Source: Anaerolineae bacterium
Lineage (GTDB): Bacteria; Chloroflexota; Anaerolineae; B4-G1
Direction: 5' to 3'
Length of the DNA stretch: 14,465 nucleotides
Assembly (NCBI GenBank): GCA_034437455.1
Contig: DAOTUB010000062.1
Location: forward strand, 1 to 14,465
Shown: piece after piece, positions 1 to 14,465 of the stretch
How positions within the stretch are numbered: position 1 is the stretch's first letter
Layout of the letters: each line of letters starts with the position of its first letter
Made by a program: the position numbers and the translations under genes
Notes under the pieces: model-generated
What the model was told of the DNA's origin: nothing
Databases searched by the model: none
What the model saw: the letters and a program-made list of their open reading frames with translations, nothing else

Positions 1-453
1 CATGTGTTATACCCGGCGTGGGCATACTTTGTGACGCTCTTGAGCAGCCCAAATGCCTACCATCGCGCTGCCGCCGTCCGTCTCATCGCAGACTTGACCC
101 GGATCGACGATGCGCAACAATTTGAGACGATCTTTGAACGCTACTTTGACTTGCTGGATGACGAGAAAGTGATGGTCGCCCGTTACCTCGCGCAGAACGC
201 CTGGAAGATCGCAGAGGCCAAGCCATATCTGCGAGAAAAGATCACAGCACGCTTGTTGGACATAGACGCCACCCATCATCCACCGAGCCGTAAAGCCCTG
301 GTCAAGGCCGACGCCATTGCGTCCTTTAAAGTGTTCTTTCAAGAATCCAAACGCAAAGAGGGCATACGCGCCTTTGTCGAAGCGCAATTGGAGAGTGAAA
401 GCCCCAAGGCCCGCCAGGCAGCCAGTGCCTTTTTGAGACGCTACGGGCAATAA
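1..453 (+). CDS. 3' end of a gene that starts upstream of the window; hypothetical protein C-terminal fragment (about 150 aa visible). Mostly helical-looking, no recognisable catalytic motif.
   Basis: Frame 1 is open from nt 1 to TAA at 451-453. The translation looks protein-like (balanced composition), whereas the overlapping minus-strand ORF 7-552 is Gly/Cys/Leu-rich junk. No start codon context is visible because the gene begins upstream. Confidence 0.5.
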   Translation, partial: HVLYPAWAYFVTLLSSPNAYHRAAAVRLIADLTRIDDAQQFETIFERYFDLLDDEKVMVARYLAQNAWKIAEAKPYLREKITARLLDIDATHHPPSRKALVKADAIASFKVFFQESKRKEGIRAFVEAQLESESPKARQAASAFLRRYGQ

Positions 454-513
454 GCACACCTGAAAAAGGGATCCGCCAGAGCCATACTGCGGGGGGAGAG
501 CCTGGCACACACT

Positions 514-537
514 CACATGGGTGCTAGCCCCCATGTG
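514..537. repeat. Perfect 8-bp inverted repeat CACATGGG-N8-CCCATGTG; the loop itself contains a GCTAGC palindrome.
   Basis: Read directly: 514-521 CACATGGG, loop 522-529 tgctagcc, 530-537 CCCATGTG (exact reverse complement). Lies in the 237-bp leader between the upstream gene's stop and the S1-kinase gene. Confidence 0.6.
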
Positions 538-551
538 CCGCCCCAGGCACA

Positions 552-578
552 ATCACGGTTCCGCAAGAGAACCGTGAT
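552..578 (+). terminator. Perfect 10-bp stem / 7-nt loop hairpin ATCACGGTTC-cgcaaga-GAACCGTGAT. Possibly a terminator for the upstream gene, or a cis-regulatory structure in the leader.
   Basis: Exact reverse-complement arms at 552-561 and 569-578. A TTTT run follows only after about 14 nt (gattttgat, 591-600), so the classic intrinsic-terminator geometry is imperfect. Confidence 0.3.
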
Positions 579-690
579 GGATCCATGATGTGATTTTGAT
601 GTCATATAGAGATAATGTTAACCCCAAACGGGGGTGCTATGATATACGTGCGTCTTTTATAATTTCCCGCCGCATTTTTGCCTTGCCGAT

Positions 691-3018
691 TTGAAAATGA
701 CCTTACACGAGATCTCTATTGAGCAATCACATAGCCATTACACTATCCGGCAAACGGTTTTAGCCTGCGTGGAGCAAGTTTTCCCTTTTGGGGCTTTTGT
801 TCGCTTGCCAGATGGCACCCAGGGCTATGTACGCAAGCGCGAGCTGACCCTGGCCGGCAACCAAGACCCCCGCGAGGTCGTCTCTCCCGGACAAGAAATC
901 AAAGCTGTGGTAGTCGCCTTGCCCCAGGCTGAACAAAGCCTCGAGTTGAGCGTGCGTCAGGCCGAACCCGATCCCTGGGAAACATTCGGACAGTCCCAAG
1001 TCCGTGACACTGTCACAGCCACGGTCAAAAAGCTCTACAACAGAGGCGCCCTCGTCCAAGTCACTCCCGGCGTAGACGGGTTCATCCCATTGGCCGAGTT
1101 GGCACCCTGGCCGGTGGAAAAGCCGGATGACTTGCTCTGGGTCGGTGACCGGGTAGAAGCGATGATTACTCATCTTGACCGGCAGGCCAGGCGGATGTGG
1201 CTCAGCATCCGGCAACAAGTAAAGCACACAGCACGCGTAAGAGAGGTGCTGTCGTTTCTCAGCAAAAAGGAAGATCCGGAAGAGACTTTACCCCAGGAGG
1301 AACCCGTCACCCTTGAGAAAGACCAAGGCATAGACCCAGCCATCGCCCAGCAAGTGGGACGCATTTTGGTAGTGGATGACCATGACAAAGTACGGGAACC
1401 GCTGGCGGCATGGCTGCATCGGATGGGCTTTGCGACGGAACAAGCTAAATCCCCCCACCAGGCGCTCGACTGCTGCCTTGAAAACGCTTACGGGCTGGCA
1501 TTGATTGACCTGAACCTTTCAGGCCAAGACGGACTGGAACTTGTTCAGGCCTTGAAAGACTTGAACCCGGATATCCCAATAGCCATCATGAGCACTCCCG
1601 AATGGATTGCCCAACGGTTGGAAGCGCTGTCCACACTGCGTCCGGTTCATATATTCGCCAAGCCACTAGACCTGGACGAGATCCGCGAGCTGTTGGTCCA
1701 ATTGGCTCGCGGTGAAATATTCCCTCCCACCGCTTTCACTAAGCCAGAGGTCCAAAAATCACCTGCGGCCTCCTCACACATGGCTAAAATGATGCGCAGC
1801 GACCTATCGTTAGCAAAACGTTTCCAAGCTGGCCTACAGGAACTAGTCCAGCAAGGCCAGGCAGATCAGGGCATCCTTTTTCAGCTCGCTCCCGACTCGC
1901 AGCAAATTTCTATCGTCGCGCAGGCCGGGAACATGGCATTAAACCAGGCGGCTATGTACAACCTGCGCCAAAGCCCGGTCAAAGACGTGATCTATGAGCA
2001 AGATGAGGTATTTGAGACAGACGTCTCGCGTCACGCTCAAGGTCAATTCAGCAAGCTATTAGCGCTGCTGCCCTTTGAATCCTGCCTGGGCGTCCCCATC
2101 CCGGCCGCCGGTCAGGTACAACATGCCCTGTTTCTGTTTCATCGTGAGCCAGAGATCTTTTCCCGCTATCGCTTGCGAGATGCACGCGCCATGGCCGTGC
2201 TGTTTAGCGCAGCGCTAGAAAGTCAAGCATTGGAAAAACGTATCCAGTCTGTCAGTCCATTTTTGCTGAGCGGGCAACTAGCGGCCGGCTTTGGCCACGA
2301 AGTATATAACAAGATGTCCGGGTTAGAGCTACAGATTTGCAACCTACAATCCGACTGCCAAACTGTGCAGCGAGATTTGACAGGGTGCCAACCGGTAGAC
2401 GACGGCGCCCTCGACGCACTGCTCAAAGCCACGGGCCGGTTGTTAGAATCCGCACTAGACCTCAAAGGCACCTTGCAACTTTTTCGCGAACTCGTTCAGG
2501 CTGAGCAGCAAGACCAAGTGGACGTGAACGCAGTGACACAACGCGCCATTCAACTGCTGCGTACCACCGCAGGCCAGCACCAGGTCATCATAGAAGAAAA
2601 ACTGGTTCCAGACTTGCCCCCGGTCAGAGGCAGTGCCGTCCGCCTGCAACAGGTTTTCGTCAACCTGATGCTAAACGCGATCCAACAAACCGCCCTAAAA
2701 ATGGTAAAATGGCCCGAAGGCCAGGGGGTACTGAGCATCGCGACGACTTGGGAGCCAGCGGCCGAGTGTCCCGTGCAAGTGCGGTTTATGGATAACGGGC
2801 CCGGGATACACCGCCACTTGTGGGACAAGATTTTTACCCTGGGCTTTTCGACCCGACAGGGCGGAACAGGCCTGGGTTTGTTCATCGCCAAGAGCCTGAT
2901 CGAGTCCTTGGGCGGCAAGGTCTGCGTAGAACAAAGCATGATCCCTGAGGGGAGCATTTTTCGGGTGGAACTGCCAGCGGCCAAGCATTGTCAACGAGGA
3001 GCGAGCAGCGATGCATGA
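691..3018 (+). CDS. Hybrid sensor histidine kinase with tandem N-terminal S1 RNA-binding domains: S1, S1, REC, GAF, HisKA, HATPase_c (775 aa). The ORF track starts at TTG 691; an in-frame ATG at 697 is an alternative start.
   Basis: Coordinates are aa (nt) throughout.
- S1 folds, two copies: residues about 15-92 (FGAFVRLPDGTQGYVRKRELT ... SLELSVRQ) and about 101-176 (GALVQVTPGVDGFIPLAELA ... MWLSIRQ).
- REC, aa 224-340 (nt 1360-1710): RILVVDDHD, LALIDLNLSG, IMST, FAKP.
- GAF, aa about 365-515 (nt 1783-2235).
- HisKA H-box: LAAGFGHEVYNKMSGL (His536, nt 2296-2298).
- HATPase: N box VFVNLMLNAIQQT, G1 DNGPGI, G2 GGTGLGLFIAKSL.
- A TATAAT hexamer lies at 658-663 upstream.
- No strong Shine-Dalgarno sequence before 691/697. 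Confidence 0.85.
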   Translation: MKMTLHEISIEQSHSHYTIRQTVLACVEQVFPFGAFVRLPDGTQGYVRKRELTLAGNQDPREVVSPGQEIKAVVVALPQAEQSLELSVRQAEPDPWETFGQSQVRDTVTATVKKLYNRGALVQVTPGVDGFIPLAELAPWPVEKPDDLLWVGDRVEAMITHLDRQARRMWLSIRQQVKHTARVREVLSFLSKKEDPEETLPQEEPVTLEKDQGIDPAIAQQVGRILVVDDHDKVREPLAAWLHRMGFATEQAKSPHQALDCCLENAYGLALIDLNLSGQDGLELVQALKDLNPDIPIAIMSTPEWIAQRLEALSTLRPVHIFAKPLDLDEIRELLVQLARGEIFPPTAFTKPEVQKSPAASSHMAKMMRSDLSLAKRFQAGLQELVQQGQADQGILFQLAPDSQQISIVAQAGNMALNQAAMYNLRQSPVKDVIYEQDEVFETDVSRHAQGQFSKLLALLPFESCLGVPIPAAGQVQHALFLFHREPEIFSRYRLRDARAMAVLFSAALESQALEKRIQSVSPFLLSGQLAAGFGHEVYNKMSGLELQICNLQSDCQTVQRDLTGCQPVDDGALDALLKATGRLLESALDLKGTLQLFRELVQAEQQDQVDVNAVTQRAIQLLRTTAGQHQVIIEEKLVPDLPPVRGSAVRLQQVFVNLMLNAIQQTALKMVKWPEGQGVLSIATTWEPAAECPVQVRFMDNGPGIHRHLWDKIFTLGFSTRQGGTGLGLFIAKSLIESLGGKVCVEQSMIPEGSIFRVELPAAKHCQRGASSDA
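733..1218 (+). other. Tandem S1 (OB-fold) RNA-binding domain region of the 691-3018 kinase.
   Basis: Two roughly 75-aa repeats matching the S1 pattern G-x-V-x-G-x-V ... GAFV ... G-x-V-(H/R) ... S-E-L ... G-x-x-(I/V)-x-(V/A)-x-V-(L/I) ... (L/I)-S-(V/I)-R-Q. Seen in translation only; no HMM was run. Confidence 0.7.
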
Positions 3019-6000
3019 AGAACCGCTAAGGGTAGTACTGATAGACGACGAGCAAAGCCTGCGCGAGCCGTTAGCCAAGCGCCTACGAGACAAGTACAAC
3101 TATCACGTCGATGCTGCCGCCGATGCCCGTCAAGCCTGGCAGTTGATTACCGAGGCCAGTTCACCTTACGATGTGGCTCTAATCGACGATATGTTGACAC
3201 CTCAGGCCCAAGTTGAACCCCAACTGATTGGCATCGACCTTACACGCCGGATCAGAGAAGACCATCCCGAGACAGAATGCATCCTCTTCACCGGGTGGGG
3301 TATGGAGCGGGCGCTAGAGGGACTACGCGCCGGCGCGTACCGCTACCTGTCCAAGCCGATCAACATGGAAGAACTAGGCATGACCATCCGTATGGCAGCG
3401 GAGCATCGCCGGCTCAAACAGCAACTGGAAACCACCCGCCAGGAGAAAAAATGGCTACAGACGTTCCTGGAAATCGGTCGGGCAACGACTTCTGTCCTGG
3501 AATTGGATGAGGTTTTGGAACATGTCCATGCACAAATCAGTCTCCTTATGGATGCTTCTTGTATGGACGTCGTCCTATATGACAGTGCCAATCAAACGCT
3601 CAAGTTCGAGTTGGGCTATGACAAAGGGGTCAAGGAGACGAGATGGGAGCGCCCATTCACCGCAGACCATGGATTGACCGATTTGGTGATTCAACATCGT
3701 CACCCGCTGCTGATCAGAGATTATAAAAAAGAAACCCCTCCCGTTCTCGCCTATCAGCGTGGCGAAATGAGCCGTTCGTGGCTGGGCGTCCCCCTGATCG
3801 CGCGCGACCAGGTCATCGGGGCCATCACGGTGCAAAGCTATACACCGCACAAATTCGACGAGACGGATCAGCAAATCCTGGATACGGTGGCCAACCACAT
3901 AGCCAGCGCCATCCAAAACGCTCAATTATTCTCTGAACTGGTCAAGACCCAAAAGTGGCGCGAAGCGCTCATCAACAACACCCTAGATGCGGTGATCGCT
4001 ATTGACCAGGGCAAACGAGTGACGGTCTTTAACCAGCGCGCTGAACAGATGTTTGGCTGGCATGCGCGAGAAATCATAGGGCAGCCGGTCACCCAATTAC
4101 ATATGAGTACGGGAAAGGCCAAAGAGATCTTTGACACGGTAAACCATGAAGGAGAGATCTCGAGTCTGGAAGTAGAACTAAGACATCGGGACGGTACCGC
4201 TATCCCGGCGCGGCTTTCAGCAACGCGGATCAAAGACAGCAACGGTCATCCCATCGGGCAAGCGCGGTTTATGCGTGATTTACGCCAGGTCAACCTGTTG
4301 GAAGAACGGCTGCGGGCTTTGATCCGAGGAAATCGGGTCATTAACAGCAGTCTGGAATTAGAGCAAGTACTCAACCAGGTCATCCAAGCTGCACTAGAAG
4401 CTTTCCCGATGGCACAAGGGGGTGTTATTCACCTGTATGATAAACACAGCAGTGTATTGCGCCTCCAAGCAAATACTTTCAGTTACAGCCCTTCAGCCAT
4501 CGAGGCGTTGCACATGAAGCCCGGTGAAGGCATTGCCGGTTGGGTCTATATGCGCGGACAGCCCGTGGTGATCCCAGATGCACACCAGGATGAGCGTTAC
4601 AAGCTGATCGCCCATCCGGAAATCGCTCCCCACAAACCTATGGTGTGCGTACCCCTCAAAGTGAGAGATCAAGTACTTGGAACACTATCGCTCAACACAG
4701 TAGAGACCGGCAACACCTTTCAAGCCGAGGACCTGGGATTACTTTCCACATTTGCCGATCAGGCGGCTGTCGCCATCAACAACGCCCGCTTTTTTAGGGA
4801 ACAGGACCGCCGCCAGCAACTCTTGACCAGGCTGAACGAAGCGTCACGGCACATCCGTGCGGAAAAACCAATCCCCAAGCTCTTGCACGAAATCGTTCGC
4901 CAGGCGGTCCGGTTGGTCGACTGTTCGGCAGGCGCGCTGTTCCTCAACCGCCCCCACGTCAAGGAACTAGAATTACAAGTGACCTATGAACTACCCACCG
5001 AATTGGTTGGCAGTCATCTATCGCACACCGAAGGCTTGGTCGGTTTAGTTGCACGAACTGGCAAGTCCAAATTCATACGCAATTACTCAACATGGTCAAG
5101 ACCCACAGTGCTCTTTGAACCCTATAACTTTGAAAGCGTCGCTGGAATCCCTCTCAAACAAGCCGGCGAGGTACAAGCGGTCTTGCTCGTCGCTGACCAG
5201 ACCGGCACTCCGGCGCATCTGCAGCCGTCCGACCTGGAGATACTGGAGCGCCTGGCGGCACAGGCCGCTATCGAACTCGAGACCTCTCTATTGATGAGCC
5301 GAGAACAACGCGTGGCCAGTCAATTAGGTATCCTGCACCAAATCAGCGATTACATACAAGCAGCCAGAGACCTGGACAAAGTGTTGCACGTCGTCCTGAC
5401 GGGCGTGACGGCGGGTTATGGTCTGGGCTTTAATCGTGCGGCGCTGTTGCTGCTAGATGAGCGCCAGGAACACCTGGTGGGACGCATGGGCATCGGCCAA
5501 CTGGAGGAACCAGCAGCGCAACAAGACTGGGAGCAACACCACAAGCACAAATTAGAGGATTTTCAAAGATACCTCGAACTGTTGGAAAAGGACGCCCTGC
5601 CGTTGACGCCGGTGGGAGAGAAAATCCGCGACATCAGGCTGCCCCTCACGCCTCACGTCTGTGGCATCCTCATGCGGGTGATGCGCCAGCAACAGCACCT
5701 ACTCCTGACTCTAGAGGAATTAAACGAACTACCAGGCAGCTTTGTCAAGGTTTTCGACCCGGCACAGCCAATCATCGTTGCGCCCCTGCTGGCGCGCGGA
5801 GCGGTCATCGGACTGCTCATCGCCGATAACAAGTTCACTGCGTCGCCCATCACGCCGGAGGACACAGAGGCACTGCTGACCTTTGCCAACACGGCCGCGA
5901 TCGCCATCAGCAACGCACAACTTTACCACGAAACTCGGGTCGCACGAGAGCGGTTGCGCAGCTTTTACGAGGCCAGCAACGCCCTGGTCTCGTCCCAGGA

Positions 6001-9000
6001 TCCCGAACAAGTGCTCCGAAAAATCGTCGAACAAGCTCACCAGACGGCCAGCTCGGCCTGGACCGGCCTGATCTTGATCGACAAGGCTGGACAGGCACAA
6101 AAACTGGTCACGATGGGAATAGACGAGTACGGCGGATTTACCGTTCGGCCCGACGGGATCTCGATGCAGGCTATGTGCAGCGACCAAGCCCAAATCATCG
6201 AGGATGTCCGGGCAGAACGCGACCGCGTCAACCCAGGTTTGCTGCGCGACGGCATTGGCGCCGCTTTGTGTTTGCCCCTCTCCCTGCAAGAAAACCACTT
6301 TGGTGTGATGTGGCTGCACTATGCCATGCCGCGCCATTTCCCCATCAGTGAGGTTGAAGCCTTGCAGCTCTACGTCAATCAGGCGGCCATCGCTTACGAT
6401 GCTGCCCGACGTATGCAGCAGCTAGAAAACATGCGACGAGCGGCCGAGGCACTGGCTGGCGCTTCTAGCATAGCGGCAGTGCTCAAGCAAATAGCCGAAA
6501 GCGCCAGGATTGTCCTGAATGCCGACTCGTCCGTCGTCTGGCCGTACGATCACGAGAGACGCACCTTTTTGCCCGCCGAGCTAGAGACGGCCGGCATTTC
6601 ACCCGAGCTAGTCGAACAATTTCGAGATGTCGAACCTCAACCAGAAGGTACAACGGAAACAGTTTTGCATTTAGGGTGGATTGGCGTCTCGGACGTCGAC
6701 CAGGAGGTGCACCCCTTCCTGGGTCCCCCTGACAGAGGCTTGCGTGGGGCGATCACCGTCCAATCCTTCCAAGGGATCGCTTTACGGGCGGGCGACGAAA
6801 TTCTGGGCGTGCTGTACGCAGACTATGAAAGGCCGCGTAGCTTTAATAAAGCGGACCGCCGGCTGGCTGAAACCTTTGCCACTCACGCTTCCCTGGCCCT
6901 CAAGAAAGCCAGACTGCTGGACCAAATCAGCCAAGTGAGAGACACAGCCAAAGCCGTGGCCGAAGTCAGCATCCTGGAGAAACTAGCAAGTACGCTAGAC
7001 TCGATTACGCGGGGGACTTGCAAAACGCTCAACTGCGATGCCGTCACCCTCTACACTTTTGATCAGCGCAAAGACCAAATCGGGTTTCCCCCAACGGTGA
7101 TAGGGATACGAGACACGAAACAAGTCCTCGAGTTAGGCTTTGTGGCAAGGAACTCGGTTGTCGGCAAAATACTAGACTTGGGTCAAGTGCATGTGGCCGA
7201 AGACGCTCCTTCCGATCCCATCATGGGCGGGGTGTTTGTCAAACGTGAGGGTATCAAATCATCGCTCGGCGTCCCACTCCAGGTCGGCGACCAAAAAGTA
7301 GGGGTGATGTTTGTGAACTATCGCACCCCGCACCGTTTTACCGGTGAAGAACTGACCAACATCAAGCTCTTTGCGACCCAGGCTGCCATCGCCATCCGCA
7401 ACGCTCGGCTCATAGACGATATTTTCCACCGCAACATTCAGCTCCAGACCGTCACCGAGGTCTCCAAGTCAACCAGCACCCTTCTCGCCCCCGAAGCATT
7501 GATGCACCAGGCAGTCAACCTGATTCGAGAGCGCTTTGAACTCTACTATGTGGGTCTATTTTTAACCGATGAAAGCAGCAAGCATGCAGTATTGCGAGCC
7601 GGCACCGGTGACGCGGGTCAAAGAATGCTCACAGATGGCTACAAGCTAGAGATCGATGATCACTCGATGATTGGATGGAGCATCAACAACGCCCAACCAC
7701 GTATCGCGCTCGACATCGACAAAGAAAAAATCCGCTTCAACAACCCTCACCTGCCCGAGACTCACTCCGAGCTGGCGCTGCCGCTGATCAGCCGTGGTCG
7801 CTGCATCGGTGCCCTGACGGTGCAAAGCACCAGGCCAGATGCCTTTTCCTCTGAAGACGTCGCCGTGCTGCAAACGATGGCCGATCAATTGGCCATCGCC
7901 ATCGAGAACGCTCAGCTATATCGAGAAGAAACAGAACAGCTCCAGGAATCCCAGGCCCTGCAAAAAATAGCGATCTCTCTCGCCGGTAGCCTTGAGCTTG
8001 GTGAAGTGTTGAACCACGTGATGCAGGCAGCGATGGGCTTTACCGAAACAGATTCTGGCACCATCTTGTTGTGGAACGCAGAACAAGAAAATTTCACCTA
8101 CACACTCACCACAACGGGGCCAGAACGAACCCTACAGGTATATACCAGCCAAACCCGCGAGGAAGGCATAGCCCGGTCAATCATTGAGGAGCAAAAGACG
8201 GTCATCATTTCCAACGCCCAGGATGACCCCCGGATCAATCCCATTGCGATTGAAAAAGGCCGACGAGCGCTCATCGGCACTCCACTGGTGAGCCGCGAAG
8301 AAGTAATCGGCGTACTCTATGTAAGCAGCTTGGAACCCCGCCAGTTCCTTGCACAACAAGTGAGCTTGTTAAAAAGCCTGGCTAGCCAGGCTGCAGTGGC
8401 CATTGAAAGAGCGCGACAACACAAAGAGTTAAAAGAAACCAAAAGCGTCATCGGTGCCAGGACAGCACTGGCATGGATGGGGATGACCAGTAGCGCCTGG
8501 CGTCACACCATCGAAAAGCATTCCCTGACCATACGGGAGCAAGCACAACTCCTGCGCCAAGACTGGGAAAAAGTGATGCCGCATTCTCAAAAGCTCAAAG
8601 CCCAGGACCGCATCGCGATGATTGAGCGATTGACGACGCAAATCCTGCAAAAACCGATCACACCACCCCTTTCCAGCGAATCCGGTGTTCAGTTGGTATC
8701 GCTGACCACGCTGGTCAGCGAGCGTGCTAGACAATTATGGCAAAATGACCCCTACAAAAAGACCAAGCTCCAACTGGACTTGCAACTACCGGAGGAAGCG
8801 GCGGTCCGCACTAGCCCTGAATGGTTGCGACGGGCTTTTGATATCTTGGTGGACAATGCGGTGAATGCCGTTACAGACTGTCCTGTGCGCGAGATTACTA
8901 TCGGCACCAAAGCTTACAGCTCGGGAGTCAAGGTTTTCGTGTCGGACACTGGACCGGGCATCCCAGACGAGATGCAAGACAAAATCGGCCTTGAGGCGAT

Positions 9001-9172
9001 AGAGAAACCCAAAGATGCCAAAGGGCTCGGTATGGGGCTACTAATGGCCCACGTTATTGTACAAACTTATGGGGGGAAAATTTGGCTTGATTGCACCGGA
9101 CCCGAGGGCACGACCATGTCCATCTGGCTCCCCTTGGAAGCCCGACCCTCAGAGGGAGAGCAGACCTCATGA
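3011..9172 (+). CDS. Giant multi-sensor hybrid histidine kinase (2053 aa): N-terminal REC, GAF1, PAS, GAF2 through GAF9, divergent HisKA, HATPase_c. ATG 3011 overlaps the upstream stop (TGA 3016-3018) by 8 nt; SD GAGGAG at 2996-3001.
   Basis: - REC: VVLIDDEQ, VALIDDML, ILFTGW, LSKP.
- PAS: TLDAVIAIDQGKRVTVFNQRAEQMFGWHAREIIGQP at about nt 3950-4290.
- Nine GAF-like units, each closing with the helix motif (F/L)A-x-QAA(I/V)AI-x-NA(R/Q)L(Y/F/I). The nine closing motifs are:
  1. ANHIASAIQNAQLF
  2. ADQAAVAINNARFF
  3. AAQAAIELETSLL
  4. ANTAAIAISNAQLY
  5. NQAAIAYDAARR
  6. ATHASLALKKARLL
  7. ATQAAIAIRNARLI
  8. ADQLAIAIENAQLY
  9. ASQAAVAIERARQ
- Divergent H-box: LAWMGMTSSAWRHTIEKH, which aligns to LAxxGxxAxxxAHEIxNPL.
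- HATPase: N box FDILVDNAVNAV, G1 DTGPGI, G2 KGLGMGLLMAH. Confidence 0.9.
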   Translation: MHEEPLRVVLIDDEQSLREPLAKRLRDKYNYHVDAAADARQAWQLITEASSPYDVALIDDMLTPQAQVEPQLIGIDLTRRIREDHPETECILFTGWGMERALEGLRAGAYRYLSKPINMEELGMTIRMAAEHRRLKQQLETTRQEKKWLQTFLEIGRATTSVLELDEVLEHVHAQISLLMDASCMDVVLYDSANQTLKFELGYDKGVKETRWERPFTADHGLTDLVIQHRHPLLIRDYKKETPPVLAYQRGEMSRSWLGVPLIARDQVIGAITVQSYTPHKFDETDQQILDTVANHIASAIQNAQLFSELVKTQKWREALINNTLDAVIAIDQGKRVTVFNQRAEQMFGWHAREIIGQPVTQLHMSTGKAKEIFDTVNHEGEISSLEVELRHRDGTAIPARLSATRIKDSNGHPIGQARFMRDLRQVNLLEERLRALIRGNRVINSSLELEQVLNQVIQAALEAFPMAQGGVIHLYDKHSSVLRLQANTFSYSPSAIEALHMKPGEGIAGWVYMRGQPVVIPDAHQDERYKLIAHPEIAPHKPMVCVPLKVRDQVLGTLSLNTVETGNTFQAEDLGLLSTFADQAAVAINNARFFREQDRRQQLLTRLNEASRHIRAEKPIPKLLHEIVRQAVRLVDCSAGALFLNRPHVKELELQVTYELPTELVGSHLSHTEGLVGLVARTGKSKFIRNYSTWSRPTVLFEPYNFESVAGIPLKQAGEVQAVLLVADQTGTPAHLQPSDLEILERLAAQAAIELETSLLMSREQRVASQLGILHQISDYIQAARDLDKVLHVVLTGVTAGYGLGFNRAALLLLDERQEHLVGRMGIGQLEEPAAQQDWEQHHKHKLEDFQRYLELLEKDALPLTPVGEKIRDIRLPLTPHVCGILMRVMRQQQHLLLTLEELNELPGSFVKVFDPAQPIIVAPLLARGAVIGLLIADNKFTASPITPEDTEALLTFANTAAIAISNAQLYHETRVARERLRSFYEASNALVSSQDPEQVLRKIVEQAHQTASSAWTGLILIDKAGQAQKLVTMGIDEYGGFTVRPDGISMQAMCSDQAQIIEDVRAERDRVNPGLLRDGIGAALCLPLSLQENHFGVMWLHYAMPRHFPISEVEALQLYVNQAAIAYDAARRMQQLENMRRAAEALAGASSIAAVLKQIAESARIVLNADSSVVWPYDHERRTFLPAELETAGISPELVEQFRDVEPQPEGTTETVLHLGWIGVSDVDQEVHPFLGPPDRGLRGAITVQSFQGIALRAGDEILGVLYADYERPRSFNKADRRLAETFATHASLALKKARLLDQISQVRDTAKAVAEVSILEKLASTLDSITRGTCKTLNCDAVTLYTFDQRKDQIGFPPTVIGIRDTKQVLELGFVARNSVVGKILDLGQVHVAEDAPSDPIMGGVFVKREGIKSSLGVPLQVGDQKVGVMFVNYRTPHRFTGEELTNIKLFATQAAIAIRNARLIDDIFHRNIQLQTVTEVSKSTSTLLAPEALMHQAVNLIRERFELYYVGLFLTDESSKHAVLRAGTGDAGQRMLTDGYKLEIDDHSMIGWSINNAQPRIALDIDKEKIRFNNPHLPETHSELALPLISRGRCIGALTVQSTRPDAFSSEDVAVLQTMADQLAIAIENAQLYREETEQLQESQALQKIAISLAGSLELGEVLNHVMQAAMGFTETDSGTILLWNAEQENFTYTLTTTGPERTLQVYTSQTREEGIARSIIEEQKTVIISNAQDDPRINPIAIEKGRRALIGTPLVSREEVIGVLYVSSLEPRQFLAQQVSLLKSLASQAAVAIERARQHKELKETKSVIGARTALAWMGMTSSAWRHTIEKHSLTIREQAQLLRQDWEKVMPHSQKLKAQDRIAMIERLTTQILQKPITPPLSSESGVQLVSLTTLVSERARQLWQNDPYKKTKLQLDLQLPEEAAVRTSPEWLRRAFDILVDNAVNAVTDCPVREITIGTKAYSSGVKVFVSDTGPGIPDEMQDKIGLEAIEKPKDAKGLGMGLLMAHVIVQTYGGKIWLDCTGPEGTTMSIWLPLEARPSEGEQTS

Positions 9173-9558
9173 AGCACTTCTTATTGGTCGGTAACCCATC
9201 AGGCTCGCAGTGGTCCTCGATCTTGCGTCGGGCACTGTCTACTTTGGGTGAGCTGCGCATCGCGTCTGAAGCAAACGCCCCACGGGAAATCTCGAGAAAA
9301 AATTACGATGCGATCATTGTAGACGCCGGCGCCGTTCAAGACGTTAACGCTCTGACATCTCTTCTGCGTCAAGACCACCCTCAGGCACGCGTGATCGTTG
9401 CCACCGCGTCTCCCACCTGGAGACGCGCGCGCGAGGCACTCCGTGCCGGCGCCGCCGACTATATCCGCAAATCGCTGGATGAAAAAGAACTCCTGGTCGC
9501 TATCCAGGAAGCGTTATTAGTTCCCCTTCCTGCCTTATCCGAGTCGAAACGGAGGTAA
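9169..9558 (+). CDS. Stand-alone receiver-like protein (129 aa from ATG 9169); atypical or pseudo-receiver. The ATG overlaps the stop of the giant kinase (ATGA at 9169-9172); GGGAGAG lies 12-18 nt upstream. The ORF track's earlier start (9091) would overlap the kinase by 82 nt and seems less likely.
   Basis: CheY-like layout. The conserved acidic pair is replaced in LLVGNPS (DD to GN). The putative phospho-Asp is kept in AIIVDAG, a T/S position in VATAS, and a Lys in IRKS. Seen directly in translation. Confidence 0.6.
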   Translation: MKHFLLVGNPSGSQWSSILRRALSTLGELRIASEANAPREISRKNYDAIIVDAGAVQDVNALTSLLRQDHPQARVIVATASPTWRRAREALRAGAADYIRKSLDEKELLVAIQEALLVPLPALSESKRR

Positions 9559-9560
9559 AT

Positions 9561-11528
9561 ATGGCCCAGTTCACTGTGCTCTTTGTTGATAACGATCAAG
9601 ATTTTCTCAATACCCGCACCGAATTTCTAGAAAATGCCGGGTATCGCGTGATCAAAGCCGCCAGTCTTGATCAGGCCCGAAAGTTCCTAAGTGACGCCCT
9701 GGTCCATCTGGCCATCCTGGATATCCGTATAGTCGACGACGATGATGAAAAGGACATCAGCGGCCTGGTTCTGGCCAAAGAGCCGGCCTACAGCCTCATC
9801 CCCAAAATTATCCTCACGAATTTTCCGAGCTATCAAGATGTGCGGGAGGTTCTAAAACCTGCCTTACAGGGCCTCCCTCCTGCCGTGGACTTTTTATCCA
9901 AAAAGGACGGCCCGACAATCATGATTCAGGCCGTCCACGAGGCCTTTGACAAATATGTACGCCTCAATCAGGACTTGCGCATTGACTGGGGCCCACGGGA
10001 GTCTCTGAATCCTCTCCATCTGGCGCGCCTGCTAAACCCTGACGCGTCTAACGAGGTTTTGGTACAACGCGCCGATGAACTAGAGGACCTCCTGCGCCGC
10101 GTATTCTGTGATTATCAACAGGTCAGAATTGGCCGGTTGCTGTGGCATATCGAACAGCGCCTCTGCGTACCGGTCTTGGCGCAATCTACCCAGCAAGCGA
10201 CCGACGCCCGGATCCTGGTGTGCGGAGAACGGGGACCTATGGAGCAAGAACTGGCGTGTATGCAAGAGCTGGTACCAGAACGCGGGGCAACGTTGGTCAA
10301 CACGACCGATACCGTGCATTTCTGTGCAGCAATCTATGCCCTGGCCGACGCCCAGTTGGAAAGCATACAAACCTTGAGAGAGTTGTTTCAAAGCGGCAAG
10401 AAACGCCCTCTCACAACCGCCCTGGATCGCCTGTTAAAAGACACGCTGGCAGACTGGCACCAACGCGGACAAGCTCTGCAGGAATCGGGCCACTTGATCG
10501 AAGTTTATCGCCGCTGGGCAGAGCTGGACCAGGACGGTACGTCTCGGTCAAAGGTCAAGCGCCACGTAGAGAAACTGGTCCAGATATCCCGCGCGTTAAG
10601 CGCAGTGGAAATTCAAAGCCTTGACCAAGGCATCACATTTCAGTTCCCTCAACAAGCACCGTTGAACTATCCTGACCCCGTGGCTATCCTGTACACCCCA
10701 TTGGAATCCTATTCCGGGCCAATCGTGTGTCGCGTCTCGCCCGGCCGCCTGACGCCTGACAACGTGCTCATAGATGCCCAGCAACGGACCTGGCTAACCG
10801 ACCTGGCTCGCGCCGGACAGGCCCCCCAATGGTGGGATTTCGTGTGCCTGGAGGCGCTGTTTCGCTTTGATCTCAGTCAGGCCCCAGACCTGCTGGCCTG
10901 GCAAGAGTTCGAAGAATGCTTGATTTGCCCTAACGTGCTGCACGATAATCTACGGGAACAGGACGTGGTGCAAGATCTGCGCATGAGCGTGACGCTCATT
11001 GAGCAAATCCGCAGACAAGCCGGCAGTGAAGCCGGACCCGACCCCCGACCTTACTATGCAGGCCTGCTGGCATGGGTCGTCGGCGCCATCGCCCAACACG
11101 ATCCAAGCAGGCTGTATACGCCGGCCGAGCAAATGCGCAACGCACACCTCTTGATGGCCGCCGCTATGCTCGCGAACCGGTTAAGCGAGTCAACAGCCAA
11201 AGTGAACCCTGGTGGGTCGCTGCGCTTGGATGCAGAAGGCACTGTCTGGATGGGAGAACGCCGGGTCGATGAACTGGGAGGACAAGAGCTTGATTTGTTG
11301 CGCCTGCTCTATGAACAACCGGGACAACTCGTCAAGCGCGAGCGCATCATCGAATCTGTATTCGGCGAACCTTATGCCGAGGGCGACAAACACCAGGCAG
11401 GCCGCATTAACTCCCTGATAAGACGTCTGCGCGTCAAGATTGAACCCAATTCCCGCCGTCCGCGCTACCTACTGACCGTCAAGGGCAAAGGTTATCGCTT
11501 GCAGGTAAAGAACAAACCTCAAGAGTAG
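9561..11528 (+). CDS. 655-aa response regulator: N-terminal REC, then a central protein-kinase-like (Hanks/APH-type) domain that is probably a pseudokinase, then a C-terminal OmpR/PhoB-type winged-helix DNA-binding domain. SD GGAGG 7 nt upstream of ATG 9561.
   Basis: - REC: LFVDNDQD, LAILDIR, IILTNF, VLKP.
- Kinase-like catalytic loop: SPGRLTPDNVLID, aa 394-405 (nt about 10740-10775). It aligns to HRDLKPENILID / HGDLHPGNVLV with the catalytic D replaced by R.
- DFG-like motif: WLTDLARAG, aa 411-419.
- APE-like plus DxWSxG-like region: APQWWDFVCLEA.
- wHTH: LLRLLYEQPGQLVKRERIIESVFG ... RINSLIRRLRVKIE ... YLLTVKGKGYRL. Confidence 0.85.
   Translation: MAQFTVLFVDNDQDFLNTRTEFLENAGYRVIKAASLDQARKFLSDALVHLAILDIRIVDDDDEKDISGLVLAKEPAYSLIPKIILTNFPSYQDVREVLKPALQGLPPAVDFLSKKDGPTIMIQAVHEAFDKYVRLNQDLRIDWGPRESLNPLHLARLLNPDASNEVLVQRADELEDLLRRVFCDYQQVRIGRLLWHIEQRLCVPVLAQSTQQATDARILVCGERGPMEQELACMQELVPERGATLVNTTDTVHFCAAIYALADAQLESIQTLRELFQSGKKRPLTTALDRLLKDTLADWHQRGQALQESGHLIEVYRRWAELDQDGTSRSKVKRHVEKLVQISRALSAVEIQSLDQGITFQFPQQAPLNYPDPVAILYTPLESYSGPIVCRVSPGRLTPDNVLIDAQQRTWLTDLARAGQAPQWWDFVCLEALFRFDLSQAPDLLAWQEFEECLICPNVLHDNLREQDVVQDLRMSVTLIEQIRRQAGSEAGPDPRPYYAGLLAWVVGAIAQHDPSRLYTPAEQMRNAHLLMAAAMLANRLSESTAKVNPGGSLRLDAEGTVWMGERRVDELGGQELDLLRLLYEQPGQLVKRERIIESVFGEPYAEGDKHQAGRINSLIRRLRVKIEPNSRRPRYLLTVKGKGYRLQVKNKPQE
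10100..11130 (+). other. Kinase-like (probable pseudokinase) insert domain of the 9561-11528 regulator.
   Basis: Approximate span inferred from the positions of the catalytic-loop and DFG-like motifs. The N-lobe assignment is tentative because no clear Gly-rich loop or VAIK lysine is seen. Confidence 0.45.
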
Positions 11529-11571
11529 GCAAAATCGTCTTGCTGTTATCTTTTTATCACACAAGCAAGAG

Positions 11572-11581
11572 ATGACGTCAT
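11572..11581. promoter_or_regulatory. Perfect 10-bp palindrome ATGACGTCAT (core TGACGTCA).
   Basis: Read directly; self-complementary. Lies 44 nt after the regulator gene's stop and upstream of the SPFH-like gene. Confidence 0.5.
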
Positions 11582-11587
11582 AAAAGT

Positions 11588-11615
11588 GTGACATACCATC
11601 ATCATACAGTGACAC
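11588..11615 (+). promoter_or_regulatory. Direct repeats GTGACAT (11588-11594) and GTGACAC (11609-11615), 21 bp apart (about two helical turns). Candidate binding sites for a winged-helix (OmpR-type) regulator.
   Basis: Read directly. The 21-bp phasing and a TGAC core shared with the neighbouring palindromes are the only evidence. Confidence 0.35.
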
Positions 11616-11616
11616 A

Positions 11617-11658
11617 TTGCAAGGTAACTCCAATCCGGACATCATATTGTCCGGATTG
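11617..11658 (+). promoter_or_regulatory. Putative promoter/operator for the SPFH-like operon. A -35-like TTGCAA (11617-11622) is followed by a perfect 11-bp inverted repeat CAATCCGGACA-tcatat-TGTCCGGATTG (11631-11658). The repeat's AT-rich loop (TCATAT) is the best -10 candidate.
   Basis: The inverted repeat is an exact reverse complement (read directly). The promoter hexamers are weak matches and the spacer is 18-19 bp, so the promoter call is tentative. A palindrome centred on a -10 element is a classic repressor-operator geometry. Confidence 0.4.
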
Positions 11659-11791
11659 TTCATGGGTTAACATGATGCTTGCAAGGCCCTATACACCGCG
11701 GCTTTGCTAGTAAAAATGTGGAGCCCAGCCCATCGCTCCCCACATAGATCAAACTTGCGCGGGTCAGTTTGAAAACGAGAGGAGAATAAAG

Positions 11792-13111
11792 ATGGAAAGT
11801 TACCAAGACGGACATGCGGAACAAGCGAAAGCGCGTCCCATAAAGTATTGGCCGCCCGATGGTTCCAAATTCAATGGCCTGGTAGGTCCTGCTAAACAAA
11901 TGCGGATCCTGCCCCTGGTCCCCAAACTCCACATCGTCCCAGCAGGCACGTGCGCCGTCCTTACATTGCCCGGAGGGAAGCGCACAATCTTTCAAGAAGG
12001 TATGCACGTGCTCAAGGATCTCCCCGCAGGCGTATGCTTGCTGCGCTACGTCGATATGCGGGAACATCGCACCCCCATATCACTCACCGAGGCCTGGTGT
12101 AAAGATGGGTGGCGCGGCAAGCTTGCGCTACAGATTCACTGGCGCGTCAATGACGCGGCACACCTCGTGGATGTCGCCGACCCTGTCGGGAACCTCACCA
12201 CCGCCGCCAAGGCGAGTGTGCGCGCTGTCATCGAGACGACGCCCCACGACAAGCTGATCGGTGGGAGCGACGAGCAAGCCATAGCGACCGATTCCCTGGC
12301 GGCGGCCGTGACCGCTAAACTGCAAGACAATCCGGCCACCAAGGGTATCAAAATCCTGCGCGTCCTGATCACCGAACGCCAAGGTGACACACGCTGCATC
12401 GAGATCGCGCAAGAAAAAACGGTCGAGCACAAGCGGCAGGAACTGGTCTTGCTGCAGGAGGAAACGGAGCGCAAGCGCAAAGAAGAGGAAAGAAAAGTGC
12501 GCATCCGGGAAGCAGAGATCGAGGCCGAAACGGAAGGCCGGCTCGCTGCTATCAAGTGGCAGCAAGTGCAGTTAGAACAGGCAGCGGAACTGAACAAACA
12601 ACATCACGAACGGGCGCTAAAAATCATCGAGGCCTACGCTCAGGTGCTGAGCAAGGCAGCAGAACTCGGACAACTGGAGGCACTCGGTGTCTCCTCGCGT
12701 CGCCGGCCCGAACTCGCCACCGGTGGCTTGGAGAGTATGCTGAACCAAGGGCTGAGCAACTTGCAAAGTGCGCTTCAGGCGCCAACCATCAGCCCGCTTC
12801 CCACGTATGCCAGCTCTTACAATGAAAAAGCCGCCCTGGCCGCGCGCCTCGCGGCCGAGGCTGCCGAGGTGGCCGAACTGGAAGGGGTCAAGCAGTGCTA
12901 CGTAGGCGTGTGCAAGAAAGAAAAGGGTAACACGGTTTTCGTCTGGCTGGATGGCCGACGGTTGAGCATCTGCTGCCCCTTGGACTACCCTCAAACCGCT
13001 CCCAAAGTGCAATGGGCTGACAACGGCCACCACAAAGTGCCGCTCAATTGGTCTGAAGGGATGTCGCTCTCGCACATCGTAGCGGACATCCGGGCAACCG
13101 CCCAAGCCTGA
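11792..13111 (+). CDS. SPFH/band-7 (stomatin/flotillin-like) domain protein, 439 aa. No N-terminal transmembrane helix. Followed by a long ER/K-rich charged helix and a Cys-containing C-terminal tail. SD GAGAGGAG 8-15 nt upstream of the ATG.
   Basis: - The N-terminal 45 aa are hydrophilic.
- SPFH core: HIVPAGTCAVLTLPGGKRTIFQEGMHVL ... LRYVDMREHRTPIS ... CKDGW matches IVPxGxxGVVxxFGK ... PGLHF ... VDLRE ... TKDN.
- Band-7 signature-like ATKGIKILRVLITE.
- Charged helix: QEKTVEHKRQELVLLQEETERKRKEEERKVRIREAEIEAETE.
- Tail: CYVGVCKKEKGNTVFVWLDGRRLSICCPLDYP. Confidence 0.75.
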   Translation: MESYQDGHAEQAKARPIKYWPPDGSKFNGLVGPAKQMRILPLVPKLHIVPAGTCAVLTLPGGKRTIFQEGMHVLKDLPAGVCLLRYVDMREHRTPISLTEAWCKDGWRGKLALQIHWRVNDAAHLVDVADPVGNLTTAAKASVRAVIETTPHDKLIGGSDEQAIATDSLAAAVTAKLQDNPATKGIKILRVLITERQGDTRCIEIAQEKTVEHKRQELVLLQEETERKRKEEERKVRIREAEIEAETEGRLAAIKWQQVQLEQAAELNKQHHERALKIIEAYAQVLSKAAELGQLEALGVSSRRRPELATGGLESMLNQGLSNLQSALQAPTISPLPTYASSYNEKAALAARLAAEAAEVAELEGVKQCYVGVCKKEKGNTVFVWLDGRRLSICCPLDYPQTAPKVQWADNGHHKVPLNWSEGMSLSHIVADIRATAQA

Positions 13112-13139
13112 AAACACTGACTCTATGACGAGGTGATAA

Positions 13140-14336
13140 ATGCAAGAGACACCTTTCATACATACGGCCTACCGTCAAGAGACTCTAGTCGAGTCCGGCT
13201 TGTTCAATCACCTAGGAGTAGCCCACGAGCAGTTGCCCGGCTATCACGCCTTGTTTGCTGCTCGGGTCCTGGTGACGCCCTATGAAATCTTGGCCGAAAG
13301 AAAGTGGGGCATGGTAGAAAGAGATCTGCTAGACGAGGTTCTGGACAGACAGAGGCGCTTTATCGCCAGCCTACACTACATAGATCCTCATTCCACCAGC
13401 CCTGACCCTAGCCTCAAGACGGCAGCGCTGCGCTATGTCGCTCGACCGGAGACGCGGCAAATAGACACGATACTGGTGGGCAAAGTCTTTGCCCACCAGA
13501 TCGACCAGGCTCGTGATATGGCTCTCGCCTGGTACAAGGAAATCGAAGCACTGTTTTCCCGTGACTACAAGCTGCAACCGCTCAAGTCAGAAGAGGAATT
13601 CATAACCCAATCGGGGCAACAACTGCTCAAAAGCATCTCTGAGCCCACACAGACAGAAGTCAGACGCTACGAGATGTTCTTGCCCAGGTCGACCGAACGA
13701 GAAGTAAGGGAAACCCACTATGTCGTGTATCCTTTTATGTGGCATCGAAACGGCATGGATCAAGTATGGCAAGTTATGGCGTCAATGTCAGCACCTGTCA
13801 TACTCAGCGTTATGCTGCGTCCGGCTTATTTGTACGAAGCGGAAGAGCTGCATTTGGCGCGATTTTACGAGGCCACAAAAAATCTCAAGTCCGAACGCGT
13901 CGCCGACCACGTGCTAGGGGAACAAGCCGCGCAGATATACGCCGGATACCTCCGGACCTGGCGCCAACCTTTCCTGGTGCGCGCGCAGGTCACCGCACCG
14001 CAAGGGACCCACCGCGCGCTGGCACGCGCGGTGGGATGTGCACTGTCATACGGCGCGCCGGCCAGTGGCGATGACAGACATAGCCCGTTCCCTGGTTACG
14101 AGTTGATCACACCCACCAAAGAGGACCGCAAGACCGCACGCGACAATGTATGCTGGCTCGAGATGCAAGACTGGGGGACTGACCAAGCTGCACCAGCCTA
14201 TCGTAGGTTTCGATACCTGACCGACTTGAAAGGCGCCCATTGCTTGTTTCGTCTCCCGTTCGTGCCCAAGGCCGGCTTGCCTGGCGCACAATTTGACAAA
14301 TCGTCAACGCCGGACGCAGACTCGAACAATCGATAG
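13140..14336 (+). CDS. Hypothetical protein, 398 aa, no recognisable domain; apparently soluble. Starts 28 nt after the SPFH-like gene's stop with SD GAGG 6 nt upstream, so it is probably co-transcribed.
   Basis: Long ORF with protein-like composition, tightly linked on the same strand. I see no catalytic or structural motif I can name, and no hydrophobic transmembrane segment. Confidence 0.55.
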   Translation: MQETPFIHTAYRQETLVESGLFNHLGVAHEQLPGYHALFAARVLVTPYEILAERKWGMVERDLLDEVLDRQRRFIASLHYIDPHSTSPDPSLKTAALRYVARPETRQIDTILVGKVFAHQIDQARDMALAWYKEIEALFSRDYKLQPLKSEEEFITQSGQQLLKSISEPTQTEVRRYEMFLPRSTEREVRETHYVVYPFMWHRNGMDQVWQVMASMSAPVILSVMLRPAYLYEAEELHLARFYEATKNLKSERVADHVLGEQAAQIYAGYLRTWRQPFLVRAQVTAPQGTHRALARAVGCALSYGAPASGDDRHSPFPGYELITPTKEDRKTARDNVCWLEMQDWGTDQAAPAYRRFRYLTDLKGAHCLFRLPFVPKAGLPGAQFDKSSTPDADSNNR

Positions 14337-14465
14337 ATGACTCCGCTGAAAAAAGTCTAAAACTCGCAAGTCCAAGCGGGCCGAAAGAGGTCCAACTTGG
14401 ACAAAGCGTTCCGCAAGTGAGACAAAAAAGAAGCGCAAAGAAAAACAAAGGGCAACTGCTGGCAA

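Follow-up and report, generated by a model that had tools for sequence, protein, structure and literature searches.

The window analyzed here is the whole 14,465-nt stretch of contig DAOTUB010000062.1 from an Anaerolineae bacterium. An open reading frame on its forward strand (nt 691–3018) runs in one frame without interruption and encodes a hybrid histidine kinase, referred to below as S1-kinase. From the N- to the C-terminus, the protein comprises two S1 domains (S1-1 and S1-2), a helix, an acidic disordered linker, a receiver (REC) domain, a GAF domain, a DHp hairpin, and a HATPase_c domain. ATG 697 is a likelier start codon than TTG 691 because a database protein of 773 aa (P0001), which is 100% identical, begins at this ATG. 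S1-kinase is a soluble bacterial signaling protein, and its gene heads a conserved cluster (Table 1). Residue conservation was determined in 119 homologs of S1-kinase, which show little or no variation in the catalytic motifs of the kinase and in the phospho-acceptor pocket of REC. The AF2 model of S1-kinase has a pTM of 0.46, at which the inter-domain arrangement is unreliable and too low in confidence for contacts to be read.

Table 1. Features of the S1-kinase gene and of the genes downstream of it in the window
Feature	Position (nt)	Strand	Residues or length	Basis or remark
S1-S1-REC-GAF-DHp-CA hybrid histidine kinase gene (S1-kinase)	697–3018	+	773 aa	
S1 domain 1 (S1-1)	748–960	+	aa 18–88	Pfam S1/S1_RRP5, alignment to E. 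coli bS1 D4/D5, AF2
S1 domain 2 (S1-2)	1003–1215	+	aa 103–173	Pfam S1 (best stretch 104–172), alignment to bS1 D3/D5/D6, AF2
Post-S1 helix and acidic disordered linker	1216–1347	+	aa 174–192 (helix), aa 193–217 (linker)	
Receiver (REC) domain	1354–1710	+	aa 220–338	Pfam Response_reg
GAF domain	1771–2250	+	aa 359–518	Pfam GAF_2, profile vs PDB
DHp dimerization/phosphotransfer hairpin	2257–2505	+	aa 521–603	AF2 helices, H534 census, Foldseek
Catalytic ATP-binding (CA) domain (HATPase_c)	2512–2982	+	aa 606–762	Pfam
REC-PAS-(GAF x8–9)-HATPase kinase	3011–9172	+	2053 aa	Start overlaps S1-kinase stop by 8 nt
Single-domain REC protein	9169–9558	+	129 aa	DD pair replaced by GN, acceptor Asp present
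REC-TCAD9-winged-helix (Trans_reg_C) regulator	9561–11528	+	655 aa	
SPFH/Band-7 protein (11792–13111) and 398-aa protein (13140–14336)	11792–14336	+		

The fusion of S1 domains to a kinase is a confirmed observation. A preliminary description of the locus had considered a frameshift at nt 1220–1360, but this region is in frame, and the helix and acidic linker that it encodes are present in every homolog. An artifact that attached part of rpsA to an unrelated kinase, through either chimeric assembly or a frameshift, has nothing in its favor and can be regarded as practically negligible: the reading frame is continuous, an independent Logan assembly encodes an identical protein, and more than 200 orthologs in independent MAGs share the full-length architecture at 25%–77% identity. 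Mis-assembly is thus refuted by the homologs together with the independent assembly.

Relatives of S1-kinase were found in at least 234 species-representative genomes from several phyla, mainly Chloroflexota and some Acidobacteriota, all of them MAGs. Two homolog searches and a genome scan for a cultured host returned named sources that were all MAGs or metagenomes. The S1 pair is present in 76 of the 80 genome loci kept. The public databases contain hundreds of proteins with the identical domain order, which were named automatically (e.g., "S1 RNA-binding domain-containing protein"). The pairing of S1 domains with a kinase had been described as unusual. This holds for the literature, as no paper on a fusion of S1 domains with a histidine kinase was found in its searchable part; the pairing is, however, not a one-off. 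S1-kinase represents a variant of two-component kinases for which we found no study of the design in the searchable literature and no curated family. A UniProt-wide survey of S1-domain proteins from 2024 does not mention kinases.

Both repeats at the N-terminus are genuine S1 domains, as originally proposed, on which Pfam, the PDB sequence matches to bS1, and the modeled fold agree. The Pfam S1 profile (PF00575) matched S1-kinase in two stretches (about aa 19–86 and 104–172) with an E-value of 8e-22 and 77.9 bits against a cutoff of 22, and NCBIfam rpsA models aligned with aa 10–187. The top PDB sequence matches of the S1 pair were residues 367–536 (D5-D6) and 281–396 (D4-D5) of E. coli bS1, and these matches include the inter-domain DPW motif and the bS1-type Trp. 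Both domains have the five-stranded OB β-barrel fold in the AF2 model and in Foldseek comparisons. The strands span residues 20–29, 32–36, 42–46, 67–74, and 82–85 in S1-1 (barrel 20–85) and residues 105–114, 117–123, 126–131, 152–161, and 166–170 in S1-2, with a pLDDT of about 90 in both domains. In Foldseek, the modeled tandem superposes on D3-D4 of Vibrio vulnificus bS1 (7a05; 161 columns, rmsd 4.0) and also on bS1 of the 30S mRNA-delivery complexes 9gut and 9guv. E. coli bS1 D1-D2 aligned with the S1 pair at insignificant scores only.

S1-kinase is not the ribosomal protein bS1 itself, because it contains two S1 domains only and its scores against the rpsA equivalog models are far below the cutoffs (TIGR00717, 101 bits vs 577; PRK06676, 108 bits vs 368). 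The S1 pair resembles bS1 D3-D6 (E 4e-34) in the inter-domain DPW motif, the bS1-type Trp after β3, and the helix that corresponds to the bS1 tail. In contrast to bS1, S1-kinase has no ribosome-binding D1-D2, its S1 domains number only two and are fused to a kinase, and Arg (S1-1) or Pro (S1-2) takes the place of the canonical His.

Canonical S1 domains contact RNA through two aromatic residues in β2, a His in β3, and Asp and Arg in β5, which correspond to F19, F22, H34, D64, and R68 in PNPase. S1-1 retains the aromatic pair F31/F34 and has Arg46 at the canonical His position. Among the 119 homologs, F or Y occupies position 31 in 117, F34 is found in 118, R46 in 117, and R48 in all. The Y-[IV]-R-[RK]-R-E motif of this domain is nearly invariant, and Arg is common at position 80. 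According to the alignment, the same His-to-Arg change occurs in E. coli bS1 D6. In S1-2, the first aromatic residue is variable, F119 is found in most members, and the His position (131) is Pro in 109 of the 119 homologs; Asp161 and Arg166 are present, and there is essentially no variation at Trp138 (the bS1-type Trp) and Trp148. The two S1 domains have a roughly neutral charge. They are conserved as strongly as the catalytic domain, with pairwise identities of 0.555 and 0.56 (catalytic domain 0.573, REC 0.465). The homology to bS1 suggests that the S1 pair may bind single-stranded RNA.

The S1 pair is followed by a helix (residues 171–192 in the AF2 model) that aligns with the tail beyond D6 in E. 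coli bS1. The linker between this module and REC appears to be a flexible, poorly conserved tether, as the pLDDT is <50 for aa 193–210. In the family, the linker is 22–37 aa long and contains 30% D/E and 4% K/R, with a net charge of –6.8 and a pairwise identity of 0.15.

The REC domain was matched by Pfam Response_reg at aa 223–332 (E 6e-18, 65.5 bits vs cutoff 30.2). Its pocket is intact (D227/D228, D271, S299, and K322): D or E at position 227 occurs in 118 of the 119 homologs, D228 in 116, D271 in 115, S299 in 114, and K322 in all. The Pfam GAF_2 match at aa 371–508 (E 7.7e-6, 26.6 bits) lies slightly below the cutoff of 28.6. Despite this score, the region of aa 359–518 was confirmed as a GAF domain: most homologs of S1-kinase have a precomputed GAF match, the family profile of this region matched the GAF domains of the PDB entries 6ozb (E 7.9e-8) and 3ci6 (E 3.2e-6), and the AF2 model shows a GAF-like α/β fold at residues 356–518. 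Cys463 and His482 in this domain are near-invariant among the 119 homologs. A cyanobacteriochrome or phytochrome GAF was rejected, since the bilin-binding Cys is absent (the 6ozb segment DSCHVEYL aligns to rrFkkLL of the family), and the domain is therefore not a photoreceptor.

The fusion of the S1 pair with REC, GAF, HisKA, and HATPase domains, as first described, is real and conserved, except that the Pfam HisKA profile (PF00512) and the other models of the HisKA family had no match in S1-kinase at E≤1. A DHp hairpin is nevertheless present, although its sequence is divergent. It consists of two helices in the AF2 model (residues 521–561 and 569–603) and contains the H-box His534 (FGHEVYNK; nt 2296–2298), and Foldseek superposes the modeled DHp-CA part on ZraS, HK853, and CckA. 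HATPase_c was matched at aa 647–762 (E 3.9e-18), and its N, G1, F, and G2 boxes are invariant. Ten residues of the DHp and catalytic domains are found in 119/119 homologs (H534, N538, N656, N660, D699, G701, G703, F713, G725, and G727). With its catalytic and acceptor residues intact, S1-kinase is predicted to have both an active kinase and an active receiver.

The core of S1-kinase corresponds to that of a dual-sensor kinase (6oap/6oaq/6ob8), with the same REC-GAF-DHp-CA order and with N-terminal REC and GAF domains before the kinase. Foldseek aligned the two cores (6oap/6oaq) with an E-value of about 1e-13, and the GAF profile touched 6oap weakly. This dual-sensor kinase integrates phosphorylation and light as two inputs. 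It differs from S1-kinase, whose GAF domain has no bilin-binding Cys and which contains the S1-S1 module in addition.

In 64 of 67 orthologous loci, the gene that follows the S1-kinase gene encodes a giant REC-(GAF)n kinase, and in the remaining 3 loci this gene is split or partial. The giant kinase is thus an obligate partner of S1-kinase, and this operon partnership is fixed. The two kinases did not arise by recent duplication, as their CA domains are only 27% identical and their DHp regions do not align. Homologs of the single-domain REC protein were found downstream in 19 of 49 loci (phmmer), and those of the REC-TCAD9-winged-helix regulator in 32 of 49. The TCAD9 match in this regulator reached 38.6 bits (cutoff 40). 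The regulator is likely the DNA-binding output of the cluster. The SPFH/Band-7 protein and the 398-aa protein, in which no known domain was found, are sometimes linked to the cluster. This pair lies downstream of it in the window and in one other locus (L005), and directly upstream of S1-kinase in nine loci (L060–62, L065, L068–71, and L075); in L058, only the 398-aa homolog is found upstream. The TCAD9 and CyanoTRADDas_TM domains of the neighboring genes are known from the "conflict system" literature, and two papers of the Aravind group do not describe the cluster. The six cluster proteins had no match among the PADLOC anti-phage defense models at E≤0.001. Rfam returned nothing at E≤1 in the window and nothing at the gathering score in six orthologous loci. 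A leader shared upstream of 73 loci was not found, only promoter-like TATAAT boxes near the start.

The known signals of two-component kinases comprise small molecules and light, the redox and membrane states, and phosphorylation. To our knowledge, there is no characterized case of an RNA-binding domain within the sensor kinase itself, and none was found in the searchable literature. The explanation that we favor, tentatively and with a probability of roughly 0.45, is that the S1 pair serves as an RNA tether that would make phosphotransfer in the relay depend on RNA state. S1-kinase would then be a hybrid kinase with a catalytically competent core in the "dual-sensor" order, whose activity would be controlled by a GAF ligand as well as by phosphorylation at Asp271 in the N-terminal receiver of the same protein. 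A tandem S1 module, presumably derived from the RNA-binding C-terminal part of bS1 and joined to this core by the flexible acidic linker, would bind single-stranded RNA and tether the kinase. Such tethering could couple phosphotransfer in the operon-encoded relay to the state of RNA in the cytoplasm; clustering of kinases on one RNA and competition between RNA and the acidic linker may contribute. The giant REC-(GAF)n kinase, the single-domain REC protein, and the REC-TCAD9-winged-helix transcription factor would form the rest of the relay. In this scheme, the domain identities, the intact catalytic and acceptor residues, the strongly conserved S1 pair, and the fixed operon partnership are observations, whereas we infer that RNA is bound, which way the signal flows, and how the two kinases and several receivers are wired. 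The absence of two canonical RNA-contact positions from S1-2 and the neutral charge of both S1 domains count against S1 tethering, and so does the absence of a conserved leader or a known RNA family near the operon that could be the ligand.

The S1 pair had been proposed to be a signaling input, which is one reading only; a tether or an RNA-binding output controlled by phosphorylation fits the acidic linker equally well. Moreover, the S1 "input" may be mere localization, because classical allosteric signals are poorly conducted to DHp by a disordered linker. The N-terminal S1-S1-REC part is equally readable as an RNA-binding output similar to a response regulator. As a complete explanation, such an output, in which phosphorylation of Asp271 would switch RNA binding by a response-regulator module fused to its own kinase, appears rather unlikely. 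The phosphate would come from the fused kinase or from the neighboring giant kinase, and the response would be post-transcriptional besides the transcriptional output of the cluster. The adjacency of REC, with its complete acceptor pocket, to the S1 module argues for this output, as do the two conventional inputs that GAF and REC already provide, as in dual-sensor kinases. The acidic linker could also mimic nucleic acid and be displaced or engaged upon phosphorylation. RNA-binding receiver outputs are an established principle in ANTAR regulators (AmiR, EutV, NasR-like), which likewise link two-component phosphorylation to RNA binding. However, ANTAR regulators are not kinases and their helical domain is C-terminal to REC, and Pfam found no ANTAR domain in S1-kinase. 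Response regulators nearly always carry their output domain on the C-terminal side of REC, whereas the S1 pair is on the N-terminal side. Furthermore, a representative search with aa 1–215 for other architectures with the S1 pair returned family members mixed with multi-S1 proteins, and no stand-alone S1-S1-REC protein was found; the short (~340-aa) matches all end mid-domain and are truncated fragments. A conserved RNA target is also not evident in or near the operon. Still less probable is a loss of RNA binding, after which the S1 domains would act as a protein–protein adaptor (e.g., to the ribosome, the degradosome, or another protein of the operon) or have ssDNA or a different polyanion as their ligand. 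The missing canonical His and first aromatic residue of S1-2 are consistent with such an adaptor, as are the S1 domains not being basic overall and the role of bS1 domains 1-2, which mediate protein contacts rather than RNA binding. However, the closest relatives of the S1 pair are the RNA-binding D3-D6 of bS1 rather than D1-D2, S1-1 retains both the aromatic pair and, on the equivalent strand, an invariant cluster of Arg residues, and its His-to-Arg change is shared with E. coli bS1 D6.

If the S1 pair binds RNA, S1-kinase would act either as a sensor that connects RNA directly to a phosphorelay or as a post-transcriptional effector embedded in a kinase, and in both cases its wiring principle would be new to bacterial signaling. 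This principle is readily testable because S1-kinase is soluble and modular. The family gains importance from its occurrence in at least 234 species-level genomes of several phyla, from how strongly its S1 pair is constrained, and from a fixed multi-kinase operon whose output is a DNA-binding regulator. Among kinases that might read RNA or act upon it, S1-kinase is a good candidate. A bolder and rather doubtful extension of the tether is an RNA-activated histidine kinase that would be a functional analog of PKR. Its S1 domains would capture single-stranded RNA that is exposed, for example in foreign transcripts or in those free of ribosomes, and RNA-dependent clustering or release of linker autoinhibition would switch the two-kinase phosphorelay to the winged-helix factor. 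If true, this would link gene expression in the cell directly to the status of RNA or translation. The likeness to PKR would be one of analogy only, in the tandem N-terminal RNA-binding domains, the flexible linker, and a kinase whose activity would depend on assembly driven by RNA. The two proteins are not homologous and differ in the RNA-binding fold (dsRBM in PKR vs S1/OB), in the kinase (Ser/Thr vs GHKL histidine kinase), and in the RNA (dsRNA vs typically ssRNA). A regulatory rather than ribosomal role of an S1 domain is also found in CvfD/Ygs/GSP13. These proteins differ from S1-kinase in that they are single-domain proteins of about 110–130 aa without signaling domains, and their NCBIfam subfamily model matched S1-kinase with an E-value of 9.3e-16 and 58 bits, below the cutoff of 117.

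The S1-kinase, a 773-residue protein with the domain order S1-S1-REC-GAF-DHp-CA, is encoded by a single ORF without interruption. We take the ATG at position 697 as its start; the identical 773-residue database protein P0001 begins there. The Pfam search matched PF00575 twice at the N-terminus, and it also matched a receiver and an HATPase_c domain, in agreement with the preliminary description of two S1 domains fused to a kinase. The GAF_2 score was slightly under the cutoff, yet the GAF domain named in that description was confirmed by a precomputed GAF hit in most homologues, by the match of the family's GAF-region profile to solved GAF domains (6ozb, E 7.9e-8; 3ci6, E 3.2e-6), and by the GAF-like fold of this region in the model. 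The HisKA assignment held in part: the HisKA Pfam model gave no match in S1-kinase, but a DHp hairpin with an H-box is clearly present. AF2 predicts two long helices, the H-box FGHEVYNK contains His534, and the DHp-CA part superposes on ZraS, HK853, and CckA (Foldseek). Since a hydrophobic segment is absent, S1-kinase is cytoplasmic.

Features of the window and of S1-kinase (nt, window position; aa, S1-kinase residue; identity, mean pairwise identity)
Feature	Position	Strand	Description	Identity
HEAT-repeat protein gene, 3' end	nt 4-453	+	cut by left contig edge	
Hairpin, 10 bp	nt 552-578		ATCACGGTTC…GAACCGTGAT	
S1-kinase ORF	nt 691-3018	+		
S1-1	aa ~19-86		S1 pair: Pfam E 8e-22, 77.9 bits (cutoff 22)	0.555
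S1-2	aa ~104-172		as S1-1	0.56
REC	aa 223-332		receiver, Pfam E 6e-18	0.465
GAF	aa 371-508		GAF_2, 26.6 bits (cutoff 28.6)	0.559
GAF Cys463	nt 2083-2085		FESC[IL]GVP, 117/119 members	
GAF His482	nt 2140-2142		ALFLFH, 117/119 members	
DHp	aa 521-561, 569-603		long helices (AF2)	0.462
CA	aa 647-762		HATPase_c, Pfam E 3.9e-18	0.573
Giant kinase	nt 3011-9172	+	2053 aa; REC, PAS, 8-9 GAF domains	
Single-domain REC	nt 9169-9558	+	behind giant kinase	
REC-TCAD9-winged-helix regulator	nt 9561-11528	+	655 aa	
Hairpin, 11 bp	nt 11631-11658		CAATCCGGACA…TGTCCGGATTG	
SPFH/Band-7 protein and 398-aa protein	nt 11792-14336	+	398-aa protein without Pfam match	

The S1-kinase family is real and conserved, and an artefact is excluded. 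The identical protein is encoded in the independent Logan assembly ERR1878617, and the junction region, where a frameshift had been considered, is in frame, with a linker that is a conserved feature. Other proteins with the S1-plus-kinase architecture, which the preliminary description proposed to look for, are numerous: the homologue search gave at least 120 full-length proteins that share the Pfam set of S1-kinase at 45-77% identity, a second search seeded with a Herpetosiphon-MAG member listed 120 more, and relatives occurred in 234 genomes when one genome per species was scanned. Nearly all of the 80 loci kept come from Chloroflexota MAGs (Anaerolineae, Caldilineae, Ardenticatenales, Chloroflexia, Thermoflexales, and Dehalococcoidales), with a few binned as Acidobacteriota, Planctomycetota, Nitrospinota, or Bacteroidota; none of the named sources of homologues and relatives was a cultured isolate. 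The S1 pair was detected by phmmer in 76 of these loci, and even the most divergent members (~25% identity) have N-termini that are S1-like by eye. One Anaerolineae MAG (CAZVCJ01) carries two paralogous whole clusters on separate contigs (L009 and L012). The only names given to the protein in the sources are 'S1 RNA-binding domain-containing protein' and 'signal transduction histidine kinase/predicted RNA-binding protein with RPS1 domain'. Neither the literature searched nor a 2024 UniProt-wide S1 survey contained such fusions, and NCBIfam and Pfam hold no curated family for the architecture. The component domains are all ordinary; what is new is their combination, its wide conservation, and the fixed operon.

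The S1 pair is derived from ribosomal protein S1 (bS1). Its top sequence matches among solved structures were tandem domains of E. coli bS1, namely residues 367-536 (D5-D6; E 1.6e-15 for the stretch) and 281-396 (D4-D5), while D1-D2 aligned with insignificant scores only. The alignments share an inter-domain DPW motif, the Trp after beta3 typical of bS1 domains, and a helix behind the last S1 domain. The modelled tandem superposes as one unit on D3-D4 of V. vulnificus bS1 as solved by NMR (7a05; 161 columns, rmsd 4.0), and also on bS1 of the 30S mRNA-delivery complexes 9gut and 9guv. NCBIfam rpsA models cover residues 10-187 with scores far under their cutoffs, and therefore S1-kinase itself is not a ribosomal S1.

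Mean pairwise identity of the S1 pair is close to that of the CA domain, so the constraint on the pair equals that on the catalytic domain. Among 119 family members, S1-1 keeps both aromatics (F/Y31 and F34), and its canonical-His site is a near-invariant Y-[IV]-R-[RK]-R-E motif (R46 in 117, R48 in all); the same His-to-Arg change occurs in E. coli bS1 D6. S1-2 is more derived, with Pro at the His position in 109 members and a variable first aromatic; its two Trp residues, W138 and W148, are essentially invariant. The kinase residues H534, N538, N656, N660, D699, G701, G703, F713, G725, and G727 are invariant, and the receiver pocket is intact (D228 in 116 members, D271 in 115, S299 in 114, and K322 in 119). 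The near-invariant GAF residues Cys463 and His482 do not correspond to the bilin-binding Cys-His of cyanobacteriochromes, and the bilin Cys is absent from this domain; the two residues are a hint of another cofactor, or of a redox or metal ligand.

Behind S1-2, AF2 predicts a helix (residues 171-192) followed by a disordered segment (193-210, pLDDT <50). Across the family, this linker has 22-37 residues, 30% Asp/Glu and 4% Lys/Arg, a mean net charge of -6.8, and a pairwise identity of 0.15. A tether this flexible and acidic speaks against a signal passed rigidly, helix to helix, from the S1 pair to the kinase; it agrees with a role in tethering or localising the kinase, and would also suit an autoinhibitory nucleic-acid mimic. 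The REC-GAF-DHp-CA core has the layout of the solved 'dual-sensor' kinases 6oap and 6oaq, proteins that integrate receiver phosphorylation and a GAF signal.

Our favoured, though tentative, reading, to which we assign a probability of about 45%, has the S1 pair binding single-stranded RNA and making the REC- and GAF-gated kinase sensitive to the cytoplasmic RNA state. The putative RNA capture by the bS1-derived pair would affect the kinase via tethering, clustering, or relief of the acidic linker, and the kinase output would pass to the operon receivers and on to the winged-helix regulator. The 'signalling input' of the preliminary description is one of several readings. The main rival inverts the direction: S1-S1-REC would be an RNA-binding output under phosphorylation control, embedded in a kinase, which we regard as rather unlikely. 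That the pair was turned into an adaptor for a protein or another polyanion is quite improbable.

S1-kinase opens a conserved cluster. Because the upstream genes differ among loci, the unit starts with S1-kinase, and the HEAT-repeat gene is unrelated to the cluster. No conserved leader was found upstream of S1-kinase, and no PADLOC match for the cluster; searches of the window and of six orthologous loci gave no known RNA family. Of the 67 loci that extend far enough downstream, 64 have the giant REC-PAS/GAF-array kinase as the next gene, and the remaining three have it split or partial; in the window, an 8-nt overlap joins its start to the S1-kinase stop. The pre-ATPase region of the giant kinase is atypical (…AWRHTIEKH…), without recognisable HisKA. 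Since orthologue ORFs range from ~880 to ~2760 aa (stop to stop), the GAF array seems to grow and shrink from one species to another. A recent duplication giving rise to both kinases was rejected, as the CA domains are 27% identical and the DHp regions do not align.

The ATG of the single-domain REC (MKHFLLVGNPS) overlaps the giant kinase stop (ATGA). Its usual N-terminal acidic pair is replaced with Gly-Asn, with the acceptor Asp (IIVDAG) and Lys kept; by these residues, it may be atypical or weakly phosphorylatable. Regulator homologues occur downstream of S1-kinase in 32 of 49 loci, and many other loci have a REC-CyanoTRADDas_TM protein before the regulator (e.g., L002 17665-18501 and L003 16843-17652). 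TCAD9, defined in NTP-dependent 'conflict systems', is flanked here by a receiver and an OmpR-type DNA-binding domain, within an ordinary-looking two-component cluster. The SPFH/Band-7 protein contains a long coiled coil, and its Cys-rich C-terminal domain lacks a Pfam match. Together with the 398-aa protein, it accompanies the kinase cluster, downstream in the window and L005, and directly upstream of S1-kinase in a divergent subgroup (L060-62, L065, L068-71, and L075); upstream of S1-kinase in L058 there is the 398-aa homologue alone. The two perfect hairpins sit in the intergenic regions flanking the kinase operon, with no T-run behind either; they may serve as regulatory sites or as terminators that lack a U-tract.

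Follow-up and report, generated by a model that had tools for sequence, protein, structure and literature searches.

Cytoplasmic sensor kinases in which a coiled-coil spine bears many PAS or GAF domains are well known. It has been recognized that the tandem PAS/GAF arrays of sensor kinases are regularly spaced on coiled-coil linkers, the lengths of which are heptad-periodic (PMC6798134). Proteins that combine a receiver (REC) domain with such sensors have also been described, including the archaeal 'REC-HisK' architecture, REC-(PAS/GAF)n-HisKA-HATPase (PMC5847659), and for one REC-controlled kinase, LvrB of Leptospira, a mechanism of activation has been described (PMC13269768). In this study, we describe a gene whose 2053-aa product is probably a soluble, cytoplasmic sensor histidine kinase under the control of a REC domain at its N terminus, with a biochemical function that is predicted from its sequence. 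The gene lies in the window, the whole 14,465-nucleotide stretch of the Anaerolineae contig DAOTUB010000062.1 (assembly GCA_034437455.1) that was analysed, and its product is listed in public collections as a 'PAS domain S-box-containing protein' (entry P0250).

This kinase resembles several described systems. Like LvrB and REC-HisK, it appears to be cytoplasmic and begins with a receiver whose phospho-acceptor pocket is intact, followed by helical linkers and a DHp-CA core, and a place as an intermediate in a multi-kinase cascade is likewise implied. However, the receiver of LvrB acts through a single helix, whereas ten sensor domains stand between REC and DHp in this kinase, and its DHp, unlike that of REC-HisK, is not of the HisKA type. 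With the multi-GAF cyanobacteriochrome and phytochrome kinases and PAS-coiled-coil-DHp kinases such as YF1/FixL (PMC6798134; PDB 4gcz) it shares regular spacing of the sensor modules on heptad-periodic coiled-coil linkers and a last sensor helix that is continuous with DHp helix 1. It differs from cyanobacteriochromes and phytochromes in lacking a bilin Cys and a PHY tongue and in its lineage, Chloroflexota, while its H-box reads WRH in place of the H-E-x-x-N/T of YF1/FixL and the cyanobacteriochrome/phytochrome group. The GAF tandems of PDE2A, PDE5, PDE6 and CyaB2 (PDB 3ibj, 3lfv, 8ugb, 1ykd) are joined, as here, by a long fusion of the last helix of one unit with the first helix of the next, and PDE5 ('...NAQLYE') and the kinase ('...NAQLY') have the same C-terminal helix motif. 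Unlike these tandems, the kinase has nine units rather than two and a histidine-kinase output rather than a phosphodiesterase or cyclase; cyclic-nucleotide binding is not indicated, and sequence identity is just 14-16%. Finally, the poly-HAMP receptor arrays (PMC13446029) also place serial copies of a modulatory domain on a coiled-coil backbone between input and output, but HAMP domains are four-helix bundles within the backbone of membrane receptors, whereas the GAF domains of this kinase are globular and hang off the backbone.

Results

Domain architecture and genetic context

The open reading frame encodes, in this order, REC, GAF1, PAS, GAF2 to GAF9, a DHp-like helical region and HATPase_c (Table 1), the layout that a preliminary description of this DNA had proposed. 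A Pfam scan of the whole protein finds GAF_2 in nine stretches (E 4.8e-132), GAF likewise in nine, Response_reg at residues 8-124, PAS at 318-423 and HATPase_c at 1936-2043, while HisKA gives no match. When the units are scanned singly, all nine pass the PF01590 gathering score of 22.4 bits (32.9-68.4 bits, GAF4 lowest) and eight pass that of PF13185, with GAF4 slightly under it (25.5 vs 28.6 bits). Nine GAF units are therefore found and not far fewer, so that the description of the protein as a nine-GAF kinase is upheld. By profile, the protein belongs to the REC, PAS and GHKL ATPase (PF02518) families. The REC domain retains the acidic pair D12/D13, the putative phospho-acceptor D59, T94 and K115; the PAS domain scores 41.9 bits with PF00989 (E 1.2e-10, cut-off 22.6) and 58.4 bits with TIGR00229 (cut-off 22.9). 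The HATPase_c domain has N (DNAVNA), G1 (DTGPGI) and G2 (GLGMGL) boxes with N/D/G columns that are invariant among 26 homologues, and its PDB matches are ZraS and HK853. No transmembrane segment was found in the 2053-aa protein.

Table 1. Features of the multi-GAF kinase locus; residue numbers (aa) are those of the 2053-aa kinase
Feature	Position	Strand	Remarks
Upstream S1-S1-REC-GAF-HATPase_c kinase, 773 aa	697..3018	+	operon partner
Multi-GAF kinase gene, 2053 aa	3011..9172	+	ATG start, ORF without internal stop
REC, residues 8-124	3032..3382	+	Pfam PF00072, 62.5 bits vs cut-off 30.2
GAF1, aa 140-307	3428..3931	+	GAF_2 66.4 bits
PAS domain, aa 318-424	3962..4282	+	PF00989 and TIGR00229
GAF2, aa 436-595	4316..4795	+	GAF_2 86.4 bits
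GAF3, aa 596-761	4796..5293	+	GAF 54.1 bits; GAF fold in AF2 model
GAF4, aa 762-972	5294..5926	+	GAF 32.9 bits; with helical insertion
GAF4 insertion, ~45 aa, aa 832-877	5504..5641	+	AF2: three short helices between beta2 and beta3
GAF5, aa 973-1134	5927..6412	+	GAF_2 53.9 bits; AF2 model
GAF6, aa 1135-1303	6413..6919	+	GAF_2 45.7 bits
GAF7, aa 1304-1468	6920..7414	+	GAF 57.8 bits
GAF8, aa 1469-1637, variable slot	7415..7921	+	GAF_2 60.6 bits
GAF9, aa 1638-1803	7922..8419	+	GAF_2 66.6 bits
DHp-like helical hairpin, aa 1804-1930	8420..8800	+	matches no Pfam histidine-kinase dimerisation model
'WRH' H-box ALAWMGMTSSAWRHTIEKH	8468..8524	+	W1822, W1830, H1832 family-invariant; H1832 predicted phospho-acceptor
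HATPase_c catalytic domain, aa 1936-2043	8816..9139	+	PF02518 64.4 bits vs cut-off 26.4
Single-domain receiver, 129 aa	9169..9558	+	downstream; ATG overlaps kinase stop (ATGA)
Response regulator, 655 aa	9561..11528	+	REC, ~400-aa middle region, OmpR-type winged helix

The ATG of the kinase gene shares 8 nt with the stop of the upstream kinase gene. The cassette runs from an S1-domain kinase through the multi-GAF kinase, the second gene, and at least one REC protein to a REC-X-wHTH regulator, and this order is kept in five contigs despite differing GAF counts (9, 9, 13, and 9 without PAS); in four other contigs an S1-domain kinase lies immediately 5' of a multi-GAF kinase. The 129-aa receiver gene is conserved in both L001 and L002, but its product may not be a phospho-acceptor because the N-terminal acidic pair that normally binds Mg2+ is missing. 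The 655-aa regulator is the conserved final gene of the cassette, and its middle region has a weak TCAD9-like match (37.1 bits, below the 40-bit cut-off). We did not adopt a conflict system as an explanation for the locus, given that sub-threshold match and a PADLOC search of six proteins of the window that returned no defence system. Rfam and promoter/terminator scans gave nothing above chance. Our literature searches on S1-domain histidine kinases and on multi-GAF kinases of Chloroflexota returned general reviews but no paper on the family of this kinase.

Divergence of the nine GAF units

The GAF units recur with a period of 162-169 aa, somewhat longer than the roughly 150 aa first estimated, apart from the step over the PAS domain (288 aa) and GAF4 (211 aa). 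In AF2 models, units 3, 4, 5 and 9 have the GAF fold, a central antiparallel sheet with N- and C-terminal helices. The nine terminal helix strings, the GAF4 insertion string and the string SSAWRHTIEKH that had been read from the translation are all present where they were reported. The insertion itself is real, but its excess over the other units is about 45 aa and not about 60; its helices span model residues 238-250, 256-264 and 272-277 with pLDDT of about 80-87, and it is kept in 19 homologues. GAF4 is also the best-conserved unit across homologues; in arrays of 8-15 GAFs, its counterpart is 60-71% identical to it. It contains a conserved stretch, D-N-K-F-T-x-x-P-I-T-x-E-D, whose spacing and order are unlike those of the NKFDE signature (N-K-xn-F-x3-D-E), and the other eight units have no NKFDE-like stretch.

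Identity between the units is just 15-28% at the protein level and 34-45% at the DNA level. The gene's longest exact direct repeat measures 14 nt; in codon-shuffled controls the longest averages 12.2 nt and reaches at most 14. On these grounds we rejected a recent tandem DNA repeat, and we set aside exchange of units through microhomology at a DNA motif because identical stretches of 12-14 nt are not above the length expected by chance. An echo at the DNA level does exist, as had been noticed: GCCATCGCCATC-N3-AACGC occurs in five copies at up to 3 mismatches, while 0.05 are expected by chance, and a 38-nt family at the unit ends recurs with 63-76% identity. However, all five copies of the motif lie in the reading frame and specify A-x-A-I-x-N-A in the preferred codons of the gene (GCC for 40% of Ala, ATC for 68% of Ile, AAC for 76% of Asn), so that the echo is a by-product of peptide conservation and codon bias. 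Two independent assemblies hold a nine-GAF gene in the same operon: a Logan assembly with 96% amino-acid identity, which has no indel throughout the array, and a JGI contig with 57% identity, which has the same nine-unit layout. Relative to the 96% relative, dN/dS is 0.03-0.21 in every domain. Since the units have diverged and the longest repeat is at the level of the shuffled controls, the gene appears neither prone to recombination nor liable to assembly collapse or expansion, as had been feared, and on the evidence of its sequence the array would be an anciently diverged one.

Each unit position is conserved with its own orthologue and not with the neighbouring units. GAF1 shares 69% identity with unit 1 of the orthologue P0004. 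Positional orthology also holds with the 57% orthologue, in which the GAF8 slot has been replaced; the GAF8 slot of P0004 is only 28% identical to GAF8 and has no orthologue-like counterpart at that position. The block GAF3-4-5-6-7 is collinear and conserved amid variable flanking units. The best 120 homologues have 4 to 16 GAFs, the named ones being from Anaerolineae or Caldilineae MAGs, and databases give the family no more specific names than 'GAF domain-containing' or 'PAS domain S-box' protein. Gain or loss of whole units or blocks makes the number of GAFs in the kinase slot differ among relatives, and the term 'domain-shuffling sensor array' that had been offered for this protein is thus apt solely on an evolutionary timescale. 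The kinase, in the middle of the range, is an ordinary, uncharacterised member of a Chloroflexota family of kinases with 4-16 GAFs.

A predicted helical spine with heptad phasing

The Pfam GAF models reach their final position inside the QAAIAIxNAxL helix that closes each unit, and the family consensus of this helix aligns with '...NAQLYE' of human PDE5 GAF-A and '...NTQMYE' of PDE5 GAF-B. It is therefore the C-terminal helix that GAF domains possess in general; it is present as first described, but not as a special feature of this protein. In the AF2 model of GAF3-5 (pLDDT 85.5, pTM 0.72), which has three GAF folds, the GAF4/GAF5 junction is a single 44-residue helix and the GAF3/GAF4 junction is two helices with a 2-residue break. 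The best PDB matches of this model by Foldseek are the GAF-A/B tandems of PDE5A, PDE6 and PDE2A, CyaB2 and phytochrome GAF-PHY modules, the PDE matches being at the level of the fold with the low identity given above.

Of 1349 junctions, 1295 (96%) place one GAF 13, 20, 27, 34 or 48 residues from the next; these are not independent events, as the junctions come from related proteins. When related junctions are collapsed by single linkage at 40% identity, which places most of them in one cluster and makes this a conservative check, 43 of 62 cluster-by-length classes are in phase, where chance would put about 14% of them. In 205 of 208 proteins the last GAF and the His are 25, 32, 39, 46 or 53 residues apart. 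Linker lengths thus change in steps of seven, which indicates that the spine behaves as a phase-locked coiled coil.

The WRH-box module

The H-box had been called divergent, and this proved correct: HisKA (PF00512), HisKA_2, HisKA_3, HWE_HK and His_kinase all fail to match, either with the whole protein or with the isolated region at E<=10. Its sequence is W-R-H-T-I-E-K-H and the family consensus is W-R/G-H-x-I, without a conserved acid after the His, unlike a HisKA-type H-box with H-E/D and T/N four residues on. In sequence alignments H1832 stands opposite the DHp His of FixL/YF1 and AtoS. A profile comparison (hhalign) with the HisKA-like DHp of the upstream kinase also aligns the His residues but at an insignificant probability of 1.1%, so that the case for DHp homology comes from the predicted topology and from where the His lies, and not from sequence. 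In the AF2 model of GAF9-DHp-CA, a monomer prediction with low confidence in the DHp part (pLDDT 49-68), one 75-residue helix (model residues 144-218) runs from GAF9 through H1832, after which come a hairpin and the catalytic domain; the best PDB matches by Foldseek are YF1/SB2F1, ZraS and HK853. As modelled, the C-terminal module has the class I layout, with an invariant His on helix 1 of the hairpin directly before the CA domain.

A search with the DHp region alone found 482 cluster representatives among 1.84 billion. All but 9 of 129 newly found representatives have at least one GAF fused to the WRH-box module, which in the wider family is attached to 0 to 16 GAFs. All WRH-box homologues with a taxon name are Chloroflexota MAGs, and the class is limited to a few hundred protein clusters.

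Discussion

The findings of this study are best explained, with a probability that we put at about three in four, by a soluble multi-GAF kinase under REC control that has a phase-locked spine and acts in a proposed relay. Judging from its homologues, the protein would be a parallel dimer, the model being of a monomer. Prediction and comparison suggest that one PAS and nine GAF domains would hang side by side from the helical spine, in which the last helix of each GAF would run into the first helix of the next, and that of GAF9 into DHp helix 1 bearing H1832. Phosphorylation of D59 in the REC domain, together with changes of ligand or state in the PAS and GAF units, may affect how the spine packs or twists. 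This would determine how fast the intact HATPase_c domain drives ATP-dependent autophosphorylation of H1832, and the phosphoryl group may then pass to the neighbouring receivers, the 129-aa REC protein and the 655-aa REC-wHTH regulator.

Several other explanations have been considered. It is hardly credible that the nine units arose by recent tandem amplification, that they mark a hot-spot of recombination, or that faulty assembly has fused separate genes into a chimera or mis-collapsed them. The short DNA motif and the 38-nt family at the unit ends would fit such an origin, but the motif copies are accounted for by peptide and codon usage, the units have diverged widely, no exact repeat exceeds that of shuffled controls, two independent assemblies agree on the architecture, the array has no indel relative to the 96% relative, and purifying selection acts on every unit. 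It is also very unlikely that the protein is a bilin photoreceptor of the multi-GAF cyanobacteriochrome/phytochrome kind or a cyclic-nucleotide receptor like PDE or CyaB2. The nearest solved tandems do belong to PDE5/6/2, the CyaB2 GAF pairs and phytochrome GAF-PHY, the D-N-K-F...E-D stretch of GAF4 recalls NKFDE and GAF4 has weak sequence similarity to PDE GAFs. Against this, no Cys is conserved between the units, there is no Cys-His dipeptide among the 12 scattered Cys of the whole protein, the Pfam scan of the 2053-aa protein has no match to PHY or a phytochrome family, the PDE matches are of the fold, and the NKFDE-like stretch is partial and confined to a single unit.

Two further alternatives concern what the kinase does. 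The C-terminal module might be a pseudokinase, a phosphatase only, or a kinase that acts on another residue or protein, a possibility raised by the lack of any detected HisKA-type family, by a conserved His that has no adjacent acidic residue and by the insignificant profile-profile match. We consider this improbable, given that neither the His nor the N, G1 and G2 boxes for ATP binding vary, that the predicted topology is that of class I histidine kinases, which also supply the best structural matches, and that receivers lie directly downstream in every cassette examined. More serious, though still doubtful, is the view that most GAFs are ligand-free and that the array serves chiefly as a rigid spacer or scaffold that sets the distance between REC/PAS and the kinase or docks partners. 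The occurrence of the same output module on 0 to 16 GAFs, the strict heptad phasing of the linkers, which suits a rigid rod, the exchangeable GAF8 slot and the lack of a common known ligand-binding signature in the units all speak for it. However, conservation of each position with its own orthologue rather than with its neighbours, low dN/dS throughout and the conserved helical insertion between beta2 and beta3 of GAF4 are as expected if the units have individual jobs. A scaffold of this kind overlaps with the REC-controlled multi-GAF kinase that we prefer and is not exclusive of it.

We tentatively suggest, at somewhat less than even odds, that the C-terminal module may represent a class of histidine-kinase phospho-acceptor domain that has yet to be described, the 'WRH box' (G-A-R-T-A-L-A-W-M-G-M-x-S-S-x-W-R-H-x-I), on GAF linkers phased by seven, and that the GAF rod may be an evolvable, modular integration bus. 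If this is true, the conserved junction helix would be the site at which whole units or blocks are gained, lost or exchanged while the register to the His is left undisturbed. The approximately 1350 GAF-GAF junctions, which differ by multiples of seven, form a natural data set on signalling and integration along a long helical spine. Censuses of two-component systems in Chloroflexota that depend on HisKA models are likely to miss some of these kinases, and their consistent pairing with a kinase that carries S1 RNA-binding domains makes the two an unstudied candidate signalling module.

Domain architecture and family of the nine-GAF kinase

The best-supported reading of our analysis is that the nine-GAF kinase is a soluble, probably dimeric sensor kinase under the control of a receiver (REC) domain, carrying in series one PAS and nine distinct GAF domains. 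Its gene is a single long open reading frame with an ATG start and zero internal stops, and the whole length of the product can be assigned, with no stretch left over. When each unit is scanned alone, 9 of 9 exceed the PF01590 gathering score, the lowest being GAF4 (numbered from the N-terminus) with 32.9 bits, the cut-off being 22.4. The nine-GAF architecture that the preliminary description had read from the translation is right, and its nine terminal-helix strings, its insertion string and the SSAWRHTIEKH motif all lie where it had placed them. Two of its estimates need correction: the GAF repeat is real but has a period of 162-169 aa rather than roughly 150, and GAF4 does carry an insertion, which makes it longer than the other units by about 45 aa rather than 60. 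No transmembrane segment is present in the protein, which is therefore cytoplasmic, and Pfam finds no HisKA match over its whole length.

Features of the sequenced stretch, of the nine-GAF kinase (residue numbers) and of a related contig
Feature	Position	Strand	Remarks
Partial ORF, left edge	4..453	+	weak HEAT-repeat matches below Pfam cut-offs
S1 kinase, 773 aa	697..3018	+	two N-terminal S1 RNA-binding domains, REC, GAF, HATPase_c
Nine-GAF kinase, 2053 aa	3011..9172	+	
Receiver domain	residues 8-124		Pfam
PAS, one copy	residues 318-423		Pfam
GAF, nine stretches			Pfam, GAF_2 E 4.8e-132
GAF8	7415..7921	+	best matches at other positions in other homologues
HATPase_c	residues 1936-2043		Pfam
Longer TTG-started ORF	from 9091		covers the 129-aa receiver (ORF listing)
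Single-domain receiver, 129 aa	9169..9558	+	ATGA overlap with kinase stop
Response regulator, 655 aa	9561..11528	+	REC, middle region of ~400 aa, OmpR-type winged helix
SPFH/Band 7 protein, 439 aa	11792..13111	+	
398-aa protein	13140..14336	+	no family match
REC fused to CyanoTRADDas_TM, contig L004	13503..14339		extra gene between single REC and REC-wHTH regulator

The protein is present in public collections as "PAS domain S-box-containing protein", and 640 relatives came back from a protein search; those that carry a name are from MAGs of Anaerolineae, Caldilineae and "Candidatus Leptofilum". Almost all of the 640 combine REC, GAFs and HATPase_c without HisKA. Among the best 120 of them, a family HMM counts 4 to 16 GAFs per protein, with nine in 24. 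Although striking to read as an architecture, the nine-GAF kinase is typical of its uncharacterised family, has been annotated automatically, and falls, with that family, within a well-known kind of protein.

Age, selection and modularity of the GAF units

The nine units are old, with pairwise identities of only 15-28% in protein and 34-45% in nucleotides. Exact direct repeats within the gene are at most 14 nt long; in codon-shuffled versions of it the longest averages 12.2 nt and likewise peaks at 14. Homologous recombination therefore lacks a substrate, collapse of the assembly need not be suspected, and the earlier concern that the array is recombination-prone or misassembled proves unfounded. 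The recurrence of GCCATCGCCATC-N3-AACGC, on which a DNA-level repeat had been proposed, is real (5 copies versus 0.05 expected); however, all copies are in frame and encode A-x-A-I-x-N-A in the preferred codons of the gene. With the motif explained by peptide and codon preference, the units divergent and the repeats of chance length, the DNA-level reading was rejected. A protein encoded on a Logan contig (L001) is 96% identical, shows no indel in the array and differs in length only by the last three residues. Against this relative, dN/dS per domain ranges from 0.03 to 0.21, so purifying selection maintains all nine units.

A more distant protein of 2047 aa, encoded on a JGI contig (L002), has the same layout at 57% identity. 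Its units are the best matches for units 1-7 and 9 (39-71% identity); seven units share 51-71%, GAF7 39% and unit 8 28%, so unit 8 lacks a counterpart at its position in L002, and this one slot of the array has apparently been exchanged. The best-conserved unit is the insertion-bearing GAF4 (60-71%). Across the family a collinear block of units 3-4-5-6-7 recurs within arrays of 8 to 15 GAFs, while the units at the array ends on either side are variable; in evolutionary time the array is thus modular, and it is in this sense alone that the suggested domain shuffling holds.

The QAAIAIxNAxL helix that closes each unit had been singled out as a special feature of this protein. The last position of the Pfam GAF models falls within it, the family profile "QAAvAIeNArqYe" aligns with "...VLHNAQLYE" of human PDE5 GAF-A and "...GIQNTQMYE" of GAF-B, and the consensus of 1726 family GAF units ends in "FAnQAAiAIeNARLy". 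It is therefore the ordinary last GAF helix, generic to the fold.

Linker register and predicted structure

Linker length was taken as the distance between the conserved Asn position in the last helix of one GAF and a fixed position in the first helix of the next, for 1349 junctions in 250 family proteins. The distances fall at 13 (334 junctions), 20 (889), 27 (58), 34 (8) and 48 residues (6), and these classes together hold 96% of the sample; off-phase classes are small and mostly shifted by 3 or 4 residues. Collapsing related junctions leaves 62 cluster-by-length classes, of which 43 are in phase, versus about 14% expected by chance. The spacing between the last GAF and the conserved His follows the same step, at 25, 32, 39, 46 or 53 in 205 of 208 proteins. 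The nine-GAF kinase has junctions of 20, 20, 20, 13, 13, 20 and 20, with a spacing of 32 before the His. Such steps of seven mark a coiled coil that has to stay in register all the way between the first GAF and the phospho-acceptor. Linkers that follow a heptad principle are familiar from PAS and LOV kinases. Tandem PAS/GAF arrays with regular spacing have been noted to do so as well (PMC6798134), and coiled coils between GAFs were described earlier (PMC1592074).

The model of GAF3-5 (pLDDT 85.5, pTM 0.72) shows three GAF folds, with a single 44-residue helix spanning the GAF4/GAF5 junction, two helices separated by a two-residue break at GAF3/GAF4, and the GAF4 insertion as three short helices between beta2 and beta3. 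Its closest solved structures are the GAF-A/B tandems of PDE5A, PDE6 and PDE2A, CyaB2 and phytochrome GAF-PHY modules. In the model from GAF9 to the C-terminus (pLDDT 77.9), one helix of 75 residues begins with the last GAF helix and extends through H1832, the predicted phospho-acceptor. The chain then turns into a second helix before it reaches the catalytic domain; the LOV kinases YF1/SB2F1, ZraS and HK853 are the closest solved structures. Confidence in the dimerisation/phospho-acceptor (DHp) hairpin is low (49-68), as is usual when a dimerisation element is modelled as a monomer.

The WRH phospho-acceptor region

The catalytic domain is of the standard type, and its N, G1 and G2 boxes are invariant. 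Scanned against Pfam, the region that precedes it hits none of the dimerisation families, even with the threshold relaxed to E<=10, and it is strongly conserved in the kinase family (G-A-R-T-A-L-A-W-M-G-M-x-S-S-x-W-R-H-x-I), W1822, W1830 and H1832 being invariant. The box reads WRH in 187 of 249 family proteins and WGH in 22, and the WRH box has no acidic residue after the conserved His. H1832 coincides with the phospho-accepting His in alignments to AtoS and FixL/YF1; an alignment with the neighbouring kinase pairs the two His residues as well, at an insignificant profile-profile score (1.1% probability). Searched alone, the region finds 482 proteins at E<=0.001 among 1.84 billion cluster representatives, and most of the matches listed (150 of 482) are long multi-GAF proteins. 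The WRH region is a DHp variant of narrow distribution, specific to its lineage.

The WGH subtype (...T-A-V-D-W-x-x-M-V-S-T-A-W-G-H-x-I-x-R-E-V-G-T), seen in the C-terminal regions of homologues P0018, P0016, P0022, P0056, P0074 and others, has a second helix conserved differently from that of the WRH type.

A conserved two-kinase cassette

The S1 kinase gene, which overlaps the start of the nine-GAF kinase by 8 nt, lies directly upstream of a multi-GAF kinase in all contigs examined. Its product has the H-box AAGFGHEVYNK and belongs to a well-populated family of about 760 aa in Chloroflexota MAGs, where over 100 full-length homologues share at least 45% identity with it, named only 'S1 RNA-binding domain-containing protein'; a search of the literature for a kinase with S1 domains found no paper. 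Downstream, the 129-aa receiver has, read by eye, D52, T80 and K101 where Asp, Thr and Lys are expected, and LLVGNPSG in place of the N-terminal acidic pair, so it may be a pseudo-receiver. The TTG at 9091 is probably not its real start. The 655-aa regulator is the last cassette gene and is conserved in 5 of 5 contigs; its middle region has no solved or curated relative, the sole match being a weak one to TCAD9 (37.1 bits versus a 40-bit cut-off).

The gene order is kept in L001 and L002, and also in the contig encoding homologue P0003 (13 GAFs) and in L004 (nine GAFs, without PAS), the last two having one or two additional genes between kinase and regulator. The start of the SPFH gene is found in L001. 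This gene and the 398-aa gene probably lie outside the signalling cassette because neither was found in L002. Searches of the surroundings gave no defence-system model or Rfam family and no convincing promoter or terminator.

Taken as a mechanism, a phase-locked helical spine would couple the PAS and GAF domains to a divergent but functional phospho-acceptor helix, each GAF perhaps acting as a sensor or only as a relay, and the nine-GAF kinase would act within a conserved two-kinase, multi-receiver cassette. The four receivers of that cassette are those of the two kinases, the 129-aa protein and the 655-aa regulator. Dimerisation and the direction of phosphoryl flow are features that we infer. 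By the model the dimer would be parallel and elongated, with a length in the tens of nanometres; we estimate about 50 nm if each 44-residue junction helix contributes roughly 6 nm. The interest of these findings is modest overall and mainly for the specialist, and lies in the quantised linkers, the WRH-box DHp domain and the S1-kinase partner.

Follow-up and report, generated by a model that had tools for sequence, protein, structure and literature searches.

The gene at positions 9169 to 9558 of the 14,465-nucleotide stretch of Anaerolineae DNA analysed here (the window) encodes a stand-alone receiver-fold protein, designated PsR, that belongs to a conserved family of the Chloroflexota in which the Mg2+-binding acidic pair of receivers has been lost while the Asp, Thr, Lys and Tyr positions are strictly kept. 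Because canonical Mg2+ binding is lost, PsR is probably unphosphorylated or very poorly phosphorylated, and because its family accompanies a giant sensor kinase, it most likely gates the output of that kinase instead of serving as an ordinary phosphate acceptor. The explanation that we prefer, with about even confidence, is that PsR is a non- or poorly phosphorylatable adaptor or gate, in effect the CA-pseudoreceiver-REC architecture of ShkA-type hybrid kinases in split form.

PsR is a receiver-fold protein

The gene was delimited as follows.

9169..9558 (including the stop codon), + strand: PsR gene, a stand-alone pseudo-receiver of 129 aa (open reading frame and translation, Pfam, AF2, Foldseek and homologous clusters)

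The open reading frame starts with ATG and stops with TAA at 9556-9558, and the translated protein contains the motifs LLVGNPS (residues 5-11), IIVDAG (49-54), ATAS (78-81) and IRKS (99-102). The Pfam profile PF00072 (Response_reg) matched PsR with 36.0 bits (E 8.5e-9), passing the gathering score of 30.2; since the alignment spans residues 33-112 only, the N-terminus lies off the profile. The AF2 model (pLDDT 88.4, pTM 0.83) showed the full (βα)5 order from β1-α1 to β5-α5, with β1 at residues 2-7, β3 at 48-52, β4 at 75-79 and β5 at 97-100, and the top PDB matches in Foldseek were exclusively receivers (FleR, NtrX, NarL and HP1043; probability 1.00, TM 0.7-0.8). The designed TIM barrels retrieved by phmmer (6wvs, 7p12, 6yqx) were set aside as a short, uninformative resemblance of βα units, given that the fold search returned only receivers. 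No solved structure above ~30% identity to PsR was found with phmmer or Foldseek, and a search of NCBIfam gave no specific curated family: many response-regulator equivalogs matched, but weakly and below threshold. The sequence-only reading had proposed a CheY-like receiver with the IIVDAG, ATAS and IRKS positions retained, and the open reading frame, PF00072, AF2, Foldseek and a MAFFT alignment all agree with it: PsR is a genuine receiver-fold protein of the receiver domain superfamily.

Homologues of PsR formed 69 clusters, and 151 representatives were taken as the family set. A sequencing or annotation artefact was rejected, since an identical PsR is present on 5 independent contigs and a large family shares the same loss. 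That PsR is a decaying or functionless receiver remnant is extremely improbable. A PF00072 score barely above threshold and an unaligned N-terminus would fit such a remnant, but the family is large (101 representatives at E ≤ 1e-30), its length and genomic context do not vary, and strong purifying selection acts on ~30 positions, so that conservation effectively refutes this explanation.

The acidic pair is absent and the remaining switch residues are retained

To place the active site, PsR was compared with CheY. The strand ends of the AF2 model map G8/N9 of PsR to D12/D13 of CheY, D52 to D57, T79 to T87 and K101 to K109, and a MAFFT alignment with CheY, PhoB and Spo0F gave the identical mapping.

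9190..9195, + strand: codons G8-N9, the sites of the Mg2+-binding acidic pair (CheY D12/D13), directly after β1 (alignment)
9322..9324, + strand: codon D52, the phospho-accepting Asp site (CheY D57), at the end of β3
9403..9420, + strand: T79-A80-S81-P82-T83-W84, comprising the Thr (CheY T87), the small T+1 residue and a family-specific SPTW β4-α4 loop (conservation)
9460..9474, + strand: Y98-I99-R100-K101-S102, comprising the switch Tyr (CheY Y106), the Lys (CheY K109) and, at K+1, a Ser instead of the usual Pro (conservation)

Thus, the acids at DD1 (G8) and DD2 (N9) are both absent, as had been read from the sequence (DD to GN in LLVGNPS), while D52, T79, K101 and the switch Tyr98 are present. 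An acidic pair elsewhere in the β1-α1 loop was also looked for. The translated protein has no acidic residue before E28, so no substitute pair exists in this loop and the loss of DD stands. Other hallmark residues are lost as well (D+4 Pro to Val, D+8 Gly to Asn, K+1 Pro to Ser), and loss of the D+4 Pro and the D+8 Gly is typical of pseudo-receivers (PMC12632262). A pseudo-receiver has been defined as a recognised receiver without any one of the five catalytic residues DD1, DD2, D, T and K (PMC12632262); lacking both DD1 and DD2, PsR belongs to this class, and having D52 it lies outside the aspartate-less receiver (ALR) subset. CheY, Spo0F and DivK share with PsR its size, its (βα)5 fold, the Asp/Thr/Lys residues and those of the Tyr-Thr coupling, whereas PsR is without the acidic pair, the D+4 Pro, the D+8 Gly and the K+1 Pro and has a longer, hypervariable β1-α1 loop.

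Loss of the acidic pair is a family trait

Across the family, DD1 was acidic in 5/149 members, DD2 in 39/148 and both in only 1/151. The residues found at DD2 were N, G, D, E, S, T, R and K, with Lys or Arg in 19/62 close relatives, and the β1-α1 loop, which is longer than in canonical receivers and hypervariable, was the most variable element (2.48 bits). Loss of the acidic pair is therefore a trait of the PsR family, and selection on the β1-α1 loop is relaxed. Conversely, the Asp at the D52 site was conserved in 69/69 clusters and in 147 of the 151 representatives, two of the four exceptions being kinase-fused forms with Asn. The T79 site was T/S in 146/151 and the T+1 residue Ala/Gly in 101/151; W84 was kept in 149/151 and the Y98 site was Y/F in 145/150. 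At the K101 site there was Lys in 120/151 and Arg in 18/151 (K/R in 138/151), followed at K+1 by S/T in 134/151 and by Pro in 4. For pseudo-receivers generally, D, T and K are retained at ~65% each, an intact Y-T coupling at 47% and a small T+1 at 43% (PMC12632262). Compared with these values, conservation of D, T, K, Tyr and the small T+1 in the PsR family is at a receiver-like level, far above that of typical pseudo-receivers. Such strict retention is as expected if a phosphoryl group were still bound or accepted. In addition, in the lengthened β1-α1 loop ~76% of close relatives carry an acid at position 12, which is absent from the PsR of the window and could stand in as a metal ligand in the relatives that have it. 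Both the receiver-level retention and the position-12 acid, as judged from alignments, would count against the adaptor or gate explanation, and so would the report that some receivers are still phosphorylated after substitution of DD (PMC12632262).

The atypical regulators with degenerate sites (GlnR, HP1043, ChxR, CmrT and FrzS) form a comparable class, and HP1043 is among the best structural matches of PsR. However, they are mostly multidomain orphan transcription factors, while PsR is a single-domain, kinase-linked protein in which D, T, K and Y are as conserved as in receivers. GlnR is described as keeping its Asp for a structural charge network and not for phosphorylation (a reference listed in PMC12632262). 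Of 20 characterised atypical regulators, CmrT and FrzS alone are non-orphans, and the same review calls the mechanisms of pseudo-receivers 'a mystery' (PMC12632262); the earlier statement that receivers of this kind usually regulate partner kinases and cannot be phosphorylated was accordingly too strong.

The most conserved surface of PsR resembles the regulatory site of ShkA

The most conserved elements of the family were the β4-α4 loop, β5, the β5-α5 loop and α4 (0.21-0.72 bits, lowest in the β4-α4 loop at 0.21), and the α4-β5-α5 face (SPTW-RRAR…DYIRKS) is near-invariant and rich in Arg and aromatic residues (W84, R86, R88, Y98, R100, K101). In ShkA, the pseudo-receiver REC1 sits between the CA domain and REC2 and controls autokinase activity, its regulatory site being the β5-α5 surface; c-di-GMP bound on this surface via a conserved Tyr relieves the inhibition of the kinase, and pseudo-receivers have been proposed as input domains of kinases (PMC7010744). 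Such domains are described as widespread among hybrid kinases (PMC7010744, PMC12632262). Like REC1 of ShkA, and also BarA/GacS and RcsC, PsR is a receiver fold, probably lacking a functional phospho-acceptor site, placed between a kinase core and a further receiver, in gene order at most loci and literally in the kinase-PsR and PsR-REC fusions described below. The α4-β5-α5 or β5-α5 face is the conserved functional surface of REC1 and, as predicted from conservation, of PsR. There are also clear differences: PsR is normally a separate, translationally coupled protein that keeps the Asp, Thr, Lys and Tyr switch, it is not known to bind c-di-GMP or to have a DDR linker motif, and the two have no detectable specific sequence relation beyond the receiver fold.

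The ShkA precedent raises the idea that PsR is itself a ligand-sensing pseudo-receiver, whose α4-β5-α5 face would bind a cyclic (di)nucleotide or some other small molecule and thereby release or impose inhibition of the kinase. This would be a special case of the adaptor or gate explanation with an added input, and we consider it improbable. Five ligand-binding pseudo-receivers are listed in a review (PMC12632262) and the most conserved surface of PsR is the same Arg- and aromatic-rich face that ShkA uses (PMC7010744), but we identified no recognised nucleotide-binding motif in PsR, and receivers usually use α4-β5-α5 for protein-protein contacts (dimerisation).

PsR is encoded between a giant kinase and a DNA-binding regulator

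The genes and junctions surrounding PsR in the window are as follows.

691..3018, + strand: S1-S1-REC-GAF-histidine kinase of 775 aa, first in the cluster (Pfam, NCBIfam; H-box FGHEVYNK)
3011..9172, + strand: giant hybrid sensor kinase of 2053 aa with REC, 9 GAF matches (stretches), PAS, an atypical DHp (AWRHTIEKH) and HATPase_c (Pfam)
9169..9172, + strand: ATGA overlap of the giant kinase stop codon (TGA, 9170-9172) with the PsR start codon (sequence; many orthologous loci overlap or abut)
9561..11528, + strand: regulator of 655 aa with REC (DD2 = Asn), a kinase-like region and an OmpR-type wHTH (Pfam Trans_reg_C, AF2, Foldseek, motif composition)

The neighbours had been described as a giant kinase and a pseudokinase-regulator, and the domain analysis bears this out, with a REC-GAF-PAS-HATPase protein upstream and a REC-kinase-like fold-OmpR-type wHTH protein downstream. 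The REC of the giant kinase is canonical (DD/D/T/K-P), and its His and its N, G1 and G2 boxes were kept in 19/19 orthologues. In the 655-aa regulator, Trans_reg_C passes the Pfam threshold while TCAD9 and Response_reg fall below it; its AF2 model has a pLDDT of 87.8, and Foldseek matched it to maltokinase, APH and LicA. ATGA overlaps had been claimed on both sides of PsR. The one with the upstream kinase is present, but on the downstream side the TAA stop codon of PsR is separated by a 2-nt spacer ('AT') from the ATG at 9561, and a GGAGG lies at 9551-9555 ahead of the start of the regulator. The gene of the S1-kinase overlaps that of the giant kinase by 8 nt. When ~400-760 and 11400-11900 were scanned for promoters and terminators, no signal exceeded that expected from shuffled sequence, and the operon limits accordingly follow from gene spacing only. 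PADLOC gave no match for PsR, the giant kinase, the 655-aa regulator, the SPFH protein or orf398 of the window, using a release that may lack Detocs models.

The phosphorelay intermediate that had been offered as an alternative found no support. In a Spo0F-like relay, the phosphoryl group would pass from the giant kinase to PsR, then to a histidine phosphotransferase and on to the terminal regulator, and the single-domain size, the kinase and DNA-binding regulator on either side and the retained D/T/K are what such a relay would have. However, no Hpt or Spo0B-like protein or domain was detected among the six window proteins by Pfam and NCBIfam, the acidic pair that reversible Mg2+-dependent transfer requires is lost family-wide, and the Asp is replaced by Asn in two fused members. 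We regard this relay as very unlikely.

Gene order and natural fusions link PsR to the kinase and to defence-type effectors

We recovered 25 genome loci, nearly all from Chloroflexota metagenome-assembled genomes. The order giant GAF kinase, PsR, an optional REC-effector and REC-kinase-like-wHTH regulator was found in 24 of the 25 as well as in two more distant loci (L030/L031), in which the giant kinase has a periplasmic-binding-protein-like N-terminus. Overlap or abutment of the kinase stop and the PsR start was common across orthologous loci, and the REC-kinase-like-wHTH gene was syntenic in every locus extending far enough. A REC-effector gene (TIR, 2-TM or EAD7) lay next to PsR in 18/24 related loci and in L030/L031; the window locus has none, and PsR is directly followed by the REC-kinase-like-wHTH gene. 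The effector domains were CAP12/Pycsar TIR, TIR_2, TRADD-associated 2-TM and EAD7, which by their domain assignments appear to be of the defence type. Among the related fusion proteins, PADLOC matched the TIR parts only (PDC-S35, PycTIR). The S1-kinase was syntenic in most loci whose flank reaches that far, but was rejected as a core member of the module as it is missing from L030/L031. The SPFH protein and orf398 were likewise rejected, being syntenic only in L005 and L010 besides copies of the window itself.

Natural fusions were found on both sides of PsR. Four independent proteins join the kinase to PsR (L028/P0292, P0246, P0258 and P0287). In L028/P0292 and P0246 the Asp is replaced by Asn, yet the T, SPTW and K are kept, from which it follows that the Asp carboxylate is dispensable in these lineages. 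PsR is fused to a REC in P0193, P0243, P0274, P0209 and others, and PsR-REC-effector and direct PsR-TIR fusions exist. The PsR-TIR fusions may count against the adaptor or gate explanation, as this architecture would place PsR as a signal-receiving regulatory domain. Conserved synteny, translational coupling and the natural fusions make a role of PsR in modulating signal flow between its neighbours reasonable, as had been suggested from the stop/start overlaps.

The gene order kinase, stand-alone REC, REC-effector is also that of the Detocs operon dtcA-dtcB-dtcC, in which mutation of the DtcB Asp makes the system toxic and DtcB is proposed to absorb phosphate (10.1101/2023.01.24.525353). In most related loci, PsR is likewise a stand-alone receiver that follows a sensor kinase and precedes a REC-effector, the effector domain of which is swappable in Detocs. 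PsR may be a DtcB-like phosphate buffer or sink, the main rival explanation, which we consider less likely. The giant kinase would phosphorylate D52 slowly or with unusual metal coordination, and PsR would drain or compete for phosphoryl groups, such that only strong stimulation would make the downstream REC-effector and REC-regulator fire. The almost invariant D52, T79, K101, small T+1 and Tyr98, the defence-type effectors of relatives (TIR, 2-TM, EAD7) and the report that substitution of DD does not always abolish phosphorylation (PMC12632262) all fit this buffer. On the other hand, DtcB depends on its phospho-accepting Asp, whereas the PsR family is without the metal-binding pair, DD2 being so unconstrained that it may be Lys or Arg, and the acceptor site is Asn in two kinase-fused members. 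Moreover, in contrast to Detocs, the window locus ends in a DNA-binding regulator and lacks the REC-effector gene, and hence has no lethal effector to buffer.

Proposed role of PsR

Under the preferred explanation, of PsR as an adaptor or gate, the protein would be made together with the giant GAF-array kinase via the translationally coupled ATGA junction, as its dedicated receiver-fold partner, and would dock on the core of this kinase. Its α4-β5-α5 face would engage the next receiver of the pathway, which in the window would be the REC of the REC-kinase-like-wHTH regulator and in most relatives also a REC-TIR, REC-2TM or REC-EAD7 effector. PsR would then gate autophosphorylation, phosphotransfer or both instead of carrying the phosphate. 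We infer that the giant kinase is the partner of PsR, and that PsR is not phosphorylated, docks on the kinase, pairs with the downstream REC and exerts the gating.

A more far-reaching proposal, which we judge quite unlikely, is that PsR is a trans-acting licence factor, sensing a ligand or phospho-His, of an undescribed two-component 'conflict' module of filamentous Chloroflexota. This module would consist of the giant GAF-array kinase (with the S1 RNA-binding kinase in this clade), PsR, a REC-TIR, pore-like 2-TM or EAD7 effector and the REC-pseudokinase-wHTH regulator. The retained D/T/K pocket would sense the kinase's phosphoryl state without a covalent bond, or the Trp/Arg/Tyr face would bind a nucleotide messenger, and the Tyr-Thr switch would expose the α4-β5-α5 face to activate the downstream non-canonical receivers (DD2 = Asn). 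If true, this would represent receiver signalling without Mg2+-dependent aspartyl phosphorylation.

Significance

Pseudo-receivers make up several percent of the ~two million known receiver domains, and their on/off switching in bacteria has been called 'a mystery' (PMC12632262). Almost all of those studied are orphan transcription factors. Our literature searches found no description of Detocs-like logic in this lineage and architecture, a conserved Chloroflexota module that links TIR, 2-TM and death-like adaptor effectors to histidine-kinase signalling. The PsR family offers a clean, non-orphan, single-domain case in which the kinase partner and the downstream receivers are fixed, and its natural fusions point to the proteins that work alongside it. 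Its pattern is unusual in that the metal site is lost while the Asp/Thr/Lys/Tyr switch is strictly kept, and whether PsR acts as a docking adaptor or as an atypical phospho-acceptor is a question that is directly testable with three purified proteins.

PsR lacks the acidic pair of a receiver

PsR, the stand-alone pseudo-receiver of 129 amino acids, was examined together with the surrounding features of the window, all on the + strand.

Features of the window
1–453, +, 3' end of a gene entering from the left edge, with weak, sub-threshold HEAT-repeat matches
691–3018, +, S1-S1-REC-GAF-kinase, first gene of the cluster
3011–9172, +, giant kinase (2053 aa): REC, 9 GAF matches, PAS, kinase
9169–9558, +, PsR gene, ORF of 129 codons, start ATG, stop TAA
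9551–9555, +, GGAGG, just 5' of the 9561–11528 ORF
9561–11528, +, regulator (655 aa): REC, kinase-like domain, OmpR-type wHTH
~9980–11200, +, kinase-like middle domain of the regulator (residues ~140–545), Pfam TCAD9 below threshold
11792–13111, +, SPFH/Band-7 protein, after a 263-nt gap
13140–14336, +, 398-aa protein without Pfam or other family match

The start ATG of PsR is shared with the TGA stop of the giant kinase in an ATGA overlap, as the sequence-only reading had described. That reading did not hold for the downstream junction, where the TAA of PsR (9556–9558) is followed by 'AT' and then by the ATG at 9561. Kinase stop and PsR start abut or overlap in many related loci. The identical PsR protein was found on five independent metagenome contigs, and those with a named source came from microbial mats (ENA PRJEB25599).

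Pfam Response_reg matched PsR with 36.0 bits (gathering score 30.2); because only residues 33–112 aligned, the N-terminus lies off the profile. With 69 homologues as input, AlphaFold2 gave a model (pLDDT 88.4) that had the complete (βα)5 order, with strands β1 2–7, β2 27–32, β3 48–52, β4 75–79 and β5 97–100 and helices α1 14–23, α2 37–43, α3 59–69, α4 84–92 and α5 105–116, and Foldseek's top PDB matches were all receivers (FleR, NtrX, NarL and HP1043; TM ~0.7–0.8), which bears out the initial assignment of PsR as a receiver. The residue mapping from the strand ends and that from aligning PsR by MAFFT with CheY, PhoB and Spo0F were concordant: G8 corresponds to CheY D12, N9 to D13, D52 to D57, T79 to T87, Y98 to Y106 and K101 to K109. 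The Mg2+-binding acidic pair (DD1 and DD2) is accordingly G8-N9, while the phospho-Asp, Thr/Ser and Lys positions (D, T and K) are kept, as first proposed. Since the first acidic residue of PsR is E28, no other position in the β1-α1 loop can supply an acidic pair.

Against PDB sequences, phmmer matched PsR (window 9169–9555) to the de novo designed TIM barrels 6wvs, 7p12 and 6yqx (~1e-5). This likeness was rejected as short repeated βα-unit similarity, a trap for annotation by sequence only.

Loss of the acidic pair across the family

A word-indexed search with PsR gave 69 clusters, every one of 72–147 aa, and an exhaustive profile search gave 714 representatives at E ≤ 1e-10, of which 101 reached E ≤ 1e-30.

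Residue composition in the 151 best representatives (T+1 and K+1, residues after T and K)
DD1: G 48, S 42, T 22, N 12; acidic 5
DD2: N 29, G 27, D 21, E 18, S 12, T 10, R 8, K 5, others
DD1 and DD2 both acidic: 1/151
D52 position, Asp: 147/151
T79 position, Thr/Ser: 146/151
K101 position: Lys 120/151, Arg 18
Y98 position, Tyr/Phe: 145/150
W84 kept: 149/151
T+1, Ala/Gly: 101/151
K+1: Ser/Thr 134, Pro 4

The family is also without Pro at D+4, Gly at D+8 and Pro at K+1. Judged by these representatives, the loss of the acidic pair noted in PsR is a property of the family and not a local accident. Across the alignment of the 69 clusters, variability was highest in the β1-α1 loop (2.48 bits), whereas the β4-α4 loop (0.21), β5 (0.43), the β5-α5 loop (0.55) and α4 (0.72) were the most conserved; the metal-binding loop has therefore been released from selection. 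From the same conservation, the phosphoryl-pocket residues and the α4-β5-α5 face (consensus ATASPTWRRAREALQAGAADYIRKSLDEKEL) are under strong selection, and family conservation excludes that PsR is a functionless remnant.

A 2025 review (PMC12632262) defines a pseudo-receiver as missing any one of five residues, and by its residue content PsR is one. According to this review, DD2 is non-acidic in ~80% of pseudo-receivers and DD1 in ~20%, D, T and K are each retained in just ~65%, and Y-T coupling in 47%. Compared with these values, the DD2 loss in the PsR family is the usual degeneration, whereas the near-total retention of D, T, K and Y is unusual. Pseudo-receivers without DD2 are common and kinase-associated ones are already known; the category itself is not new. 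Mg2+ is bound by DD2 directly and by DD1 via water, and the bound metal holds one phosphoryl oxygen (PMC12632262). Given Gly/Asn here and any residue in relatives, Lys/Arg among them, the family is unlikely to have canonical metal-assisted phosphotransfer as its conserved activity. A Spo0F-like relay, the phosphorelay intermediate offered as an option at the outset, is very improbable, because family searches of the window proteins found no Hpt or Spo0B partner and the metal site is absent.

PsR belongs to a conserved module

A locus scan that took a single genome for each species gave 25 loci. The 25th (L029, from a Spirochaetales MAG) was rejected as a weak partial match with none of the neighbouring genes; the 24 family loci are almost all from Chloroflexota MAGs (Anaerolineae, Caldilineae, Chloroflexia and Ardenticatenales). 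Wherever the contig reaches, the gene order is giant GAF kinase, PsR and then REC-kinase-like-wHTH, and most loci with a long enough flank have the S1-kinase upstream. An extra gene stands between PsR and the regulator in 18/24 loci (for example L005 10390–11088, L009 10392–11246 and L020 6960–7772) and is lacking in the window (junction 9558/9561). Its REC is a close relative of the regulator's REC, and its partner domains are usually a CAP12/Pycsar-type TIR, TIR_2, a 'cyanobacterial TRADD-N-associated' 2-TM domain or an EAD7 adaptor, which are typical conflict or abortive-infection effectors; a few copies are truncated or REC-only. The TIR parts match the PADLOC candidate system PDC-S35 (1e-72). 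Two distant modules (L030 and L031) retain the kinase, PsR, a REC-2TM gene and REC-kinase-like-wHTH; in both the S1-kinase is absent and the giant kinase starts with a periplasmic-binding-protein-like domain. From these gene sets, the core is therefore the giant GAF kinase, PsR, the REC-effector and REC-kinase-like-wHTH. No description of the module was found in the literature searched.

L005 and L010 are the only loci in which the SPFH and 398-aa gene pair recurs downstream of the module, and the pair therefore probably lies outside the core. Near-identical copies of the locus in L001 and L002 diverge past the 398-aa gene (L001 8906–10648, −, against L002 6491–10549, +), one flank carrying a DDE transposase and the other an FHA protein and two LysM proteins; the divergence indicates a recent rearrangement at this border.

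Kinases and receivers of the module

The 691–3018 histidine kinase has two N-terminal S1 RNA-binding domains, a canonical REC, GAF and a DHp-CA core (H-box FGHEVYNK). Pairing of S1 domains with a kinase is unusual, and it suggests an RNA-related input. The DHp of the giant kinase (window 8440–8480, +) has an atypical H-box, AWRH(A/T)I(D/E)KH, in which H+1 is not acidic, and Pfam HisKA matched neither window kinase. The His and the N, G1 and G2 boxes of the giant kinase are kept in 19/19 orthologues, so it looks active.

In the AF2 model of the 655-aa regulator (pLDDT 87.8), the ends match receivers and OmpR-family DNA-binding domains, and the middle domain matches maltokinase, aminoglycoside phosphotransferases and choline kinase LicA. 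Among 50 homologues the HxD catalytic-Asp position is variable (R/Q/T/K), while the Asn is kept in 49/50 and the DFG-like Asp in 46/50. The name 'pseudokinase-regulator' given earlier is therefore plausible, though the label remains inferred; the middle domain, joined to the OmpR-type wHTH, is probably either a pseudokinase or a sensor that binds nucleotides. In the regulator's REC (window 9561–9960) the DD positions are invariably Asp-Asn (50/50) and D+2 is invariably Arg; the β3-α3 loop carries an inserted acidic stretch (DDDDEKDxSG), and the Lys is not followed by Pro. The extra REC genes of relatives (L005–L028) share these features, including the invariant Asp-Asn, and therefore all receivers downstream of the giant kinase are non-canonical by the strict definition. 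Within the module, the only canonical receivers are the N-terminal RECs of the two kinases (DD, D, S/T and K-P).

Fusions and possible modes of action

In L028 (2593–10251; domain identical to P0292), P0246, P0258 and P0287, the GAF kinase continues in frame at its C-terminus into PsR. In P0193, P0243, P0274, P0209, P0248, P0272, P0203 and P0247, PsR is joined to the REC that follows it, and these proteins may also carry TIR, EAD7, an MCU-like domain or TM segments; in P0212, P0297 and, by length and alignment, P0197, PsR is joined directly to TIR. The fusions are an argument that PsR and both its neighbours work in physical contact. Of the four kinase fusions, two (L028/P0292 and P0246) have Asn for the phospho-acceptor Asp (VIINAS and VFVNAS) and keep T, SPTW/SPRW and K, which argues that the Asp carboxylate is dispensable in at least some lineages; P0258 and P0287 retain Asp.

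In the best-supported reading, to which we give about an even chance, PsR would be an adaptor or gate with a receiver fold but no catalytic role, the split counterpart of the CA-pseudoreceiver-REC layout of ShkA, BarA/GacS and RcsC. The ShkA pseudo-receiver controls autokinase activity, and its regulatory site is the β5-α5 surface (PMC7010744). The main rival, a phosphate buffer like DtcB, appears less probable though still a serious candidate. The Detocs operon has the order kinase, stand-alone REC and REC-effector, and the Asp of DtcB is required against toxicity (10.1101/2023.01.24.525353). D, T, K, T+1 and Tyr are conserved here as in receivers, which fits a buffer better than a typical pseudo-receiver, and DD substitutions do not necessarily abolish phosphorylation (PMC12632262). 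Sensing of a hypothetical ligand through the Trp/Arg/Tyr-rich face is possible but rather unlikely. PsR represents a free-standing family, large and uncharacterised, whose kinase partner is fixed and which shows receiver-grade conservation except at the metal site. This family, and its membership in a conserved Chloroflexota module with conflict-type effectors, are new.

Follow-up and report, generated by a model that had tools for sequence, protein, structure and literature searches.

Response regulators of the OmpR/PhoB family join an N-terminal receiver domain (REC), characterized by an acceptor Asp, a Thr or Ser and a Lys, through a short linker to a C-terminal winged helix-turn-helix (wHTH) domain, and NtrC-type regulators combine REC with an AAA+ and an HTH domain. 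Among kinase-like proteins, the APH / choline kinase / MTR kinase family (PF01636) is marked by the catalytic Asp of its HxDxxxxN motif and a beta3 Lys, and the Pfam family TCAD9 (PF19974, Ternary complex associated domain 9), known in association with vWA-MoxR-VMAP systems, is catalogued in KINtaro as the protein-kinase-like family PKLF000039. A coupling of a kinase-like domain to a wHTH has been noted computationally by Kaur, Burroughs, Iyer and Aravind (2020), who described inactive S/T/Y-kinase domains with wHTH modules on vWA proteins of the VMAP ternary systems and proposed non-enzymatic roles for the inactive kinase domains coupled to wHTH (PMC7159879).

In the window, i.e. the whole stretch of 14,465 nt analysed here, we found a gene, preceded by a GGAGG ribosome-binding site 7 nt 5' of its ATG, that encodes a three-module response regulator composed of REC, a kinase-like domain and an OmpR-type wHTH. 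Its parts are the following:

9561..11528, + strand: REC / kinase-like / wHTH response regulator gene, 655 aa plus stop, ATG start
9561..9950, + strand: receiver domain, residues 1-130 (Pfam), with D10-N11, acceptor D54 (nt 9720-9722), T86 and K114
9951..10115, + strand: residues 131-185, conserved linker or N-terminal extension of the kinase-like domain; one strand plus two helices in the models, with the motif ELEDLFRRLF
10116..10346, + strand: kinase-like N-lobe, residues 186-262, beta1-beta3, alphaC and beta4-5, from models and column counts
10347..11195, + strand: kinase-like C-lobe and APH-type helical subdomain, residues 263-545
10737..10763, + strand: degenerate catalytic loop SPGRLTPDN, residues 393-401, with R396 at the catalytic-Asp position and N401 at the metal-binding Asn position
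10791..10817, + strand: DFG-equivalent WLTDLARAG, residues 411-419, with D414 kept in 53/55 close and 54/59 distant homologues
10821..10856, + strand: APQWWDFVCLEA motif, residues 421-432
11271..11501, + strand: OmpR/PhoB-type wHTH (Trans_reg_C), residues 571-647, Pfam 57.1 bits

Comparison of the regulator with Pfam places Response_reg at residues 6-116, where its 24.4 bits fall short of the required 30.2, and Trans_reg_C (PF00486) at residues 571-647 (cut-off 26.2), with TCAD9 between them at residues 368-487 (37.1 bits against a cut-off of 40, E 2.8e-9). From these positions, about 415 residues separate REC from the wHTH, and the insertion of some 400 aa described in the initial annotation is thereby borne out. 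The two-domain layout of the OmpR/PhoB family is absent: in the place of the short linker, residues 131-545 form an independent domain that is confidently folded in the models (pTM 0.77 for the full-length regulator), which brings the chain to 655 aa as against about 230 aa. The protein differs likewise from NtrC-type regulators, as its central domain has a kinase fold rather than AAA+, its DNA-binding domain is of the OmpR and not of the Fis type, and it shows no sign of ATP use. Among NCBIfam equivalogs none exceeds 56 bits, with cut-offs of at least 270, and of RpaB, VanR and PhoB only the C-terminal domains are matched. More than 120 full-length homologues were found, with identities of 39-81%.

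The two terminal modules resemble those of OmpR/PhoB regulators. The wHTH matches Trans_reg_C as well as the solved DNA-binding domains of RpaA (E 9.4e-22 in the PDB profile search), WalR, RegX3 and KdpE. For the receiver, the same kind of search yields the REC domain of RpaA, and D54, T86 and K114 provide the acceptor Asp, the Thr and the Lys of the family; the precomputed Pfam annotation also lists Response_reg for the majority of homologues. Conservation of these residues was counted over 55 close and 59 distant homologues: alignment A1 shows no variation at D10, N11, D54, T86 or K114, and alignment A4 none at D54 or T86, with D10, N11 and K114 conserved in at least 90% of its sequences. 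The receiver is nevertheless divergent in comparison with OmpR/PhoB regulators: it has D-N where they have the acidic pair, and it carries a D-x-R motif as well as an acidic insert (DDDDEKD) that follows the acceptor D54. Its phosphorylation chemistry may be atypical, judging from the sequence, because N11 replaces the second metal-binding acid and the Response_reg score lies below the Pfam cut-off. The linker that follows may couple REC to the N-lobe; its residues N136, L139, E173, L177, L181 and F182 are conserved in at least 90% of the homologues, the distant ones included.

The middle domain is an APH/choline-kinase-type, TCAD9-like kinase-like domain, with a bilobal kinase fold and an APH-type helical subdomain; its closest solved structures are all active small-molecule kinases. 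TCAD9 is matched by 14 of 20 middle domains (best E 3.5e-14), and no other Pfam family reaches an E-value below 0.01 in these 20. The protein studied here, scored on its middle domain alone, attains 38.9 bits, i.e. still under the gathering threshold of 40, and only profile positions from about 275 to 400 of 429 are aligned, but several homologues exceed the threshold (P0244 with 60.7, P0281 with 42.2 and P0168 with 41.0 bits), and P0244 has in addition a weak APH match on the catalytic-loop region. A search of PDB sequences with the family profile returned only REC and wHTH relatives and none for the middle domain, and hhalign of the family profile against the single NPTII sequence gave nothing usable (probability 0.6%). 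Against APH, choline kinase and MTR kinase the identity is about 9-15%, and the domain differs from them in its N-terminal extension, its additional C-terminal helices and its fusion to REC and wHTH. The initial annotation had called the fold Hanks/APH-like; a kinase fold was indeed detected and the APH part of this assignment stands, whereas a Hanks-type Ser/Thr kinase (PF00069) was rejected because APH-type matches score far higher.

The three motifs singled out in the initial annotation were all located at the residues listed above, and their spacing argues against a chance similarity. The register SPGR396-x4-N401-x12-D414 equals that of APH enzymes, with x-G-[D->R]-x4-N-x12-D corresponding to H188-G189-D190...N195...D208 of NPTII; the hhalign comparison behind this correspondence used a profile of three APH sequences and reached a probability of only 16.5%, so that it serves as support only, and the residue equivalences rest on motif spacing and secondary structure together with it. 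The replacement of the catalytic Asp by Arg is real in this protein, but the Arg itself is not conserved. Position 396 is occupied in the 55 close homologues by R (17), T (13), Q (8), K (5) and others, with D or E in none, and in the 59 distant ones it is acidic in six (3 D and 3 E); a canonical HRD/HGD aspartate is thus not a feature of the family, and the conserved property of the position, as far as the alignments tell, is the absence of an acid. Strand beta3 lacks a Lys as well, ending in ILVCG (C221 in 48/59, G222 in 57/59 homologues), and K50 of NPTII is left unmatched by hhalign. Other residues are retained: G395 is kept in 54/59 distant homologues and E230 of alphaC in 47/59. N401 is kept in 52/55 members of the close subfamily, and about half of the distant homologues have T or S there. 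Of the set formed by the beta3 Lys, the HxD Asp, the Asn and the DFG-like Asp, this protein therefore lacks the first two and has the last two (N401 and D414). We used an operational definition by which a kinase fold counts as a pseudokinase once the Lys, the catalytic Asp or the DFG Asp is lacking. By alignment two of these three are missing, so that the middle domain qualifies as a pseudokinase on the usual residue criteria, in agreement with the earlier reading.

The pattern of retained residues leads to the question of whether the domain could be an atypical but active kinase for a small-molecule or protein substrate, switched by REC, with the wHTH tethering the enzyme to DNA or serving autoregulation. 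In such an enzyme other residues would compensate; for instance, R192 or R200 of beta1-beta2 could take over from the beta3 Lys, in the manner of WNK kinases, with D400 as the base. The metal-binding D414 (54/59), N401 in the close subfamily, E230, a D or E at position 400 in 41/59 homologues, the basic R192 (46/59) and R200 (39/59, plus K in 3) near the phosphate-binding loop, and the active nature of the closest solved structures all agree with it. However, the catalytic-base position is hypervariable (R/T/Q/K/G/A/W/C) and has no conserved substitute, half of the wider family carries T or S instead of N401, and beta3 has no Lys. Moreover, in the few homologues with an acidic residue at 396 the His of HxD is missing, and where that His occurs the Asp does not, a mosaic decay that resembles relaxed catalytic constraint. 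We consider an active enzyme improbable.

The regulator is the last gene of a conserved operon that comprises one or more multi-GAF hybrid histidine kinases, a small atypical REC, sometimes a REC-2TM protein, and the regulator itself; this arrangement is kept in distant relatives, and the adjoining histidine kinase genes are another likeness to OmpR/PhoB regulators. The preceding genes in the window are:

691..3018, + strand: hybrid histidine kinase 1, 775 aa, S1-S1-REC-GAF-HATPase_c (Pfam), first gene of the operon
3011..9172, + strand: hybrid histidine kinase 2, 2053 aa, REC-PAS-9xGAF-HATPase_c (Pfam)
9169..9558, + strand: small single-domain atypical receiver, 129 aa, Pfam Response_reg 36 bits

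Orthologues of the first kinase occupy the corresponding position in five related loci (L004, L007, L016, L018 and L020), and a multi-GAF histidine kinase lies upstream of the regulator in essentially all related loci. The C-terminal 253 aa of the second kinase match the kinase cores of ZraS, HK853 and FixL, and this protein is the presumed phosphodonor. The small receiver, whose ATG overlaps the stop codon of the second kinase and whose 129-aa gene is called identically on the ENA contig, keeps the acceptor Asp, the Ser/Thr and the Lys, with LLVGN in place of the N-terminal acidic pair; 22 related loci have it, too, upstream of the regulator. Many related loci also contain within the operon a gene for REC fused to CyanoTRADDas_TM. 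Conserved DNA motifs downstream of the regulator gene amount to terminator-like hairpins, found directly 3' of it in several loci; no terminator was detected in the window itself, and Rfam gave no match. Further downstream in the window are a Band7 gene and a gene for a 398-aa protein, which are shared with one related locus (L017) only and were rejected as conserved partners.

These neighbours bear on a possible membership of the gene in an NTP-dependent conflict (defence) system of the vWA-MoxR-VMAP type, which the name and origin of TCAD9 would suggest, as would the REC-CyanoTRADDas_TM proteins of many related operons, since CyanoTRADDas_TM was first defined in conflict systems. Yet the vWA-MoxR-VMAP association of TCAD9 is missing here: no vWA, MoxR or VMAP gene is called within 10 kb on either side in the window or in eight inspected related loci, PADLOC finds no matches, and the conserved partners are histidine kinases and receivers, i.e. 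two-component proteins. For want of vWA, MoxR or VMAP neighbours we rejected a defence function, which we regard as extremely improbable. The VMAP modules share with the present protein a disrupted kinase fold coupled to a C-terminal wHTH, but they are described as related to actinobacterial Hanks-type kinases, are carried on vWA effectors and have no receiver (PMC7159879).

The family with the REC-pseudokinase-wHTH architecture is large and mostly from Chloroflexota. An exhaustive profile search collected 1633 cluster representatives, 409 of them at E<=1e-30, and among the best 150 of the 1633 nearly all are about 650 aa long, with the kinase-like domain at about 130-545 and the layout unchanged. 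All members come from uncultured organisms (metagenome-assembled genomes), and pipelines annotate them only as "DNA-binding response regulator". A search for kinase-like domains with a wHTH and devoid of REC gave two candidates, one at a contig end and the other with REC called as a separate overlapping upstream gene, possibly due to a frameshift. The initial annotation did not recognise the architecture as a described family, and we found no relevant literature on it; neither the text nor the supplement of PMC7159879 (eLife 2020) mentions TCAD9 or a REC fusion. The domain family had, however, already been named. The architecture is uncharacterised rather than unseen, because TCAD9 exists as a family and the coupling of an inactive kinase to a wHTH has been noted in vWA-MoxR-VMAP systems (PMC7159879).

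As to function, we think it fairly probable that a signal from phosphorylated D54 passes through the linker and a non-catalytic pseudokinase to control the wHTH, and that the cleft still binds something. The histidine kinases of the operon would phosphorylate D54, and the resulting conformational change would travel via the strongly conserved linker 131-185 into the N-lobe. The pseudokinase, without phosphotransfer, would act as a rigid regulatory module that governs dimerisation or exposure of the wHTH, and through it the binding to DNA repeats and transcription. Besides phosphorylation, the regulator could receive a second input through the cleft, from a bound nucleotide or metabolite or from a partner, for example the small REC. 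Within the kinase-like domain, conservation is highest in the segment from the catalytic loop to the DFG equivalent (62.6% vs 45-47% for the lobes), and the best-conserved positions (G395, L403, W411, D414-F415, G222 and E230) are those of the cleft motifs, which is why we think that the cleft still has a ligand or partner; nucleotide or ligand binding and a gating role of the pseudokinase are, however, purely inferred. Pseudokinases that have lost the beta3 Lys are often unable to bind nucleotides, and for this reason, and because T or S takes the place of N401 in roughly every second distant homologue, the conservation of the cleft motifs may reflect only the structural core of the fold.

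The same loss of the ATP-anchoring Lys and of the catalytic Asp is compatible with a ligand-free scaffold, oligomerisation module or spacer that, like the central domains found in large transcription regulators, would set the geometry of two wHTHs or recruit partners and leave phosphorylation of REC as the sole input. The kinase-like domain diverges faster than its neighbours at large distances (28% identity vs 48% for REC and 37% for the wHTH), a possible binding partner is encoded next door in the form of the small conserved REC, and the roles proposed for wHTH-coupled inactive kinases are non-enzymatic (PMC7159879). A mere spacer would nonetheless have no need of the metal-binding Asp that is retained among the cleft motifs, and we judge this alternative rather unlikely. 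If the reading with an occupied cleft is extended to the family, it would define a widespread and so far uncharacterised class of two-input transcription factors, in which phosphorylation of REC and occupancy of the degenerate cleft (by a nucleotide, second messenger, metabolite or small atypical REC) jointly set DNA binding, while the pseudokinase, as an allosteric sensor, would lie on one branch from the GAF-rich kinases, with a REC-2TM membrane protein supplied by the same kinases on another; this generalization is tentative and, in our opinion, doubtful.

Few bacterial signalling proteins have been catalogued as well as response regulators. Of bacterial pseudokinases only a small number are known, and they are poorly understood. 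The present family joins both in one protein across several hundred sequence clusters or more, with architecture and operon strictly conserved. All members being from uncultured organisms, work on them would have to be heterologous, and DNA binding offers an easily measured read-out of pseudokinase signalling. Should the domain prove to be only a scaffold, the result would still be a useful correction of annotation and would extend TCAD9 outside conflict systems. If the dead cleft senses a ligand or a partner, the family would provide a clean and genetically compact model of allosteric signalling by pseudokinases and a new output-control logic for two-component signalling.

Both defining domains of an OmpR-type response regulator are recovered by Pfam in the 655-aa product of 9561..11528 (+), namely Response_reg at residues 6-116 (24.4 bits, below the Pfam cut-off) and Trans_reg_C at residues 571-647 (57.1 bits); this open reading frame and the three motifs quoted in the initial annotation lie exactly where they had been placed. 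In its way of working the protein resembles this class, but it departs from the two-domain layout. Between the receiver and the wHTH we found a match to TCAD9 (PF19974) that is significant although it stays below threshold (37.1 bits versus a cut-off of 40, E 2.8e-9); it aligns residues 368-487 with profile positions 275-400 of 429. TCAD9 is entered in KINtaro as protein-kinase-like family PKLF000039. The profile of the whole family matched, among solved structures, only receivers and OmpR-type DNA-binding domains, and no sequence relative of the middle domain was found there. For residues 131-550, AlphaFold2 with 55 homologues as input gave a model of very high confidence (pLDDT 90.8, pTM 0.91). 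The full-length model (pLDDT 87.8, pTM 0.77) comprises the receiver, the kinase-like domain and the wHTH; its sole disordered linker is at 546-551. As modelled, the middle domain runs through beta1-beta3, alphaC, beta4-5, helices, a strand at 388-393, the SPGRLTPDN loop, two short strands and WLTD414, which is the order of secondary structures in kinases. The kinase fold proposed earlier for the insert is confirmed, but its branch is APH/ChoK and not Hanks. Pfam TCAD9 is a homologue of the domain, and APH/ChoK kinases are its structural homologues.

It differs from the APH/ChoK kinases in lacking the expected set of catalytic residues, and from TCAD9 in its genomic context. Its spacing x-G-R396-x4-N401-x12-D414 reproduces the H-G-D-x4-N-x12-D of APH. 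When the family profile is aligned by hhalign to the sequences of three APH enzymes, P394-G395-R396 pair with H188-G189-D190 of NPTII, N401 with N195 and D414 with D208, while the beta3 Lys (NPTII K50) has no counterpart. With its low overall probability (16.5%), this alignment supports the register of the catalytic loop rather than proving it.

Residues at kinase-motif positions of the middle domain (with numbers of sequences) in 55 close homologues (40-81% identity) and 59 distant cluster representatives (29-47% identity)
Position 394: close, P 54; distant, P 29, H 14
Position 395: close, G invariant; distant, G 54
Position 396: close, R 17, T 13, Q 8, K 5, W 2, C 2 and others, never acidic; distant, R 14, T 7, G 7, Q 4, A 4, D 3, E 3 and others
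Position 401: close, N 52; distant, N 24, T 20, S 9
Position 414: close, D 53; distant, D 54
Positions 221-222 (beta3): close, C 51, G 52; distant, C 48, G 57; strand wholly without Lys
Position 230 (alphaC): close, E 46; distant, E 47

Sequences that keep the catalytic-loop His lack the Asp, and in those carrying Asp or Glu the His is gone. Judged by the residues usually taken as criteria, the suggestion of a pseudokinase holds for the family; the Asp-to-Arg substitution is present, but Arg is only one of many replacements. An atypical active kinase could use R192/R200 and D400 as compensators, yet the hypervariable catalytic-base position and the decay of N401 among distant members argue against it. 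The metal-binding Asp and the catalytic-loop Gly are retained in the pseudokinase, and its best-conserved stretch extends from the catalytic loop to the DFG segment (62.6% mean identity to the query versus 45-47% in the lobes). Since conservation within the domain peaks at the cleft motifs, we favour a cleft that probably still binds something over a ligand-free scaffold.

Neither alignment shows any variation at D54 and T86 of the receiver; D10, N11 and K114 are likewise invariant in the close set, and their conservation is at least 90% in the distant one. In other respects this is an unusual receiver: N11 stands where the second metal-binding acid would be, the acceptor is followed by a D-x-R motif and the acidic insert DDDDEKD, and the alpha4-beta5 region is longer and modelled with less confidence. 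It can probably be phosphorylated, with metal chemistry that is possibly atypical.

A word-indexed search returned over 120 full-length clusters that share the three Pfam domains, and the middle domain alone as query recovered the same proteins. When 1.84 billion representatives were searched exhaustively (hmmsearch) with the profile of the middle domain, 1633 matched at E<=1e-3 (973 at <=1e-10, 409 at <=1e-30); nearly all of the best 150 of these 1633 are ~650 aa long with the domain at ~130-545, and sampled outliers still contain REC and/or Trans_reg_C. All 19 loci recovered from GTDB species representatives lie in metagenome-assembled genomes, the majority from Anaerolineae, Caldilineae, Thermoflexales or Chloroflexia; Acidobacteriaceae, Planctomycetota and Proteobacteria are the labels of one bin each. 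Two copies are present in one genome. Loci L016 and L018, from one metagenome-assembled genome (SRP178699_co1_610), are paralogous copies of the whole kinase, small receiver and regulator cassette, which suggests that it has been duplicated and diversified within genomes. On the long contig of another locus (L028 5645-7629), gene calling places the receiver in a 120-aa gene of its own, overlapping the start of the kinase-like and wHTH gene, either through a sequencing frameshift or as a naturally split regulator.

The contig originates from a microbial-mat metagenome, and the genes of the window are co-directional.

Genes of the window
1..453 (+): incomplete ORF at the left end, matching HEAT repeats weakly (E ~2e-4, below cut-off)
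691..3018 (+): hybrid histidine kinase, S1-S1-REC-GAF-HATPase_c
3011..9172 (+): 2053-aa kinase, REC-PAS-9xGAF-HATPase_c
9169..9558 (+): single-domain receiver, 129 aa; its ATG overlaps the stop codon of the upstream kinase; identical call on the ENA contig
9561..11528 (+): regulator, GGAGG upstream
11792..13111 (+): Band7/SPFH-like protein, 439 aa, long charged coiled region
13140..14336 (+): 398-aa protein without family match

Wherever a related locus extends far enough upstream, a multi-GAF histidine kinase, often containing PAS/REC, and an orthologue of the small receiver precede the regulator; in 22 related loci the small receiver keeps its place a short way ahead of the regulator. Acceptor Asp, Ser/Thr and Lys are retained in the orthologues, while in all ~20 of them the N-terminal acidic pair is replaced by 'FLL[IV]G'. 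Possible roles of this protein are those of a pseudo-receiver, of a phosphate sink or of a partner that binds the pseudokinase domain. The 3011..9172 kinase, a cytoplasmic hybrid of unusual size, has one PAS and nine GAF domains behind its N-terminal REC. No Pfam HisKA/DHp family is matched by either window kinase; the catalytic core of the larger one aligns with the structures of ZraS, HK853 and FixL, and the 'AWRHTIEKH' stretch before its ATPase domain may hold the phospho-His. The 691..3018 kinase, whose two N-terminal S1 RNA-binding domains make an odd sensor combination, is common to a subset of loci (L004, L007, L016, L018, L020), and the partial ORF at 1..453 is not conserved beside the operon in the other related loci. 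Downstream genes vary among loci and terminator-like hairpins directly follow the regulator in several of them, so the regulator closes the operon. The pair of Band7 and 398-aa-protein genes is found again behind the regulator only in one Caldilineae bin (L017 4136-6483); a DDE transposase comes next on the ENA contig (L026 8906-10648).

Many related loci carry between the small receiver and the regulator a gene, absent from the window, that encodes REC fused to CyanoTRADDas_TM (L001 9135-9974; L002 9072-9959; L004 9172-10008; L028 4355-5635). CyanoTRADDas_TM is a module with two transmembrane segments whose original definition comes from TRADD-N conflict systems. Among its paralogues, the regulator's receiver is closest to that of this fusion (63% identity in L004), which suggests that one kinase feeds both a membrane effector and the transcription factor. 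The name of TCAD9 would make the regulator itself a conflict-system component, but the genomic context opposes this: no vWA, MoxR or VMAP genes were found nearby in any locus inspected, PADLOC gave no match, and the conflict-system setting from which TCAD9 takes its name does not hold for this regulator.

Source annotations of the homologues say 'DNA-binding response regulator' and nothing more. The architecture had not been recognised as that of a described family, and our literature searches indeed found no paper on the REC-kinase-like-wHTH architecture and no description of the REC-linked form, its operon or the family size; TCAD9, however, is already named, and coupling of a disrupted kinase to a wHTH on vWA proteins of VMAP systems is a known computational observation (PMC7159879). 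The REC-linked pseudokinase regulator is real, conserved and uncharacterised, yet assembled from catalogued parts.

What is established is the architecture, the fold, the loss of catalytic residues, and the conservation of both the phospho-acceptor residues and the two-component operon; for the mechanism we propose the following. D54 would be phosphorylated by the kinases of the operon, and the signal would pass through residues 131-185, a strongly conserved linker in which the conservation of N136, L139, E173, L177, L181 and F182 does not fall below 90% even when overall identity is down to ~30%, to the N-lobe of the pseudokinase. The latter, presumably incapable of catalysing phosphotransfer, would control dimerisation or exposure of the wHTH, and a ligand in its cleft (a nucleotide, a metabolite or a protein partner, e.g. 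the small receiver) would provide a second input.

What the first reader, a model, noticed from the sequence alone, without database searches (positions are those of the whole stretch)
11529..11791. Palindrome- and repeat-dense control region between the regulator gene and the SPFH-like operon
Within 90 bp lie three elements:
- a perfect palindrome ATGACGTCAT (11572-11581);
- two GTGACA(T/C) direct repeats 21 bp apart (11588-11594 and 11609-11615);
- a perfect 11-bp inverted repeat CAATCCGGACA-N6-TGTCCGGATTG (11631-11658). Its loop is the best -10 candidate for a TTGCAA -35 at 11617-11622.

All elements share TGAC/GTCA or GACA/TGTC cores. The density and perfection of the symmetry point to at least one, probably two, dedicated DNA-binding proteins acting here. 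The direct repeats fit a winged-helix dimer such as the adjacent 655-aa regulator. The operator-over-promoter palindrome fits a repressor.
Basis: seen in the sequence. Interest (0 to 1): 0.5.

Follow-up and report, generated by a model that had tools for sequence, protein, structure and literature searches.

The report
Regulator boxes, terminator hairpin, target promoter
The gap between the regulator gene and the SPFH gene is a conserved control module, with likely binding boxes for the neighbouring response regulator, a base-paired hairpin that looks like the operon's terminator, and a promoter-like -10 element; this is an ordinary kind of bacterial wiring, here in an uncharacterised Anaerolineae-type signalling operon.

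Summary
Only the 11-bp inverted repeat exceeds chance (0/2000 shuffles). The 10-bp palindrome (24% of shuffles) and the GTGACA repeats do not.

Nine distinct related loci (seven lineages) share one layout in the ~150 nt after the regulator's stop codon:
- An array of TGTNAY-type hexamers. Its core is a WalR/PhoB-style direct repeat, TGTTAT-N5-TATCAC (11544-11560).
- A hairpin starting 98-114 nt after the stop codon.
- A -10-like TAnnAT hexamer 8-11 nt after the stem (TAACAT, 11668-11673).

A matrix trained only on these intergenic boxes finds the same bipartite box upstream of the operon's first gene in all four loci where that region is held (window 589-610). There it lies 27-28 nt before a -10-like hexamer. 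So the boxes are most likely DNA sites for the operon's own OmpR/PhoB-type regulator.

The hairpin stems covary (7 of 11 pairs) and carry G·U but almost no A·C mispairs. The arm spacing shifts by 1 nt, and T-runs follow the stem in some relatives. That fits an RNA terminator-type hairpin, not a repressor operator. Its loop carries a box-like half-site near -35 of the inferred promoter.

This is a new member of known kinds.

The parts
11533..11538 (+). Hexamer 'box 0' (AATCGT; AATCAT in relatives), 11 nt upstream of DR1 and in phase with the array
   Evidence: Alignment A3: ATCA is conserved in 8 of 9 loci directly after the stop codon.
11544..11565 (+). Bipartite box: DR1 TGTTAT (11544-49), 5-nt spacer, DR2 TATCAC (11555-60) with ACAAG tail. 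Family consensus is TGTGAT-CTTGA-TGTCACATAGG. Proposed site for the operon's wHTH response regulator.
   Evidence: A leave-own-lineage-out matrix ranks this site second in the whole window, behind the operon-upstream copy at 589-610. [quoted passage not shown]
11572..11581 (.). Only the right half, 'box B' CGTCAT (11576-81), is conserved. It lies 21 nt from DR2, in direct orientation.
   Evidence: TCA at 11578-80 is invariant in 9 of 9, the left half varies, and a 10-bp palindrome occurs in 24% of shuffles.
11588..11594 (.). 'Box C' GTGACAT, inverted relative to box B with an 8-nt spacer (ACGTCA-N8-TGACAT, 5 of 6 complementary)
   Evidence: (sequences). The pair is perfect in L016 (ACGTCA/TGACGT) and L017 (ATGTCA/TGACAT). 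GTGAC is kept in 7 of 9 loci. Its role is unknown.
11609..11615 (.). Second GTGACAC copy; not a conserved element
   Evidence: Replaced by GTGGTAA in L014 and TTAAAAA in L001.
11617..11622 (+). TTGCAA, a moderately conserved TTGYRA hexamer. It could be a -35 for a minor alternative promoter with CATCAT (11640-45; 17-nt spacer).
   Evidence: -35-like in 6 sequences (4 of 7 lineages). Not reported by the consensus scan.
11631..11658 (+). Hairpin CAATCCGGACA-TCATAT-TGTCCGGATTG (-18 kcal/mol as RNA). Proposed terminator or insulator hairpin of the signalling operon. The loop plus flanks (CATCATATTG, 11640-49) resembles a DR2 half-site.
   Evidence: same position in 9 of 9 loci; 7 of 11 pairs show double changes, 0 of 500 shuffles reach the score; 95 Watson-Crick, 11 G·U, 1 A·C; the homologous hairpin is flagged as terminator-like in L019 and L016; the loop 10-mer scores in the top 0.15% of window positions against the half-site matrix; no other copy in 152 kb.
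11668..11673 (+). -10-like hexamer TAACAT. Proposed -10 of the promoter for the SPFH / 398-aa gene pair, with an inferred transcription start near 11680.
   Evidence: a hexamer with A2, T6 and at least 4 of 6 matches to TATAAT lies 8-11 nt after the stem in 9 of 9 loci (7 of 7 lineages). It is the only such position across 160 aligned nt. No -35 consensus accompanies it.
11709..11791 (+). SPFH leader: hairpins at 11716-11745 and 11749-11772, a CCATCGCTCCCC stretch (11730-41) complementary to the ribosome-binding site and start codon, and the Shine-Dalgarno sequence GAGAGGAG (11777-84)
   Evidence: 80-93% three-way identity, above that of the flanking coding sequence; predicted folds, with no significant z-score and no covariation available.
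589..643 (+). Operon-upstream copy of the bipartite box (TGTGAT-N5-TGTCATATAG, 589-610), followed after 27 nt by TGcTATGAT (635-643). Inferred autoregulated operon promoter.
   Evidence: best matrix hit in the window, score 17.5; the same arrangement occurs in L017, L019 and L021.
9561..11528 (+). Gene for the 655-aa REC - TCAD9 (kinase-like) - Trans_reg_C regulator, last gene of the signalling operon
   Evidence: Pfam; the wHTH is closest to WalR/YycF/VicR, RpaA, RegX3, MtrA and PhoB; recognition helix RINSL(I/V)RRLR is conserved in 8 of 9 loci.
11792..14336 (+). Downstream target genes: SPFH/Band-7 protein (11792-13111) and its 398-aa partner (13140-14336)

Best explanation
The intergenic region is a composite module that belongs to the upstream signalling operon. 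That operon encodes S1-REC-GAF-HK, REC-PAS-GAFn-HK, REC, and REC-TCAD9-wHTH proteins.

1. Boxes (11533-11594). This stretch is an array of TGTNAY-type hexamers on one face of the DNA helix. Its core is a direct repeat, TGTTAT-N5-TATCAC. I infer that these are DNA sites for the operon's own OmpR/PhoB-type regulator. The regulator would then act both on its own operon promoter (the copy at 589-610) and on the gene(s) placed downstream.

2. Hairpin (11631-11658). This acts as a base-paired RNA on the + strand. It is most likely the intrinsic-terminator or insulator hairpin that ends the operon transcript. It is weakened in the window's clade, where the U-tract has decayed, so some read-through is possible there.

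3. Promoter. A promoter without a -35 consensus follows the hairpin directly (-10 TAACAT 11668-73, start near 11680). The hairpin loop carries a further half-site-like box (CATCATATTG) at about -40 to -31. That is where an OmpR/PhoB-type activator usually substitutes for a -35 element.

4. Leader. The last ~85 nt are the leader of the SPFH mRNA.

What is shown: the elements themselves, their conservation, the covariation, and the duplication of the box at the operon promoter.

What is inferred: which protein binds, whether it activates or represses, the transcription start sites, and whether the hairpin terminates.
For: - Layout: the same arrangement follows the regulator's stop codon in nine distinct loci (seven lineages), although the downstream gene differs: the SPFH pair, a small membrane protein, or a DksA/TraR-type protein.
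- Box duplication: a matrix trained only on the intergenic boxes of other lineages gives as its best non-training hit the operon-upstream region, + strand, in all four loci that include it. These are window 589, L017 1008, L019 974 and L021 3618. There a -10-like hexamer follows 27-28 nt later.
[quoted passage not shown] WalR/YycF/VicR are the closest solved relatives of this wHTH. The recognition helix is conserved in 8 of 9 loci.
- Hairpin:
  - 0 of 2000 shuffles give an 11-bp inverted repeat.
  - It starts 98-114 nt after the stop codon in all loci.
  - 7 of 11 pairs show compensatory changes, and 0 of 500 shuffles reach the covariation score.
  - Pair counts are 11 G·U against 1 A·C.
  - The consensus scan calls the homologous hairpin a terminator in L019 and L016.
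  - It is unique within 152 kb of held loci.
- -10 element: present 8-11 nt after the stem in 9 of 9 loci, and the only such position across 160 aligned nt.
- Loop: the 10-mer scores in the top 0.01-1.9% of all positions in 8 of 9 loci against a leave-own-lineage-out half-site matrix.
Against: - No transcript or binding data exist.
- In the window the hairpin has no canonical U-tract and is not flagged as a terminator. The same holds for L014, L001 and L002.
- A conserved loop sequence is unusual for a plain terminator.
- The main box array lies about 90-145 nt upstream of the inferred start. That is far for direct activation, so the argument depends on the loop half-site.
- The -10 call rests on a degenerate hexamer, and no -35 is present.
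- The G·U versus A·C count is biased by how I extended the helices.
- Only seven independent lineages were available, and the CM alignment did not resolve a 1-nt register shift in three sequences.
- Box B / box C form an inverted pair, which is atypical for OmpR/PhoB-family sites and remains unexplained.
Confidence: 0.55

Rival explanations
1. Leader attenuator. The promoter lies upstream of the hairpin. It is driven by the box array or by TTGCAA-17 nt-CATCAT-like elements. The hairpin is then a regulated terminator, or sits at the start of the SPFH leader, so SPFH expression is set by read-through rather than by a promoter after the hairpin.
For: - At the operon promoter the bipartite box lies 27-28 nt before a -10. 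By analogy the window has TACCAT at 11594-99, which is 28 nt after its box.
- TTGYRA at 11617 is -35-like in 4 of 7 lineages, and the loop CATCAT is -10-like in 4 of 7.
- The U-tract is weak in the SPFH clade.
- The hairpin's 3' arm can alternatively pair with SPFH codons 4-8 (9 of 11).
Against: - No -10-like hexamer is conserved 27-28 nt after the intergenic box (CACCAC in L001, TCGCCC in L002).
- The loop -10 is absent in L001, L015, L021 and L002.
- The only universally conserved -10 lies after the hairpin.
- No antiterminator alternative structure is conserved.
Confidence: 0.15
2. RNA-level element. The ~150 nt after the stop codon form a structured 3' UTR, or a 3'-UTR-derived small RNA, of the signalling operon. 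The 'boxes' would be RNA motifs (RUCAY in loops), perhaps read by an RNA-binding protein such as the S1-domain kinase encoded by the first gene.
For: - As RNA, 11529-11680 folds with z = -4.1.
- Box B / box C can pair, with C-G to U-A and wobble variants.
- In the window's clade DR2 sits in the loop of a 10-bp stem (GUUAUCUUUU/AAGAGAUGAC), which is perfect in L014.
- The length of the region is constant.
- All motif copies lie on the + strand.
Against: - The same bipartite box lies upstream of a conserved -10 at the operon promoter, so that copy is probably not transcribed.
- The additional stems are not conserved outside the window's clade.
- There is no Rfam match.
- The hexamer-N5-hexamer format matches the DNA sites of the regulator's family.
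Confidence: 0.12
3. The 11-bp inverted repeat is a double-stranded DNA operator for a dimeric repressor that covers a promoter (TTGCAA -35, -10 in the loop).
For: - An arm core AGCCGG...CCGGCT is recognisable in most loci.
- TTGCAA-17 nt-CATCAT gives 8 of 12 matches with a correct spacer in the window, L014, L016-like and L017 sequences.
- The palindrome lies close to the promoter elements.
Against: - Every arm substitution is mirrored in the other arm (window T-A, L016 A-T, L015 T-A, L017/L021 A-T). Base pairing predicts this; protein contacts do not.
- G·U mispairs are tolerated.
- The arm-to-arm distance differs by 1 nt in three lineages, and loops range from 3 to 10 nt.
- T-runs follow the stem on the + strand only.
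- No palindrome-binding regulator is encoded in the conserved neighbourhood, and Trans_reg_C proteins typically bind direct repeats.
Confidence: 0.08
4. No function. The elements are chance symmetry in an AT-rich spacer, or a dispersed repeat or mobile-element remnant.
For: The 10-bp palindrome and the GTGACA repeats are at chance level.
Against: - Hairpin, boxes and -10 are conserved in position across seven lineages whose regulators are 45-80% identical.
- The covariance model finds no other copy in 152 kb.
- The minus-strand 64-aa ORF is not conserved.
Confidence: 0.02

Closest known systems
WalR/VicR/YycF-type operators (TGTWAH-N5-TGTWAH) and PhoB pho boxes of OmpR/PhoB-family response regulators
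   Same: - Two hexamers in direct orientation with a 5-nt spacer (11-bp phase), each starting TGT/TRT.
- The site lies 27-28 nt upstream of a -10 at the operon promoter, where no good -35 is present.
- Additional in-phase hexamers are present.
- The cognate regulator carries a Trans_reg_C wHTH whose closest solved relatives are WalR/YycF/VicR.
   Different: - The fourth hexamer position prefers C/G (TGTCAY/TGTGAY) rather than W.
- The regulator has 655 aa, with a kinase-like TCAD9 domain between the REC and wHTH domains.
- One copy of the array lies downstream of the regulator gene, about 100 nt from the inferred target promoter.
- An inverted partner (box C) accompanies box B.
- Binding has not been tested.
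Rho-independent (intrinsic) terminators
   Same: A GC-rich stem-loop about 100 nt after a stop codon on the coding strand, with covarying stems. T-runs follow in L019 (T7), L016, L015 and L021. The consensus scan flags L019 and L016.
   Different: - In the window, L014, L001 and L002 the U-tract is degenerate.
- The loop hexamer T-N-A-Y-R-T is invariant across lineages.
- A -10-like hexamer follows within 8-11 nt, so terminator and promoter overlap.
Palindromic repressor operators overlapping promoters (for example LacI/TetR-type sites)
   Same: Perfect dyad symmetry next to promoter-like hexamers.
   Different: The arm sequence is not conserved and changes by mirrored substitutions. Wobble pairs are tolerated, and spacing and loop length vary. 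No candidate dimeric repressor is encoded in the conserved neighbourhood.
SARP/AfsR-type heptamer repeats (OmpR-type wHTH, 11- or 22-bp spacing)
   Same: Repeated short boxes at 11- and 21-nt spacing on one face of the helix, bound (there) by a multidomain regulator with an OmpR-type wHTH. This comparison comes from my own knowledge and was not checked here.
   Different: The box sequence differs. The regulator here is a phospho-receiver protein with a C-terminal wHTH and no BTAD domain.

Membership tests
OmpR/PhoB-family response-regulator operator (direct-repeat site) | Two similar hexamers in direct orientation at a 10-11 bp phase | tested here: met
   TGTTAT-N5-TATCAC at 11544-60 and TGTGAT-N5-TGTCAT at 589-605. 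Consensus TGTGAT-CTTGA-TGTCACATAGG from 13 sites.
OmpR/PhoB-family response-regulator operator (direct-repeat site) | A cognate regulator with a Trans_reg_C winged helix encoded nearby | tested here: met
   Pfam PF00486, E = 2e-15, at aa 571-647 of the adjacent 655-aa protein. PDB relatives are WalR/YycF/VicR, RpaA, RegX3, MtrA and PhoB.
OmpR/PhoB-family response-regulator operator (direct-repeat site) | Site positioned at or just upstream of the -35 region of a regulated promoter | tested here: inconclusive
   The operon-upstream copy ends 27-28 nt before a conserved -10-like hexamer in 4 of 4 loci. The intergenic array lies about 75-135 nt upstream of the conserved -10. Only the loop half-site (11640-49) sits near -35. 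No start site has been mapped.
OmpR/PhoB-family response-regulator operator (direct-repeat site) | Sequence-specific binding by the regulator | not testable with these tools
   Needs EMSA or footprinting.
Intrinsic (Rho-independent) terminator | Stable GC-rich stem-loop downstream of a stop codon on the same strand | tested here: met
   11-bp stem, -18 kcal/mol, 103 nt after the stop codon. Homologous hairpins of -8 to -25 kcal/mol occur in 9 of 9 loci.
Intrinsic (Rho-independent) terminator | U-rich tract immediately 3' of the stem | tested here: not met
   The window tail TTCATGGG has 3 T in 8 and is not flagged. It reaches 5 T in 8 only if the last three stem pairs are counted as tail. The feature is met in relatives L019 and L016, and by eye in L015 and L021.
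Intrinsic (Rho-independent) terminator | Structure rather than sequence is conserved (covariation) | tested here: met
   7 of 11 pairs show changes on both sides. Covariation score is 0.424 against 0.231 ± 0.035 in shuffles (0 of 500). Slid controls score at most 0.212.
Intrinsic (Rho-independent) terminator | Transcript 3' ends at the U-tract | not testable with these tools
   Needs Term-seq, 3'-RACE or in vitro termination.
Palindromic repressor operator over a promoter | Half-site sequence and half-site spacing conserved among orthologous loci | tested here: not met
   The 5' arms are CAATCCGGACA, CAAGCCGGACA, CAAGATAGATG, GAGAGCCGGCTAT, CAGCCGACCA, AAGCCAGCC, AAAGCTGGTCG, AAGCCGGTT and AGCCGAT. 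The pairing register differs by 1 nt in three loci, and loops range from 3 to 10 nt.
Sigma-70-type promoter | -10 hexamer (TAnnnT) at a conserved position | tested here: met
   TAACAT at 11668-73. Equivalent hexamers occur in 9 of 9 loci, and it is the only such position in the alignment.
Sigma-70-type promoter | -35 hexamer 16-18 nt upstream of the -10 | tested here: not met
   The consensus scan gives no + strand promoter in the window, L019, L015 or L016. The -35 position falls in the hairpin's 3' arm.
Described RNA families (Rfam 15) | Match to a curated covariance model | tested here: not met
   Only two sub-threshold chance hits (E = 2 and 7.9) in 11450-11850.

The most novel reading that the evidence does not exclude
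The module may be a portable 'output socket' of a phosphorelay so far seen mainly in Anaerolineae-type genomes. In this reading the regulator's boxes, the operon terminator and an activator-dependent promoter are fused into one ~150-nt unit, and a regulator half-site sits in the terminator loop. Transcription through the operon, hairpin formation and regulator binding at -35 would then be mechanically coupled. One version has the hairpin splitting a TTGYRA -35-like hexamer from the -10, which come 16-20 nt apart only if the palindrome is looped out. Different membrane-effector cassettes (the SPFH pair, a small membrane protein, a DksA/TraR-like protein) have been plugged in directly after the -10.
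Probability: 0.12. Interest if true: 0.6.

Novelty: new member of a known kind. Interest (0 to 1): 0.35.

Why it matters
The work gives a concrete, testable cis-regulatory code for an uncharacterised family of large response regulators. That code is the box consensus TGTGAT-N5-TGTCAYATAG, found at two places per locus.

The regulators have a REC, kinase-like TCAD9 and wHTH architecture. More than 200 relatives were found, and the few that a source names are mostly labelled Anaerolineae or Anaerolineales.

The work also links these regulators to a very rare SPFH/Band-7 gene pair as their probable direct target.

The box could be used to predict the regulon in complete genomes. The finding also shows that the downstream gene, although it varies between lineages, is wired to the operon through a conserved promoter module.

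Mechanistically this is standard two-component logic. The overlap of terminator, half-site and promoter is a modest curiosity.

Tried and rejected
- Rfam search of 11450-11850 at E up to 10 gave nothing meaningful.
- Dispersed repeat or MITE: covariance model R1 finds only the nine cognate sites in 152 kb. Weak minus-strand hits are the palindromes themselves.
- Minus-strand 64-aa ORF (11469-11663; also called as a gene in L014): absent in L001, L002 and L021 and unrelated elsewhere, so it is not a gene.
- Box C (GTGACA) as a -35: no consistent -10 lies 16-18 nt downstream in the nine loci (read).
- A -10 placed 27-28 nt after the intergenic box, by analogy with the operon promoter: TACCAT in the window, but CACCAC, TCGCCC and TTTGCA in relatives. 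Rejected as a conserved feature.
- A box tied to SPFH rather than to the regulator: SPFH loci that lack the regulator (L006-L013, with a NYN gene upstream) have no strong box upstream of SPFH.
- PADLOC defence models for the regulator, SPFH and the 398-aa partner gave no hits.
- Literature search for TCAD9 / CyanoTRADDas found nothing on this operon.
- Genome and metagenome scans with the SPFH alignment added only three loci. All 12 contig look-ups were then used, so the comparative set could not be enlarged beyond nine distinct sequences.
- The CM realignment (A7) did not introduce the 1-nt register shift needed for L002, L017 and L019. therefore understates pairing (77.8%).
Full report
**1. 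What is in the window**

The 263-nt gap (11529-11791) lies between two genes.
- Upstream is a 655-aa protein with REC, TCAD9 (kinase-like) and Trans_reg_C winged-helix domains (9561-11528).
- Downstream is an SPFH/Band-7 protein (11792-13111), followed by a 398-aa protein with no Pfam match.

Further upstream, on the same strand, lie three more signalling genes:
- an S1-REC-GAF histidine kinase;
- a 2053-aa REC-PAS-GAFx9 histidine kinase;
- a single-domain receiver.

The window equals a whole contig that several public sources hold, and the same locus recurs in a microbial-mat metagenome assembly (L003). Related loci carry Anaerolineae or Anaerolineales labels.

**2. Checking the observation**

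Every element is at the stated coordinates.

I ran 2000 first-order Markov simulations of the region.
- An inverted repeat of at least 11 bp never occurred (0 of 2000).
- A palindrome of at least 10 bp occurred in 24% of simulations.
- Short direct repeats like GTGACA-N-GTGACA occurred in about half.

So only the hairpin is remarkable on its own.

**3. Related loci**

The SPFH protein is rare: 19 hits in the 5.8-billion-protein collection. The regulator family is larger, with 206 hits, and the few that a source names are mostly labelled Anaerolineae or Anaerolineales.

Contig look-ups gave nine distinct loci (seven lineages) in which the regulator is 45-81% identical: the window, L014, L001, L002, L015, L016, L017, L019/L020 and L021.

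The regulator is always the last gene of the same signalling operon. The next gene varies:
- the SPFH pair in the window, L014, L001 and L002, with a distant version in L019;
- a small membrane protein in L015 and L017 (35% identical to each other);
- a 180-aa protein in L021 that has no detected similarity to the other cargo genes;
- a DksA/TraR-type zinc-finger protein in L016.

SPFH homologues without the regulator have a NYN-domain gene upstream instead, and none of the elements described here.

The first ~150 nt of the gap therefore travel with the regulator operon, not with SPFH.

**4. Shared architecture**

After the stop codon, all nine loci show the following in order:
- AATCAT-like 'box 0';
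- a bipartite box, TGTKMN-N5-TRTCAYRTAG (window TGTTAT 11544-49 and TATCAC 11555-60);
- 21 nt later, box B (CGTCAT 11576-81; its TCA is invariant);
- after an 8-nt spacer, the inverted box C (TGACAT 11589-94);
- about 35 poorly conserved nt that include a TTGYRA hexamer (11617);
- a hairpin that starts 98-114 nt after the stop codon;
- 8-11 nt after the stem, a -10-like TAnnAT hexamer (window TAACAT 11668-73).

Within the window's own clade, the least conserved stretch is 11589-11693. The most conserved is the last 85 nt.

**5. The boxes are most likely DNA sites of the operon's own regulator**

I built a 22-nt weight matrix from the intergenic bipartite boxes. For each locus I left out that locus's own lineage, then scanned the whole locus on both strands.

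In all four loci that include the region upstream of the first operon gene, the best hit outside the training site fell in that upstream region, on the + strand:

| Locus | Position | Score | Rank in locus |
|---|---|---|---|
| window | 589-610 | 17.5 | best overall |
| L017 | 1008 | 11.2 | second, after its own intergenic box |
| L019 | 974 | 12.7 | best overall |
| L021 | 3618 | 13.6 | best overall |

In these upstream regions the box is followed, 27-28 nt later, by a -10-like hexamer:
- TGcTATGAT in the window (635-643);
- TATGAT in L017;
- TATAAC in L019;
- TAAAGT in L021.

That copy therefore sits at about -61 to -40 of a probable promoter that lacks a good -35.

The hexamer-N5-hexamer format with TGT starts matches the WalR/VicR consensus TGTWAH-N5-TGTWAH (PMC4168254). 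The regulator's wHTH is closest, among solved structures, to WalR/YycF/VicR, RpaA, RegX3, MtrA and PhoB. Its recognition helix, RINSL(I/V)RRLR, is conserved in 8 of 9 loci. The exception is L021, which also has the most deviant intergenic boxes.

That the regulator binds these boxes is an inference, and no binding was tested.

**6. The hairpin behaves as a base-paired strand, not as a protein operator**

- **Covariation.** The arm core (AGCCGG/CCGGCT) changes by mirrored substitutions in the window (T-A), L016 (A-T), L015 (T-A) and L017/L021 (A-T). On the model-based alignment, 7 of 11 pairs show double changes. The covariation score exceeds all 500 shuffles and all slid controls.
- **Mispairs.** Counting each hairpin in its own register gives 95 Watson-Crick pairs, 11 G·U, 1 A·C and 5 others. 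The G·U excess points to the + strand. This count is biased by how I extended the helices.
- **Geometry.** The arm-to-arm register differs by 1 nt in three lineages, and loops range from 3 to 10 nt.
- **T-runs.** They follow the stem on the + strand in L019 (seven T), L016, L015 and L021. The consensus scan calls L019 and L016 terminators.
- **The window's clade.** In the window, L014, L001 and L002 the T-run has decayed, and the scan does not call a terminator.
- **Uniqueness.** The covariance model finds no further copy in 152 kb, and Rfam has no match.

I conclude that the hairpin is homologous to the intrinsic terminator of the signalling operon. In the window's clade it may be only a weak terminator or an insulator.

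**7. The loop and the promoter**

The loop hexamer keeps T-N-A-Y-R-T in all nine loci. With its flanks (window CATCATATTG, 11640-49) it resembles the second half-site of the bipartite box. Against a leave-own-lineage-out half-site matrix it scores in the top 0.01-1.9% of all positions in 8 of 9 loci.

I scanned the 160-nt alignment without prior assumptions. The only position where all nine sequences carry a -10-like hexamer is 11668 ± 2.

With that -10, the loop half-site lies at about -40 to -31. No -35 consensus is present. This is the usual layout of a promoter that depends on an OmpR/PhoB-type activator. Whether the regulator activates or represses cannot be decided from sequence.

With CATCAT it gives a 17-nt spacer, but that -10 is missing in five sequences. 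I keep it as a minor alternative.

**8. The 3' half**

The stretch 11709-11791 is 80-93% identical among the window, L014 and L001. That is higher than the flanking coding sequence. It contains:
- two small hairpins (11716-45 and 11749-72);
- a CCATCGCTCCCC stretch (11730-41) complementary to the ribosome-binding site and start codon (11777-95).

The folding energy is not unusual (z = -0.5), and no covariation is available. A translational control element is possible but unproven.

**9. Rival explanations**

- **Leader attenuator, with the promoter upstream of the hairpin.** This is possible, but no conserved -10 exists there.
- **RNA-level 3' UTR element.** The 5' half folds well (z = -4.1), and box B / box C could pair. 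However, the second copy of the box lies upstream of a promoter, and the extra stems are specific to the window's clade.
- **Repressor operator.** This is contradicted by the covariation, the wobble pairs and the variable spacing.
- **Chance.** This is excluded by the conservation.
- **Minus-strand 64-aa ORF.** It is not conserved.

**10. Verdict**

The region is a conserved composite of three familiar parts: response-regulator boxes, a terminator-type hairpin and an activator-type promoter. It belongs to an uncharacterised signalling operon, with the SPFH pair as the probable target.

It is a new member of known kinds. Interest is moderate to low (0.35). The main value is a testable box consensus and a regulator-target link.

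Noticed in passing
window 589-643: The operon-upstream region carries the best copy of the bipartite box in the window (TGTGATTTTGATGTCATATAGA). An extended -10, TGcTATGAT, follows 27 nt later. The same arrangement occurs in L017, L019 and L021, which implies autoregulation of the signalling operon.
   Followed up: yes
window 11709-11795: The SPFH leader is more conserved than the coding sequence among the window, L014 and L001. It has two hairpins (11716-45, 11749-72). CCATCGCTCCCC (11730-41) is complementary to the Shine-Dalgarno sequence GGAG and to GATGG around the start codon, so translational sequestration is possible.
   Followed up: partly
window 11630-11642 vs 11803-11815: The hairpin's 5' arm (CCAATCCGGACAT) resembles SPFH codons 4-8 (CCAAGACGGACAT; 12 of 13 identical in L014). 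The 3' arm could therefore pair with the start of the coding region instead (9 of 11). This is seen in one clade only and may be chance.
   Followed up: no
window 691-11528 and loci L014-L021: A conserved operon encodes S1-REC-GAF-HK, REC-PAS-GAFn-HK, REC, sometimes REC-CyanoTRADDas_TM, and REC-TCAD9(kinase-like)-wHTH. An S1 RNA-binding domain on a histidine kinase, and a kinase-like domain inside a response regulator, are both unusual and uncharacterised.
   Followed up: partly
window 11792-14336; L006, L008-L010, L012, L013: The SPFH protein family is very rare (19 hits in 5.8 billion proteins). It is always followed by a ~370-400-aa partner with no Pfam match. Outside the regulator loci, a NYN-domain gene overlaps its start. 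There are no PADLOC hits.
   Followed up: partly
L015 7298-7942, L017 12283-12843, L016 7215-7793, L021 12202-12744: The gene plugged in after the conserved promoter module differs between lineages. L015 and L017 carry a small N-terminal-TM protein (35% identical to each other), L016 a DksA/TraR zinc-finger protein, and L021 a 180-aa protein. Sequence similarity between loci ends just after the -10-like hexamer.
   Followed up: partly
L019 12150-12353 (L020 equivalent): A 67-aa ORF rich in CxxC pairs (zinc-ribbon-like: CPNCGH...CPKC...CQRC...CPHC) lies between the conserved promoter module and the distant SPFH-like gene.
   Followed up: no
window 11617-11624 and 11679-11686: TTGCAAGG occurs twice, 62 nt apart, on either side of the hairpin and -10. 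The second copy sits at the inferred transcription start and is kept in L014. Its meaning is unknown.
   Followed up: no
window 11545-11576: In the window's clade, DR1 and the left half of the 'palindrome' can pair as RNA (GUUAUCUUUU/AAGAGAUGAC, which is perfect in L014), placing DR2 in a 12-nt loop. This is not conserved in the other lineages or in the operon-upstream copy.
   Followed up: partly
L003 8906-10648: A longer metagenome contig that carries the same locus shows what follows the 398-aa gene: a DDE transposase (DDE_Tnp_1_6) on the opposite strand, then a SUFU-domain protein. L002 has integrase genes at the equivalent place. The cargo end of the locus borders mobile elements.
   Followed up: no
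window 554-576: An 8-bp hairpin, CACGGTTC-N7-GAACCGTG, lies just upstream of the operon box, with no T-run. It was not examined in relatives.
   Followed up: no

Follow-up and report, generated by a model that had tools for sequence, protein, structure and literature searches.

A conserved gene pair of an anchor-less SPFH/RWD-like protein and a VirB4-N-domain-like partner, a candidate assembly module in filamentous Chloroflexota

SPFH proteins are ubiquitous scaffolds, and to our knowledge what they enclose or organize has been established for only a few of them, FtsH in the HflK/C complex being one example. In the SPFH proteins solved so far, the SPFH domain and a coiled coil form large rings or cages, and the family is classically linked to membrane organization and protease regulation. 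What, then, does an SPFH protein organize when its gene lies next to a signaling cluster and directly ahead of a gene that no sequence family claims? We address this question in a 14,465-nt contig (DAOTUB010000062.1, forward strand) of an Anaerolineae bacterium (assembly GCA_034437455.1), hereafter the window. Our preferred reading, to which we give roughly even odds (~0.5), is that the two genes are an operon encoding an SPFH-based assembly module that serves as an output of conflict or stress signaling in filamentous Chloroflexota. The domain architecture is well supported; the function we infer. The first gene of the pair comprises the following features:

11792..13111, + strand: gene for a 439-aa SPFH/coiled-coil/RWD-like protein (open reading frame, Band_7 match, family alignment)
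11906..11932, + strand: conserved short hydrophobic motif ILPLVPKLH, aa 39-47, preceding the SPFH domain; consensus LPFVGxxL (hydropathy, alignment)
11933..12484, + strand: SPFH/Band_7 domain, aa 48-231, with C54 and C103 invariant (Pfam match)
12390..12676, + strand: ER/K-rich helical (coiled-coil) region, ~aa 200-295 (sequence reading; helices partly in a fragment model)
12686..12712, + strand: linear motif GVSSRRRPE, aa 299-307, in a linker (invariant in the family alignment)
12809..13105, + strand: E2/UEV/RWD-fold domain, ~aa 340-438, with the signature C395-x3-Y399-P400-x3-P404 plus W420

The gene is preceded by a ribosome-binding site, GGAGA, 8 nt 5' of its ATG. A first-pass annotation of this DNA had called the SPFH core clear, and a profile search bears this out: Band_7 (PF01145) matches at E = 1e-8 and 35.9 bits, above its gathering score of 23.6, and the match over aa 48-231 spans profile positions 2-175 of 176. 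Our alignment of the family holds 16 sequences at 41-77% identity. Within the GVSSRRRPE motif, G299, S301-S302, R303-R305, and E307 are unchanged in all 16, and the remaining two positions are nearly invariant; the linker that carries it has a pLDDT below 50 in the fragment model, and the distant SPFH homologues of loci L016 and L018 lack the motif.

The same annotation held that the protein has no N-terminal membrane anchor. By hydropathy, the transmembrane helix or hairpin found at the N-termini of canonical stomatins, prohibitins, flotillins, and HflK/C is indeed absent. The highest-scoring 19-residue Kyte-Doolittle window reaches 1.57 (aa 39-57, ILPLVPKLHIVPAGTCAVL), contains three prolines, one lysine, and one histidine, and overlaps the first SPFH strand. 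Throughout the family the hydrophobic stretch ahead of the SPFH domain is only ~10 residues long, and the LPFVGxxL motif is too short and too rich in Pro and Gly to be a transmembrane helix. Homologues score 1.3 to 2.3 over this motif, so it may be a membrane-dipping patch.

The C-terminal tail, described at first reading as cysteine-containing, is real, but the CxxxC spacing given for it was wrong: the cysteines (C369, C374, C394, and C395) are spaced Cx4C...CC. Nor is a cysteine cluster what characterizes the tail. C395 is invariant (16/16), C369 occurs in 8 of 16 sequences, and C374 and C394 occur only in the window sequence, so the four do not form a conserved metal-binding cluster; a metal site was rejected because just one of them is conserved. 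The tail is instead a domain of the E2/UEV/RWD fold. It matches the folds of E2 enzymes, bacterial Cap2 and BubB included, and it shows the alpha-beta4-alpha core, the YPxxxP turn, and the lack of a catalytic cysteine that define RWD and UEV domains. Sequence profiles are silent here: the isolated tail matched nothing in Pfam, the window SPFH protein has no significant match to Pfam RWD or UQ_con, and a distant relative reaches only E = 0.015 against these profiles.

Could the tail nevertheless be a working E2 that passes a ubiquitin-like modifier to the partner or to some other target? The fold match and the invariant C395 speak for this, as do a Prok-E2_E gene and a ThiF/JAB gene 3.3 kb downstream in the related locus L001. 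C395, however, is part of the strand that precedes the YP motif, whereas the catalytic cysteine of E2 enzymes sits in the loop after strand 4, and among the 16 tails there is neither a conserved cysteine after Y399 nor an HPN motif. The domain is short (~95 aa), as in UEV and RWD domains, and adjacency to E1, ubiquitin-like, or JAB genes is not conserved, being confined to L001 and lying there beyond an integrase gene. We reject an active E2 on the absence of the catalytic cysteine and the HPN motif and regard it as hardly credible.

The second gene follows after 28 nt and has its own ribosome-binding site, GAGGTGA, before the ATG:

13140..14336, + strand: gene for a 398-aa stand-alone VirB4-N-terminal-domain-like/EccE-like protein without an ATPase domain

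This protein had been left as unclassifiable, which is correct for sequence families and incorrect for fold. It matches nothing in Pfam (E <= 10 included), NCBIfam, PADLOC, or the PDB sequences (phmmer), and a profile of the broad alignment A4 matches nothing in the PDB. In its predicted fold it matches EccE and the N-terminal domain of VirB4, at a sequence identity of only 7-10%, and profile searches make it a homologue of the N-domains that DUF87/HerA-type ATPases carry. The earlier statement that it is not NfeD-like stands: NfeD (PF01957) and OB-fold profiles do not match it even at E <= 10, none of its segments exceeds a hydrophobicity of 1.4 on the Kyte-Doolittle scale, and the predicted fold is a different one. 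It also lacks the hallmarks of EccE itself (PF11203), namely two N-terminal transmembrane helices ahead of the cytosolic domain and an ESX locus.

VirB4 and related DUF87/HerA/FtsK-type ATPases use their N-terminal domain to dock the motor onto partners. The partner profile finds 482 representative proteins, many of them 700-1100 aa long, their residues 1-400 forming a partner-type domain ahead of DUF87/HerA/FtsK/TrwB P-loops. The domain occurs stand-alone, ATPase-fused, REC-fused, and TIR-fused, the TIR fusion (P0074) only on contigs of ~1.7 kb, which show no neighborhood. The Walker A motif [AG]xxxxGK[ST] is found in none of the 27 members of the partner's own family.

Since the partner stops exactly where its long relatives begin their DUF87 domain, and full-length ATPase-bearing relatives likewise lie near a Band_7 gene, it might be a truncated, functionless leftover of a secretion, conjugation, or translocase ATPase whose adjacency to the SPFH gene is merely historical. 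Against this, the stand-alone form is the family majority, most of the best 150 representatives measuring 360-410 aa. The protein is intact, with 35 invariant columns in an alignment of 27 sequences at 35-87% identity, and its C-terminus, FRLPF-PxxGxPG, is strongly kept even at ~25% identity; its gene, as noted, has a ribosome-binding site of its own. Conjugation and secretion genes are not nearby, the T4SS components VirB3, VirB6, VirB8, and coupling protein being absent from the window and from the related loci examined. The family has no match among plasmids, phages, or IMG/VR viral contigs, on which ground we also rejected an origin in conjugation or mobile elements. A functionless remnant is thus very improbable.

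Does the pair belong together? In 21 distinct contexts an SPFH-type gene immediately precedes the partner gene and shares its strand; a single context departs from this arrangement. Partner identity in these contexts falls to ~28-35%, and pairs with only 26-28% SPFH identity are included. The two-gene module first proposed from this one genome is therefore genuine and conserved, and the pairing of an SPFH protein with a VirB4-N-type domain is previously undescribed; a fusion of SPFH with RWD/UEV was likewise not found in the searchable literature. The family is rare, with 29 clusters among 5.8 billion proteins and an occurrence in 1 of 185,579 species genomes.

More distant arrangements extend the association. 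An Ardenticatenaceae genome has a full-length relative (N-domain plus DUF87/FtsK ATPase) with a Band_7 gene in the same cluster; the ATPase of the remote relatives at L020/L021, whose cluster includes a Band_7 protein, is of the hexamer P-loop type and bears the partner's domain at its N-terminus. At L022/L023 a protein that shares only the RWD-like tail (CAHDYPSTAPTVQ) is encoded directly upstream of a protein combining the N-domain with a degenerate DUF87 domain, which shows that tail and N-domain travel together even without a recognizable SPFH domain. Conversely, the SPFH protein of L016/L017 has no RWD-like tail and is still paired, so the tail is not the sole interface. A charge pairing between GVSSRRRPE and an acidic partner motif, YLYEAEE, was set aside because the data are too thin for covariation; YLYEAEE degrades in distant partners whose SPFH protein lacks the RRR motif.

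The genes upstream of the pair suggest what might control it:

691-3018, + strand: S1-S1-REC-GAF-HATPase gene (Pfam)
3011-9172, + strand: REC-PAS-9xGAF-HATPase gene (Pfam)
9091-9558, + strand: single-REC open reading frame, its true start probably after 9172 (Pfam)
9561..11528, + strand: REC/TCAD9 pseudokinase/OmpR-type winged-helix regulator gene (Pfam matches; conserved synteny with the pair)
11529..11791, no strand: 263-nt intergenic region between the regulator and SPFH genes (sequence; repeats; partial conservation in L001)
11631..11658, + strand: perfect inverted repeat with 11-nt arms and a stable predicted hairpin (repeat search, folding, L001 alignment)

The regulator's TCAD9 match scores 37.1 bits, under the cut-off of 40. 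TCAD9 is "Ternary complex associated domain 9" in Pfam; the TCAD names probably come from Kaur et al. 2020, in whose text the term was not found. Where relatives read HGDLHGDN the kinase-like domain reads PGRLTPDN; the catalytic Asp of HGD is replaced, so the label of pseudokinase that the annotation gave this regulator is justified. The annotation's link between the pair and a signaling island is also sustained. In L001 the gene order is that of the window, with the same regulator gene preceding the pair; at L016/L017, where partner identity is ~30%, S1-REC-histidine kinase, REC-GAF-histidine kinase, REC-kinase-like, and winged-helix families adjoin the pair; and related, split versions of the regulator accompany it both there and at L005. 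A position downstream of an operator, by contrast, is not a conserved feature, since the pair precedes the kinases and the regulator at L016/L017.

The 263-nt region is probably where the pair has its promoter and 5' leader. To call it palindrome-rich overstated the case: apart from one perfect 11-nt inverted repeat, its inverted repeats are few and weak. L001 has a hairpin at the same position with an entirely different arm sequence and the pairing kept, so an RNA hairpin fits better than an operator, and the main palindrome was rejected as an operator on these grounds. Folding of 54-nt stretches gives -23.5 kcal/mol (z -5.0) in the window and -32.2 kcal/mol (z -7.7) in L001. A scan of the + strand for a sigma-70-like promoter found none, such a scan being uninformative for Chloroflexota.

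Whether the module serves stress or defense was left undecided at first reading; the wider neighborhoods lean toward conflict or defense. They take two recurring forms. One, as in the window, combines an S1-histidine kinase, a GAF-histidine kinase, a REC-kinase-like protein, and a winged-helix protein; the other combines a STAND-TPR protein and a GNAT with a radical-SAM/SPASM cassette. Both often lie near CRISPR, restriction-modification, TIR, CHAT, or SIR2 genes. Neighbors of the pair include STAND NTPases, RelA/SpoT-STAND, CHAT, SIR2, KAP-TIR, and PIN/MazE genes, as well as HEPN/NTase, type I restriction-modification, type III CRISPR, and RT-Cas1 genes, an association that is anecdotal at ~15 contigs. 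The window, which ends 129 nt past the partner gene, contains no defense genes. PADLOC-DB 2.0 has no match to the SPFH protein, the partner, or the regulator, and distant relatives match it only through generic HerA or TIR parts.

The classic ties of the SPFH family suggest a different role, that of a housekeeping module for envelope stress or membrane maintenance akin to flotillin/NfeD or PspA-associated systems. Induced by two-component signaling and unconcerned with invaders, the SPFH protein would organize or repair membrane regions, the partner would be an adaptor, and the signal would be environmental or from the envelope. The link to GAF/PAS-rich two-component sensors, the conserved short hydrophobic motif ahead of the SPFH domain, and the empty PADLOC search are consistent with it. 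But there is no transmembrane anchor, and no NfeD, protease, or PspA gene occurs in the contexts seen; immune-type neighbors are repeated, and the partner domain also occurs fused to TIR. The rarity and patchiness of the family are also unlike a housekeeping function, and we consider such a role unlikely.

The radical-SAM cassette points in yet another direction. Many distinct contexts (L002, L004, L007/L008, L009-L011, L025-L027, and JGI 3300042731) have a radical-SAM/SPASM gene beside the pair, usually together with GNAT, AAA_16-TPR, and small open reading frames, one of which terminates in ...DSDCACG. The radical-SAM proteins resemble peptide maturases, and the VirB4/EccE fold comes from secretion machines. 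The pair might accordingly be an accessory to a radical-SAM-modified, RiPP-like peptide, which it would handle, export, sense, or confer immunity to; the window's peptide genes would then be off-contig or replaced by two-component control. Yet radical-SAM genes are absent beside the pair in the window, L001, L005, L016-L019, L024, and L033, both proteins lack transmembrane segments, and a transporter or ATPase that could drive export is missing. All radical-SAM matches are far below the family cut-offs and do not allow assignment to a defined RiPP class. A peptide-accessory role is quite unlikely.

We return, then, to an SPFH-based assembly module as the preferred reading. By analogy with solved SPFH proteins, the SPFH protein would oligomerize into an inducible ring or cage, perhaps seated on the membrane through the LPFVG motif and not a transmembrane helix. 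The assembly would display RWD-like domains, to which the VirB4-N-domain-like partner would bind, and the resulting scaffold would sequester or organize a target. In the window the two hybrid histidine kinases may signal to the REC-pseudokinase-winged-helix regulator, and through it set expression of the module; at other loci STAND-TPR regulators and the radical-SAM peptide cassette may provide the input. The role would lie in conflict (anti-invader or programmed-response) or stress.

A more specific version is tentative and well short of an even chance: the pair could be the core of a new immune or programmed-response effector, in which a sensor-triggered SPFH cage captures the VirB4-N-domain-like adaptor through its RWD-like domains and a target is sequestered or a membrane perturbed. 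Its sensors would be histidine-kinase/pseudokinase or STAND systems, and its adaptor would descend, minus the motor, from SPFH-coupled HerA/VirB4-type ATPases, and TIR-fused or ATPase-fused versions would sometimes take its place. If so, it would be a bacterial counterpart of signalosome-like scaffold immunity, with the E2-fold domain purely an assembly module. If the role is one in conflict, the immune systems of filamentous Chloroflexota would include an effector or scaffold of a new type, linked to two unusual inputs, pseudokinase response regulators and radical-SAM peptide cassettes. More generally, an anchor-less SPFH protein with an E2-fold docking domain and an obligate VirB4-N-domain-like partner is a tractable two-protein system for client recruitment, and the independent evolutionary life of the VirB4/HerA-type N-domain helps annotate several hundred "hypothetical" protein clusters.

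How does the pair compare with known systems? Like the SPFH-NfeD operons (stomatin/NfeD, FloT-YuaF/NfeD2, and QmcA-YbbJ), it joins an SPFH/coiled-coil protein to a dedicated partner in a tight two-gene operon. It differs in an SPFH protein without an N-terminal transmembrane helix or hairpin and with an added RWD/UEV-like C-terminal domain, and in a partner that has a predicted VirB4-N-domain fold, matches neither NfeD nor the OB-fold, and lacks a transmembrane segment. HflK/C-FtsH, an SPFH cage around a hexameric ATPase, offers a conceptual analogy to the Band_7 and hexamer-type P-loop ATPase cluster of L020/L021. That ATPase, however, belongs to the FtsK/HerA/VirB4 superfamily and not to AAA+, no protease is present, and the window's family lacks an ATPase domain entirely. 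Among non-catalytic E2-fold domains, such as those of Tsg101, Mms2, GCN2-RWD, Knl1, and FANCL, the window's stands apart in its fusion to an SPFH protein.

From the VirB4/TrwK N-domain and the EccE cytosolic domain, the partner is separated by its 7-10% identity with no Pfam-family or PDB-sequence match, and by its lack of an ATPase domain, of transmembrane helices, and of nearby T4SS or T7SS genes. The "EccE3-HerA" ATPases of extended type III-A CoCoNuT loci (Bell et al. 2024, PMC11090510) combine an EccE3-like domain with a VirB4-like FtsK/HerA ATPase in a defense setting. Architecture of this type recurs in the partner's long relatives; the window's domain stands by itself, coupled to an SPFH protein, with no McrBC, CoCoNuT, or vWA genes. 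Kaur et al. 2020 (PMC7159879), finally, proposed that Band7-like domains act as modules that form superstructures within the conflict systems of multicellular bacteria. The pair of SPFH and VirB4-N-domain proteins is not mentioned there, neither the window nor the related loci contain the vWA-MoxR-VMAP (or iSTAND) core of those systems, and Band7 is here a separate protein instead of a C-terminal domain in the effector position. The likeness lies in the setting: an SPFH-type domain in conflict-type neighborhoods of Chloroflexi-like filamentous bacteria, with TCAD9 in the adjacent regulator and STAND, TIR, caspase, and HSP70 neighbors that recur.

The window is a complete contig, and the ORF listing places every substantial gene on the plus strand, the last two encoding a 439-aa SPFH protein and its 398-aa partner (hereafter the pair):

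4-453, plus strand: HEAT-repeat gene, cut (ORF, Pfam)
691-3018, plus strand: S1-S1-REC-GAF-HATPase hybrid kinase (ORF, Pfam)
3011-9172, plus strand: REC-PAS-9xGAF-HATPase hybrid kinase, 2053 aa (ORF, Pfam)
9091-9558, plus strand: single receiver-domain (REC) ORF (ORF, Pfam)
9561-11528, plus strand: REC / TCAD9 kinase-like / OmpR-type winged-helix regulator, 655 aa (ORF, Pfam)
11792-13111, plus strand: SPFH gene, 439 aa, with its own Shine-Dalgarno, after a 263-nt gap following the regulator gene
13140-14336, plus strand: partner gene, 398 aa, with its own Shine-Dalgarno, 28 nt after the SPFH gene

The start of the 2053-aa kinase gene overlaps the stop of the S1-S1-REC-GAF kinase gene by 8 nt, and its 3' end is overlapped by ~80 nt by the single-REC ORF, whose Pfam match spans only profile positions 30-110, so that the true start of this ORF probably lies downstream of 9172. 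In the related locus L001 an extra REC + CyanoTRADDas_TM gene, absent from the window, occupies the single-REC position. The joining of an S1 pair (RNA-binding) to a REC-GAF histidine kinase is an unusual architecture that again accompanies the pair in L001 and in the more distant loci L016/L017. The contig stops 129 nt past the partner gene, and its A-rich end (14337-14465, …GACAAAAAAGAAGCGCAAAGAAAAACAAAGG…) contains no terminator-like hairpin downstream of that gene.

We surveyed pairing on the contigs of close and distant homologues and in a metagenome scan, scanning all loci with HMMs of both families. In 21 distinct contexts the partner is immediately preceded by a same-strand SPFH-type gene, and in some of these the SPFH protein shares only 26-28% identity with that of the window; this bears out the first-pass proposal of a two-gene module. 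A single exception, with an IS200-like transposase gene upstream of the partner, was found among the contexts with enough upstream DNA. Locus L007 (6792-12570), like L008, carries two paralogous, convergent pairs beside a RelA/SpoT-TGS-STAND gene; the first SPFH gene of L007 seems divided between two frames, perhaps through a frameshift or faulty assembly.

The SPFH core recognized by the first-pass annotation is matched by Pfam Band_7 above its cut-off (E = 1e-8, aa 48-231), and the reported lack of a membrane anchor likewise stands: there is no canonical transmembrane helix, and the top 19-residue hydropathy window, which scores only 1.57, includes three Pro residues and reaches into the first SPFH strand. 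Across 16 homologues, the sole hydrophobic feature preceding the SPFH domain is LPFVGxxL, a motif of ~10 residues that, judged by its sequence, might dip into a membrane but cannot span one. Three cysteines are invariant in 16/16 homologues: C54 (GTC54AV) and C103 (C103xDGW) inside the SPFH domain, and C395 in the tail. Such residues of a cytoplasmic scaffold could serve in redox sensing or cross-linking. The tail does contain the four cysteines attributed to it, although they are spaced Cx4C...CC and poorly conserved: apart from C395, only C369 recurs, in half of the homologues, and the remaining two are private to the window sequence.

Non-catalytic E2-fold domains usually act as protein-protein docking modules, and the tail is one of these. 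A model of aa 284-439, predicted from a 12-sequence alignment, folds the last ~100 residues into a helix, four strands, and a helix (block pLDDT 79-90). The family signature, C395-x3-Y399-P400-x3-P404 with W420, corresponds to the YPxxxP turn, a feature of the E2/RWD fold. We conclude that the tail is non-catalytic because its homologues keep neither a Cys at the E2 catalytic position nor an HPN motif; that it is instead an active E2, as the fold by itself might allow, is extremely improbable given the missing catalytic Cys. An invariant GVSSRRRPE motif in the low-confidence linker between the coiled coil and this RWD-like tail is a candidate short linear motif.

At the sequence level the partner indeed matches nothing in Pfam, NCBIfam, PADLOC, or PDB sequences, and hydropathy analysis finds no hydrophobic segment in it. 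The earlier view that it is unclassifiable, however, did not survive structure prediction: with an AlphaFold2 model (pLDDT 86, pTM 0.88, 27-sequence alignment) as the Foldseek query, the 13 best hits were all TrwK/VirB4 chains. The family is rare, with 29 clusters among 5.8 billion sequences, and 482 relatives emerged when 1.84 billion representatives were searched exhaustively with a profile. Most of the best 150 of these are stand-alone proteins of 360-410 aa, while many further relatives, of 700-1100 aa, carry the partner-type N-domain over residues 1-400 and, after it, DUF87/HerA/FtsK/TrwB P-loop domains. Further fusions comprise one REC + N-domain + DUF87 protein and one TIR + N-domain protein (P0074, 552 aa, found only on the ~1.7 kb contigs L013-L015). 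A Walker A motif is absent from every close family member. The fold matches, the ATPase-fused relatives, and the missing Walker A motif together identify the partner as the docking domain that forms the N-terminus in a VirB4/HerA-type ATPase lineage, here without the motor. Such a protein could also be a decayed ATPase remnant, a reading made very improbable by the strong conservation of the stand-alone form. Extended CoCoNuT defence loci have been described (PMC11090510) that encode an "EccE3-like domain + VirB4-like ATPase," comparable to the N-domain + ATPase arrangement.

An Ardenticatenaceae genome (L020/L021) encodes a full-length N-domain + DUF87/FtsK ATPase with a Band_7 gene in the same cluster (5624-11437), which comprises Band_7 (weak MVP-shoulder match), 149-aa, double-zinc-ribbon, N-domain + DUF87/FtsK ATPase (957 aa), and 181-aa proteins; paralogous DUF2637-HTH genes stand on either flank. 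An N-domain + degenerate-DUF87 protein is encoded in L022/L023, and the protein before it has only the RWD-like tail (CAHDYPSTAPTVQ; weak Pfam RWD match) in common with the window SPFH protein. This cluster (3872-14068) encodes a caspase-like peptidase C14, HSP70, the 522-aa RWD-tail protein, the N-domain + degenerate DUF87 protein (784 aa), and 635- and 563-aa proteins, and adjoins a TIR-NB-ARC-TPR gene; it looks like a larger conflict system around the RWD/N-domain couple. The SPFH protein of L016/L017 lacks the RWD-like tail, yet is paired with a partner. Since SPFH and RWD-like parts each track the partner domain, the two proteins may make more than one contact.

The term pseudokinase, applied earlier to the regulator, is correct, as the catalytic Asp is lost from its kinase-like domain in the window (PGRLTPDN) and L001 (PGQLTADN) as compared with L016 (HGDLHGDN) and L005 (HGDLHTGN). 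The operator assigned to the adjoining intergenic region fares less well. The best palindrome between the regulator and SPFH genes (11631-11658, perfect 11-nt arms) keeps its position in L001 (about 8360-8390) with wholly different arms (CAATCCGGACA in the window, GAGAGCCGGCT in L001), and the 54-nt stretch that contains it is predicted to fold at -23.5 kcal/mol (z -5.0) in the window and -32.2 kcal/mol (z -7.7) in L001. Because pairing is retained while arm sequence differs, an RNA hairpin (terminator or leader) fits better than a protein operator; no T-run follows the hairpin. Synteny suggests that the adjacent regulator controls the pair.

Two neighbourhood types recur around the pair. Type B, found in L002, L004, L007/L008, L009-L011, L025-L027, and one JGI contig, combines AAA_16-TPR (STAND-like), GNAT, and radical-SAM/SPASM genes; small ORFs accompany them, joined in some cases by a DksA/TraR-type zinc finger. 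The small ORFs encode 61-70 aa, one ending in DSDCACG (example cassette, L009 3032-8644). All radical-SAM matches fall far under family cut-offs; the cassette resembles a RiPP-like peptide system that has yet to be characterised and would be STAND-controlled. That the pair is an accessory to this radical-SAM peptide cassette is improbable. Type A, the window's own, consists of the S1-REC kinase, REC-GAF kinase, REC-TCAD9/APH, and winged helix; gene order is the same in L001 (an Anaerolineae MAG), and L016/L017 differ in placing the pair ahead of the other genes and in encoding the kinase-like part and the winged helix separately.

Across loci, immune-type genes lie nearby, among them STAND NTPase, RelA/SpoT-STAND, CHAT, SIR2, KAP-TIR, PIN/MazE, HEPN/NTase, type I restriction-modification, type III CRISPR, and RT-Cas1-Cas2 genes. 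The family occurs in 1 of 185,579 species-representative genomes, and searches of plasmid, phage, and viral-contig collections found no member; named relatives belong to Chloroflexota (Anaerolineae, Ardenticatenaceae, Ktedonobacteraceae, and Chlorohelix). The L004 contig (GCA_048938245.1), on which GAF kinase and GerE response-regulator genes of bacterial type accompany the pair, is filed under a Promethearchaeota (Asgard archaeon) MAG, which may reflect a binning contaminant or lateral transfer. Rarity, patchy distribution, immune-type neighbours, and the TIR-fused relative make a role in conflict or defence more likely, in our view, than one in housekeeping membrane maintenance; an envelope-stress module is an unlikely reading, though one that deserves some weight.

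In the solved SPFH assemblies (HflK/C, flotillin, and stomatin), the SPFH domain and coiled coil build rings or cages in which the C-terminal ends converge. We propose that the SPFH protein would build a similar ring or cage, with RWD-like domains displayed for the partner to dock onto, and that the linked sensors would cause this scaffold to be produced on demand. The ancestral form was probably an SPFH assembly coupled to a hexameric HerA/VirB4-type ATPase, and the window lineage would have lost the motor and kept the docking domain. We put the probability of this explanation as a whole, a sensor-induced SPFH scaffold docking a VirB4-N-domain-like partner in conflict or stress, at about 0.5; of the architecture alone we are nearly certain.

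The SPFH fold and the VirB4-N-domain and RWD folds are each already known, and Band7-like domains have been suggested to be superstructure-forming modules of conflict systems (PMC7159879). The searchable literature yielded no description of an SPFH-RWD fusion or of an SPFH + VirB4-N-domain pair, and PADLOC contains no model for either protein. As a two-protein system, the pair is clean, conserved, and testable; its domain content is unexpected and its function inferred. Like the known SPFH systems, it joins an SPFH scaffold to a dedicated operonic partner, and the proposed ancestral coupling to an ATPase would loosely resemble FtsH inside HflK/C.
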